Notes: generated by a model from the sequence alone, not told the origin. DNA of 64,000 nucleotides from an uncultured delta proteobacterium (GCA_963804165.1 CAWDPO010000042.1:64001-128000); one strand, 5' to 3'. Positions 1-64,000 are shown, numbered from the stretch's first letter. Numbers and translations are program-made.

Positions 1-237
1 TCGGCTCCCTGGTATTGCCAGCAGTTCAGCTCGGTAACAGCTTTGGGTTTGCAGGCTGGTGGCCGAATGTTCGCCTGTACTCAAGAGAGGAAGCTTTGTC
101 TATTCTAGGTGAGCCGTATGAGCTGTTTGCACTCGAACGGGCTGCATACGATCGGCTTAGAGGAAGATCTTCGACCCGCCCGCTGGTCTCGTCCTCTCAG
201 CCTAATACGTCATGCCGCACATACTTCCGAATCCTAA

Positions 238-2239
238 CCCGACTTCGCGGATTCGCGGGGTTCAAAGGTTATAAGTAGTTGATAAATCAATCAGAGACTC
301 CCCAAGGTCTGCACTACAGAGCAGTGGCTGAGGTGGCTTGAGCAGCGCTGATCTTGGGCGACGGTTGTGCCGGTAGTCTGTAGCTTGAGTTTGTCCAACA
401 GCAATCTTAGTTCGGGCTGGGGTTGGCTGGTGCGCGTAAGAATGACCTGGCGACCGTCGCTGGTAGGCAGATGCACGTCGATCATTTGCATAGCGGCGAC
501 CTGCTCCAGCACACTGCGTGTCGTCAGTCCTGGCGCGAGCGAACCTAACCGTTTCCCAGCGTCACGTGCAGACAATAGGCCAGAAACGATACGAAGATGT
601 GCGCTTCGACACGCTTTTCGTTTTGATGAAAGATCGGCCGGATCGCCAGATCGCCCTTGAGGTTCTTGAACGCCTCTTCCACCGCCACCAGTTGCAGGTA
701 CAAGCTCCACAGCTTGGCCGGATCGCTCTCGGTCAGATTGGTGCGCAGCAAGTAGCGCCCTTCGCGTCGCCGCGCTCGACGCAGTTTTTCCCTGTGCAAG
801 CGATAGGTGAAAGAGGCGCCTGGTTTGGCCACCTCTATTTTGATTAAGCGCCAAGCACTGGGGGCTGCCTGTTTTGCCGCGCCGAGCTTCATGAGCTAGT
901 TCTTCACGCGTGAGCGTCATGGCGCTCAGTTGCTTGAGCCTTGCCCACAGCCACTTTAGTCGGCGCCGGCGCATCGAGCGCTCCTTGGCGATCCGATCGT
1001 GGCTCTCGGCCAGTACGTACAGCTCCCTTATTGCGCCAACGGTTTCACTTTGACTACGGGTCGCGCGCTGCGCCAGGGCTTATCCACAAGTTGCTTCTCT
1101 AACCGGGTTAAACATCCCCTGGGCGTACCTACCAAATACTTGACCGGCGGACCACTGTGGCGCATCTCGTGGAGCACTGCTTCGGTCGGGATGCCCCGAT
1201 CCATTAGCCAGATGCGCTCGGCCTTGCCGTATTGGGTTTCGATCTTTTGCAAAAACTCCCTCAGCGTCGTTTTGTCCGAAGTGTTACCCGCCAGCACTTC
1301 GTAGGCCAGCGGAAAACCCTGCGGTGTCACGATCAGCGCGATCACCACCTGCACACAGTCGCTGCGCTTGTCGCGGCTGTGGCCAAAGCGCCGCTTGTCG
1401 TTCTCATCTTGCGGCGGATCGCACTCAAAATAGGTGCTGGTCAAGTCTAGAGCGCACCTCGAAGCTGGCGTTGAACAGATCGCGCCAGCGCCCTACCAGA
1501 TGATCGAACAACGCCTGTTTGTGTTCAAGCAAAAGATCATGGCAGGCATAGAGCTTGTGGGACTCCGCCAGGCTGAAGTCCGATCCGAGCAAATCAGCGA
1601 GTGCGCAGCCTCCGAACCACTGGCGGTGAAGCCGCACTCGCTGCCCGGTGCGATAAACCGGTAGGCCACCAGCACTAACAGCACTTGATCCCAGCGCGTC
1701 CCTTTGCGGCTGGGAGAAAGACGCTCGCTCCAGAATCGATCCAGCTCCAACTCCTGCCACAGCTTGACCACCAGCCAGCACGCGCCCCACTGGCGTGGCC
1801 GGCAAAGCTCCGGCTCCGATGACCGCATCCGCATCACCGACTCATGGAGATCACCGATTCACAGCGATCTGTCGGAAACGGCGCCATCGTACTCGGTCGC
1901 TGCTGGCCGTCTACGAACCCTTCAATCGATTTACGCCACGCCAACTCTTGTCAAGAATTGATCTCGCCCAGATAAAGACTTGGCGTTGCACCACGCCGCA
2001 TCGGCCACGCGCTAGTTCTCGACAATGGTAAAGTAGCGGTGTTCTTTGCCGTCTTTCTTGCGGGCTGAGCAGCGCAGGAACATGATGCCCTTGGATTATC
2101 CACATCCTGCTGAGCTTGAACAGAGGTAAGCTTTGCACTACAAGCCGTTTCGCCTGCTTCGGCTCACCACATTTTTCTTAAATCCAACCACTTACACGAG
2201 CGATATTATTTTACCTAGCATCGAATCCGCGAAGTAAGG
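238..2239 (-). mobile_element. IS1634-family insertion sequence
   Basis: 18-bp imperfect terminal inverted repeats (CCCGACTTCGCGGATTCG at 238-255; reverse complement of 2222-2239 is CCTTACTTCGCGGATTCG) flanked by a CTAA duplication (234-237, 2240-2243); contains an IS1634-type transposase. Confidence 0.9.
291..2083 (-). CDS. IS1634-family DDE transposase (multiple frameshifts)
   Basis: Fragments MFLRCSARKKDGKEHRY, TSTYFE...FGHSRDKRSDCVQVVIALIVTPQGFPLAYEVLAGNTSD, MDRGIPT, VEEAFKNLKGDLAIRPIFHQ...VEAHIFVSFLAY. Confidence 0.88.
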
Positions 2240-2261
2240 CTAATTACTCACTTCAATCAAA

Positions 2262-2679
2262 ATGACTGACGAGATTGTCTCAACTCCGGGCGACAGCAGC
2301 GTTATCGCAACCATCCGCAAAGAATTGAGCGTGCGAGCACGTCACGCAAACGTAGAATTGGTGAACGCTTCATCGTCGCAGCGATTGGCAGCATTCCCTG
2401 GATCGGCGGTTTCATCGCGGGGGTCATTAGACAGTCCCGAGACGTCAACGAGGTTGGACAGTTCTTACGAAAGCGACCCGTGAAGCGTCGCGGATCGCCA
2501 CCAACCACCATAGAGTCCGCCTTTGAGGACTCGAAGCAGTACGTGCTAACCAACTCGTCAAGCAGTTTATTCACTACACGATGAACGAGACGGTTGCACG
2601 GCTCGCTGGAGAAATCTCGCAGCGACCTGAAGGCACGTGCGGCATAGCAAAGGTGTCGCGGATAAACGTCCTGGATTGA
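2262..2679 (+). pseudogene. Fragmented hypothetical protein, probably with an internal deletion
   Basis: Protein-like pieces in shifting frames: RKRRIGERFIVAAIGSIPWIGGFIA, GVIRQSRDVNEVGQFLRK...SAFEDSKQYVLT, KQFIHYTMNETVARL. Confidence 0.35.
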
Positions 2680-2774
2680 CGTGAGCAACATCGGCCGCGC
2701 AGCTTACACCTTGGTCATTTGCCGCTGAATCAGCCTCTGCTGATAGTCGGGTACCGCGAATGGCTCGAATTCAA

Positions 2775-3128
2775 TTAGGGCTGGGCGTATTTCTTGTAGA
2801 TCACATCCGTCTTGGCTGCCATGATGAAATCGTTCTTATGTAGATTTTTGATCTTGTGCGTCCACCAAGTGACGGCGACTTTGCCCCACTCCGTCGTGAG
2901 GCGTGGGTGATGACCTTCTTCTTCCGCCGTTTCGCCGACCTCGTCTGTAAACGCAATGGCGTCTTTGAAGTTTTTGAACTTGTATAATCGATCCAATTTC
3001 GGAATCCCGTCTTCGGTGATAACTTGCCAATCCGGCACCTGCGGCTTAAGGGCTTTCATCTCTTCTGCCGTGACCGACGGGGCACCGACTTGGCAAGCTA
3101 CGCATTTTTGTTCGGTGAGCTCTTCCAT
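2775..3128 (-). CDS. phhB: Pterin-4-alpha-carbinolamine dehydratase
   Basis: AEEEGHHP...[21 protein letters not shown] motifs. Confidence 0.92.
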
Positions 3129-3168
3129 GTCTTAATTCCTCCCGTACGTTCAATCCTCCTGCCGTAAA

Positions 3169-4222
3169 TCACAACTTCGGCATCACATCTTGAGTAAAGC
3201 GCTGCATCGAATCCATTACAAGCGGATGCGGCACGGTTCCAATATTAAACCACGTAAGTAGATGCTTCGCGCCGGTGCTTTCTGCCAGCTCTTTAAGTTT
3301 CTCCACCGCCAAGTTGTCATCTCCGATAACCGAGTGCTTCTCACACACAGTGTCGAACCCAACCATGGCGCCCGCGGCGGTACGGAGCCGCGCCGGTAAC
3401 TCGACGCCGCGGCGATTTAGCCAGTCAGTATAATCCAGGCGCAAATCGAGAATGGTTTTGAAGTAACTCATCACGCCGGCTACCGACCGCGCCTTGGCTT
3501 CCGCGGTTGTCGCGGCTAAATGCATCGGCACCAATAGTCCTAGCTCTCTCTGTTGTGGATCATGTCCATGGTCCTCTAATCCCGCCCAGTACGCGTTCGC
3601 ATATTCGACGACTTGTTCCGGTGTCCGAGTGTGAATTGGTAGGAACATGTTTATCCCGAGGCGCGCGCCGACTTCGACGCCGTCGAGCGAGCTGGTTGCC
3701 ATGTAAAACGGAGGCAACGGTTGTTGGACCGGTTTCGGATTGACGATCACTTCAGGGATTTGAAAAAACTTGCCGTTGTGGATGAGTGTCGGTTCCGACC
3801 ACGCTTTGCGAATCACCTCAAGGGACTCGGCCATCACCTCGTGAGTAGATTTGTGGTCGGCGCCGAAGCATTCGTACGCTCGGCTGTGCGGATGTCCTCC
3901 GCCGGCGGCGAAATCCATCCGGCCGTTGCTGACCAGATCGAGCATCGCCGCTTCTTCCGCCAGCTGCACCGGATGGTGCACGGGTAAAGTGTTAACCGCG
4001 ACGCCGAGGCGAAGCCGTTTGGTTCTCTGCGCCACCGCGCCGAGCACGACATAAGGCGCGGACAACAGCGAAAACTTCGGCTGACAGTGAATCTCGGCGA
4101 TCCAGTAAGTGGAGAATCCCAAGCGATCGGCCAGCTCAGCTTGTTCCATGAATTCTTCGAGCCGTGCCGCCGGGGACGATCCCGGCGGGCATTGAATTTC
4201 GGTAAACAGGCTGATATTTCAC
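3169..4222 (-). CDS. LLM-class flavin-dependent oxidoreductase (luciferase-like)
   Basis: AELADRLGFSTYWIAE, TKRLRLGVAV, LAEEAAMLDLVSNGR, PKPVQQP; N-terminus frameshifted. Confidence 0.9.
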
Positions 4223-4261
4223 TTTTTGCCTTTCCCTTCGTCGCCGCCGACCCTACGAAAG

Positions 4262-5107
4262 CTATGACTTCTTGTTGCGTTTTTCATTGGCATCGACAAC
4301 GCGATTGGCCGACGCAGCTAACTGCCGGGTGATCGGGACATCAATGTCGTACAGCCGCGCCAGCTCCGCGACGAGTGGAATGTCTTTGTTCAAAACGTTC
4401 CGCCCCGATCTCGGCAGCGGATCGTTGCCCGAAGGATCGAACGTGCGCTGCCAGCGGTTGAGCACACTGTTGTGGCCGATGCGGCGCATCACCTCTAACG
4501 CTTTCGGATACGGAATACCGCCGGCCAAACCGATTTGAATCGCTTCGTGCACGATCAGCGTCTCAGCGCCGCCGAGCATGTTCACGATCAGCTTCCCCAC
4601 AGCTCCGGTGCCAAGCGGCCCCATGTGAAAAACTTCTTTGCTCATTTTGAGCAGATGCGGCTTCGCGCGTTCGCACCAAGTCGTCCGCTCCGCCGACGAC
4701 AAAACACAATTCGCCGGCGCGCACCGTGTCCGGTACGCCGGTCATACAAGCGTCGATCACGTGCACGCCTTTGCCGCTTGCTGCTTGCGCGACTTTAATC
4801 ATCGTCTGCGGCAGTATCGAACTGTGCAGCAGCAACAGAGTTCCCGGCTGCGCAATTCGCCAAAACACCATGCGAGTCCGATAACGCAATCGAGCATGTC
4901 CTCATCGGTGCGTACGACGATATCGATCAGCGTCGACTCCGCGGCAACTTCCGCCGCGCTGCCGACAGTTCGCATGCCCAATGCCCCCGCCTGCTCCAGC
5001 GCCGGCGCGTAGGCGTCGTAGCAGACGGCGTTAACGCCCGCGACCTTGAGCCGTTCCAACAGCGCCAATCCCATGGCGCCGGTGCCGATCATGCCGATCT
5101 TTTCCAC
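4262..5107 (-). CDS. NAD(P)-dependent oxidoreductase, 3-hydroxyisobutyrate/6PGD family (frameshifted)
   Basis: KIGMIGTGAMG, HMGPLGTGAVGKLIVN, KDIPL across ORFs 4799-5107, 4563-4889 and 4262-4702. Confidence 0.85.
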
Positions 5108-5183
5108 GTTTACTCCTATGTCGGTCGGAACGGTGAAGCGTTATCCTTTGAGCAGGTTAAGGGAAGCGGCGGTGATTCGTGAA

Positions 5184-6788
5184 TCAATAGCCCAACGCGT
5201 AGGCGACGCGGCGCGGGTCGGCGCCGCCGAGCCAGCAGCCGTTTTCTTGGTCGCTGACGATCACTTTCGCGCTGCCGAACGACCAACGCTCGACAACCGA
5301 CACATCGTGACCCTTTTTGCGCAAATCATCGAGCGTTGCTTGGTCCAAGCCTTCTTCCACACGCAGTGACTCCGGTAACTGATCGCGCGGCGGCGTGCCG
5401 GGCTGGTGGCTCCAGCGCGGTGCTTCGACAGCGCTTTGCGGATCCATTCCTAGATCGACGAGATCGTGAATGATTTGGAAGTTCGTCTGCGGCTGTTCGT
5501 CGGCGCCCGGGCTGCCGCCCACGGCGAAGACTTCGTTGCCGCGGAAGACCATGTAGGTATTCAGCGTGTGCGCCGGGCGTTTTCCCGGCTTGAGTGCGTT
5601 GGCCTTCTCGGATCGAGACCGAAACTGCACAGGCGATTATTCATGATCACGCCGGTATCGCCGGCGATCACGCGCGAACCGAACGGCGCGAAGATGCTTT
5701 GGATAAATGAAATCGCGTTGCCGTCGTGATCCGCCGCGCAAAGATACGTCGTGTCGCTGCTCTGATTCGCGACCGTTGTCGCCGGCCGATTCATGACGTC
5801 ACCGAATAGTTCACGCCGCTTTGCTGCATGCTCTTTGGAAATCAGCATGGCGATTTTCGGATCGCCGAATTTCGGATCTTCCAAGATAGCGGATGCGGTC
5901 CTCGAAAGCCAGTTTCTTCGCTGCGACTTGACAATGAATCATATCCGCCCGGCTCATGCTGCCGTCGTGGAAGGGCCACGCCTCGGCGATGTTGAGCATC
6001 TCGAGAACCATGAAGCCCTGGGATACCGGCGGTTGCTCGTAAACCAGGGTGTTACGGTACGTCGAGCTCACCGGATCCAGCCACTGACAAACTGATCGGC
6101 TGCAAATCTTCGGGCGCAAGAATGCCACCTTCGGCTTTGATCGTCGCGCAGATCTTATCGGCGATTTCTCCGGCATAAAATCCGTCGCGACCTTTTTGCG
6201 CGATTCTTTCGAGCACGTCGCCCAAACCCTTTTGCACGAGAATCTTTCCCGGCTTCGGCGTGCCGAAAGGCTGACGATAACATGCGATCGACCCAGGGAA
6301 ATTCGACGCTGAACTCGTCGATACTTTCGGCAAATTCCTGTGAGATCGGAAAACCCGTGCGCGCGATGCGAATCGCGTCGGCCATCAATCGCGCCAAATC
6401 TTTTGTGCCGTATTTTTTGTGCAGCTCCAGCCAGCCATCGACGGCGCCCGGCACGGCGATGCTCAGCGGCCCATATTGCGGAATGGTTTTCAATCCGCGC
6501 TCGTGAAAATATTCGATGCTCGCCTTCGCCGGCGCCGGGCCGCTGGAGTTGAGCGCTTCCACTTTGCCGGTCTTTTTCATGTAGACCAGCGCAAACAGAT
6601 CGCCGCCGGGACCGCTGGTTTCAGGTTTAACTACCGCCATAACGAACGCCGCGGCGAGCGCGGCGTCGACCGCATTGCCGCCTTCCCGGAGAATATCGAC
6701 GCCGCTAAGCGCCCCTAGTTGATGGCCGGAGGAAACCATGCCGTTCTGCCCCATGATCACCGGCCGTGCCGCTTTGGCGAAATTTCAT
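5184..6788 (-). CDS. ggt: Gamma-glutamyltransferase family protein (frameshifted)
   Basis: GGNAVDAALA, DTTYLCAADHDGNAISFIQS, PGKRPAHTLN, GGADPRR. Confidence 0.9.
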
Positions 6789-6796
6789 GTGGCTCC

Positions 6797-7813
6797 TAAT
6801 TCCAAGAACTCTCGCGGCATTGCCGCCAAGAATTTTTTCTTTGTCGATTGTATTGAGATCGAGTCCGTCAATCGCTTTGAGACTGTTTTTTACCAGCACA
6901 CAACCTTCTTCCGGACCATAGGGATAATTGGTTCCCAAAACCATTCTGTCCGGGACCGAAAAAATCTTTCACGCAGCGAAGTGTCGACGCCGGATGATCC
7001 GCCGTATCGACGTAAAATCGCCGAAACGAGTCGAGAGGATTTTCTTTGAGACCGTATTTGTGGCGAATCTCGTCGGTGCGGCCGGTGTAGATGTTGATCG
7101 CTCGCTGGGCGAAGAATGCCAACACGCCGCCGACGTCGGCGACAACCCAGTTGATCTCCGGAAAGCGCTCCAGCACCCGGCCATAAACCAGCCGCGTCAT
7201 GGCCACGGTGCTGTCGAAAGCCCAGCCGAAGATCAGTGTCGGCATGATGTCGATGCCGGTCGCTTCCGTCGCCAGCGGCGCGGTCGGATGGATATAAACC
7301 GGCAGCTTGTATTTCGCCAGCCGCTCGTAAATCGGAAACAGTTCTTCGCGGTCAAGAGCCTGACCGTTGAAATTGGCAAAGCAGCCGAAACCGCGCAGTC
7401 CAAGCTCGTTAACCGAGCGTTCCAGCTCATCAAGCGACGCTTTGATATCACAAGTCGGCAGCGTGAAAGAAGCCGATGAAACGGTTGGGATGCTTACGCG
7501 CGATCGCGGCGATGGCGTCATTGGCGACGCGGGCGATTTTGATGGCGCCCTCGCCTTCGAAACGGTCCGCGCCCGGCGCCGGAATCGTCAGCACATGGAC
7601 GTCGATACCCAGCTGATCCATATGCATGAAGCCGTTTTCGATATTTTGTCCCTGCAACGTCGCCGTGTTGATGCGGCACTGCAGTTTCTTGTCATAAAAA
7701 TAGGTCATGCCGCTATGCGGGTCGGGCTCTTCGAAAATCACCGCGCCGTCGAGCCGCTTCATCTCGGCGAGATAGGCTTCGGGAAACACATGTGCTTGAA
7801 AATCAATGATCAT
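6797..7813 (-). CDS. Amidohydrolase family protein (amidohydro_2, frameshifted)
   Basis: IIDFQAHVFP, LPVYIHP, FYVDTA, GTNYPY, ILGGNAARVL. Confidence 0.85.
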
Positions 7814-7821
7814 AAAACATT

Positions 7822-7903
7822 CGTTCAAGGTTCCGGGTTCAAAGTTCAAAGCTCAGAATTCTTTCGCAACTTGGAACCTTGAAGGTTGAACTTTGAACTG
7901 AAA
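7822..7903. repeat. Intergenic heptamer tandem repeats in inverted arrangement (GTTCAAA/TTGAACT type)
   Basis: gttcaaggttccgggttcaaagttcaaag ... cttggaaccttgaaggttgaactttgaact can form a long hairpin. Confidence 0.6.
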
Positions 7904-7974
7904 GTAGCGCCGCCAACCCGAAGTCGTTCATGGTTGTAAAGGTCCTGCCTCGCCTGAATACCGCGCGACAATTC

Positions 7975-9009
7975 TTATAGGCCATATAACGCGCGCGCGT
8001 TGTCGTCGAGAATCTTGTTGACGACATGCGGCGGCACCGTGCCGTCTTCTTTGAGTTTGCGCAGCGCGAGGATCTCCGACGAAGTATCGTTATGGCCGTA
8101 ATCCGTGCCGATCACCAGCATGTCGTCGCCGGAATATTTGAGCACATAGGGCAGATCGTCATCGGTCTGGCAGGTGACCCAGATTTTGTTCTTGCGCAGC
8201 ACTTCGCTCTTGTCGACCTTGGCGCCGTTGCGCTCGAAGCGCCGCGCGTAGTCGTGGATCGCGTAGGGTACCCACTGGGAACTGACTTCGATAAACGCCC
8301 ATTTGGTCTTGGGAAATTTTTCCGGAATCCGGTTGAAGATCAGCGAGTGAAACGAGCCGACCACGGCAAGCTTGAATTTGTTAAAGCCGCACTCGTGGCG
8401 AAAGTAATCGTGCACCGCGAAACTGCCAGTGGCGGAATGCACGCAAACCGGCAGGTCGAGTTTGCCGGCTTCCTCATAGATCGGAAAAAAATGGTCGTCG
8501 CTGCACGCGCTTGTCGCCTTCCAGGCCGCGCATGAAGATGCCGCAGGCGCCGTTCTCCTTGGCAAAGCGCGCTTCTTCCATCGCTTTGTCCATGGAAAGC
8601 AGCGGCAACACCGCCACCCAGCGCAACCGCTCCGGCGCCTTTTTCCAAATATCGATCAGCCAACGATTGTAGCTTCGGGTCACAGCCAGCTCGACCTCCG
8701 GGCGGCGGGTGAACGGCCGCAGGAAAATCGTCGGATAAAGCACTTGGACATCGATGTCGAGCTCGTCCATATGTTTAAGGCGCGCTTTGATATCTTCCAT
8801 TTCGCGGGATTCGCGCGACGGTATCGTGGCCGACGTTGCGCGCTTTGCCGATATAGGTGCCGTCGACCAGCCACGATTCACCGCCCGATGCGGAGTCGTT
8901 CGGCGTCGGCACGATGCGCGGTTTGCGCATATGCGCGTTCCGACTCCAACATGTAGTCCCAGGTGTGTTCGGTCTCGAACACATGCGCATCCGAATCGAT
9001 CACTGCCAT
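7975..9009 (-). CDS. Amidohydrolase family protein (frameshifted)
   Basis: VIDSDAHVFE, MDELDIDVQVLYPT, LPVCVH, IGTDYGHND, ILDDNARALYGL. Confidence 0.88.
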
Positions 9010-9022
9010 CGCTAAAACCCTC

Positions 9023-9231
9023 CTAATCGCGAGCGTGGATTTCTCGCCGCCGGATCGACACCCGGCCTTCTCGGTTTTCGAACCCACCGAACTATTGCAT
9101 CCCTGACAGGTGTAGTCATACAGCTCGCCATCGGGCAGCACCAGCAACAACGTCTGGCGCACCGGCATGGCGCGGCCGCATTTATTACAGTAGAGCAAGC
9201 TCGCGTTGAATTGATCGTAGGACTGCTCCAT
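9023..9231 (-). CDS. Small zinc-ribbon hypothetical protein
   Basis: LYCNKCGRAMPVRQTLLLVLPDGELYDYTCQGC; 3' end frameshifted. Confidence 0.7.
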
Positions 9232-9240
9232 ACAGTCGCC

Positions 9241-11345
9241 TCAAGCCTTGTGTTCGCCGTTATGCTCCGCCGCCTTGCTCGCCTTGGCTTCTTTGATGAC
9301 TTTTTCCGCCAAATGCGCCGGCAACTCTTCGTAGTGCGCAAACTCCATATGGAACTCGCCGCGCCCACTGGTGATGGAGCGCAGATCCGGCGCATATTTC
9401 AACACCTCGGCCATGGGCACTTGCGACTTGATCACCTGGGTGTGACCTTTGGTGTCCATACCCAGCACTTTGCCGCGCCGGCTGTTAAGATCGCCGATCA
9501 CGTCGCCCATGCATTCGTCGGGCACCGAAATTTCCATGTTCATGATCGGCTCGAGCAGTACCGGTTTGGCTTTTTCGACGGCATTTTTAAATCCCATCGA
9601 TGCGGCGATCTTAAACGCCATATCTGAGGAATCGACATCATGGTACGAGCCGTCATACAAGGTCACGCGCACATCGACCATCTGATAACCCGCCAGATAA
9701 CCGCCCACCATTGCTTCTCGGATGCCTTTTTCCACCGCCGGGATATAATTGCGCGGGATCGCGCCGCCGACGATCTGGTCGACGAATTCAAATCCTTTAC
9801 CCGGCGGTAGCGGTTCGACCTTGAGCCAGGTATCACCGAACTGGCCGCGCCCGCCGGTTTGTTTTTTTTGCCTTCCTTGGGCGCTGGCGCTGCCGCGAAT
9901 GGTTTCTTTGTACGGCACCTTGGGCGCTTTCAGCATGACCTCCGCGCCGTATTTACGTTTCAATTTCTCGACGATGATCTCAATATGCTGCTGGCCCATG
10001 CCGGAAAGAATAAAATCGCGGGTTTCCTCGTCGCGGTGCATCTCGATGGTCTGATCTTCCTCCCTCATGCGATGCAAGCCCTGCGGCAACTTATCTTCAT
10101 CGGCTTTGCTTTTCGGCTCCAAGGCGAACGAAATGTTCGGCGAGAAATGGGCCGCGCCTTCGTAGCGGATCGGCGCCTTTTCGTCGCACAGCGTATCGCC
10201 GGTAGCGATGTCCTTGAATTTCGCCGCCGCGACGATTTCGCCGGCCACCGCTTCCTTCACCGCCTCTTGCTTCTTGCCTTCCAGGCGAAACAAGTGGCCC
10301 ATTTTTTCCTGCACTTGGCGGTTCGGCACATAGCACGTCATGTCTGGACGCGATTTTTCCCGACATCACCCGCATGATCGAAAGCTTGCCGGCAAAAGGG
10401 TCGATGACCGTCTTAAATACATACGCCGAAAACGGCGCGTTGGGATCGGCCGCGCGTTTGATCGTTTCGCCGTTGGCGGGGTTGTCACCCTCGGCCTCGC
10501 CTTCGTCGAGCGGCGACGGCAGATAATCAGTGACGGCATCGAGTAGTTGCGCCATGCCGATCTGGCGCAGCGGCGCGCCAAAAAGGATCGGATAGATTCT
10601 TCGCTCCCGGGTGCCTTCGCGGATCGCTTTCTTTAACTCTTCGGTGCACAACTCTTTCCCGTCGAGAAACTTTTCGAAAAGCTCGTCATCGGTTCGGCAA
10701 CGTCTTCGACCATTTTCTGCCGCCACTCGTCTGCAGCGTCCTTCAGATCGGCAGGGATTTCGGTTTCGGGAATTTTCCCGAGTCGCCCTCGTAGATATAG
10801 GCCTTCATCGACAAAAGATCGACGACGCCTTTGAAATTCGCCTCCGCGCCGATCGGCATTTGCAGATAAATCCCTTTGGCTTCCAAAGTTTCCAGCATCG
10901 GCGCGATACGCGCTTCGACGTTGGCCTGTTCATGGTCCATCTTGCTGACGAAAACAAGCGGCTCACACGGTCTTCATTGGCTCTCGCCCACAAGTCGCTC
11001 GGACTCGACACGCAGTCCGACCGAGGGATTGAGCACGAACACCGCGCCACTACAGGCGCGCATGCTATTGATCGAATCGGCCAGAAACGCCGCGTAGCCC
11101 GGCGTGTCGATCAAGGTGATGGCATGTTTCTTCCAAGATAAGGAGTGAAACGCCGTCGAGATCGACACGCGATGCTTGATCTCTTCCGGCTCATGATCCA
11201 ACACCGAGGTGCCGTCTTGAACCTTTCCCAGTCGCTGTGTCGCCCCGGCCGCAAACAACATCGCTTCTCCCAAAGAGGTTTTACCTGAACCTCCCTGACC
11301 CAGAATGCCGACGTTACGAAGTTTATCTAGCTCCGTTGCAGCCAT
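9241..11345 (-). CDS. fusA: Elongation factor G (EF-G2-like paralog outside the str operon; frameshifted)
   Basis: GQGGSGKTSL, DTPG, KKQTGGRGQFG, DGSYHDVDSSDMAFKIA, LLEPIM...GDLNSRRG. Confidence 0.93.
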
Positions 11346-11373
11346 GACAATGGGTTCCTCCCTTGAAAATTTT

Positions 11374-12166
11374 CTAAGTTTGCGCTCTTGCTCTTACCTC
11401 TTGGAGCGAATTTCTTTCGTGGATAATCCGCAACCCTTCAAGCGTTAAAAATTCATCCACCTCGTCGATGCTGGAACACTCCGATGCAACCAACGGCGCC
11501 AACCCGCCGGTGGCGACAACTTTGGCTTGCAGCCGTGTTGGTTCTTGAATGCGCTTCACGATGCCGTCGACCAGACCGACGTAGCCGTAAAAAATTCCGG
11601 CTTGGATCGAGTTGATCGTGTTGCGCCCGACCACCTCTTTGGGCTTGACGATCTCGATGCGCGGCAATTTCGACGCCCGCTGAACCAACGCTTCCAGGGA
11701 GATGGACAATCCCGGCGCGATGGCGCCGCCGATGTATTCGCCTTTTTTTGAGATCAGATCGATGGTCGTCGCCGTGCCGAAATCGACGATGATGCAAGTG
11801 TCGTGATATTTTTCGTACGCGGCAATGCCGTTGACGATGCGGTCGGCGCCGACATCCTTGGGGCTCTCGTAGAGAATCGGCATGCCGGTCTTGATCCCGG
11901 GCCCGACGATCAGCGGCTCGAGGTTGAAGAATTTCAGCCCAGCTCTTGGGTCGTCGTCAGCATCGGCGGCACGACGCAGGAGACCACAATGGCAGAAATT
12001 TGCGGCAGCGATAACCGGCATAGTCGATCAGCTGGGAAATGATGACGCCATACTCATCGGCGGTGCGCTCCGCCTGGGTCGCCAAGCGCCAGTGGGTAAT
12101 CAACTTCTTGCCCTGGTAGAGACCAAGAACGATGTTGGTGTTACCGATATCGATGGCCAGAAGCAT
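11374..12166 (-). CDS. coaX: Type III pantothenate kinase (frameshifted)
   Basis: [40 protein letters not shown]. Confidence 0.93.
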
Positions 12167-12178
12167 GGATATTCGATA

Positions 12179-13000
12179 TCAACTCTCCAGCGGAATCACA
12201 TCGCCGGCGATAAATACTTTGCAGCTACTCCGCGCTCGTCTTCAATGAATCAGCGCGCCGTCCCGGTCGATGCCTCGCGCCCGTCCGGTGATAATTTGAT
12301 CGAGCAACTCGACGCGCACGCGCCGCCCGCGCAAGCCAAAGTGCGCCTTCCCAACGCGGCCCGCAGAGCCTCAAAGCCGGATTCTTCAAGCTCTCCATAG
12401 CACCGGTCGAGGGCTTGAATCAATCGTCTGCAGAAAGCTTTCGCGGTCGAATCCACCTGCGTCAAATCCGCGATCGAAGTCGCGCGCTGGCGAATCTCCT
12501 CCGGCATCGAATCGATGCGGTAGTTAACATTAACACCGATGCCAAGAATGACATATTCCATGCGTTCCGGAGCGCAAGCGGCTTCGGTGAGAATGCCCGC
12601 CAGCTTTTTGCCGTCGACCAAAATATCGTTGGGCCATTTGATCGTCGGCGCTTGCGGGATGAACGATCCGACGGTTTCAGCCAGCGCCACGGCGGCCATC
12701 AAAGTAATTTGCGGCGCATGGGCCGGCGCCAGAGTGGGACGAAGATGATCGAGAAATAGAGATTGGCGAAGCGGCGGCGATTCCCAGCGCCGGCCCAGCC
12801 GGCCGCGCCCTTGGGTTTGCGACTCAGCGATCACCACCTCGCCTTCGCCCGCACCTTTCTCGGCAAGCTCGCGGGCGTAGCTGTTGGTCGAAGTCGAGTT
12901 CGGCGAAGTAATGAAACTTGGCATCGAGCCGGTCGCGCGCCAAACGTTGGTGAATTTTCCCGGCGTCGAGCGGTGCGCCGACCGCCCCATCTGAAATGAA
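12179..13000 (-). CDS. birA: Biotin--[acetyl-CoA-carboxylase] ligase (frameshifted)
   Basis: STN, QTQGRGRLGRRW, KWPND, KKLAGIL, GIGVNVN. Confidence 0.92.
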
Positions 13001-13007
13001 ACGGGGA

Positions 13008-13867
13008 TTATTTGGCGACATTCATGGTAATCTTCATGTTGAAATCGACCACCGGCGCCGAATGGGTGAGCGCGCCGGAGGAAATAAAATCAACACCCGT
13101 GTCGGCGACTTGGCGAATCGTCTCGAGCGTAATTCCACCCGAGGCTTCGACCCACGCCCGCTTATTGACGAGTTTCACGGCTTCGGCCATCTGCGCGAAG
13201 GTCATGTTGTCGAGCATGATGACGTCGGCGCCCGCATCGATCGCTTCTTGAACTTGCTTCAAGTTGCTCGCCTCCACTTCGACCTTGGCCATGAACGGCG
13301 CATGGCGGCGCACTGCTTTCACCGCCTCGGCAATCGAGCCCGGTCGCTTCGATATGATTGTCTTTCACCAGACGCGGCGTCATACAAACCGATCCGATGA
13401 TTCATGCCGCCGCCCATGCGCACGGCGTATTTCTCCAGCGTACGCAGTCCCGGCGTGGTTTTGCGCGTGTCGAGCACTTTGCAGGGAAAATCTTTGACCG
13501 CCTCAACGTACTTGCGCGTCAAGGTCGCGTTGCCGGACAAACGTTGGAGAAAATTGAGCGCCGTCCGTTCGGCGAGCAGCAACGCGCGCACGGGTCCGAT
13601 CGCTTCGGCCACCACCGTGCCTTGAGCTGACCTGCGCGCCGTCCTTGGTGCAGCAAGCGCACCTCGACCCTATGATCGATGAAATAGAAAATTCGGTCGA
13701 GCAAAACCAAACCTGCCACGACTCCATCTTTTTTGGCGCGAAATAACCCCGTGCCGCGCGATTCCGCCGAGATCGGTCGCCATCGTCGCCAGATCGCCGG
13801 CGCCGATATCCTCGTCCAATGAATCGCGAATCAATCTTTCGATCTGCGGGCTGACGTGAATATCCAT
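13008..13867 (-). CDS. nadC: Nicotinate-nucleotide diphosphorylase (quinolinate phosphoribosyltransferase; frameshifted)
   Basis: [49 protein letters not shown]. Confidence 0.94.
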
Positions 13868-13871
13868 CGGC

Positions 13872-16633
13872 TCAATTCCTTCCCGCTTGGATTTCCTGAA
13901 TTTTCTCCAAGCTGTTTCTAAGCGTGCGAATCTTTTCCTCGAACTGGCTCGCCTTTTCCCGCTCCTTTGTGAATCACTTCTTGCTTGGCTTTGGCGAGGA
14001 AGTCGGCATTGGCGAGTTTCTTTTGCACTCGCGCCAGCTCGTCTTCGATCTTGCCCACTTCTTTCGCCAGCCTCGCCCGCTCCTCGTCGAGATTGACGAG
14101 ATCGTCCAATGGCAAATAGATTTCCATCGCTCCAACCACCGCGGTCGCCGCTCCCTTTGGGCGATCGCCAGCTCGACGAAACTCCGACGCGCCGACCCGC
14201 GCAAGCGAGCGTAAGTATGCTGCGTGCTCGCGTAGAAAGGCGAGATCGGCGTCGCTGGCCACAAAAAATCACGCTTACTTCTTTTCCCGGCGGGCAGTTC
14301 ATCTCGGTGCGGAGATTCCGGATGGCGCGAATCACGCCCATCAAAAACTTCATTTGCTTTTCCGTTTCTTCGTCAATCCAGCTGGCTTGCGCGTCGGGAT
14401 AAGGCTGGACCATGATGCTTTTACGGTTGTCGCCGAGCACCTGCCAAATCTCTTCCGTGACAAACGGCATTACCGGATGAAGCAGCAAAAGAATCTGATC
14501 CAACAGCTCCTGCAAGAGTTTTCGGCTTCTGGCCGCGACTCTTGCGTCCGTGCCGTTGAGCGCGAGCTTGCTCATCTCGATATACCAGTCACAGAACTCA
14601 TGCCAGGTGAACTGATAAAGCACGTTGGCGTAATCGTTAAAACGATAAGCCTCGATCGCGTTGCGCGATTCAGTGATGGCGAACGCCAGCCGTGAGCGAA
14701 TCCAGCGCTCGGCAAAGCCAAGATGGCGATCGTCGAGAACACTGCTGGTATGGTCGCCGGTGCCATTTGCACCGCCCAAATTCATCTGCACGAATCGCGC
14801 TGCGTTCCAAAGCTTGTTGACAAAATTTTGATAACCGGCGATGCGATCCTCGGCGAGCTTGATATCGCGCCCCATGGCCGCCATCGCGGCCAGAGTGAAG
14901 CGGAACGCATCGGTGCCGCATTGACTCATGATCTCAAGCGGATCGATGACGTTGCCCTTGGATTTGGACATTTTCTGGCCCTGTTCGTCGCGCACCAAAG
15001 CATGGATGTAGACGTCGCGAAATGGCACGTCGCCCATGAATTTGAGTCCCATCATAATCATCCGCGCGACCCAGAAAAAAAGAATATCGAAGCCGGTCAC
15101 AAGCGCTGAAGTCGGATAAAAAGTCTTCAAGTCCTCTGTCTGATCCGGCCACCCTAAAGTCGAGAACGGCCACAGGCCAGAAGAAAACCAGGTGTCGAGC
15201 ACGTCGGGGTCTTGGATCAGCTCCTTGCCGCCGCATAGAGGACACGTTGCCGGAGCCTCGCGCGCAACGATCGGTCTAGCGTCTTTGGCGAGCCGGTATT
15301 CGCCGTCCGCGCCTTTGATCAAGTTCGGCGCCTCGCAGCGCTTGACAATACCAGGCGGGAATTTGATGACCCCACCAAATTTGCCGCGAGATGCACCAAT
15401 CTTTGATGTTTTCCATCCAGGCGAAATAGGAATTGCTCCAGCCTTCGGGAACGATCTTGATCTTGCCGTCGCGCACCACGGCCATCGCCGGCTCGGCCAG
15501 CGGTTTGATATCGACGAACCACTGCGGCGTTAAGTACGGCTCGATGACCGTTTGGCAGCGGTAACAGCGGCCAACCATTAGCTTGTGCGCGTCGGCTTTT
15601 TCTAGAAATCCCCCATCTTTCAACTCCGCGACGATCAAGTTTGCGCGCTTCGAAGCGATCCTTGCCGCGGTAACGTTCGATCCAATCCGCCGCTTTCGCC
15701 GCGGTCCAAGAATGCAGCCGCGTCAATGCGTGCATCGGCGTCGAAGATGCTGATCTTATCCAAACCGAATCTTTCGCCGATGTCGAAGTCGTTGAAGTCA
15801 TGTCCCGGCGTGATCTTGAGCGCGCCGGTGCCGAACTCTCGGTCGACGAAAGGGTCGGCGATGAGCGGCACGATTCGTCCAGTGATCGGCAAACGAATTT
15901 TCTTGACCGACCCATCCTTGATAACGCTCGTCATCCGGATGCACCGCGACCGCGGTATCGCCGAGCATGGTTTCCGGGCGCGTCGTCGCGACCACGAGTG
16001 CCTGCGACGGATCGTCAGCCAACGGATAGCGAATATGCCAGAGATTGCCGTCGGCCTCTTCGTGCACTACTTCGATATCGGCGAGCGCCGTTTTGCAGCG
16101 CGGGCACCAGTTGATCAGTCGTTGCGCCCGATAGAGAAGCTTGTCTTCCCAGAGTTTGACAAATGCTTCGCGCACCGCGCGCGACAGCCCTTCGTCCATG
16201 GTGAAGCGCTCGTGGCTCCAGTCGCAGGAAACACCCAGCGCTTTTAACTGATGCAAAATCGCGTCGCCGGCTTCCTGTTTCCACTGCCAGACTTTTTCGA
16301 TGAATTTTTCCCGCCCGAGCTGCGGCGCGGGTCATCTCCTTTTGCGCCAGTTGGCGCTCGACAACATTTTGGGTCGCGATGCCGGCATGATCGGTGCCGG
16401 GAACCCAAAGCACACGAAACCCGTCCATCCGCTTGTAGCGGCAGAGAATGTCTTGCAGCGTGTTATTGAGTGCGTGCCCCATGTGCAGCGAACCGGTAAC
16501 GTTCGGCGGCGGAATCACAATCGAAAAATACCGCCGCCGTCCCTTTGGCCGGCGCGAAAAGCCCGGCATTGAGCCAATGGCTATACCATTTGGATTCAAT
16601 ATCCTTATGACTGTATGCCTTCGAGAGTTGCAT
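13872..16633 (-). CDS. valS: Valine--tRNA ligase (frameshifted)
   Basis: [39 protein letters not shown]-terminal coiled coil. Confidence 0.96.
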
Positions 16634-16679
16634 AGCTGTTTATCTCTTGCTGCGACGACTTCGAGCTCCGAACCGCTTC

Positions 16680-17168
16680 CTATTCGACGACGTCCACCAA
16701 CTCGATAAACTTCTTCTCGCCGTCGGCGGGTCGGGATGATTTCAATTCTGCGCGGCTTTCTCTTCGTTGAAGCCGGGGATCCTGCTCGGCTCTTGATCGG
16801 AGAATCAGCCATCCGTTCGACCCGTTGACTCGTCCCAAGCACTCCACTATCGCTTTTTTGAGCGCATCCTTATCGATCGGCCACTTTAAGTGGAGCAGCC
16901 TGTCGCCGCCCGGGACTTGCGTCTCCGCACCCGCGTCGATCCAGATAATCGGAAATTTCCAGTTTTGTACCGCGTCGAACGTTGCTGGGGCGTCAATGAG
17001 TTTCGCTCCCGCAGCGCCGCTCCATCGACAATCACTAGATCGGGGTCTGACAATGTCTCCGCCTCCGCAATGGTAGTTACAACGTCGACCTGATGATCGT
17101 TCGAACAACGCCACGGCAAATGCGTGTCGTAACATTTTGTAAGGTTCGATGACTAAGATCCTACTCAT
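16680..17168 (-). CDS. Hypothetical protein, degenerate receiver-like fold
   Basis: [17 protein letters not shown]...PDLVIVD...; ends [11 protein letters not shown]; frameshifted. Confidence 0.55.
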
Positions 17169-17255
17169 GAAATCCCGAGACGCTCCTCCTAAACTTGACA
17201 AGGGCAACACCGCACGTTAGATAAAATCCTTAACAAGTGGATGATGTCTGAGTTT

Positions 17256-17342
17256 GCGAAAGTGGCGGAATTGGTAGACGCGCAGGATTCAGGATCCTGT
17301 GGCTGAAAGGCCGTGGGGGTTCAATTCCCCCCTTTCGCACCA
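17256..17342 (+). tRNA. tRNA-Leu(CAG)
   Basis: GCGAAAG acceptor stem, anticodon arm CAGGA-TTCAGGA-TCCTG, long variable arm, GGGGG-TTCAATT-CCCCC T arm, 3' CCA. Confidence 0.96.
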
Positions 17343-17586
17343 TACAAGCGATTATCTATCATACAAACCCGAGTTTCTCTATCGGCTGCGAGCCTCTTCC
17401 GCATGATCGTTGCGTAATTCGCAACTCACCCGACCGCTCCGCTCGGTTCTGAGTCAATCCATACGATTGGAGAAGTAAAAATTTCTTAGAGAAACTCGTG
17501 ATACGAATCTCATCGTATCAGCGCCGGCCGGAACCGGTTTAGATATCACCCGGCGCGATTACAGAAAGACTCCGATCGAGCGGCTC

Positions 17587-17937
17587 ATGAAAGTAAGACT
17601 ATCGATGAAAATTCTGACGCTGGTGCTGGCGATTGTTTGGCTTACCGGGTGTTCCAAGGAATCAAAGGACTCCTCGAGTTCAGGAGCAGATGCGGACGCG
17701 GAAAGAGGCAGGGCTGTGTATCTAGCAAACTGCGTCGCTTGCCACAACAACGACCCATCCAGAGATGGCCCTATCGGTCCCGCCATCAGGGGATCGTCCA
17801 AAGAATTGTTGGAATCCCGCGTGCTCAGCACCGCCTATCCACCGGGCTACAAACCAAAACGCCCGACGAAGGTGATGCCGCAATTCCCTTATTTGAAAGA
17901 CGAGATTCCGCACCTGGCCGCCTATCTGGCCAAGTAA
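17587..17937 (+). CDS. c-type cytochrome lipoprotein
   Basis: Lipobox LTGC, CVACH heme motif, distal Met (VMP). Confidence 0.88.
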   Translation: MKVRLSMKILTLVLAIVWLTGCSKESKDSSSSGADADAERGRAVYLANCVACHNNDPSRDGPIGPAIRGSSKELLESRVLSTAYPPGYKPKRPTKVMPQFPYLKDEIPHLAAYLAK

Positions 17938-17947
17938 TTCTGACGAC

Positions 17948-18652
17948 TTATGTTAGCCCGAGCGTCAAGAGATACAGAATCCCGGTCAACAGGAAACCAT
18001 ACCACAGCGCTCCCTTCACCGAATCGAGCGGCTGCTTCGCCACGCCTTGAGTTCCTATCAGCGCATTACATTCAAAGGCCGCCACAAGCACGATCACAAT
18101 AAACCAAAAATATCCGTGTGACTCCCTCGGGCCCATTGAGCTCACCATCGCGGAATAATGACTCGCCGCGCCCATGTAGAACAGCATGGGGATCGAGAAG
18201 ACGGTATTGGTTCTCGAAGTCAGCGCGGCTCGACGACCCGCGCCAGCAGCGGCCGGCAATGCCTGACCGCCCCCAGCCACCTGATTAGCGAAGCGATCAC
18301 GATCTGCTGATTGGGCCAAATTACGAGCCAAACGTTGAGAAACATCAGGGTACCGATTAAACCGCCCACGGTTATCGTCACGCCGTAAGAGGATGAATAG
18401 AATAGCGCAGCGCCCATTTCGCCCATCCGCATGGTATAAATCGAGATACCGGAAAGAAAAGTGAACATCGCGCCCCAGCGAAACCACCAAAGTGCTCGCG
18501 GCACGAGCTTTTGAATTGCCGCCGTCCTGATCCCGGCCTTCAGTCTCGGCAAAAAATGGCGTCTGGACGAAATTGAAATAGTAAAGAATGCCAATCCAAG
18601 TGATACCGGCTAAAAAATGAACCCACCGAAGTATAAACAAGGTAAACTCCAT
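17948..18652 (-). CDS. PuuD/urate hydroxylase-like membrane protein (frameshifted)
   Basis: RWVHFLAGITWIGILYYFNF, ALWWFRWGA, MFLNVWLVIWPNQ, SRTNT...PMLFYM. Confidence 0.82.
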   Translation of the reverse strand: MEFTLFILRWVHFLAGITWIGILYYFNFVQTPFFAETEGRDQDGGNSKARAASTLVVSLGRDVHFSFRYLDLYHADGRNGRCAILFILLRRDDNRGRFNRYPDVSQRLARNLAQSADRDRFANQVAGGGQALPAAAGAGRRAALTSRTNTVFSIPMLFYMGAASHYSAMVSSMGPRESHGYFWFIVIVLVAAFECNALIGTQGVAKQPLDSVKGALWYGFLLTGILYLLTLGLT

Positions 18653-19012
18653 GTCTCTCCCCTCCTTCAACGCCGTTGGAAACCATATTAAACAGCAAAT
18701 CATGAATGTTGCTTGGCGTTTATATATTCGGGGTTGCTTATTATTGTCAAGAAAAAACCTCCGCGACTTGTTGCCGCCGCCGAGCGAATTTAGATTCAGA
18801 TTGCAGGAATCACCTGCGCTCAGCCGATGTACGCCGACGAATCAGCCAAACGATCTTCAGCTCGCGAAGCTTGGCTTGACCAATCCGGTGATCTATGCCA
18901 TTTTTCTGCTAGATTTTAACCCCTGCGCGGAGTTTTTCTGATTCAAGAAAGCAAATCGAAAAGACTGCAAACCGCTTCCACAATCGCTCCCGATGTCAGG
19001 CAAAGAATTCCA

Positions 19013-19981
19013 TTGCTACATGGGGCCAACGATCCGTTCCGCTGTGTCAGCGACGCGCTGCAACTCGTCGAAGAAAATTTGGCGCGCGCGGTTCGATCGC
19101 GCGAACAAGCCCTCACCGACATTTCGGCTCATCTCATCGACAGCGGTGGGAAGCGGGTGCGACCGATGGTCACCCTCTTGGCGTATTCTGCGTTTGACGG
19201 TCAACATACCCAAGACATCGTCGATATCGCAACGGCCATCGAGCTTATCCATACCGCAACGTTACTGCACGACGATATCATCGATGGCGCCGAAACGCGC
19301 CGCGGTAAAGAATCAGCATTCAAGAAATTCGGCCTCAAGTCCACTTTAGTCGCCGGAGATTTTCTCTTCATCAAGGCTTTTGAATTCGCTGGTAAATTCG
19401 ACGAGAGCGTAGTGCAGTGGACTGCCGATGCCTGCACGCTATTGACCGAAGGTGAAATTCTGCAAGGCCACTTCAATCGGAATCGCACGGTAACCATCGA
19501 CGATTACCTCGAGATCGTCAAACGGAAAACCGCATCGCTCTTCCACACGGGAGCCAAGGTCGGCGCGTACCTCGCAGGCGCTCCGTCGACCTTCGTCGAT
19601 GAAGCCGAACGCTACGGGCTCAATATGGGCATCGCATTTCAGATGGTCGATGACATTCTTGATGTGGTCGGCCACGTGGATCTTCTGGGTAAACCCATCG
19701 GCATGGACCTGCGTGACGGCAATCCCGCGCTACCGATCATCCTGGCGGTAATCAACGGCGATCCTGCGGTGTGCGACGCCTTCGAAAGTGTCAAGCCGAC
19801 CGAAGCGCAGATCGGCGCAGCGCTCGCGGCCATCAAAACCGGCCCTGCGATTCAGGAAGCAAAAGCGCTTTCTAAACGCTACGCCAAGGAAGCTCTGAAA
19901 TCGGTAAAACAACTGCCGCCATCGATGTACCGTAACGGGCTCAAGACTCTGGTCCAGTTGATCATCGATCGAGATTTCTAA
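19013..19981 (+). CDS. Polyprenyl diphosphate synthase
   Basis: GGKRVRP, LLHDDIID...RRG, KTASL, FQMVDDILD. Confidence 0.93.
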   Translation: MLHGANDPFRCVSDALQLVEENLARAVRSREQALTDISAHLIDSGGKRVRPMVTLLAYSAFDGQHTQDIVDIATAIELIHTATLLHDDIIDGAETRRGKESAFKKFGLKSTLVAGDFLFIKAFEFAGKFDESVVQWTADACTLLTEGEILQGHFNRNRTVTIDDYLEIVKRKTASLFHTGAKVGAYLAGAPSTFVDEAERYGLNMGIAFQMVDDILDVVGHVDLLGKPIGMDLRDGNPALPIILAVINGDPAVCDAFESVKPTEAQIGAALAAIKTGPAIQEAKALSKRYAKEALKSVKQLPPSMYRNGLKTLVQLIIDRDF

Positions 19982-20029
19982 CTCCATTATTTGCTCTTCG
20001 CGCAGTGCCTATCGTAAGCATCCCGGCCG

Positions 20030-20761
20030 ATGTCCGACGTTAACGCTTCGCGCGACCGATCCGTTCAAAATATGTTTGACCGGATTGCCGGTCGCTATGA
20101 CCTGCTCAATCGCGTCATTAGCTTTCGCCTCGACACACGGTGGAGGCGCCAAGCCATTCGTGCCGCGCTCACGGGCATGCACCCTCGCATCCTCGATATC
20201 GGCACCGGTACCGGCGACTTGGTTTTGAACGCCGCAACGACCGCCAAAGGCAATGGGCACTTCGTCGGATTGGATTTCTCACTGCAAATGTTAAAGCTAG
20301 CGCAAGCTAAGCGGGCACGGGCACGGTATGGTGCAAGCACCGCCTTCATCATGGGCAGTGCGATGTTTGCGCCCTTTAAGAATTCGCTTTTTGACGGCGC
20401 GATGGCGGCGTTTGTTCTGCGCAACGTTTCCGATTTGCCGCTGTTCTTCGCCGAGTCGTTTCGTGTCATCAAGCCCGGCGGAAAATTTGTCTCGCTCGAT
20501 ATGTTCCCTCCCCCCGCGAGCTGGTTTGCGGCGCTATACTCAATCTATTTTTATTGTTTAATGCCGTCCATTGGCGGATGGCTCTCGCAGGATCGCATGG
20601 CGTACCAATATCTTTCCGATTCGGTGCGGCAGTTTCATCCTCCCGAGAAAGTGGCGCAACTTATCCAGGAAGCCGGTTTCGAACATGTCGCCGTGCGAAA
20701 ATTTTTGAGTGGCGCGGTTTGCATGCACGTCGCCGAAAAGCCCCGCGGGCCGGCGCGCTGA
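20030..20761 (+). CDS. ubiE: UbiE/MenG quinone methyltransferase
   Basis: MFDRIAGRYDLLNRVIS, LDIGTGTGD, LRNV, AYQYLSDSV. Confidence 0.9.
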   Translation: MSDVNASRDRSVQNMFDRIAGRYDLLNRVISFRLDTRWRRQAIRAALTGMHPRILDIGTGTGDLVLNAATTAKGNGHFVGLDFSLQMLKLAQAKRARARYGASTAFIMGSAMFAPFKNSLFDGAMAAFVLRNVSDLPLFFAESFRVIKPGGKFVSLDMFPPPASWFAALYSIYFYCLMPSIGGWLSQDRMAYQYLSDSVRQFHPPEKVAQLIQEAGFEHVAVRKFLSGAVCMHVAEKPRGPAR

Positions 20762-20771
20762 ATGTAACTCC

Positions 20772-21602
20772 ATGCAAGGATTTTCCAGCAGTTTTCTGAT
20801 TTTCTTTTATCAAGTGGCGTTGGGCGGTCTTTTCGCCTTGGCAGGAACGCCGTTTCACGAGATCGAGCGCGCCTTTTACAAATCGACGGCTGCCGTTCTC
20901 TATGTCATCGCCTTGCTCGGGTTATGGGGCAAAAGCTCGCTCTATTGGGACAGCTTATCGCAACGTCTGAGCTGGGGAGTCGGGCTCGAAGTCTGTCTTC
21001 ATGTTGCGTTCATTATTTTCTTTTCATGTTACATGATGTCTCTGTGGACTGAAAACCAGGCTTTTCGGGCGCGCAGCTTTGCCTCAGCCGTTCTTGCCGG
21101 TTCCGCCGGCTTGATTCTCAGCGCCCACAGCTTTTATGACGCGGCATTTTTCTCGATTGAGACCGTGGTGTATCCCACCACCTTTTTTATATCTTCTCTG
21201 CTGCTCGGCGGCGTCACCGTCGGTATGCTGATCGGCCATTGGTATCTCATCGATACTGGGCAGAGTCTGGATCCTTTTATTCGAACTTATCGATTCTTCG
21301 TGATGTCGTTAATCGCGCAATGCGCGTTTTTGGCGCTATCGCCGCTCATCCTATATTTTTTTGGAACCGCGCAAACCGCCATCGCCATGGAGCGCTTATG
21401 GCAACATCATTCAACGCTGTTGATCACGCGGGCGATGGTCGGCCAAGTCGCACCGCTGATTCTGTCTTGGATGATCTGGCGTACCTTGCTTATACCCCAC
21501 ACCATGGCCGCCACCGGTTTGTTTTATATCGCGTTATTGGGAGTGTTCGTCGGAGAGATCTTGGGCCGGCAGATTCTTGCTTTAACTTCGTTGCCCTTCT
21601 GA
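20772..21602 (+). CDS. Polytopic membrane protein (DmsC/NrfD-like, uncertain)
   Basis: About 8 hydrophobic segments; MLIGHWYL and ATGLFY motifs. Confidence 0.6.
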   Translation: MQGFSSSFLIFFYQVALGGLFALAGTPFHEIERAFYKSTAAVLYVIALLGLWGKSSLYWDSLSQRLSWGVGLEVCLHVAFIIFFSCYMMSLWTENQAFRARSFASAVLAGSAGLILSAHSFYDAAFFSIETVVYPTTFFISSLLLGGVTVGMLIGHWYLIDTGQSLDPFIRTYRFFVMSLIAQCAFLALSPLILYFFGTAQTAIAMERLWQHHSTLLITRAMVGQVAPLILSWMIWRTLLIPHTMAATGLFYIALLGVFVGEILGRQILALTSLPF

Positions 21603-21893
21603 ATCAGGCGCACCGATGTCACCTTTCGACTTCGGATAAGTCTTTAGCTTGGTGATTCGCAGACCGGCAGAAGTCCACCCCAAGTCGTAACCCACAGGCT
21701 CGCCGACATACAGGTCCAGCGGCGATTTTGCTTCGCCCGAAAGCAGCACCAATTCGTACGAGAACGTCAATTCGCGACCGCTCTCAGTCTTGACGACGCC
21801 CGTATTGTTCGACGGGAAAAGTTTGGTGATCACGCCCTGGTGGTAAAAATCTCCGCGTGCCGACTTTAAAGGGTCTTTGTCTTCTGGAGCCAT
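21582..21893 (-). CDS. Hypothetical protein with cold-shock-like OB fold
   Basis: GVITKLFPSNNTGVVKTESGRELTF...LYVGEPVGYD pattern. Confidence 0.6.
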   Translation of the reverse strand: MAPEDKDPLKSARGDFYHQGVITKLFPSNNTGVVKTESGRELTFSYELVLLSGEAKSPLDLYVGEPVGYDLGWTSAGLRITKLKTYPKSKGDIGAPDSEGQRS

Positions 21894-22000
21894 TTTTCGG
21901 ACTACCGCTTAAAGTGGCCAGAGATCCGGGTGAATTTCATCCCGTCACATTGAAACCTGGCGGCTTGGTTATAACATTATCGCGCAATTGTCGATCGCGC

Positions 22001-22510
22001 CTAGCCGATCGGCTGTTTCTGGGAAGCGATACGGCTTTGTAGTTCCATCAGGCCGTCGAGTACAGCTTCAGGCCGGGGTGGGCAACCGGGCACATAAACA
22101 TCGACAGGGATAATCCGGTCGATTCCCTGCACCGTAGCATAGTTATCATAAAAGCCGCCGCTGGCGGCGCAGGCGCCAAAAGCCATGACCCACTTAGGTT
22201 CGGACATCTGTTCATAGACTCGCTTCAAGACCGGGGAGAGTTTGTGGTTCACCGTCCCGATCACCATAAGCAAATCAGCTTGTCGCGGACTGAAGCGCGG
22301 CAGCAACGCGCCGAACCGATCGATATCGTAGGGTGACATCGACAGTGACATGTATTCCATCGCGCAGCAGGCCGTGGCGAACGGATACGGGAAGAGCGAA
22401 TATTTCCGCGCCCATCCTATAGCCTTGTCTAAGCGCGTCAGGGCTACCGTTTCGGCGAGTAACTTATCCTGTCCATAACGCGAAGTCGTTTCAGGTATTT
22501 TAGTATCCAT
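22001..22510 (-). CDS. nuoB: NADH-quinone oxidoreductase subunit B (standalone)
   Basis: TACCAME, RFSPRQAD, GACAASGG, VPGCPPRPE. Confidence 0.94.
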   Translation of the reverse strand: MDTKIPETTSRYGQDKLLAETVALTRLDKAIGWARKYSLFPYPFATACCAMEYMSLSMSPYDIDRFGALLPRFSPRQADLLMVIGTVNHKLSPVLKRVYEQMSEPKWVMAFGACAASGGFYDNYATVQGIDRIIPVDVYVPGCPPRPEAVLDGLMELQSRIASQKQPIG

Positions 22511-22794
22511 AGTAAACGATTCGTTCCCTCAGGTTACGATGCATTTTATCGCGCTTTTCGCCTCAATGCAGAAATCTACAATTTTTACCTGGATTAAACA
22601 AATTGGGGCGCGACGCGGGAAATACTACGGACGCGGGATATCGAGACTTTTTATCGTGATGTGAACGTGCGATCACCGGTCGGAAAATCGAGAGGAAATT
22701 TCCTGGAGAAGGCTAGAATGACTCGGATTCGTCACGCCAATGGCGGCCGGCGGATCGGCTGCGCACGCTTGGCGTGACGCCGGTCTCAACGCGT

Positions 22795-22995
22795 TTACTT
22801 TTTTATAACGTTAACGGCTTGGGGACCCTTGTCGCCTTGGGCGATTTCAAAATCGACGCTCTCGCCTTCGTTGAGGGACTTGAATCCCTCCCCCTGAATC
22901 GCGCTGTAATGAACAAAGACGTCGCCCCCACCTTCCTTTTCTATGAAGCCGTATCCCTTCGCATTGTTAAACCATTTAACCTTACCAGATGCCAT
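22795..22995 (-). CDS. csp: Cold-shock protein
   Basis: [24 protein letters not shown]. Confidence 0.96.
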
Positions 22996-23855
22996 TGAAC
23001 CTCCTCGCACGCAAAGCCCGTTAAGAAAATTCGCCCGCCTCAGTTCCGCAAAATTATCGCTACTTTTCCTCTATTTTTGATTCCAGTAGCGAAAGCTCGG
23101 CGCCGCCCGCAGGCGCACGGCTAGCTGCGAACAAAAAACAGAGAAACCCAAATTTTCCGGGGCGAGATTAGGAAAACCTGACCACAATTGTCAAGAAAAA
23201 AATTGCCGTTCGAGTTGAACCGGTGCTCGGTCTCACCGAGTGCGAACCGATGTAAACTCGAAAGAGGTCGCCGCGTTGAGCTCTCAGGTCTTGATAATTG
23301 GACCTACCCGCAGATTGACGCTCGATTTCCACAGGTGTCGGTGCGATGAGCGCCATACTCCGTTTCTAGCCATTCCCAAGGCGTGTTTTCGGACCTGAGG
23401 GGTCGTTTGTGCGGGCTCCGAAATCCTCCGGCTCGCGGATAGGGGCCGCGGATCGACCAATTCTAGCGATAATCAACCCATAAATGGTTATATATTCATG
23501 GTTAATTCGTTGTGCTGGTTTGTCGGGCCAGAATCACGATTTCGCGACCTTTGATTGTGAAAATCCGCCACGAATCCGGATTGGTTGGTCAAAGGCCGAG
23601 GGCGCCCTGAGCGATTTCGGTTCGGATAACGGGGGGCACGCGATTCAACGCTCAGGGGGTCATTTCTCGAGTTATGCCGAAGAATAAGCAAAGGTTAACT
23701 TGCCTAGTTACCTCTAAGTCATTGATCTATTTAAATAAATTATAAGCAATATTGACCTGGAGTAAGTTTTCCGTTATAGGTAGAGAAGTTAGCATGCAGA
23801 ATTTTCCACGTCTCCTTAAAGCGTCAAAGTTGGCAGGATGATAGAAGACCACTGA

Positions 23856-24878
23856 ATGGCGATTTATACCTCACTTTCGAAAAGGGACATTACCAGGCTC
23901 ATCGATGAGTTTGCGCTGGGCGAGTTCGTGTCTTTCAGCGGAACGCGTACTGGCTCGGTAAATACCCACTATCTCATTGAGACAAAGCGCGCAAAATTTT
24001 TTGCCAAAATCGATGAAATCAAAAGCGAAGTTGAGGTAAAACAAGAACTTGATCTATTACTGCATTTGAGAAAGCAAAATTTTCCATGTCTTCAGCCGCT
24101 CAAGACCAAAAGCGGCAGGTACCACCTGGAATTTCAAGGAAAGTGTGTCACCGTGACGCGCCATCTCGACGGCGTCGAATTGCCTGTGGAATCAATGACC
24201 GCTACGCACTTGAGTTCATTAGGACATGCTCTTGCCAACTTGCATTTAATAGGTCGAAGCTACAAGAAAGGCATCGATAACCGATTCGGTTTCAACCGGA
24301 TCGTTGCGATTTATCGCGATGTGCGTCGGCAGTTGCCTTCACACCTGAAAAATATCGTCAGGGTTTTGGACGACGAGTTCTCATATTTGGAGAACTACCT
24401 CGATAATAACTTGCCAAAGGGAATCATTCACGGCGACTTGTTCCCCGATAACGTAAAATTCAAGGGGAACCGCCTGACCGGCGTGATGGATTTTGAAGCG
24501 GCTTGCCGGGGAAAGTTGATCTACGACCTCGCCACCGCAGTTAATGCACTCTGCTTTCTCGACGACCGCTATCGCATCGACAGATTCGAAGCCTTGATCT
24601 CCGGCTACGAGAGCCTGCGGCCACTCTCACTGCCGGAATGGGATTCATTTCCGAACGAATTGCGCTTTTCGGCCTTGCGCTTTACCGTAACCCGCATTAA
24701 AGATTTTTATCTTCGCAGTGCAGATGACAGCCAGCGTGTCTATAAAGATTTCAAAGAATTTTATGACCGTTTGTTGATTTTACGACGTGAAAAAAGCGGC
24801 GGGATGGAAGACATTTTGTTAGCCATGGCGACCGGCTATGACTATCGCAAATATCAGAAATCCAAGCCCTCTAAATGA
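23856..24878 (+). CDS. thrB: Homoserine kinase type II (APH fold)
   Basis: MAIYT, G..NT.Y, LPKGIIHGDLFPDNV, DFE.AC, ALRF. Confidence 0.85.
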   Translation: MAIYTSLSKRDITRLIDEFALGEFVSFSGTRTGSVNTHYLIETKRAKFFAKIDEIKSEVEVKQELDLLLHLRKQNFPCLQPLKTKSGRYHLEFQGKCVTVTRHLDGVELPVESMTATHLSSLGHALANLHLIGRSYKKGIDNRFGFNRIVAIYRDVRRQLPSHLKNIVRVLDDEFSYLENYLDNNLPKGIIHGDLFPDNVKFKGNRLTGVMDFEAACRGKLIYDLATAVNALCFLDDRYRIDRFEALISGYESLRPLSLPEWDSFPNELRFSALRFTVTRIKDFYLRSADDSQRVYKDFKEFYDRLLILRREKSGGMEDILLAMATGYDYRKYQKSKPSK

Positions 24879-24893
24879 CTAATCAATTTTAGA

Positions 24894-25295
24894 TCAGCTT
24901 TGCTCGCCAGAGGACTCCTCCAGCAGACGTTTGACCTTTACCTGAGTATCTCGACGAATGAGGTACACCATCGCCGTTAACGTCAAAAGCGCGCCAATAA
25001 TGAACAACGCCCTCCCTCCCGTCAAAACGATATAAAAAAAATTGAGTTTCACTCTCGCTCCGTTGTATTTCTCTCGATCTTCATTGATGCGCCGCAGCAC
25101 TTCTTCGTTTTTTTGGTGATCCAGTTGTTGAAAATTGCGGTAACTCTCTTCCAATCCGGTGCGCGCCGTCTTGTATAACAGAGCTTGGTACTTGGAGGAT
25201 TCGATTGCCCCGACCGTCCAATTCCCAATGCCCATCACCAGGCAAACGATCCCTGCAACCATGAGATTACTTGAATACATTTCGCGCGCTTTCAC
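24894..25295 (-). CDS. Hypothetical two-TM membrane protein
   Basis: Intact 133-aa ORF with two hydrophobic segments. Confidence 0.6.
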   Translation of the reverse strand: MKAREMYSSNLMVAGIVCLVMGIGNWTVGAIESSKYQALLYKTARTGLEESYRNFQQLDHQKNEEVLRRINEDREKYNGARVKLNFFYIVLTGGRALFIIGALLTLTAMVYLIRRDTQVKVKRLLEESSGEQS

Positions 25296-25397
25296 AATAT
25301 TGCTTCTCCTCAGGCCAGAATACCGGGCATTGACCTTTTTTTCCAGCCATCCCGGTGATCATTGCACAGACCCACGGAGTGGCTTAGGATTCTCAAC

Positions 25398-26123
25398 ATG
25401 AGCCGTTATGTCGTCGGCGATATTCATGGCTGTGTGGACGAGCTTCGCCGTTTAATTGAGACGTTGCCGTTAGCGCGCGGCGACCGCGTGGTTTTTCTGG
25501 GTGACTACGTTGATCGCGGCCCGGATTCCTCAGGTGTAGTTTCCTACTTGATATCGCTTCAAAAGCAACGCAATGACATTGACCTCGTATTCCTGAAAGG
25601 AAACCATGAGGACATGTTTTTGTCCTACCTCGGGTTAAACGGCCGACACGGCGACATGTTCTTGATCAATGGCGGAAAGGCGACACTGGCTAGCTACGGC
25701 CTTACAGCGGACAGATTTTCGGCGCCGCAAGCGTTGGCGGCGATGCCGGCCGAGCACCTGGATTTTTTCGAAGGTCTCGAAAGGTACTATTCCATGGATT
25801 CGTTCCTGTGCGTACACGCCGGGATTCACCCGCAAAAATCTCTCGCGGATCAGACGGACGAGGAACTATTTTGGATCCGCAACACATTTATTTTCAACTC
25901 TCACGGCCTTCCCTACACGGTTTTGTTCGGACACACTCCGCAGCCGACCGTTTTATACGATCTCCCCTACAAAGTTGGCTTAGACACCGGGCTAGTATAC
26001 GGCAACATGTTGACATGTCTCGATGTAGATGAGAAAGTCCTCTACCAGATCAACCGAGGAAGGAAGAGCATTCATCGAACTTCCGTGCAGCGGAGGTGGA
26101 ATCCGTCTGCGGCCCTTCCCTGA
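25398..26123 (+). CDS. Metallophosphoesterase (Ser/Thr phosphatase family)
   Basis: GDIHG, GDYVDRG, GNHE, VHAG, GHT, DTG. Confidence 0.92.
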   Translation: MSRYVVGDIHGCVDELRRLIETLPLARGDRVVFLGDYVDRGPDSSGVVSYLISLQKQRNDIDLVFLKGNHEDMFLSYLGLNGRHGDMFLINGGKATLASYGLTADRFSAPQALAAMPAEHLDFFEGLERYYSMDSFLCVHAGIHPQKSLADQTDEELFWIRNTFIFNSHGLPYTVLFGHTPQPTVLYDLPYKVGLDTGLVYGNMLTCLDVDEKVLYQINRGRKSIHRTSVQRRWNPSAALP

Positions 26124-26165
26124 CAGATTGATCTTTTCCCCAATTCATCAAAACTTGAATGCCTT

Positions 26166-26242
26166 GGCGGTGTAGCTCAGTTGGTCAGAGCACGCGGCTC
26201 ATATCCGCGGCGTCGACAGTTCGAATCCGTCCACCGCCACCA
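26166..26242 (+). tRNA. tRNA-Met(CAT), elongator type; 3' half forms attL
   Basis: GGCGGTG acceptor stem with G1-C72 pair, CGCGG-CTCATAT-CCGCG anticodon arm, TTCGAAT T loop, 3' CCA. Confidence 0.94.
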
Positions 26243-26308
26243 ATTCTTCTCTCGGTAAGATCACGAATTCCATAGGTACTTTGCTGTGTTGCTAGCATCC
26301 TAGCCAAC

Positions 26309-27598
26309 TCAGCCATTTTTGCTTGAATGCTGTTTTGTACACTTTTTTGCCCCCAAGTTGGACGTTTTCAGACTTGCCCCCAAAGAAATTTTAGGCGACT
26401 CCCCAAGCCTGAGACCGCTATCTTTCATGCGCTCCTGCATCGCGCGCAGATACTTTGTTGTCGTCGTCAAGTTCGTGTGTCTCATCAAGCTCATCAGCAC
26501 GCGCGGGTCATCTGGTCTGAACCGTGCTAGCGAAGTAATCGCGCATGTCCTTCGGTCGCAGCTTCACGCTCGGCTGAATATTGCTCGATCCACAGGCAAA
26601 GCAACCAATGCCTTCGTCGACGTTGACCGACCTACATTTCGAGCAGCAATGGATGCGCGAGACGGCTTCGATTCGTTTGCAGTCCCGGCAGTGGCGACGC
26701 TTGCCGATGTTGCCGCCCGAACAGTCCGTGCAGCGAGAAGTAAGCCGCTCGATCTTCTCGAACAGGCGCCGGCGCGAATAGATTTTTTTCCCTTGGTCTG
26801 AGCCGATCGGCCGGCAAAGACATAATCAGACATGCTCCCAGCCTTGTGCTTTTTGAGACTTTCAATCAATGCCGGCGCCAACGGAAGGTATGCGTCGGAC
26901 TCGTCAGTCTTCGTGCCGCGGCAATGAAAATAACCTTCATCGAAGTTAATATCTTCCCATCGGAGCCGGTTCGCTTCGTCCTTCCGTAATCCGCTGAAAC
27001 GTAGAAAATCAAAGTAAGCTCTATCGGCCGGATTCTCGATGCTCTCTGCCGCTCTTTCCACTGCGGGTAGATTTAGCGGCGCCTTCTTCGGTTTCGTGCT
27101 GCCGATGATGCTTGTATCGAGTGCATCAACAGGATTTTTCACGAGCAGGTTTTTTTCAATCGCCCAATTGAGCAGCGCCCGAAGGTTTGTCACGTCATGC
27201 CACACCGTTTTCGGCTTAACGTTTCGCTCTCGCTGTATCACGAGCTTTTGGACCTGATCTGACGTAATGGATCCGATCGGCGTTGCCGCACCGAAGAACG
27301 GAATGATGATCTTGTCGAAGTTCCATCTCATGCCGTCGATTCGCCACCCGGAACGGCCTTTTTCTGCGGATTCCACGAGGTACGCGCTGACCACGGTTAT
27401 CAGTGCCGTTGGCGGTAACTCCGGCGTCTTGGGTCTGCTCGCCACCTCTGTCTTGAGCTCAATGAGTGCCGCCTTCGCCTCTTCCCGCGTTGCCCAGACG
27501 TAGCGCTTGTAAGTGCGCCCTTGTAGGCAAACCCTGTAACCCCAGCGGTCCCGCTCCGCCCGATACTCGATTCCGTTTCTCTTTTTTCTCTTTGCCAT
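26309..27598 (-). CDS. int: Tyrosine integrase with zinc-ribbon insertion (two apparent frameshifts)
   Basis: SGLRKDEANRLRWEDI (box I), GTKT, RPKDMRDYFAS and LMRHTNLTTTTKY (box II) after frame correction. Confidence 0.9.
26347..26407. promoter_or_regulatory. Putative integrase arm-type binding sites, left arm
   Basis: TTGCCCCCAAG (26347), TTGCCCCCAA (26374), TCCCCAAG (26400); same motif recurs beside attR. Confidence 0.55.
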
Positions 27599-27773
27599 CG
27601 TTCCCCCGCTGGTAGTGAACGCGTAGATTTATATATGTGTCTACGTCCTCTTGTCGATAACGCCTAACGCCCTTTCCGGCGCCTACTCTTACGAACGGTA
27701 TCCCGAGAGTTGCAACGGTTCGCTTTTTTACTTGCAGCTGCGCCGCGACTTGTCTGTCCGTGAGAAGGATCAA
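27459..27773 (-). CDS. Excisionase-like winged HTH protein
   Basis: LLTDRQVAAQLQVKKRTV...IPFVRVG...VRRYRQEDVDTYI, directly upstream of int; true stop probably near 27600. Confidence 0.75.
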   Translation of the reverse strand: MILLTDRQVAAQLQVKKRTVATLGIPFVRVGAGKGVRRYRQEDVDTYINLRVHYQRGNDGKEKKEKRNRVSGGAGPLGLQGLPTRAHLQALRLGNAGRGEGGTH

Positions 27774-27945
27774 CGCCCGCCTCCTTTGCGACGAACGAAA
27801 TCAACAGCTCCATCGGCGGCGTGACGATCATCTCGCCCCGCTCCATGCGCGCAACCGAATTGCGGGTCATTCTTACCTTGGCCGCAAATTCGTGCTGCGT
27901 AACCCCCAATGCACGGCGAATGTCGCCTAGCTGTTTGCCGGTCAT
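27664..27945 (-). CDS. XRE-family HTH regulator
   Basis: LGDIRRALGVTQHEFAAKVRMTRNSVARMERGE. Confidence 0.85.
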   Translation of the reverse strand: MTGKQLGDIRRALGVTQHEFAAKVRMTRNSVARMERGEMIVTPPMELLISFVAKEAGVDPSHGQTSRGAAASKKANRCNSRDTVRKSRRRKGR

Positions 27946-28016
27946 GATACATAACGTATACTGCTTTTGTGTAACCCTGTCAATGCTAATGAACGCCCCG
28001 GGCCATCAAATGTGGC

Positions 28017-29291
28017 TGTAGTAGCAACGTGATTATGACAGGGGCTAACGGCAACGTAATTATGTCAGGGTGGGAGGATGACAACCCTGACGATGCAAGA
28101 CGAGAAGCGACTAGACGTAATACAACGAGTGAATCGAAGCGAGCTGACCGTGGTGCAAGCGGCACTGGTGATGGGACTAAGCGAACGGCAGTGTTACCGG
28201 ATCAAAGCATGTGTCGGTAAAGCCGGAGCCAAGGGAATCGTTCACGGTAACCGCGGACGGCCCTGTAAACGCAAGACCAAGGAGAAGACGGTTAGACGTG
28301 TCTTGGAATTAGCCCGAGGTAAATACCAAGGCTTCAACGACCATCATCTGACCGAGAAGCTCAAAGAACAAGAACAGATCGAGCTCAGCCGTGAGAAAGT
28401 CCGCCGTATCCTTCGTGCCCACGGGATCGGCTCCCCCAAGAAGCGTCGCGGGATTAAGCACCGAAGCCGCAGAGAAAGACGGGCCAGTGAGGGGATGATG
28501 CTCCTGCCACGAGCAAAGTCATGGGAGCCTTTTTTGCCCCGGCCGAGAGTTCCTGGGGTTACTTCCATCTGTTCTCCGAGATCTTCAAGCAGCATGGAGT
28601 ATCCCAGTCGATCTATACGGACTGTCACTCGGTATTCTGGACCGATCGGGAACCGACGTTAGAGGAGCAGTTGATCAACAGAAAACCCACCACCGAAGTC
28701 GGTCGAGGCTTGGAAGAGCTCGGGGTGACCTTGATCCTAGCCCATTCCCCTCAGGCCAAGGGGAGAATCGAGAGACTGTGGAACACTTTCCAGGACCGGC
28801 TGGTCAGTGAGCTGCGGTTGGCCAGGGCCAAGAGCGTGCAACAGGCAACCGTGGTCCTGGATCGTTATCTCCCCGTGCATAACCGTAAGTTTGCTAAGCC
28901 CGCTAAAGCACAGCCGGCCTGGAGAAAAGTCAGTGCTCTTAAGATCGAACGAGATTTGTGTTTCAAACAACAGCGCACAGTGGCTAAGGACAACACGGTA
29001 ACTTTCGAACGGACGGTTTTGCAGATCCCAAGACCTCGCCCTTTCGTTCTCACGCCAACAAAAGAGTCGAGGTCAACGTGATGTTGGACGGTGCGGTGGA
29101 GATTTTCTACAAGACTGAGAAAATCGCAACCTTCGATTCAAAAACAACGCACGCAATTGGCCTATATCGAACGATCGGAAAAAAGGAGGGGTTCCGCTAT
29201 GGTCCGCTTTCTAGGCTGGCCATTCAACCTGAGGTGTCACCCTGACATTTTTACCTTGCTGTTAACATGACATATTGACGTTGCTACGACA
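28017..29291 (+). mobile_element. IS1202-family (former ISNCY) insertion sequence with 16-bp target duplication
   Basis: TGT...ACA ends; IRs TGTAGTAGCAACGTGATTATGACA and TGTCGTAGCAACGTCAATATGTCA; DR GGCCATCAAATGTGGC at 28001-28016 and 29292-29307. Confidence 0.9.
28078..29245 (+). pseudogene. IS1202/ISNCY transposase with internal deletion and frameshifts
   Basis: HGNRGR, HRSRRERR...EGMML, YTDCHSVF, AHSPQAKGRIERLWNTFQDRL; the QxDGS...IDDAT segment is missing. Confidence 0.85.
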
Positions 29292-29394
29292 GGCCATCAA
29301 ATGTGGCTTGTTAACATTCTCACTAGTCCTGTATGCTAAACTTGGTGTATCCAATGGCATAGGCTGCCCAACGGCAACAAAGCCACAGCGAGCA

Positions 29395-29826
29395 ATGGCA
29401 GAAGCAGAAGCTCTTGAGACCATTCTCGGCTCATTCGTCGTCGGTGGATTCGCCATCGCGGTTGTCTACTTCGCGGTTAGGGTCCGGGCGCGTAGAACCG
29501 CCCAGGCGCTCTTTGTCGATTCCGTCCACGAGATCTTGTTCGACATATATCCCGAACCGCCTAACTGGCCGAAAAATAGTCGGCAAGTATTGCAAGAGCG
29601 CATGCCCGAGATGCAATTCGCGATCAACCAATTGCGCCCACACCTTCGCAAACGAGAAGTCGCTCGCCTGGACGACGCATGGACCAAATATAAGAACTAC
29701 TGTCGCCAAATTAACGATACAGAAATAGCTGCTCTCCCTTTTTCTCAATCGACTTCGTCTGTGGATCAAAAAGGGCGATTCAAAGCTCACGTCGATCAAC
29801 TCCTGTCGTATGCAAAGCACATTTAA
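29395..29826 (+). CDS. Hypothetical protein with N-terminal membrane anchor (element accessory gene)
   Basis: Intact ORF; ILGSFVVGGFAIAVVYFAV TM segment followed by helical domain. Confidence 0.65.
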   Translation: MAEAEALETILGSFVVGGFAIAVVYFAVRVRARRTAQALFVDSVHEILFDIYPEPPNWPKNSRQVLQERMPEMQFAINQLRPHLRKREVARLDDAWTKYKNYCRQINDTEIAALPFSQSTSSVDQKGRFKAHVDQLLSYAKHI

Positions 29827-29905
29827 AATTTTCGCGTATTCTTCGTTGCGGATCTGATCGACCAAAAGGTCAAACGGACTCTTGGCCGGCTCGCCCATTT
29901 TTTAT

Positions 29906-30310
29906 CTACGCGCCCACGCCGGCGAACTTCTCGCGAAACGCTTGATAGTCCCTATTGAGCGCCTGTAGCTGGGTGGTCCGCTCGGCAACCTTCCTGTCTA
30001 GTTCCTCGATGCGAAGCCGACGCGCGTCCATGGTCGCGTACTGCTCATATTCTTTTTCCCAAGTTGCGAGTTGGCTTTTCTTTGCTTCGATTTGCGACTC
30101 AAGCGCTTTGATTTCGGCGTTGCGCTTATCCCATGCTTCATTGAGTATTTCGTTGGCTTGCTTCAGCTTTTCATTCTCTTCGGCGCTCGCCTGATATTCG
30201 ATCGCACTGCGCAGTGTGCTTGCTTGCCACTCGGCGAATTCCAAAAATTTGGCTAATTCTTTTTGCTTGTCCATCGTCTTGCTTTTCCCTTTCGTGTTTT
30301 TGTTACTCAA
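29906..30310 (-). CDS. Hypothetical coiled-coil protein
   Basis: Heptad-rich E/K/Q sequence; translationally coupled to upstream ORF. Confidence 0.7.
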   Translation of the reverse strand: MSNKNTKGKSKTMDKQKELAKFLEFAEWQASTLRSAIEYQASAEENEKLKQANEILNEAWDKRNAEIKALESQIEAKKSQLATWEKEYEQYATMDARRLRIEELDRKVAERTTQLQALNRDYQAFREKFAGVGA

Positions 30311-30882
30311 ACAGTCTTTTGTCGCGCGTTGAATTTGGTGTTGATGCTCAATGGCTCCGGCCGTTCTGCAGGCGCGGTGATCGCAACCGGTGCCGCACGT
30401 TCACTGATCGCGGCGCAGTCAGCGAGCGCTTGAATGTAGCCGCCGACCTGGCGCATGTAGCGCCGACAAGTACCCTCCACGTCGCCCGGCGAAAGGAACG
30501 CGCCATACTCCCGAATAAGCGTTGCCCGCTTAACTCGATCAACCTCGTCCACGTAAACCGTTTGCCTGATGTGCTGCCAGCCAAGCTTGCTAAAATGGCT
30601 GACCGCGTTGCGGATCTGGTTTGGCACCTCGAATAACTTTTCGATTTCCCACAGTAGGTGAGAAATTTCCTGATGAGCGATATTGGCCGCCTTTACCTCG
30701 GCAACGAAGGGCTTGGCCTCTTTCTGAAAGAACGCGTCCAAGGCTGTTGCACGTTCGATTCCTTTCGGCGTTATTGCGTCGAGCTCCTTACGAAACTCTT
30801 TGACTGCCTCGGCCTTTCGCTTTTCGATTTCCTCGTCTGTAGGCCCGCCGACTACTTTTAGCTGGTCAGAGAAAGAATTCAT
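30307..30882 (-). CDS. Hypothetical protein
   Basis: 191-aa ORF with strong RBS (AAGGAGG). Confidence 0.7.
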   Translation of the reverse strand: MNSFSDQLKVVGGPTDEEIEKRKAEAVKEFRKELDAITPKGIERATALDAFFQKEAKPFVAEVKAANIAHQEISHLLWEIEKLFEVPNQIRNAVSHFSKLGWQHIRQTVYVDEVDRVKRATLIREYGAFLSPGDVEGTCRRYMRQVGGYIQALADCAAISERAAPVAITAPAERPEPLSINTKFNARQKTV

Positions 30883-30895
30883 GAATATCCTCCTT

Positions 30896-31372
30896 TTACT
30901 TTTGTGTCGCGAAACGGTGAATTAATTTGATGATGTCTGGATCATCGAACAAGCCTGGATAACGCTCGTAGAGCGCCTGGCCTTGCTCCATGGGTATGTG
31001 CTTCAGTGCAAAACCGTGAACAACGGCGATATTATCGTCGTACCGATCGGCCCAATCAGATCGGAGCACTCCCTCTGACGCTGCGCGCGCTGCAATGGGA
31101 TCTTCATGGCTCTGGGCGTCGAAGTCGCGAGCAGCCGCCGCCATCTGCTGTTCAAGTTGTCCGCCGCCAATCACTTCCTCGCCGGGATATTTCAAATCAA
31201 AAAGTGCATCCACCAGCGCCTTAGCCTCAGCGTCGCCCGCATGAAATTTGTGATGCATCGCATGAGATGAGTCACGGATAATTTTTTCCGCCTCTTTGAC
31301 GGCGCCCTCGGAAGTCGGCATTTGTCCCTGAAAGTAGCTGGGCAAATCGATTCGCCCGGTGATTTCGCTCAT
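30896..31372 (-). CDS. Hypothetical protein, possibly capsid-scaffold-like
   Basis: 158-aa ORF with RBS; LRSDWADRYDDNI...GLFDDPDIIKLIHRFA recalls podophage scaffold motifs (recall-based). Confidence 0.55.
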   Translation of the reverse strand: MSEITGRIDLPSYFQGQMPTSEGAVKEAEKIIRDSSHAMHHKFHAGDAEAKALVDALFDLKYPGEEVIGGGQLEQQMAAAARDFDAQSHEDPIAARAASEGVLRSDWADRYDDNIAVVHGFALKHIPMEQGQALYERYPGLFDDPDIIKLIHRFATQK

Positions 31373-31414
31373 AGTGTTTGTTCCTTTCTTCCATGTGTGT
31401 TTTTTCCAGATTTT

Positions 31415-31550
31415 GCTGTCAAACCGTCAAAACGATTTATGAGTTCGACACTTGAGTCGTTTTTTCATGTGTCAAATGGATTCCCCTTTTGACAGATAGA
31501 AAAATCACTTCAGTCTTTATTCTTATTGCTGTCTTGACGGTTTGACGGAT
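31415..31550. other. Putative replication origin (inverted iterons)
   Basis: TGTCAAACCGTCAA (31417-31430) inverted to TTGACGGTTTGACG (31534-31547), inner TGTCAAA/TTTGACA pair, AT-rich spacer, at the replicase 3' end. Confidence 0.55.
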
Positions 31551-33575
31551 AAATCTCGATATTATCGGGAAGGTAACGCGCGCGCAGCTCCTTGACCCAT
31601 TCACGCCCGATGGAATAACCCCTACTCTTGCCGTCTTTTGACGGCCTGGGGTATGCCCCAAACTTCTTTAACTGTCCAGCGAGCTTTCGCGTCGAATCGA
31701 TCCAAGACAGTTCAGCCGTTACCCTCGCGAGTAGATCCGCCGATAGAACGAATATGGTTTCCTCATCCGGCTTTTCGTTGAGACATGCCTCTAAGACGGT
31801 AACGAGTCCGGAAAGCGTAGAGTCTTCCGACGCGGTGCCCTTCGTGCCGGCCATGTCGCGCAGTAGGTCGCAGAAGCGCTCAGTTACAGCACCGCGTCCG
31901 TTGGAAAACTCGCAATCTGAAAAGATGGCAATTGTTAGCAGCGGTTCAACGATGTCTAAAAATCTATCGTCAAGGTCCTTAAGTCTATCGGTTGTCGCCA
32001 AAATATCATCGATGCCGTCATATAAATCGGCGATTCCCTTCTCGCGTTCGGTTGCCCACAGCCGCAAGTCCGTCCGAAGCTTTTCTAATTCTCTGCCTTG
32101 GCGTCGGATCGTAAAACGTTCGACGGTCTCGCTCGCCGTCTTACGGCTCATCGTGACTAATAGACTACGATCGGCGAGCGTATCGCTAAGGCTGTTGATA
32201 CCCGCCAACGCCTTAGGACAAAACGCATTGAAGTAGATGACTTCAAATCTATCCTCTACTCTTTGGGCTCGCGGCACTTTCGCGCCGCTCTGGAATCCCG
32301 CGTTGAGCAGTCCCATGACATTGCTAAATTTTTCCCTGTCCTGATTGCGTAGCGATTCAAGCTCATCCAACAGCATCGTCGCGCCGCTATCTGCCAGCCG
32401 GAAAATAACGGCTTCGCTGGCGTTGGATAGGCGCGGCGTGGCTTGTGCGGCAAGTTGGCCGATGATCTCAAGCACAAGGGTTTTCCCGCAGCGCAGTACA
32501 GGTGAGTTGAGATGCAAATAGCCGAAGTAGGCGAACAAGCGGTGCAAGTAGGTTCCCATCACCCACAGCGCGAGCAATAGCGGATAGCGTTTTTCTCTAA
32601 AAAACACGTAGCGGGAAAAAATAGCTTCGAGCGTATCTATCAAGTCGCGCGTCCGCGGCACTGGTGGGTAAAGTTCGATCGGCGCCGCCGCTGCTATCGC
32701 TTGCTCTAGTGCCGCTGTGAATTGTGCTGCGTCTTTGCACGTCAGCCACAAAGCCCGCGGATCTTTCTCGGGTAGCGAGACCGCCTTAACCGTGCTTCGA
32801 TACTCGGCGCCCTTTAGCGCCGCCGTAATGCTCGAAACGAACTGCTCGCCGGCGTTGCCCGGCTCTTGCACAATGACAATTTCAGGGAAGGGTACCAGGC
32901 ATAGGACCATTTCCGGCTTGAAGTTCCCGGCGCCCGGTATTCCAAGCGCCGCAATTCCGCAATGGGTTAAAACATGAACATCGCTGGCACCCTCGACGAC
33001 GACAAGCCGATCTTTAGTTTCCGGTAACTGCCAAAGGCCGTAGGGTAAAACCTTATCGCCCTTGCGCCACGAGAAGCGCTGATCTTTTTTGTCGCCCTTT
33101 CCAGCTTGTGCCGACGCTGCACTGATATAGTCGCGCCGCTTTCATCCTTGTAGGGAATCTCAATGCCGGCTTCGTCATTGGTGAGTGAAAAGGTCTCGAG
33201 TAGAAAATTCTCGGGTAACGCGCAAAAGTCAGCATACTCTGCGACCGTCAACGTCTTGGCTTTTCGCCTCGGCTTTTCCTCGCTGGTATCAATCTTGAAC
33301 TTGCGAGCAAGGTCCTTGGCTGCATCGACTGGTTCTATGAAAAGCTCACCAGCGAGCAATAGATCGATATTCGATCCACCTTTGTGGCAACCGAAGCACT
33401 TCCAGCGATTCGTTTCAGTGTTGATCTTGAATGATGGCGTTTTCTCGGAGTGAAATGGGCAAATCGTAACGAGATCACGGCCGGAATGATTTAGTTCCAG
33501 GTTCGGAAAATACTCTCGAACGACCGACTCTATGGGAATCGCTCTGATGCGCTCGAATAGATCGCCGTGACTCAT
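31510..33575 (-). CDS. Primase (CHC2 zinc finger + Toprim) fused to DUF3631-type P-loop domain (one frameshift near 33085)
   Basis: CPFHSEKTPSF...WKCFGC, VVEGASDV, SPVLRCGKT, TMLLDELE, LNAGF, DTLADRS. Confidence 0.85.
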
Positions 33576-33703
33576 GCGTTTTTCAGTTCCGGAAAAACGT
33601 CGAAGGCCCGCCCGACCGCCGCCTCGGATAGCCGACCTTCGCAGAAGGCCATAACCAGTCGTCGCTTAAAATACCGCGCGTTGTGCGGGCTTCGGGCGCT
33701 CAC
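33572..33703 (-). CDS. 43-aa hypothetical protein coupled to the primase (absent from ORF track)
   Basis: MSARSPHNARYFKRRLVMAFCEGRLSEAAVGRAFDVFPELKNA; its stop overlaps the primase start as ATGA. Confidence 0.5.
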   Translation of the reverse strand: MSARSPHNARYFKRRLVMAFCEGRLSEAAVGRAFDVFPELKNA

Positions 33704-33722
33704 CAATGGCGACTGGGATCAA

Positions 33723-34214
33723 ATGCTCGATGATCTCTATTTCGCTTTAACCGCTACGAAGCGTGGCGCCGAAAGGAACGACAAATACTCAGCGATCGTT
33801 AAAAACAAAATTGCTGTGTGGGAAGCGCTCGAAGAGCTAAGAAAGAGTATTGAGGCGGATGACGACGACACAACCGAACCGATCTTTCGCCGTAAAATGA
33901 ACGACGTAACCCTCGTCATCCGGCGCCGTGATGATCAAGGCGGCACATTTAATTGGGACGTTGAAAGCGATGACTTCGCTACGCTGATTTTTTTTGAATT
34001 TGCCAACTTGTTAAAAATATCCGGTCTGAACATATACGACGTTCACCGCTTCTCAAACGAGACATGCAAAAGACCTTTCATTCCCTTGAGGCAACCGCGC
34101 GAGGGCAGTCCCGCGTACTGCTCAAACGGATGCGCCAGGATTGTAGCTGCAAGAAATTATAGAGCGAACAAAAAAAAGGCAAAGGCGAAGGCCAAGAAAA
34201 AAAAGCGTAAGTAG
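33723..34214 (+). CDS. Hypothetical regulator with CGNR-like zinc finger; start uncertain
   Basis: C-terminal TCKRPF...YCSNGCARIVAARNYR and basic tail. Confidence 0.6.
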   Translation: MLDDLYFALTATKRGAERNDKYSAIVKNKIAVWEALEELRKSIEADDDDTTEPIFRRKMNDVTLVIRRRDDQGGTFNWDVESDDFATLIFFEFANLLKISGLNIYDVHRFSNETCKRPFIPLRQPREGSPAYCSNGCARIVAARNYRANKKKAKAKAKKKKRK

Positions 34215-34651
34215 AAACGAAACGGCCGAGCCCTGCGCTAACAGAGACACCGGCCATGAACGGGGACCACCTTGCGAGCAATCACGCCATTCGTGCGCGT
34301 TCCACTAGCTCGTTGCCGGTGTATGAAAAGCCCCTCTGAACAAGCCACCCTGTACGTTTGATTTTTTCGTTCATCTGCAAGGGTTAATTCGACCGTTCTT
34401 GTCCAAAAACAGGGCGTTAGAGCGCCGTGGTTTCGCGGATTTATCCCGAAATCCCCTTGGCATACCTATTGCGCCCCTAAGGGACAAGGAGAAACCATGT
34501 ATGGAAAGGATTCTCGATTCCAACACTCCTCTTAAATTGCTGAACCGTCTCGCGAACATCGATTGGGCCTTCCACATCTTTGGCTAACCTACTTCAGCAT
34601 TGTACTTGGTGCCTTCCGTTACTTTCTTAACGTCTGAATACCATCCGCCCG

Positions 34652-35634
34652 GTGGTGCGATTGAGTAGGAAGAAATCGGCGGAAAAGATTTCGTTCATCG
34701 AACCGATGTACGCACTCGCCGTGCGGCCTTTGCCCGAAGGCGATTGGCTCTACGAAATCAAACTCGACGGTTATCGCTGTCTTGCTGGCCGTGACGCTGA
34801 CGGCGTAAAGCTCTGGTCGCGGCGCGGCAACGAATTAACTTCTCAATTCCCTACAATTGCCAACGCCTTTAAAAAACTTCCGTCCGGTACGCTCATCGAT
34901 GGTGAGATCGTTGCGATGGATGCGAACCGCCAGATCTCCTTTAACCTGCTCCAGCACCATCGTTCACAGGCTTCGGCAATATGGTTTTTTTGCTTTGATG
35001 TTCTAATTCGATCCGGAAAAAGCATTCTTCAGCTGCCACTCATAAAGCGACGCGATTCCCTTGACGACATGTTACGGCAGGTGCGCAAGGATTCCTACGC
35101 TGTCGATGTTTCACAAATCCTTGTCGCTGGTCCTTCAGAGATTATCCGTACGGTTAGCGAGTTCGGGCTTGAAGGAATCATTGCCAAGCGGCCGAATTCA
35201 ATCTATGAGCCAGGACGGCGCAGCGGCGCATGGCTCAAGTACAAGATCAAACAGGGTCAGGAGTTCTCGTGATCGGCGGCTACACACCCGGCAATCCGTT
35301 CGATGCCGTCATCGTCGGATATTACCAGGACGGTAAGTTATTCTACGCGGGAAAAGTTCGTGCCGGCTTTGTGCCGCACGTCAGGCGCGAGATTATGGCG
35401 AAGATGAAAGCGTTAAGAATCGACGCTTGCCCGTTTGCCAATCTACCGGAGAAAAAGCTCACGCACTGGGCGCTCACCAGAAAAGAGATGAAAAACCGCG
35501 TCTGGCTCGAGCCGAAACTCGTCGCCCAAATAGAGTTCACCGAATGGACTCCAGACGGCCACCTCCAGCACGCGAGTTTCAGCGGGTTACGAACCGATAG
35601 GGACCCGCAGGAAGTTGCTTGGGAGCTCGGTTAA
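34652..35634 (+). CDS. ATP-dependent DNA ligase, LigD ligase/OB domains (frameshift near 35268)
   Basis: YEIKLDGYR, IDGEIV, FDVL, LEGIIAKR, WLKYK, YAGKVRAGF, EFTEWT. Confidence 0.9.
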
Positions 35635-35939
35635 GCGGAAAACGACGCATGCGACGACGCACCCGCGGGCGTGAGCTTGCAATCGTCATCAGTAGCCAAT
35701 TTCGACAATTTAACCTGATCCGTTCAAGCAGCGGCGTTTTGCAGGCGTATTTGCCGTTAAGTCCAGGAGCATTACGCTCTCACGCGTCGGTTTATTTCCT
35801 CGCTAGTTCCCAGATACTCTTTTCAAAATCACGGTACGGCGGTTGCTCAAAGTCCCCCTGCCGGTGACGGGAACCGCAACTTGATTTTACAACCTCGTCA
35901 ATCTCGTACCTCGGCGCAATTAATACAGCCACGCTCTTT

Positions 35940-36032
35940 ATGCTTTACGACCTTCTCCTAGCCGCCATAATCCTGGTACTGGCAATGCTTGTGCCTAAGC
36001 AGCCGCAGCGATGGAACCTAGTCCTGTGCTGA
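35940..36032 (+). CDS. Hydrophobic micropeptide, MLYD paralog 1 (30 aa)
   Basis: MLYDLLLAAIILVLAMLVPKQPQRWNLVLC; TGATG overlap with next gene. Confidence 0.45.
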   Translation: MLYDLLLAAIILVLAMLVPKQPQRWNLVLC

Positions 36033-36463
36033 TGCAGATAATTCGATATTTGATTACGGCGGCGCAGGCTGTCCTAGCCGTGTCGGTGATTATTGCGGGC
36101 GTCTCATCCGAAAATCATGCAGTCGGTCTGGTCTTAGCTTTTGTGGGAGCAATTCTTGTTTTCCATTTGCTTATGAAGACTCCCGTGAAAGGAACGTTCC
36201 TCTGTCCGCGTTGCTCTACGCGAATCAAACGCGGCACGGCTAAATGCCCTCACTGCAGCGCCCGTCTTGTCCTCCGACCGAAGGCAACATTCTATCACCG
36301 CGGCGCCAGAGAGATCCTGGCCGACGCGATCAATCATCCACGCGACCACAGTATCCGCGAGCGTGACTTGAATAGCACTGAGATTGTGATAACCGAACGG
36401 CACCATGCTTTACGACATCCTCGTTGCCGTCCTGATCCTCATACCAACAGTGTTCGTGTATAG
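36032..36463 (+). CDS. Two-TM protein with zinc ribbon
   Basis: Two hydrophobic helices then CPRC...CPHC; 3' end uncertain. Confidence 0.6.
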   Translation: MQIIRYLITAAQAVLAVSVIIAGVSSENHAVGLVLAFVGAILVFHLLMKTPVKGTFLCPRCSTRIKRGTAKCPHCSARLVLRPKATFYHRGAREILADAINHPRDHSIRERDLNSTEIVITERHHALRHPRCRPDPHTNSVRV

Positions 36464-36470
36464 ATGGACA
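36361..36470 (+). repeat. About 110-bp direct repeat, copy A (upstream region plus MLYD peptide)
   Basis: Aligns with 37323-37433. Confidence 0.85.
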
Positions 36471-36602
36471 TGTCGCGCTGACATGCCGAAGAAAATCGAG
36501 AGAGCCGGAAGCCGAAAAGAAGAACACTCTTTCGCAGCTGTCTCAGTGACCAATCAGGTAAAGACCACGCCTGCCAAGTTGGAGCAAGAGCACGCGTTCT
36601 AA
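36405..36602 (+). CDS. Hydrophobic micropeptide, MLYD paralog 2
   Basis: MLYDILVAVLILIPTVFVYRWTCR...; two extra bases relative to copy B extend it to 65 aa. Confidence 0.55.
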   Translation: MLYDILVAVLILIPTVFVYRWTCRADMPKKIERAGSRKEEHSFAAVSVTNQVKTTPAKLEQEHAF

Positions 36603-37012
36603 GCTTTACGCGGTGTGAACTCCCAACGCGCCGGCATTCTCGCTAGCTCCGCATTCAATCGGTCGATCTCTGCCTTAATCTTTTCATCTTTGGTGCGAAG
36701 GTATCGACTGCCAAGCCGGCCTAGGCGCTGATCGATCGCGTAGCGGACGGCGGCATGAATGCCGGCAAAGTTAACGCGAAGGTTTTGCTGTTGCCCTTCG
36801 CCCTGCTCGCCACCGAGGCTGAAAGGTTGCGGCGTGCGATCGAGGTGATGTCGGAATGCTTTCGCGTGCCCTTGCGTATCGATGTAGCGCTCGACCGCGT
36901 CTAGTGCCTCGTGAACCTCGGGCGTATCGATGCGGTGCTCTTTGCAATTGAGTGTTGCGTCCTCCAGTATTTTGAGGGCTTCAAGGACTCGCACACGACC
37001 ATTTAGACCCAA
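36599..37012 (-). CDS. Hypothetical protein
   Basis: 137-aa ORF with natural composition. Confidence 0.6.
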   Translation of the reverse strand: MGLNGRVRVLEALKILEDATLNCKEHRIDTPEVHEALDAVERYIDTQGHAKAFRHHLDRTPQPFSLGGEQGEGQQQNLRVNFAGIHAAVRYAIDQRLGRLGSRYLRTKDEKIKAEIDRLNAELARMPARWEFTPRKA

Positions 37013-37148
37013 AGGCCGTGATACTGAAAATATATTCAGGTGTCAATCGGAGAAACTAATGGAAAATTCTGTTTTAAGGTTGACAGGCGTGTCCGTAATT
37101 GACCTATATTAACCTTGGTTTCCTACCTACATTTTAGGGGGCGCACCA

Positions 37149-37318
37149 TGGTCAAAGATACGCAATTGACGGAGCTCCAATCCGTTAATGAGAAGATGGC
37201 TCAACTCTCAAGACAGATTCTAACCGAGCCATACAGCCCAAAGCGTGAAGAACAAGTAAGAGAACTCGGCCGACTTAAAGAGCAGGCAAGGCAACTACGA
37301 AACGAACAGCTGAACTGA
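37149..37318 (+). CDS. Small helical hypothetical protein
   Basis: MVKDTQLTELQSVNEKMAQL... preceded by AGGGGG RBS. Confidence 0.5.
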
Positions 37319-37322
37319 ACGC

Positions 37323-37433
37323 GCGTGGCTTGAACAGCGCTGATGTCGGTGATAACTGCACGGCACCATGCTTTATGACATCCTCGTTGCCGTCGTAGTT
37401 CTTGTACCAGTAGTGTTCGTGTATAGATGGACG
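37323..37433 (+). repeat. About 110-bp direct repeat, copy B
   Basis: Aligns with 36361-36470. Confidence 0.85.
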
Positions 37434-37442
37434 CGGCGCTAA
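37368..37442 (+). CDS. Hydrophobic micropeptide, MLYD paralog 3 (24 aa)
   Basis: MLYDILVAVVVLVPVVFVYRWTRR*; differences from paralog 2 are mostly synonymous or conservative. Confidence 0.6.
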   Translation: MLYDILVAVVVLVPVVFVYRWTRR

Positions 37443-37490
37443 CGCCCATTAGCTTGCAATCAAACCCTCTGGGCGATAAAGGCAAGCGTC

Positions 37491-37664
37491 ATGCCCTACC
37501 CGCTCCGATTCTACCTGTATCTCTTCGTCGCTAACGTCGCGGTGTTCCTCGCTGCTAAATGGCTTTCTCCGTACGGCCTCGGCTCCAATCCGGCGTTGTC
37601 CTTAGGTGCGGCCTATGTCGTCATTCTCATTCGCCGGCGGGTGCTCGGACGAAAGAATTTGTAA
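37491..37664 (+). CDS. 57-aa two-TM micropeptide
   Basis: MPYPLRFYLYLFVANVAVFLAAKWLSPYGLGSNPALSLGAAYVVILIRRRVLGRKNL. Confidence 0.45.
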   Translation: MPYPLRFYLYLFVANVAVFLAAKWLSPYGLGSNPALSLGAAYVVILIRRRVLGRKNL

Positions 37665-37798
37665 TGACATGCAATCGAGCACAGCCGCGGGCGTGAAAGA
37701 ACGAGGCTGCACCGCAAGGTCGGCCCCGTTTCTATTCTTTGCATGACGGTATAATGGGTTGTTGTTTGGCTCTCTAGCCTGAGCTAGACCTTATTCGG

Positions 37799-37957
37799 AT
37801 GAGGCGCAACCGGCATAGTTCCAAGCCGCGCCGCTGGAAGCGTAGCCACGCATTCACCACCCGTCATCGATGGAACCTCCGGCTAATCCGGCTAATCATA
37901 ACCGTTGGTATCATTGCACTACTGCTACTGCACCTACTGCGCATTATTTTCTTTTGA
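37799..37957 (+). CDS. 52-aa basic-then-hydrophobic micropeptide
   Basis: MRRNRHSSKPRRWKRSHAFTTRHRWNLRLIRLIITVGIIALLLLHLLRIIFF. Confidence 0.35.
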   Translation: MRRNRHSSKPRRWKRSHAFTTRHRWNLRLIRLIITVGIIALLLLHLLRIIFF

Positions 37958-38218
37958 GCCCGCACCTCTCCCGGCATGCCTGCGTAACCCGACCAGCTGC
38001 CTCGGGTTAGTCTCTGCGATTTTAAGCACACGGCTGCGGTAATATCGCGGATCTAGCCCAAGAGTGGCGCACACCCATTTGTAGCTGCCAACGTCTGCCG
38101 ACATTGATTCAAACCACGCGCGGGCGTTGCGTTGTCTGGAGTCGCGCGTAACGCCGGCAACGTCCGTAGTTGCCTCAATCAAAACGCCGAGCCAAAGCGC
38201 TTTTTCTTCCATAGACAA
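37934..38218 (-). CDS. Hypothetical phage-type protein
   Basis: EKALWLGVLIEATTD...ARAWFES...SYKWVCATLGLDP. Confidence 0.65.
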   Translation of the reverse strand: MSMEEKALWLGVLIEATTDVAGVTRDSRQRNARAWFESMSADVGSYKWVCATLGLDPRYYRSRVLKIAETNPRQLVGLRRHAGRGAGSKENNAQ

Positions 38219-38341
38219 TTTGTCGCTTTTCCGACAAGTGCCGGCCTTGTTGACAAGGGCGCCCTAAGTAAATAGTTTCGCGCCGCTGTGAAGCTCCGCA
38301 ATCACCCTGGAATAAGCACCTAGCCGCCGAGCTGGCTTGCA

Positions 38342-38587
38342 ATGTCGGGAGCGCACGAGAAAAGGTCGCCCGGTGAATCCGCCGTCCTCACGCACGTTGC
38401 TCTCTCCAAAATTGACCCGATAACGATTTGTTATCTAACCGTGCAATTTGAGAATGAGGAATACTTGGGAACTCTGCTCTGCAAAGGTCCCGAACTTTGT
38501 CGCACTGTGTACCAAATCCTGCAAAACCATATTGGAAAACCGATGAATGAGATTGGCGATTTCGACTTGCCCTACCCATCAACATAA
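38342..38587 (+). CDS. Hypothetical protein
   Basis: 81-aa ORF ending ILQNHIGKPMNEIGDFDL. Confidence 0.55.
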   Translation: MSGAHEKRSPGESAVLTHVALSKIDPITICYLTVQFENEEYLGTLLCKGPELCRTVYQILQNHIGKPMNEIGDFDLPYPST

Positions 38588-38625
38588 GAGCTCTTCAAGT
38601 CAGGGCTCAGAAAGTAAAGGTTTTA

Positions 38626-38843
38626 TGCCAAAGCGCACGACAAAGCAGCCGCATATGTATTCATTTAGCGTTCAATTTGAAGGCAAGAAATACGAAGCGA
38701 GCTACTCTATACAGTCTGGCGTCGTCACTGTTACTTCCGATTACGGCTCTCAATCAACTCATGCTGGCGGAAAAGCCGATTTAACTGCGCGCATGTTGCT
38801 CCGCGAAATCCTGGAGGGTGCGAAAGCTCGCGGTAAACTTTAA
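38626..38843 (+). CDS. Hypothetical protein
   Basis: MPKRTTKQPHMYSFSVQFEGKKYEASYSIQSGVVTV...ARMLLREIL with RBS. Confidence 0.6.
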
Positions 38844-38893
38844 TTTGAATATGATGTAATCCTTGGCCGTCATGAGCTGCGAAAATACGGTTT

Positions 38894-40961
38894 CTATAAA
38901 ATCCTTTGCTTTGGAGTCCATGAGTTACCCACATGTTGTATTCGCCGCACCTCAAAGTGTCTGTTGATCGTGAGTGGCGGCCCCCCGGTGGCGGCCCTCC
39001 CGGGTCGATTCGATCGACGCAAAGACTGAACGCGCGCGCCACATAGGACCACAGCGTGCGCTTATCCCGTCTTTCATCTTCGTACGACCATCGCCCGCTT
39101 AGGGCTTCTACGAGTAAACGCGCATTGCTCCTATCTATCTGAAGCGCCGGCTTCATTGTGAATGGCTGCGCCTTCCCGAAGACGTCAAGCATCGAATCTT
39201 TCCGAGTCTCCCACGGGTGACAAGCCGGGTCCCAGCTACCGCCGAGGCTGCTGTTAAGCATCCCGGCGAAGTCGCTTTGTGCTTGAGTCTCTAATTCCTC
39301 AACGACACCGAAGAGTAGCCGGCGGTCGTTAAATACCCATGGGCAATTAGCCACAAGAAACGGTTTTACGATTGTCTCAACGTGGCGCCGTAAGCTCATC
39401 TGCTCGTTCGCGAATGCCGCAAGAACAGTAATCGCGCCGTCGTCACTTTGAGCAATGACGGTTGCCGGCACTTCAAACGTTTGGCCGATGTAGACGGGTC
39501 CGCGAAAAGGCTCGATCGCTTCCGTTGGAACGTGCTGCGACAAATTGAATCCACGAGCTGCACGGCTACCGATCTCGCCGCGATGGGCCATGGCTGCAAC
39601 GCTCGCCATTGCCAGCGCGACGATGGCGTCAATCTTCTTGCTGGCCTTCTCTTTGGCGATTCTCCAGCCGCGGGGGTTCTCAACGGCTACCGTTGAAAGC
39701 GCTTGCTGTCTCAAATCGTCCGCCGGGTAGATCTCGAGGTTTAGCCCGGTGAGTAGATCGAAAAGGGTTTGCCCCATGAGCGTGCAGTTGGTTTGTGTCT
39801 GGGAAAACTCACGGATAGGCACGCCGGCGGCCTGTAGCGTGGTGATCGATCGGTGCATCTGGTACGGATCGGCGAGTATTTCCACAAATCGCTACGCTCG
39901 TTAAGGTCGCGCAAGTCCTGTTCGACGGTGTCCTCAAGGTCAAGCGGCTGTGTCGGCGTAGGTTTCCAAATCTTGTGAGACACGAGAATCAAGCGCTCGC
40001 CGGCTTCGTCCCACTTGAGAGCTACGCGCGCGGCATTGTCGTGCTTGATACCGACGTCGACGCCAACAAATAACGGCTCGCGGTCGGTGATGCTCGGTCG
40101 ATGCAGTTGATTGACGCACGGGTCACACATTTCAGGCGTGATGAATGTTTCTTCAGCCACCGCCCATTGGTTACGGTGCAAGCGCAGATAGGTGCCTGGC
40201 CTGAGTGTCTTTTTCTGGCTGTCGTAGTACGCCTGCGTTTGCCACTTCATGCGCGGTTCGTGGTCCCAGTAGGCAAACAACCGCGCCTCACGGTTACAGT
40301 AGATCGGCAAATCAGGGTGAAGCTTTTCGCCTTGGCCTTCGGGGTGCTCGTCCTTGCTCACGACTTGTTTGTACAGGTCCCAAAGCAAAGCCGATTCGCC
40401 TTCAAAGCCGGCATAGGTGGTAACCAGCCGGATCGAATTACGCCGGGTAGGCACGGGCGTCAACTCTTCCCAAAGCCGGATGCTCGACTCGCTCGTATAG
40501 CCCCAAAGCTCGTCATAGCTCACAAGTCCATGGTTAGAGCCCGCGGCGCCGGCATAGTCACCGCTGATCGCCGTTGCTGTGGTTCCGTTGGCAAGAAATA
40601 TAGTCTTGCTCTGCACCTCGGCTTCCCGCTGCAGCTCGGGGTTGTGCTTGATGATGCCTTCCATGGTCTTGAACACACGCGCGAGGGTTTGCTCAAGGTC
40701 GTTGGCGAGTATCAGGATTTCATTCGGCGCCTCTTGTGTGAATCCCCAGGCAAGCGTTAACGCGCCGTTCAGCGTGGTCTTGCCGCTCTTCTTGATGCAG
40801 CTGTAGATGATCGTGTCCCACGGCAAGCGGCCGTCCTGATCGAAGTCAAAGGCAAGGCGTAAGATTTCCCGCTGCTCGTCTATCAACGCGAACGGTTCTC
40901 CCAGCTCGTTTTTCTTAACGACTCTGTCAATGAAGGTGATAGGGGAAACGATGTTGCTCAC
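38894..40961 (-). CDS. terL: Terminase large subunit with extra C-terminal domain (frameshift near 39885; 3' end uncertain)
   Basis: Walker A CIKKSGKTT, Walker B YDELWG, motif III VTTYAG, nuclease GVDVGIKHD...ADPYQ...KKIDAIVALAMA. Confidence 0.88.
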
Positions 40962-41185
40962 ACTTGATCCAACAGCACGTGAAACTGAATAATGCCGACT
41001 TGATCGAGCATCGCCCTGGCGCGTCTCAGCGCATAGCCATCCATGCGGCAGTGATCAGAGCAGAACTTCTTACCGCTCTTCGCTTCTGTTGGAGCTTTGC
41101 AAAACGGATTGTCACACGGTTTAAAGCCGTGCTGCTCCGCCGTTAACGGCTCACTGGCGCACGATTGCATGATCTGTAGTGTCAT
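40958..41185 (-). CDS. Small Cys-rich hypothetical protein between terS and terL
   Basis: CDNPFC...KKFCSDHCR. Confidence 0.55.
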   Translation of the reverse strand: MTLQIMQSCASEPLTAEQHGFKPCDNPFCKAPTEAKSGKKFCSDHCRMDGYALRRARAMLDQVGIIQFHVLLDQV

Positions 41186-41618
41186 TGCCCCCGCTGGTTG
41201 CTTCCGGCTGGTTTAGGAGGTCTGCAAGTGAAGTCGTTTTGACACGGCGTTGAAGGCCAAGGGCCTGAAGATTCCCGCGCATGTGACTCGAAAGCTTAAC
41301 CCACGTATCGACTACGGAAATAACTTTGTTGTCGCGCACGATCTTGCCGTCTATCGACATCAGGTAGTTTTCAACGGTGCCTTTGAACAGCATTGTGTTG
41401 ACGGTGTCGGTAATGAGCGTTCTTTCCTGGGAGCTTGGATCCCCGCCAAGCGCGCTAATCAATTCCTGCTCTTTTTCTCTGAGCACTTTGGCGAGAGACA
41501 TGCGACCGTCAAGCTTTCCACCCAACATTCGGCGGTAAACATGCAGCGAATGTTTGACGGCGTGTGTATTGCCCTTAGCAACGGGTTTGACCGGCTTATC
41601 GCCCTTTTTGAACGGCAT
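41151..41618 (-). CDS. Terminase small subunit-like protein
   Basis: MPFKKG...GNTHAVKHS, DGR...LGGD, LQALGLQRR; lies upstream of terL. Confidence 0.65.
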   Translation of the reverse strand: MPFKKGDKPVKPVAKGNTHAVKHSLHVYRRMLGGKLDGRMSLAKVLREKEQELISALGGDPSSQERTLITDTVNTMLFKGTVENYLMSIDGKIVRDNKVISVVDTWVKLSSHMRGNLQALGLQRRVKTTSLADLLNQPEATSGGNDTTDHAIVRQ

Positions 41619-41698
41619 TTTGCCTCTTACTTGCCCCCAAGACATGCCCCCAGAATAAAAAAGCCATGAAGATCAACAACTTTCGTCGCTGTCATCAT

Positions 41699-41748
41699 GG
41701 CTCATATCCGCGGCGTCGAGAGTTCGAATCTCTCCACCGCCACCAATT
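41699..41748 (+). repeat. attR: displaced 3' half of tRNA-Met
   Basis: GGCTCATATCCGCGGCGTCGAGAGTTCGAATCTCTCCACCGCCACCAATT. Confidence 0.93.
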
Positions 41749-41811
41749 TCTTTTGCGAACAATCTCGGATTTCAGCGGTCTTTTCAAAAAGCTCGGCACC
41801 CGGGTGTCCCT

Positions 41812-42531
41812 TTAGAATTTTCTCGACCATGCCTCTCCCCCATAACGCTCGCGTACTAGCGCCTCGATTCGTGCCAGGGGCACATGCGGCAACACCTCGT
41901 CCGCGGTCCACCCTTCTCTCAAACCATCACGCACTGACCCGGCGGGTATATTGAGATTGGCAACAAACTCCAAGTGTGGCCGATCACGGCGATACGCAGG
42001 CTGTTGAGCCGGCATGCGGAGATATCGTTCAATCAATGGCAAATTGAAGTCCAATAGAAATGTGCCGTGGACAAGAACGAAACGAGCCTTTCGATATTGC
42101 GCATTGCCGGAAACTTTGCGTCCTGAAATCGTGAGATCGCTTATGCCGTCGACGCGCGCTTTCACGCCGGCTAATTTCTCGATGACACGCCGATGTCGTT
42201 CCAGCACGTAGTGAAAAGCGTCACTGATAGTTCTTAGCCGGCATGTACTGTTATTTAGAATCAGCGAATAGTTGAGACAACCGGGACCTTGCACTACGAC
42301 GCCGCCGCCACTTACGCGTCTCAATATTGATACTCCGTCTGCCTTGCACGTCAATAAATTTACTTCGGAGTGCAATCGATTGGAGTGACCGAGCACAATA
42401 AAATGGTCCGTCGACTCCCAAACTCGCAAGAGCGAGTCCGGGAGTCGATCGTTTTCGAACAACTCCAACAGCGCTTGGTCGCAGGCAAGATTAGTTGCCG
42501 GATCTCCGAGTGTAAGATCGAGATATTTCAT
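41812..42531 (-). CDS. Lipoate--protein ligase family protein
   Basis: NLACDQALL, RRVSGGGVVV, KVSGNAQ, HGTFL; divergent from the PDH operon. Confidence 0.9.
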   Translation of the reverse strand: MKYLDLTLGDPATNLACDQALLELFENDRLPDSLLRVWESTDHFIVLGHSNRLHSEVNLLTCKADGVSILRRVSGGGVVVQGPGCLNYSLILNNSTCRLRTISDAFHYVLERHRRVIEKLAGVKARVDGISDLTISGRKVSGNAQYRKARFVLVHGTFLLDFNLPLIERYLRMPAQQPAYRRDRPHLEFVANLNIPAGSVRDGLREGWTADEVLPHVPLARIEALVRERYGGEAWSRKF

Positions 42532-42584
42532 CAATTTGAGTTGCTTGTATTTTGTTGTCTGCTAAACTAGTAACGCGAGCACGC

Positions 42585-45305
42585 ATGGAACCGGAAAACA
42601 AAGATATCCCCGCTGTGACCTCGGTCGAAGGTGACCGCCCGAACGGTAAAGGAAATAGAAATGAACGGCACAAATGGGTTGCCTCCCTGGAGTATATTCT
42701 CGAGTATATTTTAAAGAACGAGCAATCGGAACAAGCTTCACGTCTTCTCGAAGAGCTCATCGAACGGCTGCGGGATTCAGGGCTCAAAATTGCCCAAACG
42801 GTAAACACGCCGTACATTAATACAATACCTCCGGAAAGAGAGCCGCCCTATCCAGGCAACCGAGAAATCGAACGGCGTATAAAAAGTTATATCCGCTGGA
42901 ATGCGATGGCAATGGTGGTCAAAGCCAATCGCGTTCATCCCGACATCGGCGGCCATATCTCGACTTATGCCTCGTCAGCAACTCTTTACGAGGTCGCTCA
43001 GAATCATTTCTTCCGCGGCGGCGACGGTGAGAATCATCCCGACATGGTCTACTTTCAGGGCCATGCGTCGCCCGGCGCGTATTCGCGCGCCTATGTGGAA
43101 TGGCGCATCAACGCACCCAAACTGCATCATTTCCGCCAGGAACTTTCCAGTGTCGGAGGCGTATCATCGTATCCGCATCCCTACTTGATGCCCGACTTCT
43201 GGCAGTTTCCCACGGTGTCCATGGGTCTGGCGCCGATTATGTCGATCTATCAAGCGAGGTTCGTGCGCTATCTCAAAAGCCGCGGGCAGCTCAGCGGTGA
43301 AGAGCCTCGCATTTTCTGTTTTGTCGGCGATGGCGAAATGGATGAACCGGAATCTTCGGGCGCGCTGACACTGGCATCGCGGGAAAATCTCGACAATCTC
43401 ATCTGGGTGGTAAACTGCAACCTTCAACGTCTCGACGGCCCCGTCCGCGGTAACGGCAAAATTATTCAGGAACTCGAGGCGCTATTTCGCGGTGCAGGGT
43501 GGAATGTCATCAAAGTCATCTGGGGCTCAGATTGGGATCCGCTATTGGCGAAGGATGAAAAAGGCTTGTTACTCAAACGAATGGAAGAAGCGGTTGACGG
43601 CGATTATCAGAAATACTCGGTGGAGCCGGGGAGCTACACCAGAAAACATTTTTTTGGCAAGTACCCTGAATTGCTCGAGATGGTCAATCCTATGACCGAT
43701 GACCAGATTCGCAAGTTGCTGCGCGGCGGTCACGATCCCATGAAAGTGTACGCCGCGTACAAGGCGGCGGTCGAACATAAAGGCACACCAACCGTGATTC
43801 TCGCGAAGACTGTGAAAGGATACGGACTGGGCGAAGCCGGCGAAGGTCGGAATATCACACATCAGCAGAAAAAGCTCAACGAACGCGAGCTGCGCGAGTT
43901 TCGCAGCCGATTCGACATACCACTGCCCGATGAAGAAGTCGTCGAGACCCCCTTCTACCGCCCGCCCCTCGATAGCCCGGAAACCCAATACTTACTCGAG
44001 AGGCGCAAACAGTTGCGCGGCTTCGTTCCGGAACGGAAAGTTAGGGCGAAGTCGCTAAGAGTTCCTGAAGCTGCCGATTATGAGGAATTCCTCAAAGGCT
44101 CGGGCGAACATTCTATGTCGACCACCATGGCGACCGTGCGAATCCTGACAAAGCTCTTGCGTCACGAGGAGATCGGCAAACGCATCGTCCCGATCATTCC
44201 CGACGAAGCGAGAACGTTTGGCATGGATTCGTTATTCCGCCAGATCGGTATTTACTCTTCCAAGGGCCAACTCTATGAACCCGTCGATCGTGAGACGCTG
44301 CTTTATTACAACGAAACCAAAGACGGCCAGATTCTCGAAGAAGGCATTACCGAGGCAGGCGCCATGTCGTCGTTCATTGCCGCGGGCACGTCCTATGCGC
44401 ATCTCGGCGTCAACATGATTCCATTTTACTTTTATTACTCGATGTTCGGTTTCCAGCGCATCGGCGACCTCATCTGGGCGGCGGCGGATAGCAAGTCGAA
44501 GGGCTTTTTGTTGGGCGCGACAGCGGGACGAACGACGCTCAATGGCGAAGGATTACAGCATCAAGACGGCCATAGCCACGTGTTGGCAAGCACCGTTCCG
44601 ACTCTGTTCACCTACGACGCCGCCTTCGCTTACGAGATCGCCGTCATCGTGAAGGATGGATTGCGTCGCCTCTATGCAGAGGGGGAAGAGTATTTTTACT
44701 ATCTCACGCTGTACAATGAGAGCTATCAGATGCCGGCCATGCCAGAAGGCACCGAAGAGGGAATACTGAAAGGCTTATATAAGCTCAAACCGGCGACGAA
44801 GGGTAAAAAATACAAGGCGCATATATTCGGCAGCGGCCCGCTGCTCCGAGAAGCGCTACGCGCGCAAGATATTCTTGCGGAACAATTCGACGTCGCGGCG
44901 GATGTATGGAGCGCGACGAGCTACAAACTGCTGCGCGGCGACGTATTGCGAACCAAGCGTTGGAACATGCTGCATCCGACGGCGCCGCCAAAACTATCCT
45001 ATCTAGAATTAATCCTGCAAAACGAAGAAGGAGTTTTTGTCGCGGTGTCCGACTATATGAAAATGGTCCCTGACCAGATCGCACCGTGGGTGCCCGGCGG
45101 GCTGACGACCCTCGGCACCGACGGTTTCGGCCGCAGCGACACGCGGCCCAATCTCCGACGATTTTTTGAGGTCGACGCGGAATTGTCGGCCGTCGCCACG
45201 CTCTATGCTCTCCATCAAAAGGAGGCATTTCCCGCTAAAGTTGTCGAGGAAGCGATCAAGAAGCTCGGTGTCGACCCCGAAAAGTCATTCCCTTTTTATC
45301 TCTAA
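42585..45305 (+). CDS. aceE: Pyruvate dehydrogenase E1, homodimeric type
   Basis: YFQGHASPG, GDGEMDEPES, CNLQRLDGPVRGN, NGEGLQHQDG. Confidence 0.97.
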   Translation: MEPENKDIPAVTSVEGDRPNGKGNRNERHKWVASLEYILEYILKNEQSEQASRLLEELIERLRDSGLKIAQTVNTPYINTIPPEREPPYPGNREIERRIKSYIRWNAMAMVVKANRVHPDIGGHISTYASSATLYEVAQNHFFRGGDGENHPDMVYFQGHASPGAYSRAYVEWRINAPKLHHFRQELSSVGGVSSYPHPYLMPDFWQFPTVSMGLAPIMSIYQARFVRYLKSRGQLSGEEPRIFCFVGDGEMDEPESSGALTLASRENLDNLIWVVNCNLQRLDGPVRGNGKIIQELEALFRGAGWNVIKVIWGSDWDPLLAKDEKGLLLKRMEEAVDGDYQKYSVEPGSYTRKHFFGKYPELLEMVNPMTDDQIRKLLRGGHDPMKVYAAYKAAVEHKGTPTVILAKTVKGYGLGEAGEGRNITHQQKKLNERELREFRSRFDIPLPDEEVVETPFYRPPLDSPETQYLLERRKQLRGFVPERKVRAKSLRVPEAADYEEFLKGSGEHSMSTTMATVRILTKLLRHEEIGKRIVPIIPDEARTFGMDSLFRQIGIYSSKGQLYEPVDRETLLYYNETKDGQILEEGITEAGAMSSFIAAGTSYAHLGVNMIPFYFYYSMFGFQRIGDLIWAAADSKSKGFLLGATAGRTTLNGEGLQHQDGHSHVLASTVPTLFTYDAAFAYEIAVIVKDGLRRLYAEGEEYFYYLTLYNESYQMPAMPEGTEEGILKGLYKLKPATKGKKYKAHIFGSGPLLREALRAQDILAEQFDVAADVWSATSYKLLRGDVLRTKRWNMLHPTAPPKLSYLELILQNEEGVFVAVSDYMKMVPDQIAPWVPGGLTTLGTDGFGRSDTRPNLRRFFEVDAELSAVATLYALHQKEAFPAKVVEEAIKKLGVDPEKSFPFYL

Positions 45306-45338
45306 TCACTTTCAAAAGCGCAGCCGGAAACATTTTTC

Positions 45339-46655
45339 ATGGACGTCAAGCTTCCACAGCTCGCTGAAGGTGTAGAGTCCGGCACGGTCGTGAGCATTCT
45401 CGTCGCCGAAGGCCAGGACGTCAAAAAAGACCAAGCCATTATGGAGCTGGAGACTCAAAAGGCCGTGGGCTCAATACCTGCTCCCAGTTCCGGTGTGGTC
45501 ACGAAAATTTACGTCAAGCAAGGGATGGAGGTCTCGGTTGGACAACCGCTCATCTCAATCGAGAGCAGCGGTGCCACGACAACCACGAGCGCGCAACCGG
45601 CGCAAACGCCAACCGCGACAGCGTCGGCAAAGCCGAATTCCTCTGTGGCACCCACCCGGCCGGCGCAAACACCTGGCAGCGCAATCACAGATGATTATCA
45701 TTATGAGTCAAAGACGGGTATGCCACCCCCTGCGCCACCGTCAATTCGGAAAATCGCGCGCGAACTCGGCATTGACCTGACCCGAATCAAAGGCAGCGAA
45801 GCAGGCGGTAGAATCAATCTCGGCGATCTGCGCGATTACGTTCAACGCTTGCAGCAGATCGCGCTTCACAGCGCCGCGCCGGCCGCGCAACCGGCGCCGG
45901 CGGGCGCGCCGACTCCGACGCCGAGCGAAGCCATCGATTTTGCTAAATGGGGGCCGATACGCCGGGAAAAAATGTCGCCGCTCAGGCGCACGGTCAGCCG
46001 GCGCATGGTGGAATCATGGACGACGATCCCGAAAATAAACCAGTTCGCCGACGCCGATATCACGGCGCTACTGTCGTTGCGAAAAAAACATGCGCCGGCG
46101 TATGAGAAAAAAGGCGCGCATCTCACGCTCACGTCAATTTTGCTGTTCGTGCTTGGACGCGTCTTGAAAAAGCATCTGCGCGCGAATGCCAGCATCGACG
46201 AATCGACTCAGGAAATCATCTATAAAGATTACTGCCACATCGGCGTCGCCGTCGACACTGAAGGCGGCCTGATCGTGCCGGTTTTGCGCGACGTCGATCG
46301 GAAAAATCTCTTGCAGCTCTCCGAAGAGCTTCACGCGCTCTCCGAGAAAACCCGCCAGCGCAAGATTTCCATCGAGGAGCTTCAAGGCGGCAGTTTCACG
46401 ATCTCGAATCAGGGCAGCATCGGTGGCGGCCACTTCACGCCGATCATTTATGCGCCCCAGGTCGCAATTCTCGGCGTCGGGCAAGGCCAAGCGAAACCGG
46501 TCGTCATCGACGGCAAAATCGCCATTCGAACGATTCTGCCGCTTTGTCTTGCCTACGATCACCGCGTTCTCGACGGCGCCGACGCTGTTCGTTTTATAAA
46601 AGACGTTATTACCGGACTGGAAATCTTCGGCGAAGCGGAACTAACGCTTAAGTAA
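45339..46655 (+). CDS. aceF: Dihydrolipoamide acyltransferase E2
   Basis: Lipoyl domain ETQKA, E3-binding domain, YDHRVLDGA. Confidence 0.94.
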   Translation: MDVKLPQLAEGVESGTVVSILVAEGQDVKKDQAIMELETQKAVGSIPAPSSGVVTKIYVKQGMEVSVGQPLISIESSGATTTTSAQPAQTPTATASAKPNSSVAPTRPAQTPGSAITDDYHYESKTGMPPPAPPSIRKIARELGIDLTRIKGSEAGGRINLGDLRDYVQRLQQIALHSAAPAAQPAPAGAPTPTPSEAIDFAKWGPIRREKMSPLRRTVSRRMVESWTTIPKINQFADADITALLSLRKKHAPAYEKKGAHLTLTSILLFVLGRVLKKHLRANASIDESTQEIIYKDYCHIGVAVDTEGGLIVPVLRDVDRKNLLQLSEELHALSEKTRQRKISIEELQGGSFTISNQGSIGGGHFTPIIYAPQVAILGVGQGQAKPVVIDGKIAIRTILPLCLAYDHRVLDGADAVRFIKDVITGLEIFGEAELTLK

Positions 46656-46663
46656 TCGCATCC

Positions 46664-48079
46664 ATGGAACCGACTACCACTGAGGTTTTAGTTCTCGGCG
46701 CCGGCCCCGGCGGTTACACCGCTGCGTTTCACGCCGCCGACAAAGGCAAAAAAGTCACCCTCGTCGAACAAAGTCCGCGGCTGGGCGGCGTTTGTATGAA
46801 CGTCGGATGCATTCCGTCCAAGGCTTTGCTACACGCCACCGCGATTATGCGCGAGGCGAAGGAGTCATCGCAACGCGGCATCGAGCTCGGCCAGCCGAAA
46901 CTCAATCTTGAAACTCTGCGAACGTGGAAAGAATCGATTGTCGAAAAGCTCGGCCGCGGCATTAGTACGCTAGCGCAACAGCGCGGCGTCGATATCGTGC
47001 ACGGCCGCGGGCACTTCGAAGATTCGCGAACCTTGCGCGTCGAAACCGGGGCGGGACAGAAGTTTATTCGCTACGAAAAAGCGATCATCGCGGTCGGTTC
47101 CAAGCCAGCCATGCCCAACGCCTTCGACCTCGGCAACAAGCGGATCATGACCTCCACCGAGGCACTCGAGCTGCCGGATATCCCGCAAGACCTGCTCGTG
47201 GTCGGCGGCGGATATATCGGCATGGAACTCGGCACCGTCTATGCCGCCCTTGGCAGTCGCGTCGTCGTTCTCGAAGCCTTGCCTTCGATTCTCACAGGCG
47301 TCGACGCCGATCTAGTTCGGCCCGTCAGCCGCGTGGCGCAAAAAGCGTTCAGGGAAATCCGCCTCAACACCAAAGTGCTCAAGATGGCCACCGCCGGCAA
47401 GCAGATCAAAGTCACCACAGAGATCAACAAAGAGCAGCGCGAGGAGCTTTACGATCGCGTCCTCGTGAGTGTCGGGCGGGTGCCCAATCTCAATGATCTC
47501 GGACTCCAAAACACCAAGGTCACAAGGGATGACAAAGGTTTCATTCAATGCAACGCCCAACAACAGACCGAAGACCCGAACATTTACGCTGTCGGTGACG
47601 TCAACGGCGGCACCCTGCTCGCCCATCGCGCGTTCAAGGAGGCCAAGATCGCCGTGGAAGCGATCCTCGGTGAAGCGAGTGCATTTGAAAACATCGTCAT
47701 CCCCGCCGTGGTTTTCACCGATCCGGAAATCGCGTGGTGCGGCCTCACCGAAACCGAAGCAAAACAAAAAGGCATCGACGTTCAGGTCGCGAAATTTCTC
47801 TGGGGCGCTTCCGGTCGTGCGCTCACGCTCGACCGCCCGGACGGGCTGACCAAGCTCATCATCGAACCGGAAACCGAACGGATTCTTGGCGTGGGCATCG
47901 TCGGCGCCGGCGCGGGCGAGTTGATTAGCGAAGGCGTTCTTGCCGTCGAGATGGGCGCCACCGCGCGCGACCTCGCCGACTCGGTGCACCCGCATCCGAC
48001 GCTTTCGGAAACGCTCATGGAAGCCGCGGAATCGTTTTATGGCACGGCGACGCACACGCTATCGCGGCGCAAATCGTAG
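46664..48079 (+). CDS. lpdA: Dihydrolipoyl dehydrogenase
   Basis: GAGPGGY, GGVCMNVGCIPSK, HPHPTLSE. Confidence 0.97.
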   Translation: MEPTTTEVLVLGAGPGGYTAAFHAADKGKKVTLVEQSPRLGGVCMNVGCIPSKALLHATAIMREAKESSQRGIELGQPKLNLETLRTWKESIVEKLGRGISTLAQQRGVDIVHGRGHFEDSRTLRVETGAGQKFIRYEKAIIAVGSKPAMPNAFDLGNKRIMTSTEALELPDIPQDLLVVGGGYIGMELGTVYAALGSRVVVLEALPSILTGVDADLVRPVSRVAQKAFREIRLNTKVLKMATAGKQIKVTTEINKEQREELYDRVLVSVGRVPNLNDLGLQNTKVTRDDKGFIQCNAQQQTEDPNIYAVGDVNGGTLLAHRAFKEAKIAVEAILGEASAFENIVIPAVVFTDPEIAWCGLTETEAKQKGIDVQVAKFLWGASGRALTLDRPDGLTKLIIEPETERILGVGIVGAGAGELISEGVLAVEMGATARDLADSVHPHPTLSETLMEAAESFYGTATHTLSRRKS

Positions 48080-48165
48080 CGGTAAATCCCGTGCCTGACC
48101 TCCTCCGGGTAGCGTCGGCGAATCAGAACGCAGCGCCGTGTTTGTCTTGGCGATTGATTAGATCC

Positions 48166-49056
48166 ATGCCCGATCCCTGTCCTCGTTTGTTTCTAGTTGA
48201 CGGCAGCTCATATATTTTTCGCGCCTTCTTCGCCATCCCGCCGCTGACCAACGCCAACGGCATGCCGACCAATGCGATCTTCGGCTTTACCAACATGATG
48301 CTCAAGTTACTGAACGAGCATCGACCGGAATATGTCATGGTCGCTTTGGACGCCGGGCGGGAGACTTTTCGTAACCAAATATTCGCTGCCTATAAGGGCC
48401 ATCGACCCGAAGCGCCGGCGGATCTGATCCGGCAATTTCCCTATTTTCGCAAGGTCCTCGACGCGCTCAGCGTCGTGCTGCTCGAGCTGCCCGGCTATGA
48501 AGCCGACGACATCATCGCCACCCTGTGCAAATCCCTGGGATGCCCGAACTGTGAAATCACCGTGGTGTCGAGCGACAAGGACTTAATGCAGCTGGTCAGC
48601 GACGGCATCAAGTTGTTAGACAGCGCCAAAGATCGTTGGATCGGCGACGACCAAGTTCGGAACAAATTCGGCGTCGTGCCGGAACAAGTGATCCAAGTCA
48701 TGGGATTGATGGGCGACGCGGTCGACAACATTCCAGGCGTTAAAGGGATCGGCGAGAAAACCGCGATCACCTTGATCCAGCAATTCGGCACGTTGGAGAA
48801 CCTCTTTAGCCGTCTCGACGAAGTCGATAAAATGCAACTGCGCGGCGCCGCGCGTGTGCGAAAATTTCTCGATGACGGCAAAGATTTGGCGTATCTCAGC
48901 CGCGATCTCGCCACAGTGAAACGCGACGTGCCGATCGAGATCTCGCTGAATGATCTCCGCGGCCGCGCGCCGGATCTGAAAAAGGTCCAAGGGCTTTTCA
49001 ATGAGCTGGGATTTTTTAATTTGCTAAAACTACTCGAGGCCAAACAACCCGCATAA
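48166..49056 (+). CDS. Standalone 5'-3' exonuclease/flap endonuclease (PolA N-terminal-like)
   Basis: LVDGSSYIFRAF, YEADDII, SSDKD, GDAVDNIPGVKGIGEKTA. Confidence 0.92.
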   Translation: MPDPCPRLFLVDGSSYIFRAFFAIPPLTNANGMPTNAIFGFTNMMLKLLNEHRPEYVMVALDAGRETFRNQIFAAYKGHRPEAPADLIRQFPYFRKVLDALSVVLLELPGYEADDIIATLCKSLGCPNCEITVVSSDKDLMQLVSDGIKLLDSAKDRWIGDDQVRNKFGVVPEQVIQVMGLMGDAVDNIPGVKGIGEKTAITLIQQFGTLENLFSRLDEVDKMQLRGAARVRKFLDDGKDLAYLSRDLATVKRDVPIEISLNDLRGRAPDLKKVQGLFNELGFFNLLKLLEAKQPA

Positions 49057-49062
49057 GCCATC

Positions 49063-50736
49063 ATGCAAAGCCGCATGAAGTTGGGCGATTTTTTAGTCGC
49101 CTATCTCGAAAAAATCGGTGTCTCCCATTTATTCGGCATCCCCGGCGACCTCGTCATCAATCTGTTCTTCAAATTTGGCCGGCGCCGCGGGCTCAAGATC
49201 ATCACCCTTTCGCACGAGCCCGGCGTCGGATTTGCGGCCGACGGATACGCGCGTGCCACGGGCCGCATCGGCGCCATCTGCGTTACCTACGGCGCAGGCG
49301 GCCACAACATGGTTAACCCCGTGGCAGGCTCTTTCGCGGAGCGCGTGCCGATCCTCGTCATCAGCGGCGGTCCAGGGGAAGACGAACGCAAGCTCGGCGT
49401 GCTGATTCATCATCAGGCCAAAGAAATCGAGTCGCAATATCGCATCTACCGCGAAGTCACCTGCGCGGCAAAAATTATCGACGATCCGCTCAGAGCGGCA
49501 ACCGACATCGATGAAGTCATCCGCTCGATCTGGCTGCACCAGCAGCCGGGCTATCTGGAAATCCACCGCGACATGGTGGAGCGCGAGATCCACGTGCCCA
49601 AAGACATCATCGAGTGGAACGGTGAACTGCCGCAGCCACAGTCCGACCGGCGCAAGCTCGATGAGGCGGTGCGCGAGACCGTGGAGTGGTTCAACCGCGC
49701 GAAGAATCCGGTCATCCTGGTAGGCATCGAGAGTTATCGTTTTAAGGCGGCCAAGGAGATCATTGCCCTGGTGGAAAAAACCGGCGTCCCCTGCTGTGCT
49801 TCGGTGTTGGCAAAGGGTGCATTTCCCATGAATCATCCTCAATACATGGGCGTCTATCTCGGCGGCATCAGTCCGCCGCGCATCCGCAAGCGGGTCGAAA
49901 GCGCGGATTTGATCATAGCCTTTGGCATGCTCCTCACGGACATCGAAAGCGGCGGACGCGCCCCTTCGGAAGCGCTGCGCGATCGCTCGATCTGGGCGGC
50001 GGACAATCGGGTGAACGTGAGCTTCCACACGTATACCGACATCACGCTCAAAGAATTTGTCGCGGGACTTTTGAAAGCAAACCTGAAATCGCACCGGGAA
50101 AAAATCTTTTATAGCGACAATCTGGGCAAACCGCCGGTCAACCTCGATCGTCAGATTCGCGTCGCCGACATTCTGCGTGAGATCAATCGTTTTCTGGCCA
50201 GTCACAAAAAAATATTGGTCGTGACCGAATCCGGCGACTCTCTTTTCGGCGGTCTTGATATCAAGGTCGGCAACGACGGCCTTTACTTGGCGCAAGGTTT
50301 TTACGCGTCTATGGGTTTTGCCGTTCCCGGCGCGCTCGGGGCGCAGATCGGCACGGGACTGCGTCCTTTGATTCTTACCGGCGACGGGGGATTTCAGATG
50401 ACCGGCGTCGAGATCGTTCATGCGCTGCGCCACGGATGCAATCCCGTCGTGATTTTGGTCAACAACGGCGGGTGGGGAATCTTCCGTCCCGTCGCCAAAG
50501 AAGAGGAGCTGCTCGCCTTGCCGTCGCTGCGCTATTCCGACCTCGCGGTGCTTTGGGGTGGGGTTGGCATTAGGGTACAAACTGTGGCACAGTTGCGCCG
50601 GGCGTTGGAGAATGCAGCCCAATCTTCCGCTTTCGTCATTATTGAAGCCATGACCGGATATCGCGATCTTTCGCCGATCAGCGTCAAATACATCCGCGCC
50701 TCTGCGAAACGCGCGCTGAAGTCGGCAAAGAGCTAA
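49063..50736 (+). CDS. ThDP-dependent alpha-keto acid decarboxylase (indole-/phenylpyruvate type)
   Basis: FGIPGD, HEPGVGFAADGYAR, IHH, GDGGFQMTG...NNGGW. Confidence 0.88.
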   Translation: MQSRMKLGDFLVAYLEKIGVSHLFGIPGDLVINLFFKFGRRRGLKIITLSHEPGVGFAADGYARATGRIGAICVTYGAGGHNMVNPVAGSFAERVPILVISGGPGEDERKLGVLIHHQAKEIESQYRIYREVTCAAKIIDDPLRAATDIDEVIRSIWLHQQPGYLEIHRDMVEREIHVPKDIIEWNGELPQPQSDRRKLDEAVRETVEWFNRAKNPVILVGIESYRFKAAKEIIALVEKTGVPCCASVLAKGAFPMNHPQYMGVYLGGISPPRIRKRVESADLIIAFGMLLTDIESGGRAPSEALRDRSIWAADNRVNVSFHTYTDITLKEFVAGLLKANLKSHREKIFYSDNLGKPPVNLDRQIRVADILREINRFLASHKKILVVTESGDSLFGGLDIKVGNDGLYLAQGFYASMGFAVPGALGAQIGTGLRPLILTGDGGFQMTGVEIVHALRHGCNPVVILVNNGGWGIFRPVAKEEELLALPSLRYSDLAVLWGGVGIRVQTVAQLRRALENAAQSSAFVIIEAMTGYRDLSPISVKYIRASAKRALKSAKS

Positions 50737-50769
50737 CTGCAACGGTTTTCAATCCTCGAGGTTAATTCC

Positions 50770-51921
50770 TTGATCCATCAAGAGCGGCTCAAGAATTTAT
50801 TGATCGAGCTCATCAAGATCGATAGCCTGTCGCGCAAAGAGCGCGAAGTTGCCACGCTCCTCAAACGCGAAATGGAAGAGTTGGGAGCGACGGTTTTTAT
50901 CGACGACGCGGGCGAAAAAGTCGGCGGAAACACCGGCAACCTGATCGCCCATTTTCCCGGAAACGTTGCCGGCGCCAAGCCGCTGTTGCTTTCCGCTCAC
51001 ATGGACACTGTGGTTCCTGGCGAGGGCATTGTGCCGATTTTGGACGGCGACATTCTGCGCACCGATGGTCGTACCGTTCTGGGCGGCGACGATAAGAGCG
51101 GTGTCGCCATCATCTGCGAGGTGTTGCGCGTGATCAAAGAGCAACGCATTCCGTGTAGCGCCGTCGATGTGGTTTTTACGATCTGCGAAGAAGCTGGCTT
51201 GATCGGCGCCAAATGTCTCGACGTAGGCCGTCTGCGCGCGCGCACGGGTCTGGTGCTCGATAGCGATTCCGTCGGTTTTCTCTTTACCAAAGCGCCGGCG
51301 GCGAATCGCATGGAATTTCGCGTCTATGGACTTGAAGCGCACGCCGGCGTGTGCCCGGAAAAGGGCATCAACGCGATCAAAGTCGCCGCTGAAGGGATCG
51401 CGCAAATGCGCCTGGGCCGCATCGATCATGAGACCACCGCTAACATCGGCGTGGTCGAAGGCGGCATGGCGGTGAATATCGTGCCCAATCAGGTGATCCT
51501 GCGGGGCGAAGCCCGCAGTCACAGCGAGGAAAAGCTGAATCGACAGACCGAGCATATGAAGCGGTGTCTCGAGGATGCCGCGGCACGCTACGTGCTCGAG
51601 ATCGACGGCAAGCGCCACAGCGCTAGGATCGAAGCCAAGATCGATCGCGATTACGACCGCATGGACGTCCCCGAGAGCGCTCCGATCGTGCAACTCGTGC
51701 ACGCCGCGGCGAAAAATCTCAACCTGGAAGTAAAGACGCTCGCTACCGGCGGCGGCTGCGACGCTAATGTGCTCAATCAGAAAGGCTTGGTCGTCGCCAA
51801 TCTTTCGACCGGCATGCGAGAAATTCATACGGTCAACGAATGGCTCGACCTAAAAGATTTAAATCTTTCAGCCCAGATGGTACTGGAAATCGTCAGACTC
51901 AACGCGGCTCAAAATCCGTGA
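50770..51921 (+). CDS. M20 family metallopeptidase (PepT-like)
   Basis: SAHMDTV, GGDDKSG, EEAG, AHAG, GGGCDAN, IHT. Confidence 0.9.
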   Translation: MIHQERLKNLLIELIKIDSLSRKEREVATLLKREMEELGATVFIDDAGEKVGGNTGNLIAHFPGNVAGAKPLLLSAHMDTVVPGEGIVPILDGDILRTDGRTVLGGDDKSGVAIICEVLRVIKEQRIPCSAVDVVFTICEEAGLIGAKCLDVGRLRARTGLVLDSDSVGFLFTKAPAANRMEFRVYGLEAHAGVCPEKGINAIKVAAEGIAQMRLGRIDHETTANIGVVEGGMAVNIVPNQVILRGEARSHSEEKLNRQTEHMKRCLEDAAARYVLEIDGKRHSARIEAKIDRDYDRMDVPESAPIVQLVHAAAKNLNLEVKTLATGGGCDANVLNQKGLVVANLSTGMREIHTVNEWLDLKDLNLSAQMVLEIVRLNAAQNP

Positions 51922-51992
51922 GGGGCAAAGTATAAAGATGAGACGTTTTAGGAACTAAAACCCCTTACCGTTCACCCCTAAGCAGTCGAACG

Positions 51993-53438
51993 ATGCAAGC
52001 ACAAGAAATCGGACTCCTGCTCAAACAGGAGCGCGGCCAGTTCCTTGAATTTATCAGCGCGTACGAATATCGCCGCGCAGCCGGCCAGAAAAAACGCGAG
52101 GAAGATTTAGCCCGCGAAGTTGCGCGCGCTCTCTCTGCCATGGCCAACGCCGATGGCGGAACCGTGCTCGTCGGCGTCGAACCTGACAAGAGCGTCACCG
52201 GCATACCCTATGATCACGATGAACTGCACGCGATCATCGAGGCCCCGCAAAACTTGCTGCGTCCGCAGCTCAGCCCTTCGTGCGAGAAAGTCCGTCTGGG
52301 AAATTTACAGCTGCTTAAGTTCGAAGTCGCCTCGGGCCTGGAGATCTATCGAATCGCCGGCGGCCGCTCGTTTTACCGGATCGCCTCCGAGACCGCGTCG
52401 CTTCCCGCGGATCAGATCCATGCCCTGAAGGAAGCAAAAAAACACGTCTTCTACGAGCGCCAGCAAGCGCTCAATGCCACCTGGTTCGATCTCGATGCAG
52501 ATTTGCTGGCGGAGTTCGTCAACAAAACCCAGCCCGGCAAGGATCCCCAAGTATTTCTCAGTCAGACCTACCACCTACTCGATCAGTCGCGCGCGCTTCC
52601 TTGCCCTAACATGGCCGCGCTCCTGCTATTCGCAAAGGATCCGACCCGTTGGCATCCACGCGCAGGCATCGATTTCGTCAAATACGACGGCGCGGAGCGG
52701 CAACACGGCAGCTCACTCAATGTAGTTAAACGAATTCGCTTCGAAGCACCGCTGGTGAGGTTGATCGACGAAGCGGTCGGCCGGATCAAAGAGCATATCC
52801 GCGAACGCACGATTCTACACGATCTTTTTTTCCGCGAGCGGCTGGAGTACCCTACGTTCGCGTGGCAGGAGGCCTTGGTCAACGCCGTGGCGCACCGCGA
52901 TTACGGTTTGAGCGGCGCCTCCATTGAAGTGTGGATGTTCGACGATCACATTAGCGTGCGCAGCCCCGGCTTGCCCCCGGAGCCGGTCACCTTGGAACAA
53001 CTGAGAAGGCAGAAGAGCATTCACTTTTCCCGCAACCCGTTGATCGTCCGGGTGCTCGCGGATCTTGGTTACCTGCGCGAAATGGGCGAAGGCGTGCCGC
53101 GCATGTTTCAGGAAATGGAAACCTACGGACTGCACCCGCCCGAATTGTCCATCGACGGTTTTGTTTTTACCGTGACCCTGCGCAATGCGCCCGTCTATGA
53201 CGAGGCAACGCTCAGATGGCTCAACCAATTCGGAACGGCACAGATCAATTTGCGCCAACGACGTCTGCTCGCCTACGCGTACTGCCACGGCAAAACCTTT
53301 TCGACCGCCGAATACGAGAGAATCGCCGAAGTCGATCGCGACACCGCCTATCGGGACATTCGTTTGATGATCAAAAGCGGCATCCTCGCGCCGCTCAAGC
53401 CCAAGAGCCGAAGCTATCGCATCATTGAAAAGCTTTAG
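51993..53438 (+). CDS. Schlafen/AlbA_2 + HATPase_c_4 + wHTH protein
   Basis: EFISA...SAMANADGGTVLVGV, EALVNAVAHRDY, SPG, RNP, GEGVPRM. Confidence 0.85.
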   Translation: MQAQEIGLLLKQERGQFLEFISAYEYRRAAGQKKREEDLAREVARALSAMANADGGTVLVGVEPDKSVTGIPYDHDELHAIIEAPQNLLRPQLSPSCEKVRLGNLQLLKFEVASGLEIYRIAGGRSFYRIASETASLPADQIHALKEAKKHVFYERQQALNATWFDLDADLLAEFVNKTQPGKDPQVFLSQTYHLLDQSRALPCPNMAALLLFAKDPTRWHPRAGIDFVKYDGAERQHGSSLNVVKRIRFEAPLVRLIDEAVGRIKEHIRERTILHDLFFRERLEYPTFAWQEALVNAVAHRDYGLSGASIEVWMFDDHISVRSPGLPPEPVTLEQLRRQKSIHFSRNPLIVRVLADLGYLREMGEGVPRMFQEMETYGLHPPELSIDGFVFTVTLRNAPVYDEATLRWLNQFGTAQINLRQRRLLAYAYCHGKTFSTAEYERIAEVDRDTAYRDIRLMIKSGILAPLKPKSRSYRIIEKL

Positions 53439-53450
53439 GCGCAATCCGGC

Positions 53451-54440
53451 ATGAATTTTACCCAGCTCATGAGCCTGGCCGGCGGCCATGCCGAGGCGCG
53501 GATCGTCCAGACCGCCGTGGAACTCAGCGTCTTCGACTCGCTGGAAAAGGGCCCGCTCACCGCCAAAGAAATCGCCAGCCGCCTCAAACTCGAACCCAAT
53601 GCAACCGAACTGATGCTGAACGCCCTCGCGTCTTTGGCGTTGCTGCACAAGAACGCTGAAATTTTTTTCCTCGCCGACGTCGCAAATAAATTTCTTGTGA
53701 AAAATTCGGCACAGTACGTTGGCGGCATGATTCGTTTTGATTCCGCGCTGTGGAATTGCTGGGAAAAACTGCCGGACGCGATGCGCTCGGGCAAATCGGT
53801 GCGGCCGGCAGACATGTATCAAAGCGATGCCAACGAGACCGAAACTTTTATTAATGCGATGGACTCTCTCGTCAAGGCGCGTGGCGACGCTGAGATCGTG
53901 GCAAGCAGTCTCGACTGGAACGATATAAGCGAGATGCTCGATATCGGCGCTGGACCGGCGACCTACCCGATCGGGCTATGCCGGCGATTTCCTGGGCTCC
54001 GCGCGACGGTCTACGACTTGCCGGCCACGCTCACGATCTCCGAACGCTACGTGCGCGACGCAGGGCTAATGGACAGGATTCGCCTCCTCGCCGGCGACTA
54101 TCGCAGCGATCCTATTCCCGGAACCTACGACGTGATTTTTATGTCGAACATCATTCACGGCGAAGATTACCGCAAGAACAAGTCGCTCGTTGGCAAGCTG
54201 GCGGCGAATCTCAAACCGTCCGGACGGCTCGTGATCAAAGATCACATTCTCGACGACACGCGTGTCGCGCCGCCGGTCGGCGCCATCTTCAGTCTGCTGA
54301 TGCTGCTCACCACCGACGGCGGACGCTGTTACAGTTTCGGCGAAATCCAGCGCTGGATGGAACTGGCGGGCTTGGGGCAGGTGCGCCAGATCGATCTACC
54401 ACCGCCGCTCACCTCGGCGCTCGTCATCGGCACCAAGTAA
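53451..54440 (+). CDS. SAM-dependent O-methyltransferase with dimerisation domain
   Basis: LDIGAGP, DLP, GDY, SNIIH, LKPSG. Confidence 0.88.
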   Translation: MNFTQLMSLAGGHAEARIVQTAVELSVFDSLEKGPLTAKEIASRLKLEPNATELMLNALASLALLHKNAEIFFLADVANKFLVKNSAQYVGGMIRFDSALWNCWEKLPDAMRSGKSVRPADMYQSDANETETFINAMDSLVKARGDAEIVASSLDWNDISEMLDIGAGPATYPIGLCRRFPGLRATVYDLPATLTISERYVRDAGLMDRIRLLAGDYRSDPIPGTYDVIFMSNIIHGEDYRKNKSLVGKLAANLKPSGRLVIKDHILDDTRVAPPVGAIFSLLMLLTTDGGRCYSFGEIQRWMELAGLGQVRQIDLPPPLTSALVIGTK

Positions 54441-54504
54441 TTAGCTCCGCCAAAATTTATGCTACACTGGGAAAGAAATCGCGGCTAAGGAAGGACATCG
54501 CGCC

Positions 54505-54804
54505 ATCGACGAATCAGAACAAAAAGCCAGAGAACAAGCGATCATTGAAAATCTCAAACCCGCTTGCCTATGCAATAAAATCCGCAAAGGCACCGTAGTC
54601 AAAGCCATTCAGGCGGGCGCCAAGACTTTCGAGCAGGTCAGCAAACGCACCGGCGTCGGCACCGGCCCCTGCGGCGGGCGGCGCTGCGGTTCGTTGGTTC
54701 GAGGCATGTTGGGAGAGCCGGTGACGCCTTGCAACGAGTGCGGCTGGCCGGTTTTGTCAGGCTCGGTATGCCCGCGTTGCGATTACGCCAAACAGGAAAG
54801 TTGA
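54505..54804 (+). CDS. BFD-like [2Fe-2S]-binding protein with C-terminal zinc ribbon (absent from ORF track)
   Basis: CLCNKIRKGTVVKAIQAGAKT...GTGPCGGRRC then CNEC...CPRC; only an ATC codon follows the RBS. Confidence 0.8.
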   Translation: MDESEQKAREQAIIENLKPACLCNKIRKGTVVKAIQAGAKTFEQVSKRTGVGTGPCGGRRCGSLVRGMLGEPVTPCNECGWPVLSGSVCPRCDYAKQES

Positions 54805-55086
54805 TGGGTCCGTGACAGGTAAGCCTGATGAATTCGCGGGCTGACGCTCGGTTGATGATCACCGGCTCCTCGCGCGCTTTGCGAGTCAAGCCCAATTCAA
54901 AACAAACTCCGGCGGCACTGGGTGCTGCGGATTAATACGCCGTGACGCTCCGAACCGCGGCATCATCGGTGCCTATGGTGATGGGGCGGTCCCCTTCTCT
55001 TGCGAAATCCAGCGCGCATTTCCTGATTTTCGCGATCGATCGTGTACCCCGTCTCGTTACCCTCGTCCACGTCAGCATGAGGCGAA

Positions 55087-55527
55087 CTAATTCTTCTCGC
55101 TGGCAAGTTTTTTTAAGAATCGTTTGCGCTGATGGGTGCAAGATGTTGCTTTATTCTGAGCCGCCTCTTCCGTCTGGCATCCCATGCACACCGGGCAAAT
55201 CCATTCGCCGCAGGCGCAGCGCCCGCCCGCTTTGCCGGCCAACCCGGGCTTGGTATAGAAAGCTTCCTGACACCGGACACAGCGGATCTGCGTCGCCGCG
55301 TCGAGAATTTCTAAATCCTCGCTGGGCGCGATATGGCGCATCGACTCGCCGTTAACCACCACGCGATATTGAAAAACCTCTTTGGTAGTTGGCGTCTCCA
55401 ATAAAGTCCCACCTTTCGTGAAGCAGGCTTTAATCGCTGTCGTGCCTTCGATCTTGCCCTCGTAACCTTTTGTTTTATGGCGCACCAACGTGCCATCTCG
55501 CAAATTTATATCAACGCTATTCGGCAT
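55087..55527 (-). CDS. Hypothetical protein with Cys-rich C-terminus
   Basis: GTLVRHKTKGYEG...CVRC...CACGEWICPVCMGC. Confidence 0.7.
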   Translation of the reverse strand: MPNSVDINLRDGTLVRHKTKGYEGKIEGTTAIKACFTKGGTLLETPTTKEVFQYRVVVNGESMRHIAPSEDLEILDAATQIRCVRCQEAFYTKPGLAGKAGGRCACGEWICPVCMGCQTEEAAQNKATSCTHQRKRFLKKLASEKN

Positions 55528-55733
55528 ACCGACCTCCATTTCGCAAACAAAAGCCTCCGGCTCAATTAAAGCTCGGAGGCTCCGCAATTACGTCGAATCA
55601 GCTCTAAATGAGATCTCATACTAACATTTCGGTCCTTGCTTAGCGAACTATCCCCACCCTCGATAAACTCCACTTTAAGTTCCATCGCGTTGTCGAATAT
55701 CACCAATCTCAGATCAGCAGCGGGCTGCGACGA

Positions 55734-56024
55734 TCAAGAAGAATAAATTTGCACGTCGCTTTCCTCGATGCGCCGGCCGCGGGTTATCAATTTAACGATG
55801 CTGCACACGTTGCGGCTAACGTCTCCAATGTTCGCTGCGGGAAAACCGTCTTTAATATATCTGCCGATGAATTTTTGCTCCCCCAGATCGATGATTTGAA
55901 GAAAATCATTCGCGTCACTATCCTCGAAGTAGTGCTGGGTCCCCGGGGCTGGACTATCCAGCTCAACTTGCAGGGCCTTTGAAATTTTGATGCCCACAAA
56001 CAATCGCTTCGCCACATCCATCAT
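55734..56024 (-). CDS. Hypothetical protein
   Basis: Intact ORF with GGAG RBS. Confidence 0.65.
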   Translation of the reverse strand: MMDVAKRLFVGIKISKALQVELDSPAPGTQHYFEDSDANDFLQIIDLGEQKFIGRYIKDGFPAANIGDVSRNVCSIVKLITRGRRIEESDVQIYSS

Positions 56025-56192
56025 CAATCACTCTCCTTCGCTCTATTTTCGTTCGCGCCGAAGCGCGGTCATCCGGGCACCCTTTAGCTACGAGAACTGA
56101 CTTGGAAAGCCGACACCTGAGACAGCCGACGGTCCGGCTCACAGCCAGTTGTGATGCCACTCCGAGAAATAAAAAGATACCAAATTATCCGG

Positions 56193-56743
56193 CTATCCCG
56201 CGAAATTTGATATCTTCAGCGCGACGCCAAGCGGCAACGTGTTATCGCCGATGCTCAAAGCCGTGCCGAGTTTTTCCAACTCCCACGAGGACACGGTTTC
56301 CTTGGCAACCGCATCCTTGCCACTGGAGTCCGATTTCTTGTCTCCTTGGGGCAATTTGACCAGATACTTTACGTTGTTGCCGTCACTCAAGGTCAGCGAA
56401 AGAACCAGATCCTTTCCTTCCTGTGAACCCAAAGTCTGCATTGACGCGATGCGAGTCGAAAGCGTGGTCTTACCGACTGTGTCTGCGTACAGCCAAATGA
56501 ACGAGCCGATGGTCGCAATCAGAAGCAGCCAAGCATATTGGCCGAACCTTTTCTGCCGCTTCATCGCGCGATTGCGCTGGCGATCGAAGAACTGGCGGAC
56601 AGTGTCTCGTTCGGCAGCAATCTCTTGACCGGGTCTTGCTCTGGAGAACTTGGCGGTTGATCGAAGGATAGTCCGATACTGTTCAGGATCATGCCCAAGA
56701 TGATTAAAACCAAAGGTATGGCAATTATCAGCAGAGGATGCAT
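56193..56743 (-). CDS. Hypothetical membrane protein (probably one gene split by a frameshift near 56600)
   Basis: Adjacent ORFs 56561-56806 and 56193-56564, each with one TM. Confidence 0.5.
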
Positions 56744-57058
56744 ATTTCTCCCCCCCACGTGCAGGCGTTTGATCGCCTGCGGATTTAGGAAGAGGGAGGG
56801 GAGCAAGACCAGGAAATCGTCCAGCGTAGTGTCTACGCCGCGTTCATGCCGATGCAGAATTTAGGGTCCCGGTCTTCGACCTCTTGCGCGCCAGTAGCGT
56901 CAAGGCATGATCTAGCGAGACTCTATAGGAACACCCTAGAAGTAGCAAATGTAACACTGTTGTCGGATGATCTAGAAAGCTCGAACAGGAGACTGACACG
57001 TCGAGCGATGAAAATCAGCCGCGCGACTGACGCTGCATTGTGCCTCCGTGCTATCTGA

Positions 57059-57763
57059 CTAGAATTTTTCCGACCAGGGCCGCAATTCGATGTGAGAAGC
57101 CCAGCTGCTGCGCTGCTGGCGGTGTAGCTGCATATAGGTTTGCGCGATGGCGTCGGGGTCGAGGTTACCGTCGGATCCACGCGACGTCAGACGTTCCGGC
57201 CGTCGCGTCGGCTCGTAGATGCCACCGTCGATGACGACCTGCGCGACGTGGATGTTCTGCGGTTGCAGCTCGCGCGCCATGCTTTGGACGAGGCCGGTCA
57301 GTCCCATCTTGCCCATGGCAAAGGCCGCGGAATTCGCAAATCCCTTAATACTTGCAGAAGCGCCGGTGAATAGAATCGTTCCATGCCCGGCTTTGATCAT
57401 CCGCTTCGCTGCCGCCTGTCCTACGAGAAATCCGCCGTAACAGGTCACCAGGATCGTGTTGCGCACCGCGTCAGCATCCAACTCGGTAATCGGACCGCGC
57501 ACACGACCGCTCGCATTGTAGACAACCACATCGGGTTCGCCGCTGTCTTTGCTCAGCGAATCGAATAGCTTATCGACGTCCTTCGGAATGCTCGCGTCGC
57601 ATGAGTAAGCCCGGCCATCGATTTCTTTGACCAAGCTCTCCAGCTTCTTGGTATCCCGCGCGGCCAACGCCACCCGCATGCCTTCTTTGGTAAAAAGCCG
57701 TGCCAACGATGCGCTCAGCCCCGGCCCGCTGCCGACAATCAACGCGATTTCTTGTTCAGCCAT
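57059..57763 (-). CDS. Short-chain dehydrogenase/reductase
   Basis: IVGSGPGLS, YNAS, FTGASAS, SMAREL...IHVAQVVIDG, ELRPWSEKF. Confidence 0.9.
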   Translation of the reverse strand: MAEQEIALIVGSGPGLSASLARLFTKEGMRVALAARDTKKLESLVKEIDGRAYSCDASIPKDVDKLFDSLSKDSGEPDVVVYNASGRVRGPITELDADAVRNTILVTCYGGFLVGQAAAKRMIKAGHGTILFTGASASIKGFANSAAFAMGKMGLTGLVQSMARELQPQNIHVAQVVIDGGIYEPTRRPERLTSRGSDGNLDPDAIAQTYMQLHRQQRSSWASHIELRPWSEKF

Positions 57764-58033
57764 GGGATCCTCCAATGGGCGGATATCAAGACGGCTTACA
57801 GGTGTCAATCAGCCCAAGACGAATTACCATAAACGCGCCGTCAACGAGTTGCGCTGCCATCCTCTCTTCCGGCGCGGAAAACCATCGAGACAGCTAATGA
57901 ACCTCTAATTTTTCAAAGAGCTCCGGATACATTACGCGGACTTTGCTTACCCACTGCTCAAAAACATCAGATCCCGGACCGATTCCGGAACGGCTTGAAG
58001 CTATTGACCGGTTGGAACGATTAGAACAAATTT

Positions 58034-58705
58034 TCACACCGGCCATTTCTCCATTCGGTACGCTTGCTCCCAGAACATAAACTCATAACGGCTGCTCAAG
58101 ATGAAATTGGCATTCATTCGATTTCTCTCTGCACGGCTCGCCGCCGCCCCGAGTTTATCCATTAGATTAATTTGCTCATGCACGGGTCGCCAAAACGCTT
58201 CGCCGGCGTAGGTCTCGATCCACTCACGATAAATTTTCGGCCTGCGCGGACGATTCTTGTGCAATCGCCGGCCGACTTCGCCATAGATCCAATAACAAGG
58301 AAGAACCGCCGCGACGAGTTCGCCGAGAGTGCCGCTGCGCGCCACCGACTGCAGATGGCCGATATACGCCTCGGTAACCGGCCCCTTGGTCACGCTGTCC
58401 AATTGTTTGCGAGACAAGCCCACGCTCTCGCCGAAACTGGCATGGAAACTACGCTCCACCTCCACCGCACCAAGGGCGTGCCGGCAAAACAGCGCCAAGG
58501 TTTCAAGATTGGGGGACCTGGCCCCGCCTTGACAGAGCACCTGAGCAAAGTCGAGCAAGTAAACGTAGTCCTGCAGGATGAAATAAATAAACCGATCCAT
58601 CGGCAAGGTTCCCGCGTGCAGCTCGCGCAGAAACGGATGACCGTCAATCGCTTGCCATATTCGGCTCGCGCGACGTCTTAATTGCGCGCTGTATTTTTCC
58701 TCCAT
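58034..58705 (-). CDS. tenA: Thiaminase II / TenA
   Basis: HPF, YILQDYVYL-like segment, LPCYWIY, WIETY, SRYEFMFWEQAY. Confidence 0.92.
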   Translation of the reverse strand: MEEKYSAQLRRRASRIWQAIDGHPFLRELHAGTLPMDRFIYFILQDYVYLLDFAQVLCQGGARSPNLETLALFCRHALGAVEVERSFHASFGESVGLSRKQLDSVTKGPVTEAYIGHLQSVARSGTLGELVAAVLPCYWIYGEVGRRLHKNRPRRPKIYREWIETYAGEAFWRPVHEQINLMDKLGAAASRAERNRMNANFILSSRYEFMFWEQAYRMEKWPV

Positions 58706-58824
58706 GGGCTAGGCTTAACGAAAAATCGAGATCAAGAAAAGAGGTAAAGTTTCCGGTGGAATAAACGACCCTCGGCCCAAACCGAGCATTCTGGCGTAGT
58801 CGACCGGAAGTCTACTCCAGTTTC

Positions 58825-58936
58825 CGTCATTCCGACGGAGGCCGGAATCCAAGCAGGATTTGAGCCTGGACTGAAAACGAACCTGGATGCCACCGGTTGG
58901 AATTTAACGTGAGCACCGTCGAAGGGCCCGCATGAC
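58825..58936. repeat. REP-like palindromic intergenic element
   Basis: CGTCATTCCGACGGAGGCCGGAATCCA ... TGGATGCC ... GCATGACG. Confidence 0.6.
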
Positions 58937-59024
58937 GAACTTTCAATTTACCTACTGGCGAGGGTTAGCGGCATTATTTTGCGATTCGCTCATGTACGAA
59001 ATTTGGAACGTCATTCCGTTCGCT

Positions 59025-59558
59025 CTAATCCAGCTGAAGCGTCGCGGGCTCATTCGCCATGCGCTCGCCTATCCCGACATGACGAAGGCGCTCCCAGAGC
59101 CCCTCGATCTCGGCCAAAACAGCTTCGTCCGACTGTTCAATATCGATCGAGTGCGCGATCGGTACCCAGCAAGCTCGGCCGGTCACCCAGAACACTTCCG
59201 AACGATTGCCTTCGGGATCGAAGTAGTAACAACCGAGCGCGCTCACATGATTCACCACGGCGTCGATGCGTAAACCTGCGGCGATGATCCGACGACGAAA
59301 CGCGCGCAGATCGTCAAGCGTGGCGACGCGCAGCGAGATCTGATTGATCAGTTGCGGTTCGCTGCCGTCTGGGCGTCCGCGGAAAAGCGCGATCTCATGG
59401 TCGGCTCTTTCGGCGTCGGCGCTCAAAAAGACGATCCCCGCCCGCCAGTTCTGCTTGGTAATCCGCATGCCGAGAGTATCGCGATAAAACGCAACCATCC
59501 GCTCCAAGTCACGAACATAGATCCCGACGTGTCCAAGCCCTACAACCGCTGCCATCAT
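59025..59558 (-). CDS. VOC/glyoxalase family protein
   Basis: LGHVGIYVRDLERMVAFY, HEIAL, YYFDPEGN. Confidence 0.9.
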   Translation of the reverse strand: MMAAVVGLGHVGIYVRDLERMVAFYRDTLGMRITKQNWRAGIVFLSADAERADHEIALFRGRPDGSEPQLINQISLRVATLDDLRAFRRRIIAAGLRIDAVVNHVSALGCYYFDPEGNRSEVFWVTGRACWVPIAHSIDIEQSDEAVLAEIEGLWERLRHVGIGERMANEPATLQLD

Positions 59559-59700
59559 GGCCTCCAAATGTTTTTGCGCCGATATTCAAACCCGCCTAGC
59601 ACCTAGAGTTGTCACCTGGTGACGATGCCAAGCTGTCCGCCCTTTCACACCTGTCCCCGGTGTCCTTCGCGCCGTTGCGCGATCTAAAAAACACCGCCGG

Positions 59701-60540
59701 TCATTTCTCTCCCGAGGGCCGTTTCACCGGCTCCAATCCGGGGCGGAACTTTTTCTCGTCGAGAAACTCGCGCATGCCGCGAGCCCGCGTCTGCTCCGGG
59801 TCCGCGGCGCGCAGCGCCATACTTTTCGCGCCCAGGTACTCGTAAGCTTGATCCATGTCCATGCCGCGCACGGCGCGGATCGCTTGTTTGGTGTAGGCCA
59901 GAACCATCGGGCTCTTCGCGATCAGTTCGCGAGCGACGGTTACGGTTTCTTCGCGTAGCTTTTCCGCCGGCACGGACAGCGTGGCGATCCCCATTTCCAC
60001 GGCCTTACGGCCGTCGATCGTTCGCCCGGTCATGGCGTAGAATAAGGCGTTGCGAAACGACACCATGTCGCCGAAGACTTTGCTCACGTTGCCGCCGGGA
60101 ATGATGCCCCAGTTGACCTCCGACAATCCAAAAGTAGCGTTGTCCGCGGCGATCACGATGTCGCAGGCCGCCAGAGAAATGAACGCGCCGCCGTAGCAGT
60201 AACCGTTCACCATGGCGATGGTCGGCTTGCGTGACCAGGTGAGCAGCTCGGCCCAGCGGCGGTGCGCCGTCATGCCCCGGAACCGCGCCACGGGATCCTT
60301 GTCGGTCTCGCGAAAGTATTGCCGCAAATCCATTCCCGCGCTCCAGCTGTTGCCCGCGCCGGTGATCACGATGACTTTTGTGTCGTCGTCGGTTTCCAGG
60401 TCGTATGTGATTTGCTCCATTTCGGTTAGCAGTGTCGGATTAAACGCGTTGCGTTTTTCCGGGCGGTTGAAAGTGATCCAGGTGATCCCTTCGTCATCGG
60501 TCTCGACCAGTACGCAAGTGTATTCTTTCTTCGTAGTCAT
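59701..60540 (-). CDS. p-Hydroxycinnamoyl/feruloyl-CoA hydratase-lyase (crotonase family)
   Basis: NRPEKRNA, WSAGMDLRQYFRE, GLSEVNWGIIPGG, KKFRPGL. Confidence 0.85.
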   Translation of the reverse strand: MTTKKEYTCVLVETDDEGITWITFNRPEKRNAFNPTLLTEMEQITYDLETDDDTKVIVITGAGNSWSAGMDLRQYFRETDKDPVARFRGMTAHRRWAELLTWSRKPTIAMVNGYCYGGAFISLAACDIVIAADNATFGLSEVNWGIIPGGNVSKVFGDMVSFRNALFYAMTGRTIDGRKAVEMGIATLSVPAEKLREETVTVARELIAKSPMVLAYTKQAIRAVRGMDMDQAYEYLGAKSMALRAADPEQTRARGMREFLDEKKFRPGLEPVKRPSGEK

Positions 60541-61083
60541 TGGGGGACACTCCTTTGAAAAAATAATGAATTGTCACTCTCTAATGCGTGATCGGAGATC
60601 TTAATACCTATTCCATCCGGCGCGGCGATCACGTGAGTTCTTGTCATGACGGCGAAGCTAGTCGATCTCCTTTCTTCCAGTCAAGCGGAAATTGGTATTA
60701 TGATGGAGAGATTTTGTCACACTGGATGAAATTGCACCGATTAATAACAGATACACTGATAAATTTTCACAGGAATATGAGTCGTAAGCACGCGTACGAG
60801 TGCAACCACATCGGAACCGCGCAAGAACGCCCGCATGGACGTAGCGCGCTTCACTTCGTTCTGAAATGGCGGCGCCCGCCGACGAGCCATAGGATTGGAC
60901 ATTTCTTTGAGCTAGATGTAAGAAAACTTTAAAAATACCTGAATTGGCACCCGACGGTCCGATTCTCCGCGAGGGCCCACAGCGGCCAGTGAATCACACC
61001 GACGCGCCGCAAGACAGCGCGCGAATGACGCGGCAACGCGACACACTAACTTTCGGGCAATCAGTACGTCGGGCGGTGTCGCG

Positions 61084-62121
61084 TTGGTGTTAACGAAGGA
61101 TAGAGAGAAGGTACTCCGCTTGGCAAAGACGCTCCTATTCGTTTTGTTTCTTCACCTGAGTTTCCCGTTCGCGTCGGCGGCGCAGGATGGCCACAGCCAA
61201 AAGTTGATTGAGGGCGCGAAAAAAGAGAACACCCTGGTCTGGTACACGTCGGCGAGCATCGAGGATGTCAAAGCGATTTTTACCGCGTTCAATAAGAAGT
61301 ACCCTTTCATCAAGACGGATTTTTATCGCGCCGGCTCGGCAAGCCTGTTCAACCGCATATTGAACGAAGCTCGCGTCGGCAAGGTCTTGTTCGACCTGAT
61401 TGCCATTAGAGGCCTGGAAACACACCAGCTGGTGAAAGCGGGATTCTTGCAGCGCTATGTTTCTCCCGAGAGCACGGTGTATCCGGCCGGCTTCAAAGAC
61501 GCGAAAGGCTATTGGGTTGATTATTTCGACGCCTACAACGTGATCGGCTATAACACCAAGCTCGTGTCCCGCGATCAGGCGCCGAAGAGTTGGGAAGATC
61601 TGCTCGACCCCAAATGGAAGGGCAAGATGGCTCTCGATGAAGAGAACTTCTCCTGGTACGGCGCCATGACGCAGAAATGGGGACGCGAAAAAACCCAGCG
61701 CTACATGCGGGCGCTGGCTAAACAGGATATCCAGCTGCGTAGCGGCCAGACCCTAATCGCGCAGCTGATGGCCGCGGGGGAGTTTTCGGTGGCGATGGTC
61801 CTGGCGCACCGGATCGAGAAAATGAAGGAACAAGGCGCGCCGGTGGAATGGGTCACGACGTTGGATCCGGTCACCGCCTCGCTGCACCCCATCGGGGTCG
61901 CCGCCAAGTCGGCGCATCCGAATGCCGCGAAGTTGTTCATCGATTTTATCCTGTCAAGAGAAGGACAGCAGCTCATGCTCTCTATCGAACGTACGCCCGC
62001 GAGACCGGGCATCGATACAAAAATGGAAGCGCGAAAGCTGAAACTGTACGCCATTCCGCCCGAGCTGGGCGAGCACTACGATCAGTTCCAAAAAGAGTTC
62101 CGCGAGATCTTTGGCCGCTAA
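61084..62121 (+). CDS. ABC transporter substrate-binding protein (AfuA-like)
   Basis: Signal peptide, EGAKKE...WYTS, YNTKLV...PKSWEDLLDPKWKG, HPNAAKLFIDFILS. Confidence 0.9.
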   Translation: MVLTKDREKVLRLAKTLLFVLFLHLSFPFASAAQDGHSQKLIEGAKKENTLVWYTSASIEDVKAIFTAFNKKYPFIKTDFYRAGSASLFNRILNEARVGKVLFDLIAIRGLETHQLVKAGFLQRYVSPESTVYPAGFKDAKGYWVDYFDAYNVIGYNTKLVSRDQAPKSWEDLLDPKWKGKMALDEENFSWYGAMTQKWGREKTQRYMRALAKQDIQLRSGQTLIAQLMAAGEFSVAMVLAHRIEKMKEQGAPVEWVTTLDPVTASLHPIGVAAKSAHPNAAKLFIDFILSREGQQLMLSIERTPARPGIDTKMEARKLKLYAIPPELGEHYDQFQKEFREIFGR

Positions 62122-62548
62122 TAGTTTGCGCCAGATATCCAACATACAAAGAACGAGTAAATGAATTGTCGCGACAAATCGCTGCGCCTGGCGCGGTTCA
62201 CAAGCTTCCGAAACTCAAGCGGGACAGCACGCCAAGATACTAAAAACATCGAGTAGTAGAACAGTCAGGTGAAAAACGCCGGTGCGATAGTCGTTTTCCT
62301 ATCGGCATCGGTTCGCCTTCCAGCCATTGTCTTTATTAATTGATACTGTGGTATTTGCGAATACTTGCGGTGGAGGAACCGCCATGTGATCAGCAACGAC
62401 ACGTAGATAAAAATACCCAATTCTGCGTGTTTTGTAGTATTCGATATTTAGCGACACGAGCCGGACCTAGCGAGACCGAGGCGAATTCATGTATGAATCA
62501 AAGCTTCACAACTTCAAGGCACGGTCGATTTGTGGCGAAAAATCGAGT

Positions 62549-63359
62549 GAAGTTAATAGACGCCAAATTGCCGGCGCAGCCTCTTTTCCGCACGCTGCGA
62601 CTCGGCTTGATCAGCCAGCGGTTGGCCTTAGTCGTCGTGGTCATCGGTATTTGGTGGTTGTCATCGCTTTCGGTACCGCATTACATATTGCCCGGGCCGA
62701 GCCCGCGTCTGGGACGCTTTTCAGCTCATCGTCGCCAACGGCGACCTGTGGAATAATCTCATTATCACACTGTGGCGGGTGGCCGTAGGTTTCGTCGTCG
62801 CGGCGCTGGTCGGCCTGCCGTTTGGCATCGTGCTTGGAGCGAACAAGCGCGCCGGCGAGTTTTTCGAGCCCGTGATTCCGGTGCTAACACGGTCTCTTCG
62901 GCGATCTGGGCGATCTTCGCCATCATCTGGTTCGGTATTTCCAACGCGACCACTATATTCGTCGTTTTCATGACGGCCATGCCTTTGATCATCACCAATG
63001 TCTGGCAGGGCACGCGCACGGTGAACGCCGATTTTATCGAGCTCGCCCAAGTGCTGCGCATGCCGCAATGGAAGGTCATGACAAAAATTTATCTGCCGAC
63101 CATTCTCCCTTACTTTTTCTCGGGTGCCCGGCTTGCGTTCGGCTTCGGCTGGCGCGTGTCGTTGGTCGCCGAAACGATCGGCTCTTCCAGCGGCGTCGGC
63201 TATCGTCTCGGCAAGCAGCGGACTTGATCCGAACCGACCAGGTATTCGCCTGGACTTTGACTTTGGTGATCATGATGGCGGCAATCGAAATGGGGATGAT
63301 GAAGCCGCTGGAAAATTATCTCTTTCGCTGGAAAAAAGGACGCGGAAACACAATGAGCT
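62549..63359 (+). CDS. ABC transporter permease, NitT/TauC family (frameshifted)
   Basis: LPGP, IIWFG, IYLPTILPYFFSGARLAFGFGWRVSLVAE. Confidence 0.85.
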
Positions 63360-63412
63360 GAGAGGCGCGGCCAGAGCAAGAAAACCGGCTATCGAAAAAT
63401 CGCATCCTCTGC

Positions 63413-64000
63413 ATGAATCAGAACGACCCCGAGCAAACTTGTAACGAAGCGGAGCAAACGCCGCCGGCGATCCGGCTGAGCGGCGTCGAAAAACACTTCA
63501 CCAACGGCGACCAGACAATCGAGGTGCTGAAGAACGTCAATCTCACCGTCTCGCCCCAGGCGATCATCGGCTTGATCGGCGCATCCGGCTCGGGCAAGAG
63601 CACGCTGCTGAATATTATTTCCGGCATCTTGAAACCCGACCGCGGCCAGGTTTGTATCTGCGGCGCGGCCAGCGAAGAGTTCAATGACTGGGGCTCCGTG
63701 AGCTACATGTTTCAAGACGATCGTCTGCTGCCTTGGCGCACGGCCATCCGCAACGTCGAGTTCGCTCTGGAAGCCGGTTCCACCGCGAAAAAAGAACGCG
63801 CCCAACGCGCGCTCCAAGCGCTGCAGTTGGTCGAGCTGGAGAGTTTCGAGGAAGCGTTTCCCTATCAGCTTTCCGGCGGCATGCGCAGCCGAGTCGCGCT
63901 CGCGCGCAGCCTGGTGACCGAGCCGCGCATTCTGCTGATGGACGAACCCTTTTCGCGGCTCGATGCGCAAACCCGCGAGCTCATGCATGAAGAGCTGCTG
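63413..64000 (+). CDS. ABC transporter ATP-binding protein (runs off window end)
   Basis: [30 protein letters not shown]. Confidence 0.92.

Follow-up and report, generated by a model that had tools for sequence, protein, structure and literature searches.

A tRNA-integrated, PICI-like element with its own terminase and no detectable capsid, portal or tail genes, and its small relatives in diverse bacteria

Positions 26196-41748 of the window analysed here (the whole stretch of DNA, 64,000 nucleotides) contain an integrated element that encodes its own replication module and terminase and in which we detected neither capsid nor portal nor tail genes. We favour, with slightly better than even confidence, the view that it belongs to a widespread family of PICI-like elements of 8-17 kb that integrate into tRNA genes and would be packaged into the procapsids of helper phages. 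Because a terminase is present without recognisable structural genes and elements of comparably small size are found in many soil bacteria, the element may be an undescribed kind of phage parasite. The initial annotation had interpreted the interval as a satellite; this interpretation is partly supported, and the underlying observation largely holds, being confirmed in part. The boundaries of the element and its integration module are as follows:

26166-26242, + strand: tRNA-Met(CAT), the integration target (ARAGORN; Rfam tRNA, 63.8 bits)
26196-26245: attL, the reference repeat copy, inside the 3' half of tRNA-Met
26312-27598, - strand: tyrosine integrase in three frame pieces (main ORF 26564-27598, C-terminal piece 26312-26563)
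27664-27945, - strand: XRE-family HTH regulator (HTH_3 6.2e-8, HTH_31 5.2e-7)
28001-29308, + strand: insertion sequence (IS) of about 1.27 kb with its target duplication (IS itself about 28018-29291; inverted and direct repeats)
41699-41748: attR, the second 50-nt repeat copy (3 mismatches, 94%)

A repeat search of the window revealed that the element is enclosed by a 50-nt direct repeat, identical at 47/50 positions, the left copy of which is the 3' part of the tRNA-Met gene. The att-to-att span is 15,553 bp, or approximately 14.26 kb without the IS, in agreement with the att-bounded 15.5 kb (about 14.2 kb without the IS) proposed earlier. The main integrase ORF matched phrog_1 (8.9e-33) and Pfam Phage_integrase (PF00589, 6.8e-9), while the C-terminal piece, which covers the catalytic Tyr region, matched phrog_216 (1.8e-4). 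These matches and the HTH_3 domain bear out the annotated integrase and XRE regulator. The annotated xis gene was not confirmed: neither the Pfam search of the ORFs nor the six-frame fragments gave an HTH_17 or excisionase ORF in the element, and the gap between the integrase and XRE genes is too small for one. The only regulator found in the window element was the XRE/HTH_3 protein, with none of the AlpA/MerR/Stl type, whereas HTH_17 or MerR regulators are present in its relatives. The IS is delimited by terminal inverted repeats (28016-28072 and 29238-29292) and flanked by a 17-nt direct repeat, the target duplication (28001-28017 and 29292-29308); its transposase is split between 28078-28662 and 28521-29081, with HTH_28/rve_3 and transposase PHROG matches.

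The replication and packaging modules comprise the following features:

31405-31559: AT-rich region with five TTGACRG repeats (two doublets in inverted orientation and a single copy)
31510-33575, - strand: primase with CHC2 Zn-ribbon, Toprim and DUF3631 in one gene (frame change near 33100)
34652-35634, + strand: ATP-dependent DNA ligase with adenylation and OB domains (2 extra nt near 35262)
38731-40961, - strand: TerL with ATPase and nuclease parts, extended at the C-terminus by about 200 aa (1 nt missing near 39886)
40958-41185, - strand: 75-aa Cys-rich protein resembling a zinc ribbon, encoded between TerL and the TerS candidate
41151-41645, - strand: 164-aa candidate TerS, upstream of TerL (AF2 and BFVD)

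The primase gene, recognised as primase-DUF3631 from the start, consists of a CHC2 Zn-ribbon piece (32967-33575, - strand) followed by a DUF3631 piece (31510-32910, - strand), with matches to PF01807 (1.1e-19) and PF12307 (6.7e-6) and a Toprim motif that continues in another frame. The AT-rich gap after this gene holds 5 copies of TTGACRG within 133 nt (31416-31548), compared with 26 across the 64-kb window on both strands. Because of this cluster, the iterons of the initial annotation stand, in a modest form only, and the region 31405-31559 is a candidate origin or operator. The ligase was also correctly called (DNA_ligase_A_M, PF01068, 2.1e-34; A_C, PF04679, 8.7e-22), and its homologs in locus L001 show 70-73% identity.

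The call of terL was likewise sound, as the ATPase and nuclease parts matched phrog_9 (4.2e-22 and 6.4e-11, respectively). Its relatives include P0002 and P0008; intact relatives are 672-690 aa long, and the Walker A, Walker B and three nuclease Asp positions, invariant in 25 aligned relatives, are also present in the window TerL. The close TerL clade has the extra C-terminal region of approximately 200 aa, which relatives of approximately 500 aa lack. The only solved structure matched by the clade profile was PDB entry 6z6d_A ('Terminase large subunit', 3.5e-10), which we take to be the HK97 terminase, and the match covers the ATPase domain within the first ~130 profile positions. Sequenced phages lack this clade: the best match among 50,697 phage records has 23-29% identity (E ~5e-7). 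Compared with loci L001 and L002, dN/dS for TerL was 0.06-0.13 in both halves, with dS saturated; the gene is under purifying selection.

The 164-aa protein is a weak candidate for TerS. Its position and predicted fold favour the earlier assignment: most loci have a small ORF immediately upstream of TerL, and 20/25 top BFVD fold matches of its AF2 model (moderate pLDDT, 67.7) were annotated as small terminases, although the matches are weak (best E 7.5e-3). HMM support is lacking, as the candidate had no Pfam or PHROG match and none of the 35 proteins formed by it and 34 aligned relatives had a TerS-family Pfam match. Its 32 relatives at E<=0.001 include none with a functional name, small-terminase entries appeared only at ranks 26, 46 and 50 of a PDB fold search amid unrelated helical proteins, and 1/68 ORFs sampled upstream of TerL matched a TerS PHROG, weakly.

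The TerL family comprises 1711 proteins at E<=0.001 and 74 genomic loci, nearly all of the loci being MAG contigs. The loci are labelled as Deltaproteobacteria, Alphaproteobacteria, Acidobacteriota, Binatia, Nitrospira, Chloroflexota, Verrucomicrobiia, Acidimicrobiaceae, Gemmatimonadota, Armatimonadota, Planctomycetota and others. Only three families are widely shared, namely TerL (71 loci), the tyrosine integrase (41 sources, one of them the window) and the primase/helicase (16); BLAST and phmmer clustering revealed no further gene family conserved across loci. Of the loci that contain a tRNA or tmRNA gene, 29 were checked, and 16 of these carried att-type repeat pairs of at least 21 nt enclosing TerL. 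These 16 att-bounded relatives measure 8.4-16.7 kb, their repeats are derived from tRNA or tmRNA genes, and they span diverse lineages, with TerL identity down to about 40%. They share a core of integrase, replication gene, small ORF and TerL, and the gene order in the relatives is integrase, HTH_17 or MerR regulator, primase, small ORF and TerL. Att-bounded elements of similar size with the same core do exist elsewhere, and the homologous elements are not full-length prophages, the outcome that the initial annotation named as refuting.

The reported lack of recognisable portal, capsid and tail genes was reproduced in the window element, both among its 33 ORFs (Pfam, PHROGs) and in 128 six-frame stop-to-stop fragments of regions without assignment, so that HMMs reveal no capsid or portal among the hypothetical ORFs; a negative HMM result of this kind leaves room for a novel capsid protein. 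Head-tail adaptor and connector genes had no match in the element either, and no lysis genes were found beside its full TerL. In the 74 related loci, the 236 ORFs near TerL that reach 230 aa included neither a portal nor any clear capsid protein, and the ORFs of 7 complete relatives (141) and of 6 close loci (136) carried no capsid, portal or tail Pfam. The sole capsid-family match near TerL was a 232-aa ORF in L005, whose similarity is to the protease-like N-terminus of a 'major head protein' family. ClpP-like proteases are encoded at L017 and L038; L010, L031, L032 and L045 have tape-measure-like proteins. These few head- or tail-related matches count against the favoured reading.

Satellite P4 has no terminase of its own and uses that of its helper. 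The window element resembles P4-like satellites (see also PMC4936722) in its integrase and its Zn-ribbon/Toprim primase-helicase-type replication protein, and possibly in a virion that depends fully on the helper. It differs from them in having its own TerL, and for the capsid-size and regulation genes psu, sid and delta neither Pfam nor PHROGs gave an annotated match. PICIs in the SatelliteFinder definition are described, as far as the account in PMC10085698 extends, as having an integrase, an AlpA/MerR/Stl regulator, a primase-replicase and terS only, that account being silent on whether a TerL is excluded. Their median size of 9.5 kb puts them in the same size class as the TerL family (8-17 kb). 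On that description, the likeness further lies in a terminal integrase, in a regulator and a primase-replicase, in a packaging gene close to the opposite end, in the lack of structural or lysis genes and in conserved integration sites; the integrase-to-TerL order of the relatives resembles the PICI layout, and the window element itself has the integrase and the primase-replicase module. In contrast to the terS-only PICIs of the same account, the TerL family encodes a full-length TerL, and the window element has an XRE rather than an AlpA/MerR/Stl regulator and a TerS candidate without a TerS HMM match. The cfPICIs, according to the portions of PMC10085698 and 10.1101/2022.09.08.507074 that define them, have capsid, head-tail adaptor and connector genes besides terL; they share with the element a TerL with a (candidate) TerS, an integrase and a primase, but those three defining genes were not found in the window or the relatives. 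From a complete temperate tailed phage the element differs in that no portal, capsid or tail genes were found beside the terminase in the window, and the large ORFs near TerL in the 74 loci gave neither a portal nor a clear capsid protein. As to the earlier statement that TerS plus TerL without a capsid fits neither PICIs, cfPICIs nor P4, the element falls outside the cfPICIs and is atypical for a PICI in its TerL and for P4 in its terminase, while its TerS part is weak.

In the life cycle that we propose, the integrase would excise the element from tRNA-Met, and the Zn-ribbon/Toprim/DUF3631 primase would replicate it, with the TTGACRG repeat region as the probable start site. Recognition and cutting of the element DNA would then fall to TerL and the TerS candidate, which would pump it into the procapsids of a co-infecting or co-resident helper, for which TerL would have to dock on the helper portal; helper tails would finish the particle. 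Once the DNA has been injected, the ATP-dependent ligase could close its ends or nicks ahead of integration. The need for TerL to fit the helper portal may explain why the capsid-less satellites described so far carry no TerL, and it counts against this reading. A bolder proposal, to which we give somewhat less than an even chance, is that soil and sediment bacteria harbour a very widespread, hitherto undescribed class of satellites to which the element belongs, and that these have their own full terminase holoenzyme, with a TerL clade unseen in sequenced phages, and take only empty procapsids and tails from their helpers. If this is true, the C-terminal extension of approximately 200 aa in the 680-aa TerL would be an adaptation for docking on a foreign portal, and the element-encoded ligase an adaptation for genome re-circularisation.

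Among the alternatives, an integrative element that is never encapsidated, in which the TerL-like ATPase-nuclease has another role, fares best, and we consider it unlikely. Such a protein might cut concatemers to unit length, with the ligase re-circularising them, or might act in defence, keeping invading phages from packaging by serving as a decoy or nuclease. The element's own ligase and primase, the missing structural genes, the weak TerS assignment and the great distance of the TerL clade from phage terminases would suit this scenario, as would the defence-like cargo of the relatives, which includes an AbiJ domain and toxin-antitoxin-like genes. However, the ATPase and nuclease motifs of packaging terminases are both conserved, and the small ORF directly upstream of TerL in most loci is placed like a phage terS and resembles annotated small terminases in its top fold matches. 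In addition, the literature consulted, which was not searched specifically for this point, gave no precedent for such use of a TerL.

A normal temperate phage in decay, with head and tail genes deleted and the rest being lost to frameshifts and the IS, is a still poorer explanation and in our view quite improbable. The integrase (three frames), primase-DUF3631, ligase, TerL and transposase reading frame are all split, which the initial annotation did not mention, an IS with target duplication has inserted, and TerL is also fragmented in L003, L004, L007, L011 and L017. However, housekeeping genes in the left flank are hit too: a gamma-glutamyltranspeptidase and a class-I aminoacyl-tRNA synthetase are each in 3 pieces, and EF-G lacks its N-terminal domain. 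The frameshifts are therefore not element-specific, and assembly indels are as likely a cause as decay. Convergence of independent deletions on the same core is not expected, so the 16 att-bounded relatives from diverse lineages speak against a remnant, as do the 74 loci without a portal or clear capsid protein beside TerL, the absence of the TerL clade from the phage records and its low dN/dS. Independently of its origin, the window copy may be inactive because of the IS insertion and the several frame changes. An autonomous, very small virus with capsid proteins too divergent or novel for current HMMs is very improbable, because, although 10 window ORFs and the majority of those in the 7 complete relatives have no assignment, no further gene family is conserved across loci, the window ORFs without assignment are all <=215 aa, and genes for integration, replication and cargo are already accommodated in the 8-17 kb.

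The remaining ORFs of the element are small:

29906-30310, - strand: 134-aa coiled-coil-like protein (PHROG matches weak and mixed, all E >= 6e-4)
30307-30882, - strand: 191-aa protein (no Pfam, PHROG or Atlas match)
30896-31372, - strand: 158-aa all-helical protein, the sole candidate for a scaffold-like gene
33567-34214, + strand: 215-aa ORF with a basic C-terminal tail (homolog in L003, 33-45% identity)
35640-38730: 3-kb stretch of short ORFs (repeats, ORF list, tblastn)
36011-36463: 150-aa TM and zinc-ribbon ORF
36599-37012, - strand: 137-aa ORF
37934-38218, - strand: 94-aa ORF, with conserved counterparts beside TerL in L002 and L007

The scaffold-like gene of the initial annotation was not upheld. 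The 158-aa protein gave one Atlas language-model lead to a T7 capsid-assembly cluster (0.85, below the tool threshold of 0.9), while HMMs and fold search offered no scaffold support (AF2 pLDDT 70.6; best BFVD E 0.22); 5 relatives were found in 1.84 billion representatives. The true start of the 215-aa ORF is probably internal. No structural PHROG matched the six frames of 35640-38730, where three paralogous small hydrophobic peptides start at 35940, 36405 and 37368. In the relatives, many ORFs of 250-330 aa have no assigned family. The 75-aa Cys-rich protein, with weak HMM matches only (HNH PHROG 0.011, DUF2116 0.035), is conserved in L001, L004, L007, L017 and L069 at 39-61% identity (tblastn).

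We found that the element is bounded by a 50-nt repeat, identical at 47 of 50 bases, whose left copy is a stretch of the 3' half of tRNA-Met(CAT); both copies lie exactly where the initial annotation had placed them. Two of the three mismatches are placed on opposing arms of the tRNA T-stem. In our reading, the stem would be perfect in the attR copy and carry one mismatch in the attL copy, within the expressed tRNA, as expected if attR is the displaced native tRNA end. The tRNA was the sole match in an Rfam scan. The flanking genes on both sides are ordinary chromosomal ones, with a metallophosphatase on the left and both LipB and the pyruvate dehydrogenase E1/E2/E3 genes on the right; in the right flank, outside the element, positions 51993-53438 also encode a protein of 481 aa that combines a Schlafen AlbA_2 and a HATPase_c_4 domain. 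From left to right, the features are as follows.

26166-26242: tRNA-Met(CAT)
26196-26245: left copy of the repeat
Left end, minus strand: tyrosine integrase, oriented towards the tRNA
After the integrase: XRE regulator
After the regulator: insertion sequence, roughly 1.27 kb long, whose ends are inverted and which is flanked by a 17-nt target duplication
Minus-strand operon: CHC2 Zn-ribbon/Toprim/DUF3631 primase, an AT-rich gap, then 158-aa (30896-31372), 191-aa and 134-aa proteins of no assigned role
AT-rich gap after the primase: five TTGACRG repeats
Plus strand: ATP-dependent DNA ligase
Between ligase and TerL: short-ORF stretch of about 3 kb, including three paralogous small hydrophobic peptides
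Right-end operon, minus strand: 164-aa protein (41151-41645), 75-aa Cys-rich protein and TerL
41699-41748: right copy of the repeat

The initial annotation had reported no recognisable portal, capsid or tail gene, and this was borne out: searches for portal, capsid, protease, tail and lysis genes with Pfam and PHROGs gave zero matches among the 33 ORFs of the element and among 128 stop-to-stop fragments from all six frames of its unassigned regions, so that no capsid or portal emerged from the hypothetical ORFs. The excisionase that it had listed was not recovered, as neither the ORFs nor the six-frame fragments contained an ORF of that type. Promoter and terminator scans gave counts at or under shuffle expectation, a tandem-repeat scan returned nothing relevant, and an 11-mer taken from the repeat region showed no enrichment. 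The starts of the three hydrophobic peptides of the cargo region between ligase and TerL, at 35940-36032, 36405-36602 and 37368-37421, are 70-85% identical in DNA and share a hydrophobic N-terminus; the peptides might be small membrane toxins or holin-like.

The two halves of TerL matched terminase PHROGs at 4.2e-22 and 6.4e-11, and the profile of its clade found one match only among PDB sequences, a large terminase (3.5e-10). Across 25 TerL relatives, the Walker A and Walker B motifs and the acidic residues of the nuclease do not vary, and the window copy has them as well. Against two intact relatives, dN/dS was 0.06-0.13 in both halves, C-terminal extension included, a ratio that is rough because dS is saturated. 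The extension, a region of about 200 aa (38731-39400, minus strand), occurs in the closest TerL clade, whose intact members, such as P0002 and P0008, are 672-690 aa long, and is missing from relatives of about 500 aa; with the same saturation of dS, it appears to be under purifying selection. A search of 50,697 phage genomes gave a best match of just 23-29% identity (E ~5e-7), indicating that this clade is not known from sequenced phages.

A protein search revealed 1711 TerL relatives at E<=0.001, and a genome scan yielded 74 loci, which were taken with 10-kb flanks. Clustering of 1733 ORFs from these loci left three widely shared families only: TerL (71 loci), the tyrosine integrase (41 sources, one of them the window) and a primase/helicase (16). 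The small ORFs immediately upstream of TerL belong to several families, and phmmer clustering of 190 downstream ORFs revealed no widely conserved gene on that side. Among 29 loci carrying a tRNA or tmRNA gene, repeats of the gene end were sought, and pairs of 21-65 nt enclosed TerL in 16, with the integrase also enclosed in 15 of these; a 16-nt pair in a further locus (L056, 17.9 kb) was judged too short and left uncounted. The homologs delimited in this way are not full-length prophages, as the following spans illustrate.

Spans between att repeats in the 16 delimited TerL loci
L071: 8.4 kb
L003: 8.5 kb
L011: 9.6 kb
L007: 10.0 kb
L042: 11.5 kb
L073: 12.1 kb
L018: 12.2 kb
L001: 12.7 kb
L045: 13.0 kb
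L015 and L067: 14.0 kb
L035: 14.8 kb
L013 and L014: 14.9 kb
L048: 16.2 kb
L038: 16.7 kb

Pfam detected integrase and TerL in all seven complete relatives and no structural family in their 141 ORFs or in 136 ORFs of six close loci. In these two sets the replication proteins vary (RepB primase, Toprim-DnaB, AAA_25, Prim-Pol, VapE, DUF3987) and the regulators are HTH_17 or MerR. The closest loci also have counterparts of the ligase and of the 75-aa and 164-aa proteins. PHROG scans covered 102 and 134 ORFs, each 230 aa or longer and located no more than 6-7 kb from TerL; members of the integrase, TerL and primase families, part of the first list and ORFs above 750 aa in the second were omitted. 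Neither a portal nor a clear capsid protein came up. The exceptions included a TerL fragment (L050), and three protease-like ORFs near TerL: a ClpP-like SDH protease (L038:14224-15237), an ORF matching phrog_458 (L017:13722-14459) and a 232-aa ORF (L005:12069-12767; phrog_80/617) with a further match to the N-terminal portion of a 'major head protein' family. The last locus reaches its contig end, where further head genes are possible. Proteins of 316-850 aa at L032:6005-8044, L045:6298-8400, L031:6580-9141 and L010:12806-13756 matched tape-measure PHROGs (down to 1e-48), recalling the tape-measure gene of the EPIP satellites, which carry it with small terminase and head-tail genes (PMC12822802).

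The initial annotation had listed a small terminase gene, for which the 164-aa protein is a likely but putative candidate: the fold matches favour this assignment, and the profile searches lend it no support (0 of 35 family members). Its 32 database matches at E<=0.001, itself counted, include none with a functional name. TerS-family Pfam models matched neither this protein nor the 34 other aligned members; Pfam and PHROGs together gave nothing usable as TerS for the protein, all 35 family members or 68 ORFs sampled upstream of TerL, and the family profile was empty against PDB sequences. An AF2 model built on the 35-sequence alignment is of moderate confidence (pLDDT 67.7). Annotated small terminases, some of the P27 family or COG3747, make up 20 of its top 25 BFVD matches, which are weak (E 7.5e-3 to 0.4; TM-scores 0.4-0.6), and a Foldseek search of PDB placed small-terminase entries at ranks 26, 46 and 50 only (E 2.3-3.0), amid unrelated helical proteins. 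The one candidate for the scaffold-like gene of the initial annotation is the helical 158-aa protein, a proposal that found no support. Atlas linked this protein to a T7 capsid-assembly cluster at a score of 0.85, under the tool's threshold; a word-based homolog search was empty, an exhaustive search gave five relatives, neither Pfam nor PHROGs matched, and the best fold match had E 0.22. Atlas gave no usable match for the 191-aa protein.

Several reading frames of the element are broken. TerL changes frame past about residue 357, where the intact 672-690-aa relatives align straight across the junction; the apparent cause is the loss of a single base near 39886. The ligase frame is interrupted by two surplus bases near 35262, the Toprim domain of the primase continues in a different frame, and the integrase is readable only across three frames, its C-terminal fragment being confirmed among the six-frame fragments. 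These changes could be taken to mark a phage remnant, and they may reflect genuine decay; the insertion sequence is a genuine insertion whether or not they are errors. However, they cannot serve as proof of decay, because housekeeping genes of the left flank are equally broken: gamma-glutamyltranspeptidase (5184-6760) and a class-I aminoacyl-tRNA synthetase (13670-16842) are each split into three ORFs, EF-G (9241-10341) has no N-terminal GTPase domain, and CoaX (11374-12021) is partial. Breakage of essential genes points to consensus indels of the assembly, and the contrast between positions 4000-17000 and the intact right-flank genes (42.5-54.4 kb) suggests uneven consensus quality. The entire element was compared with the 74 loci by six-frame tblastn, and the 128 fragments with PHROGs; neither search revealed hidden broken structural genes. 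We give the remnant explanation lower weight.

To our knowledge, described satellites either redirect the helper terminase, through TerS or through cos/pac mimicry, or make their own capsids (cfPICI). The layout of the element resembles that of a PICI (PMC10085698), plus a complete TerL. A cfPICI is defined by capsid and connector genes, both of which the element lacks. Other candidate systems differ: PhiAH14b has no terminase (PMC4936722), the EPIPs have the gene set given above, VEIMEs possess terS homologs (PMC9618062), and the haloarchaeal SRCEs are unrelated (10.1101/2025.02.15.638363). No satellite with TerL and without a capsid is described in the full-text-searchable papers; subscription journals and supplements lie outside this scope, and a prior description is possible. 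Most economically, the element would be a satellite whose own terminase loads its DNA into procapsids of a helper; that it is packaged and depends on a helper is inferred, as are the functions of the ligase and the repeat region. An autonomous virus whose capsid proteins escape current profiles is given lower weight, as is a TerL put to non-packaging or defence use.

For a satellite, supplying the complete motor but no shell would be a third strategy beside terminase redirection and own capsids, and it raises the testable question of how a foreign TerL docks onto a helper portal. The family would also add a TerL clade that evolved separately from any known phage. Given its size and its occurrence in soil phyla that have received little study, it could explain many of the 'orphan terminase' hits listed as defective prophages by prophage finders. 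Some MAGs carry two or three distinct TerL-bearing elements (L001 and L003; L004, L007 and L017; L014 and L015; L008 and L009; L025 and L040; L026 and L030; L065 and L070), and L001 has an additional 2.6 kb tandem remnant with the same tRNA-Arg repeat. Cargo in the relatives includes a protein with an AbiJ N-terminal domain (L013:13175-14158) and a pair resembling topoisomerase VI, with HATPase_c and Spo11-type Toprim domains (L015:14045-16728), which may be defence genes.
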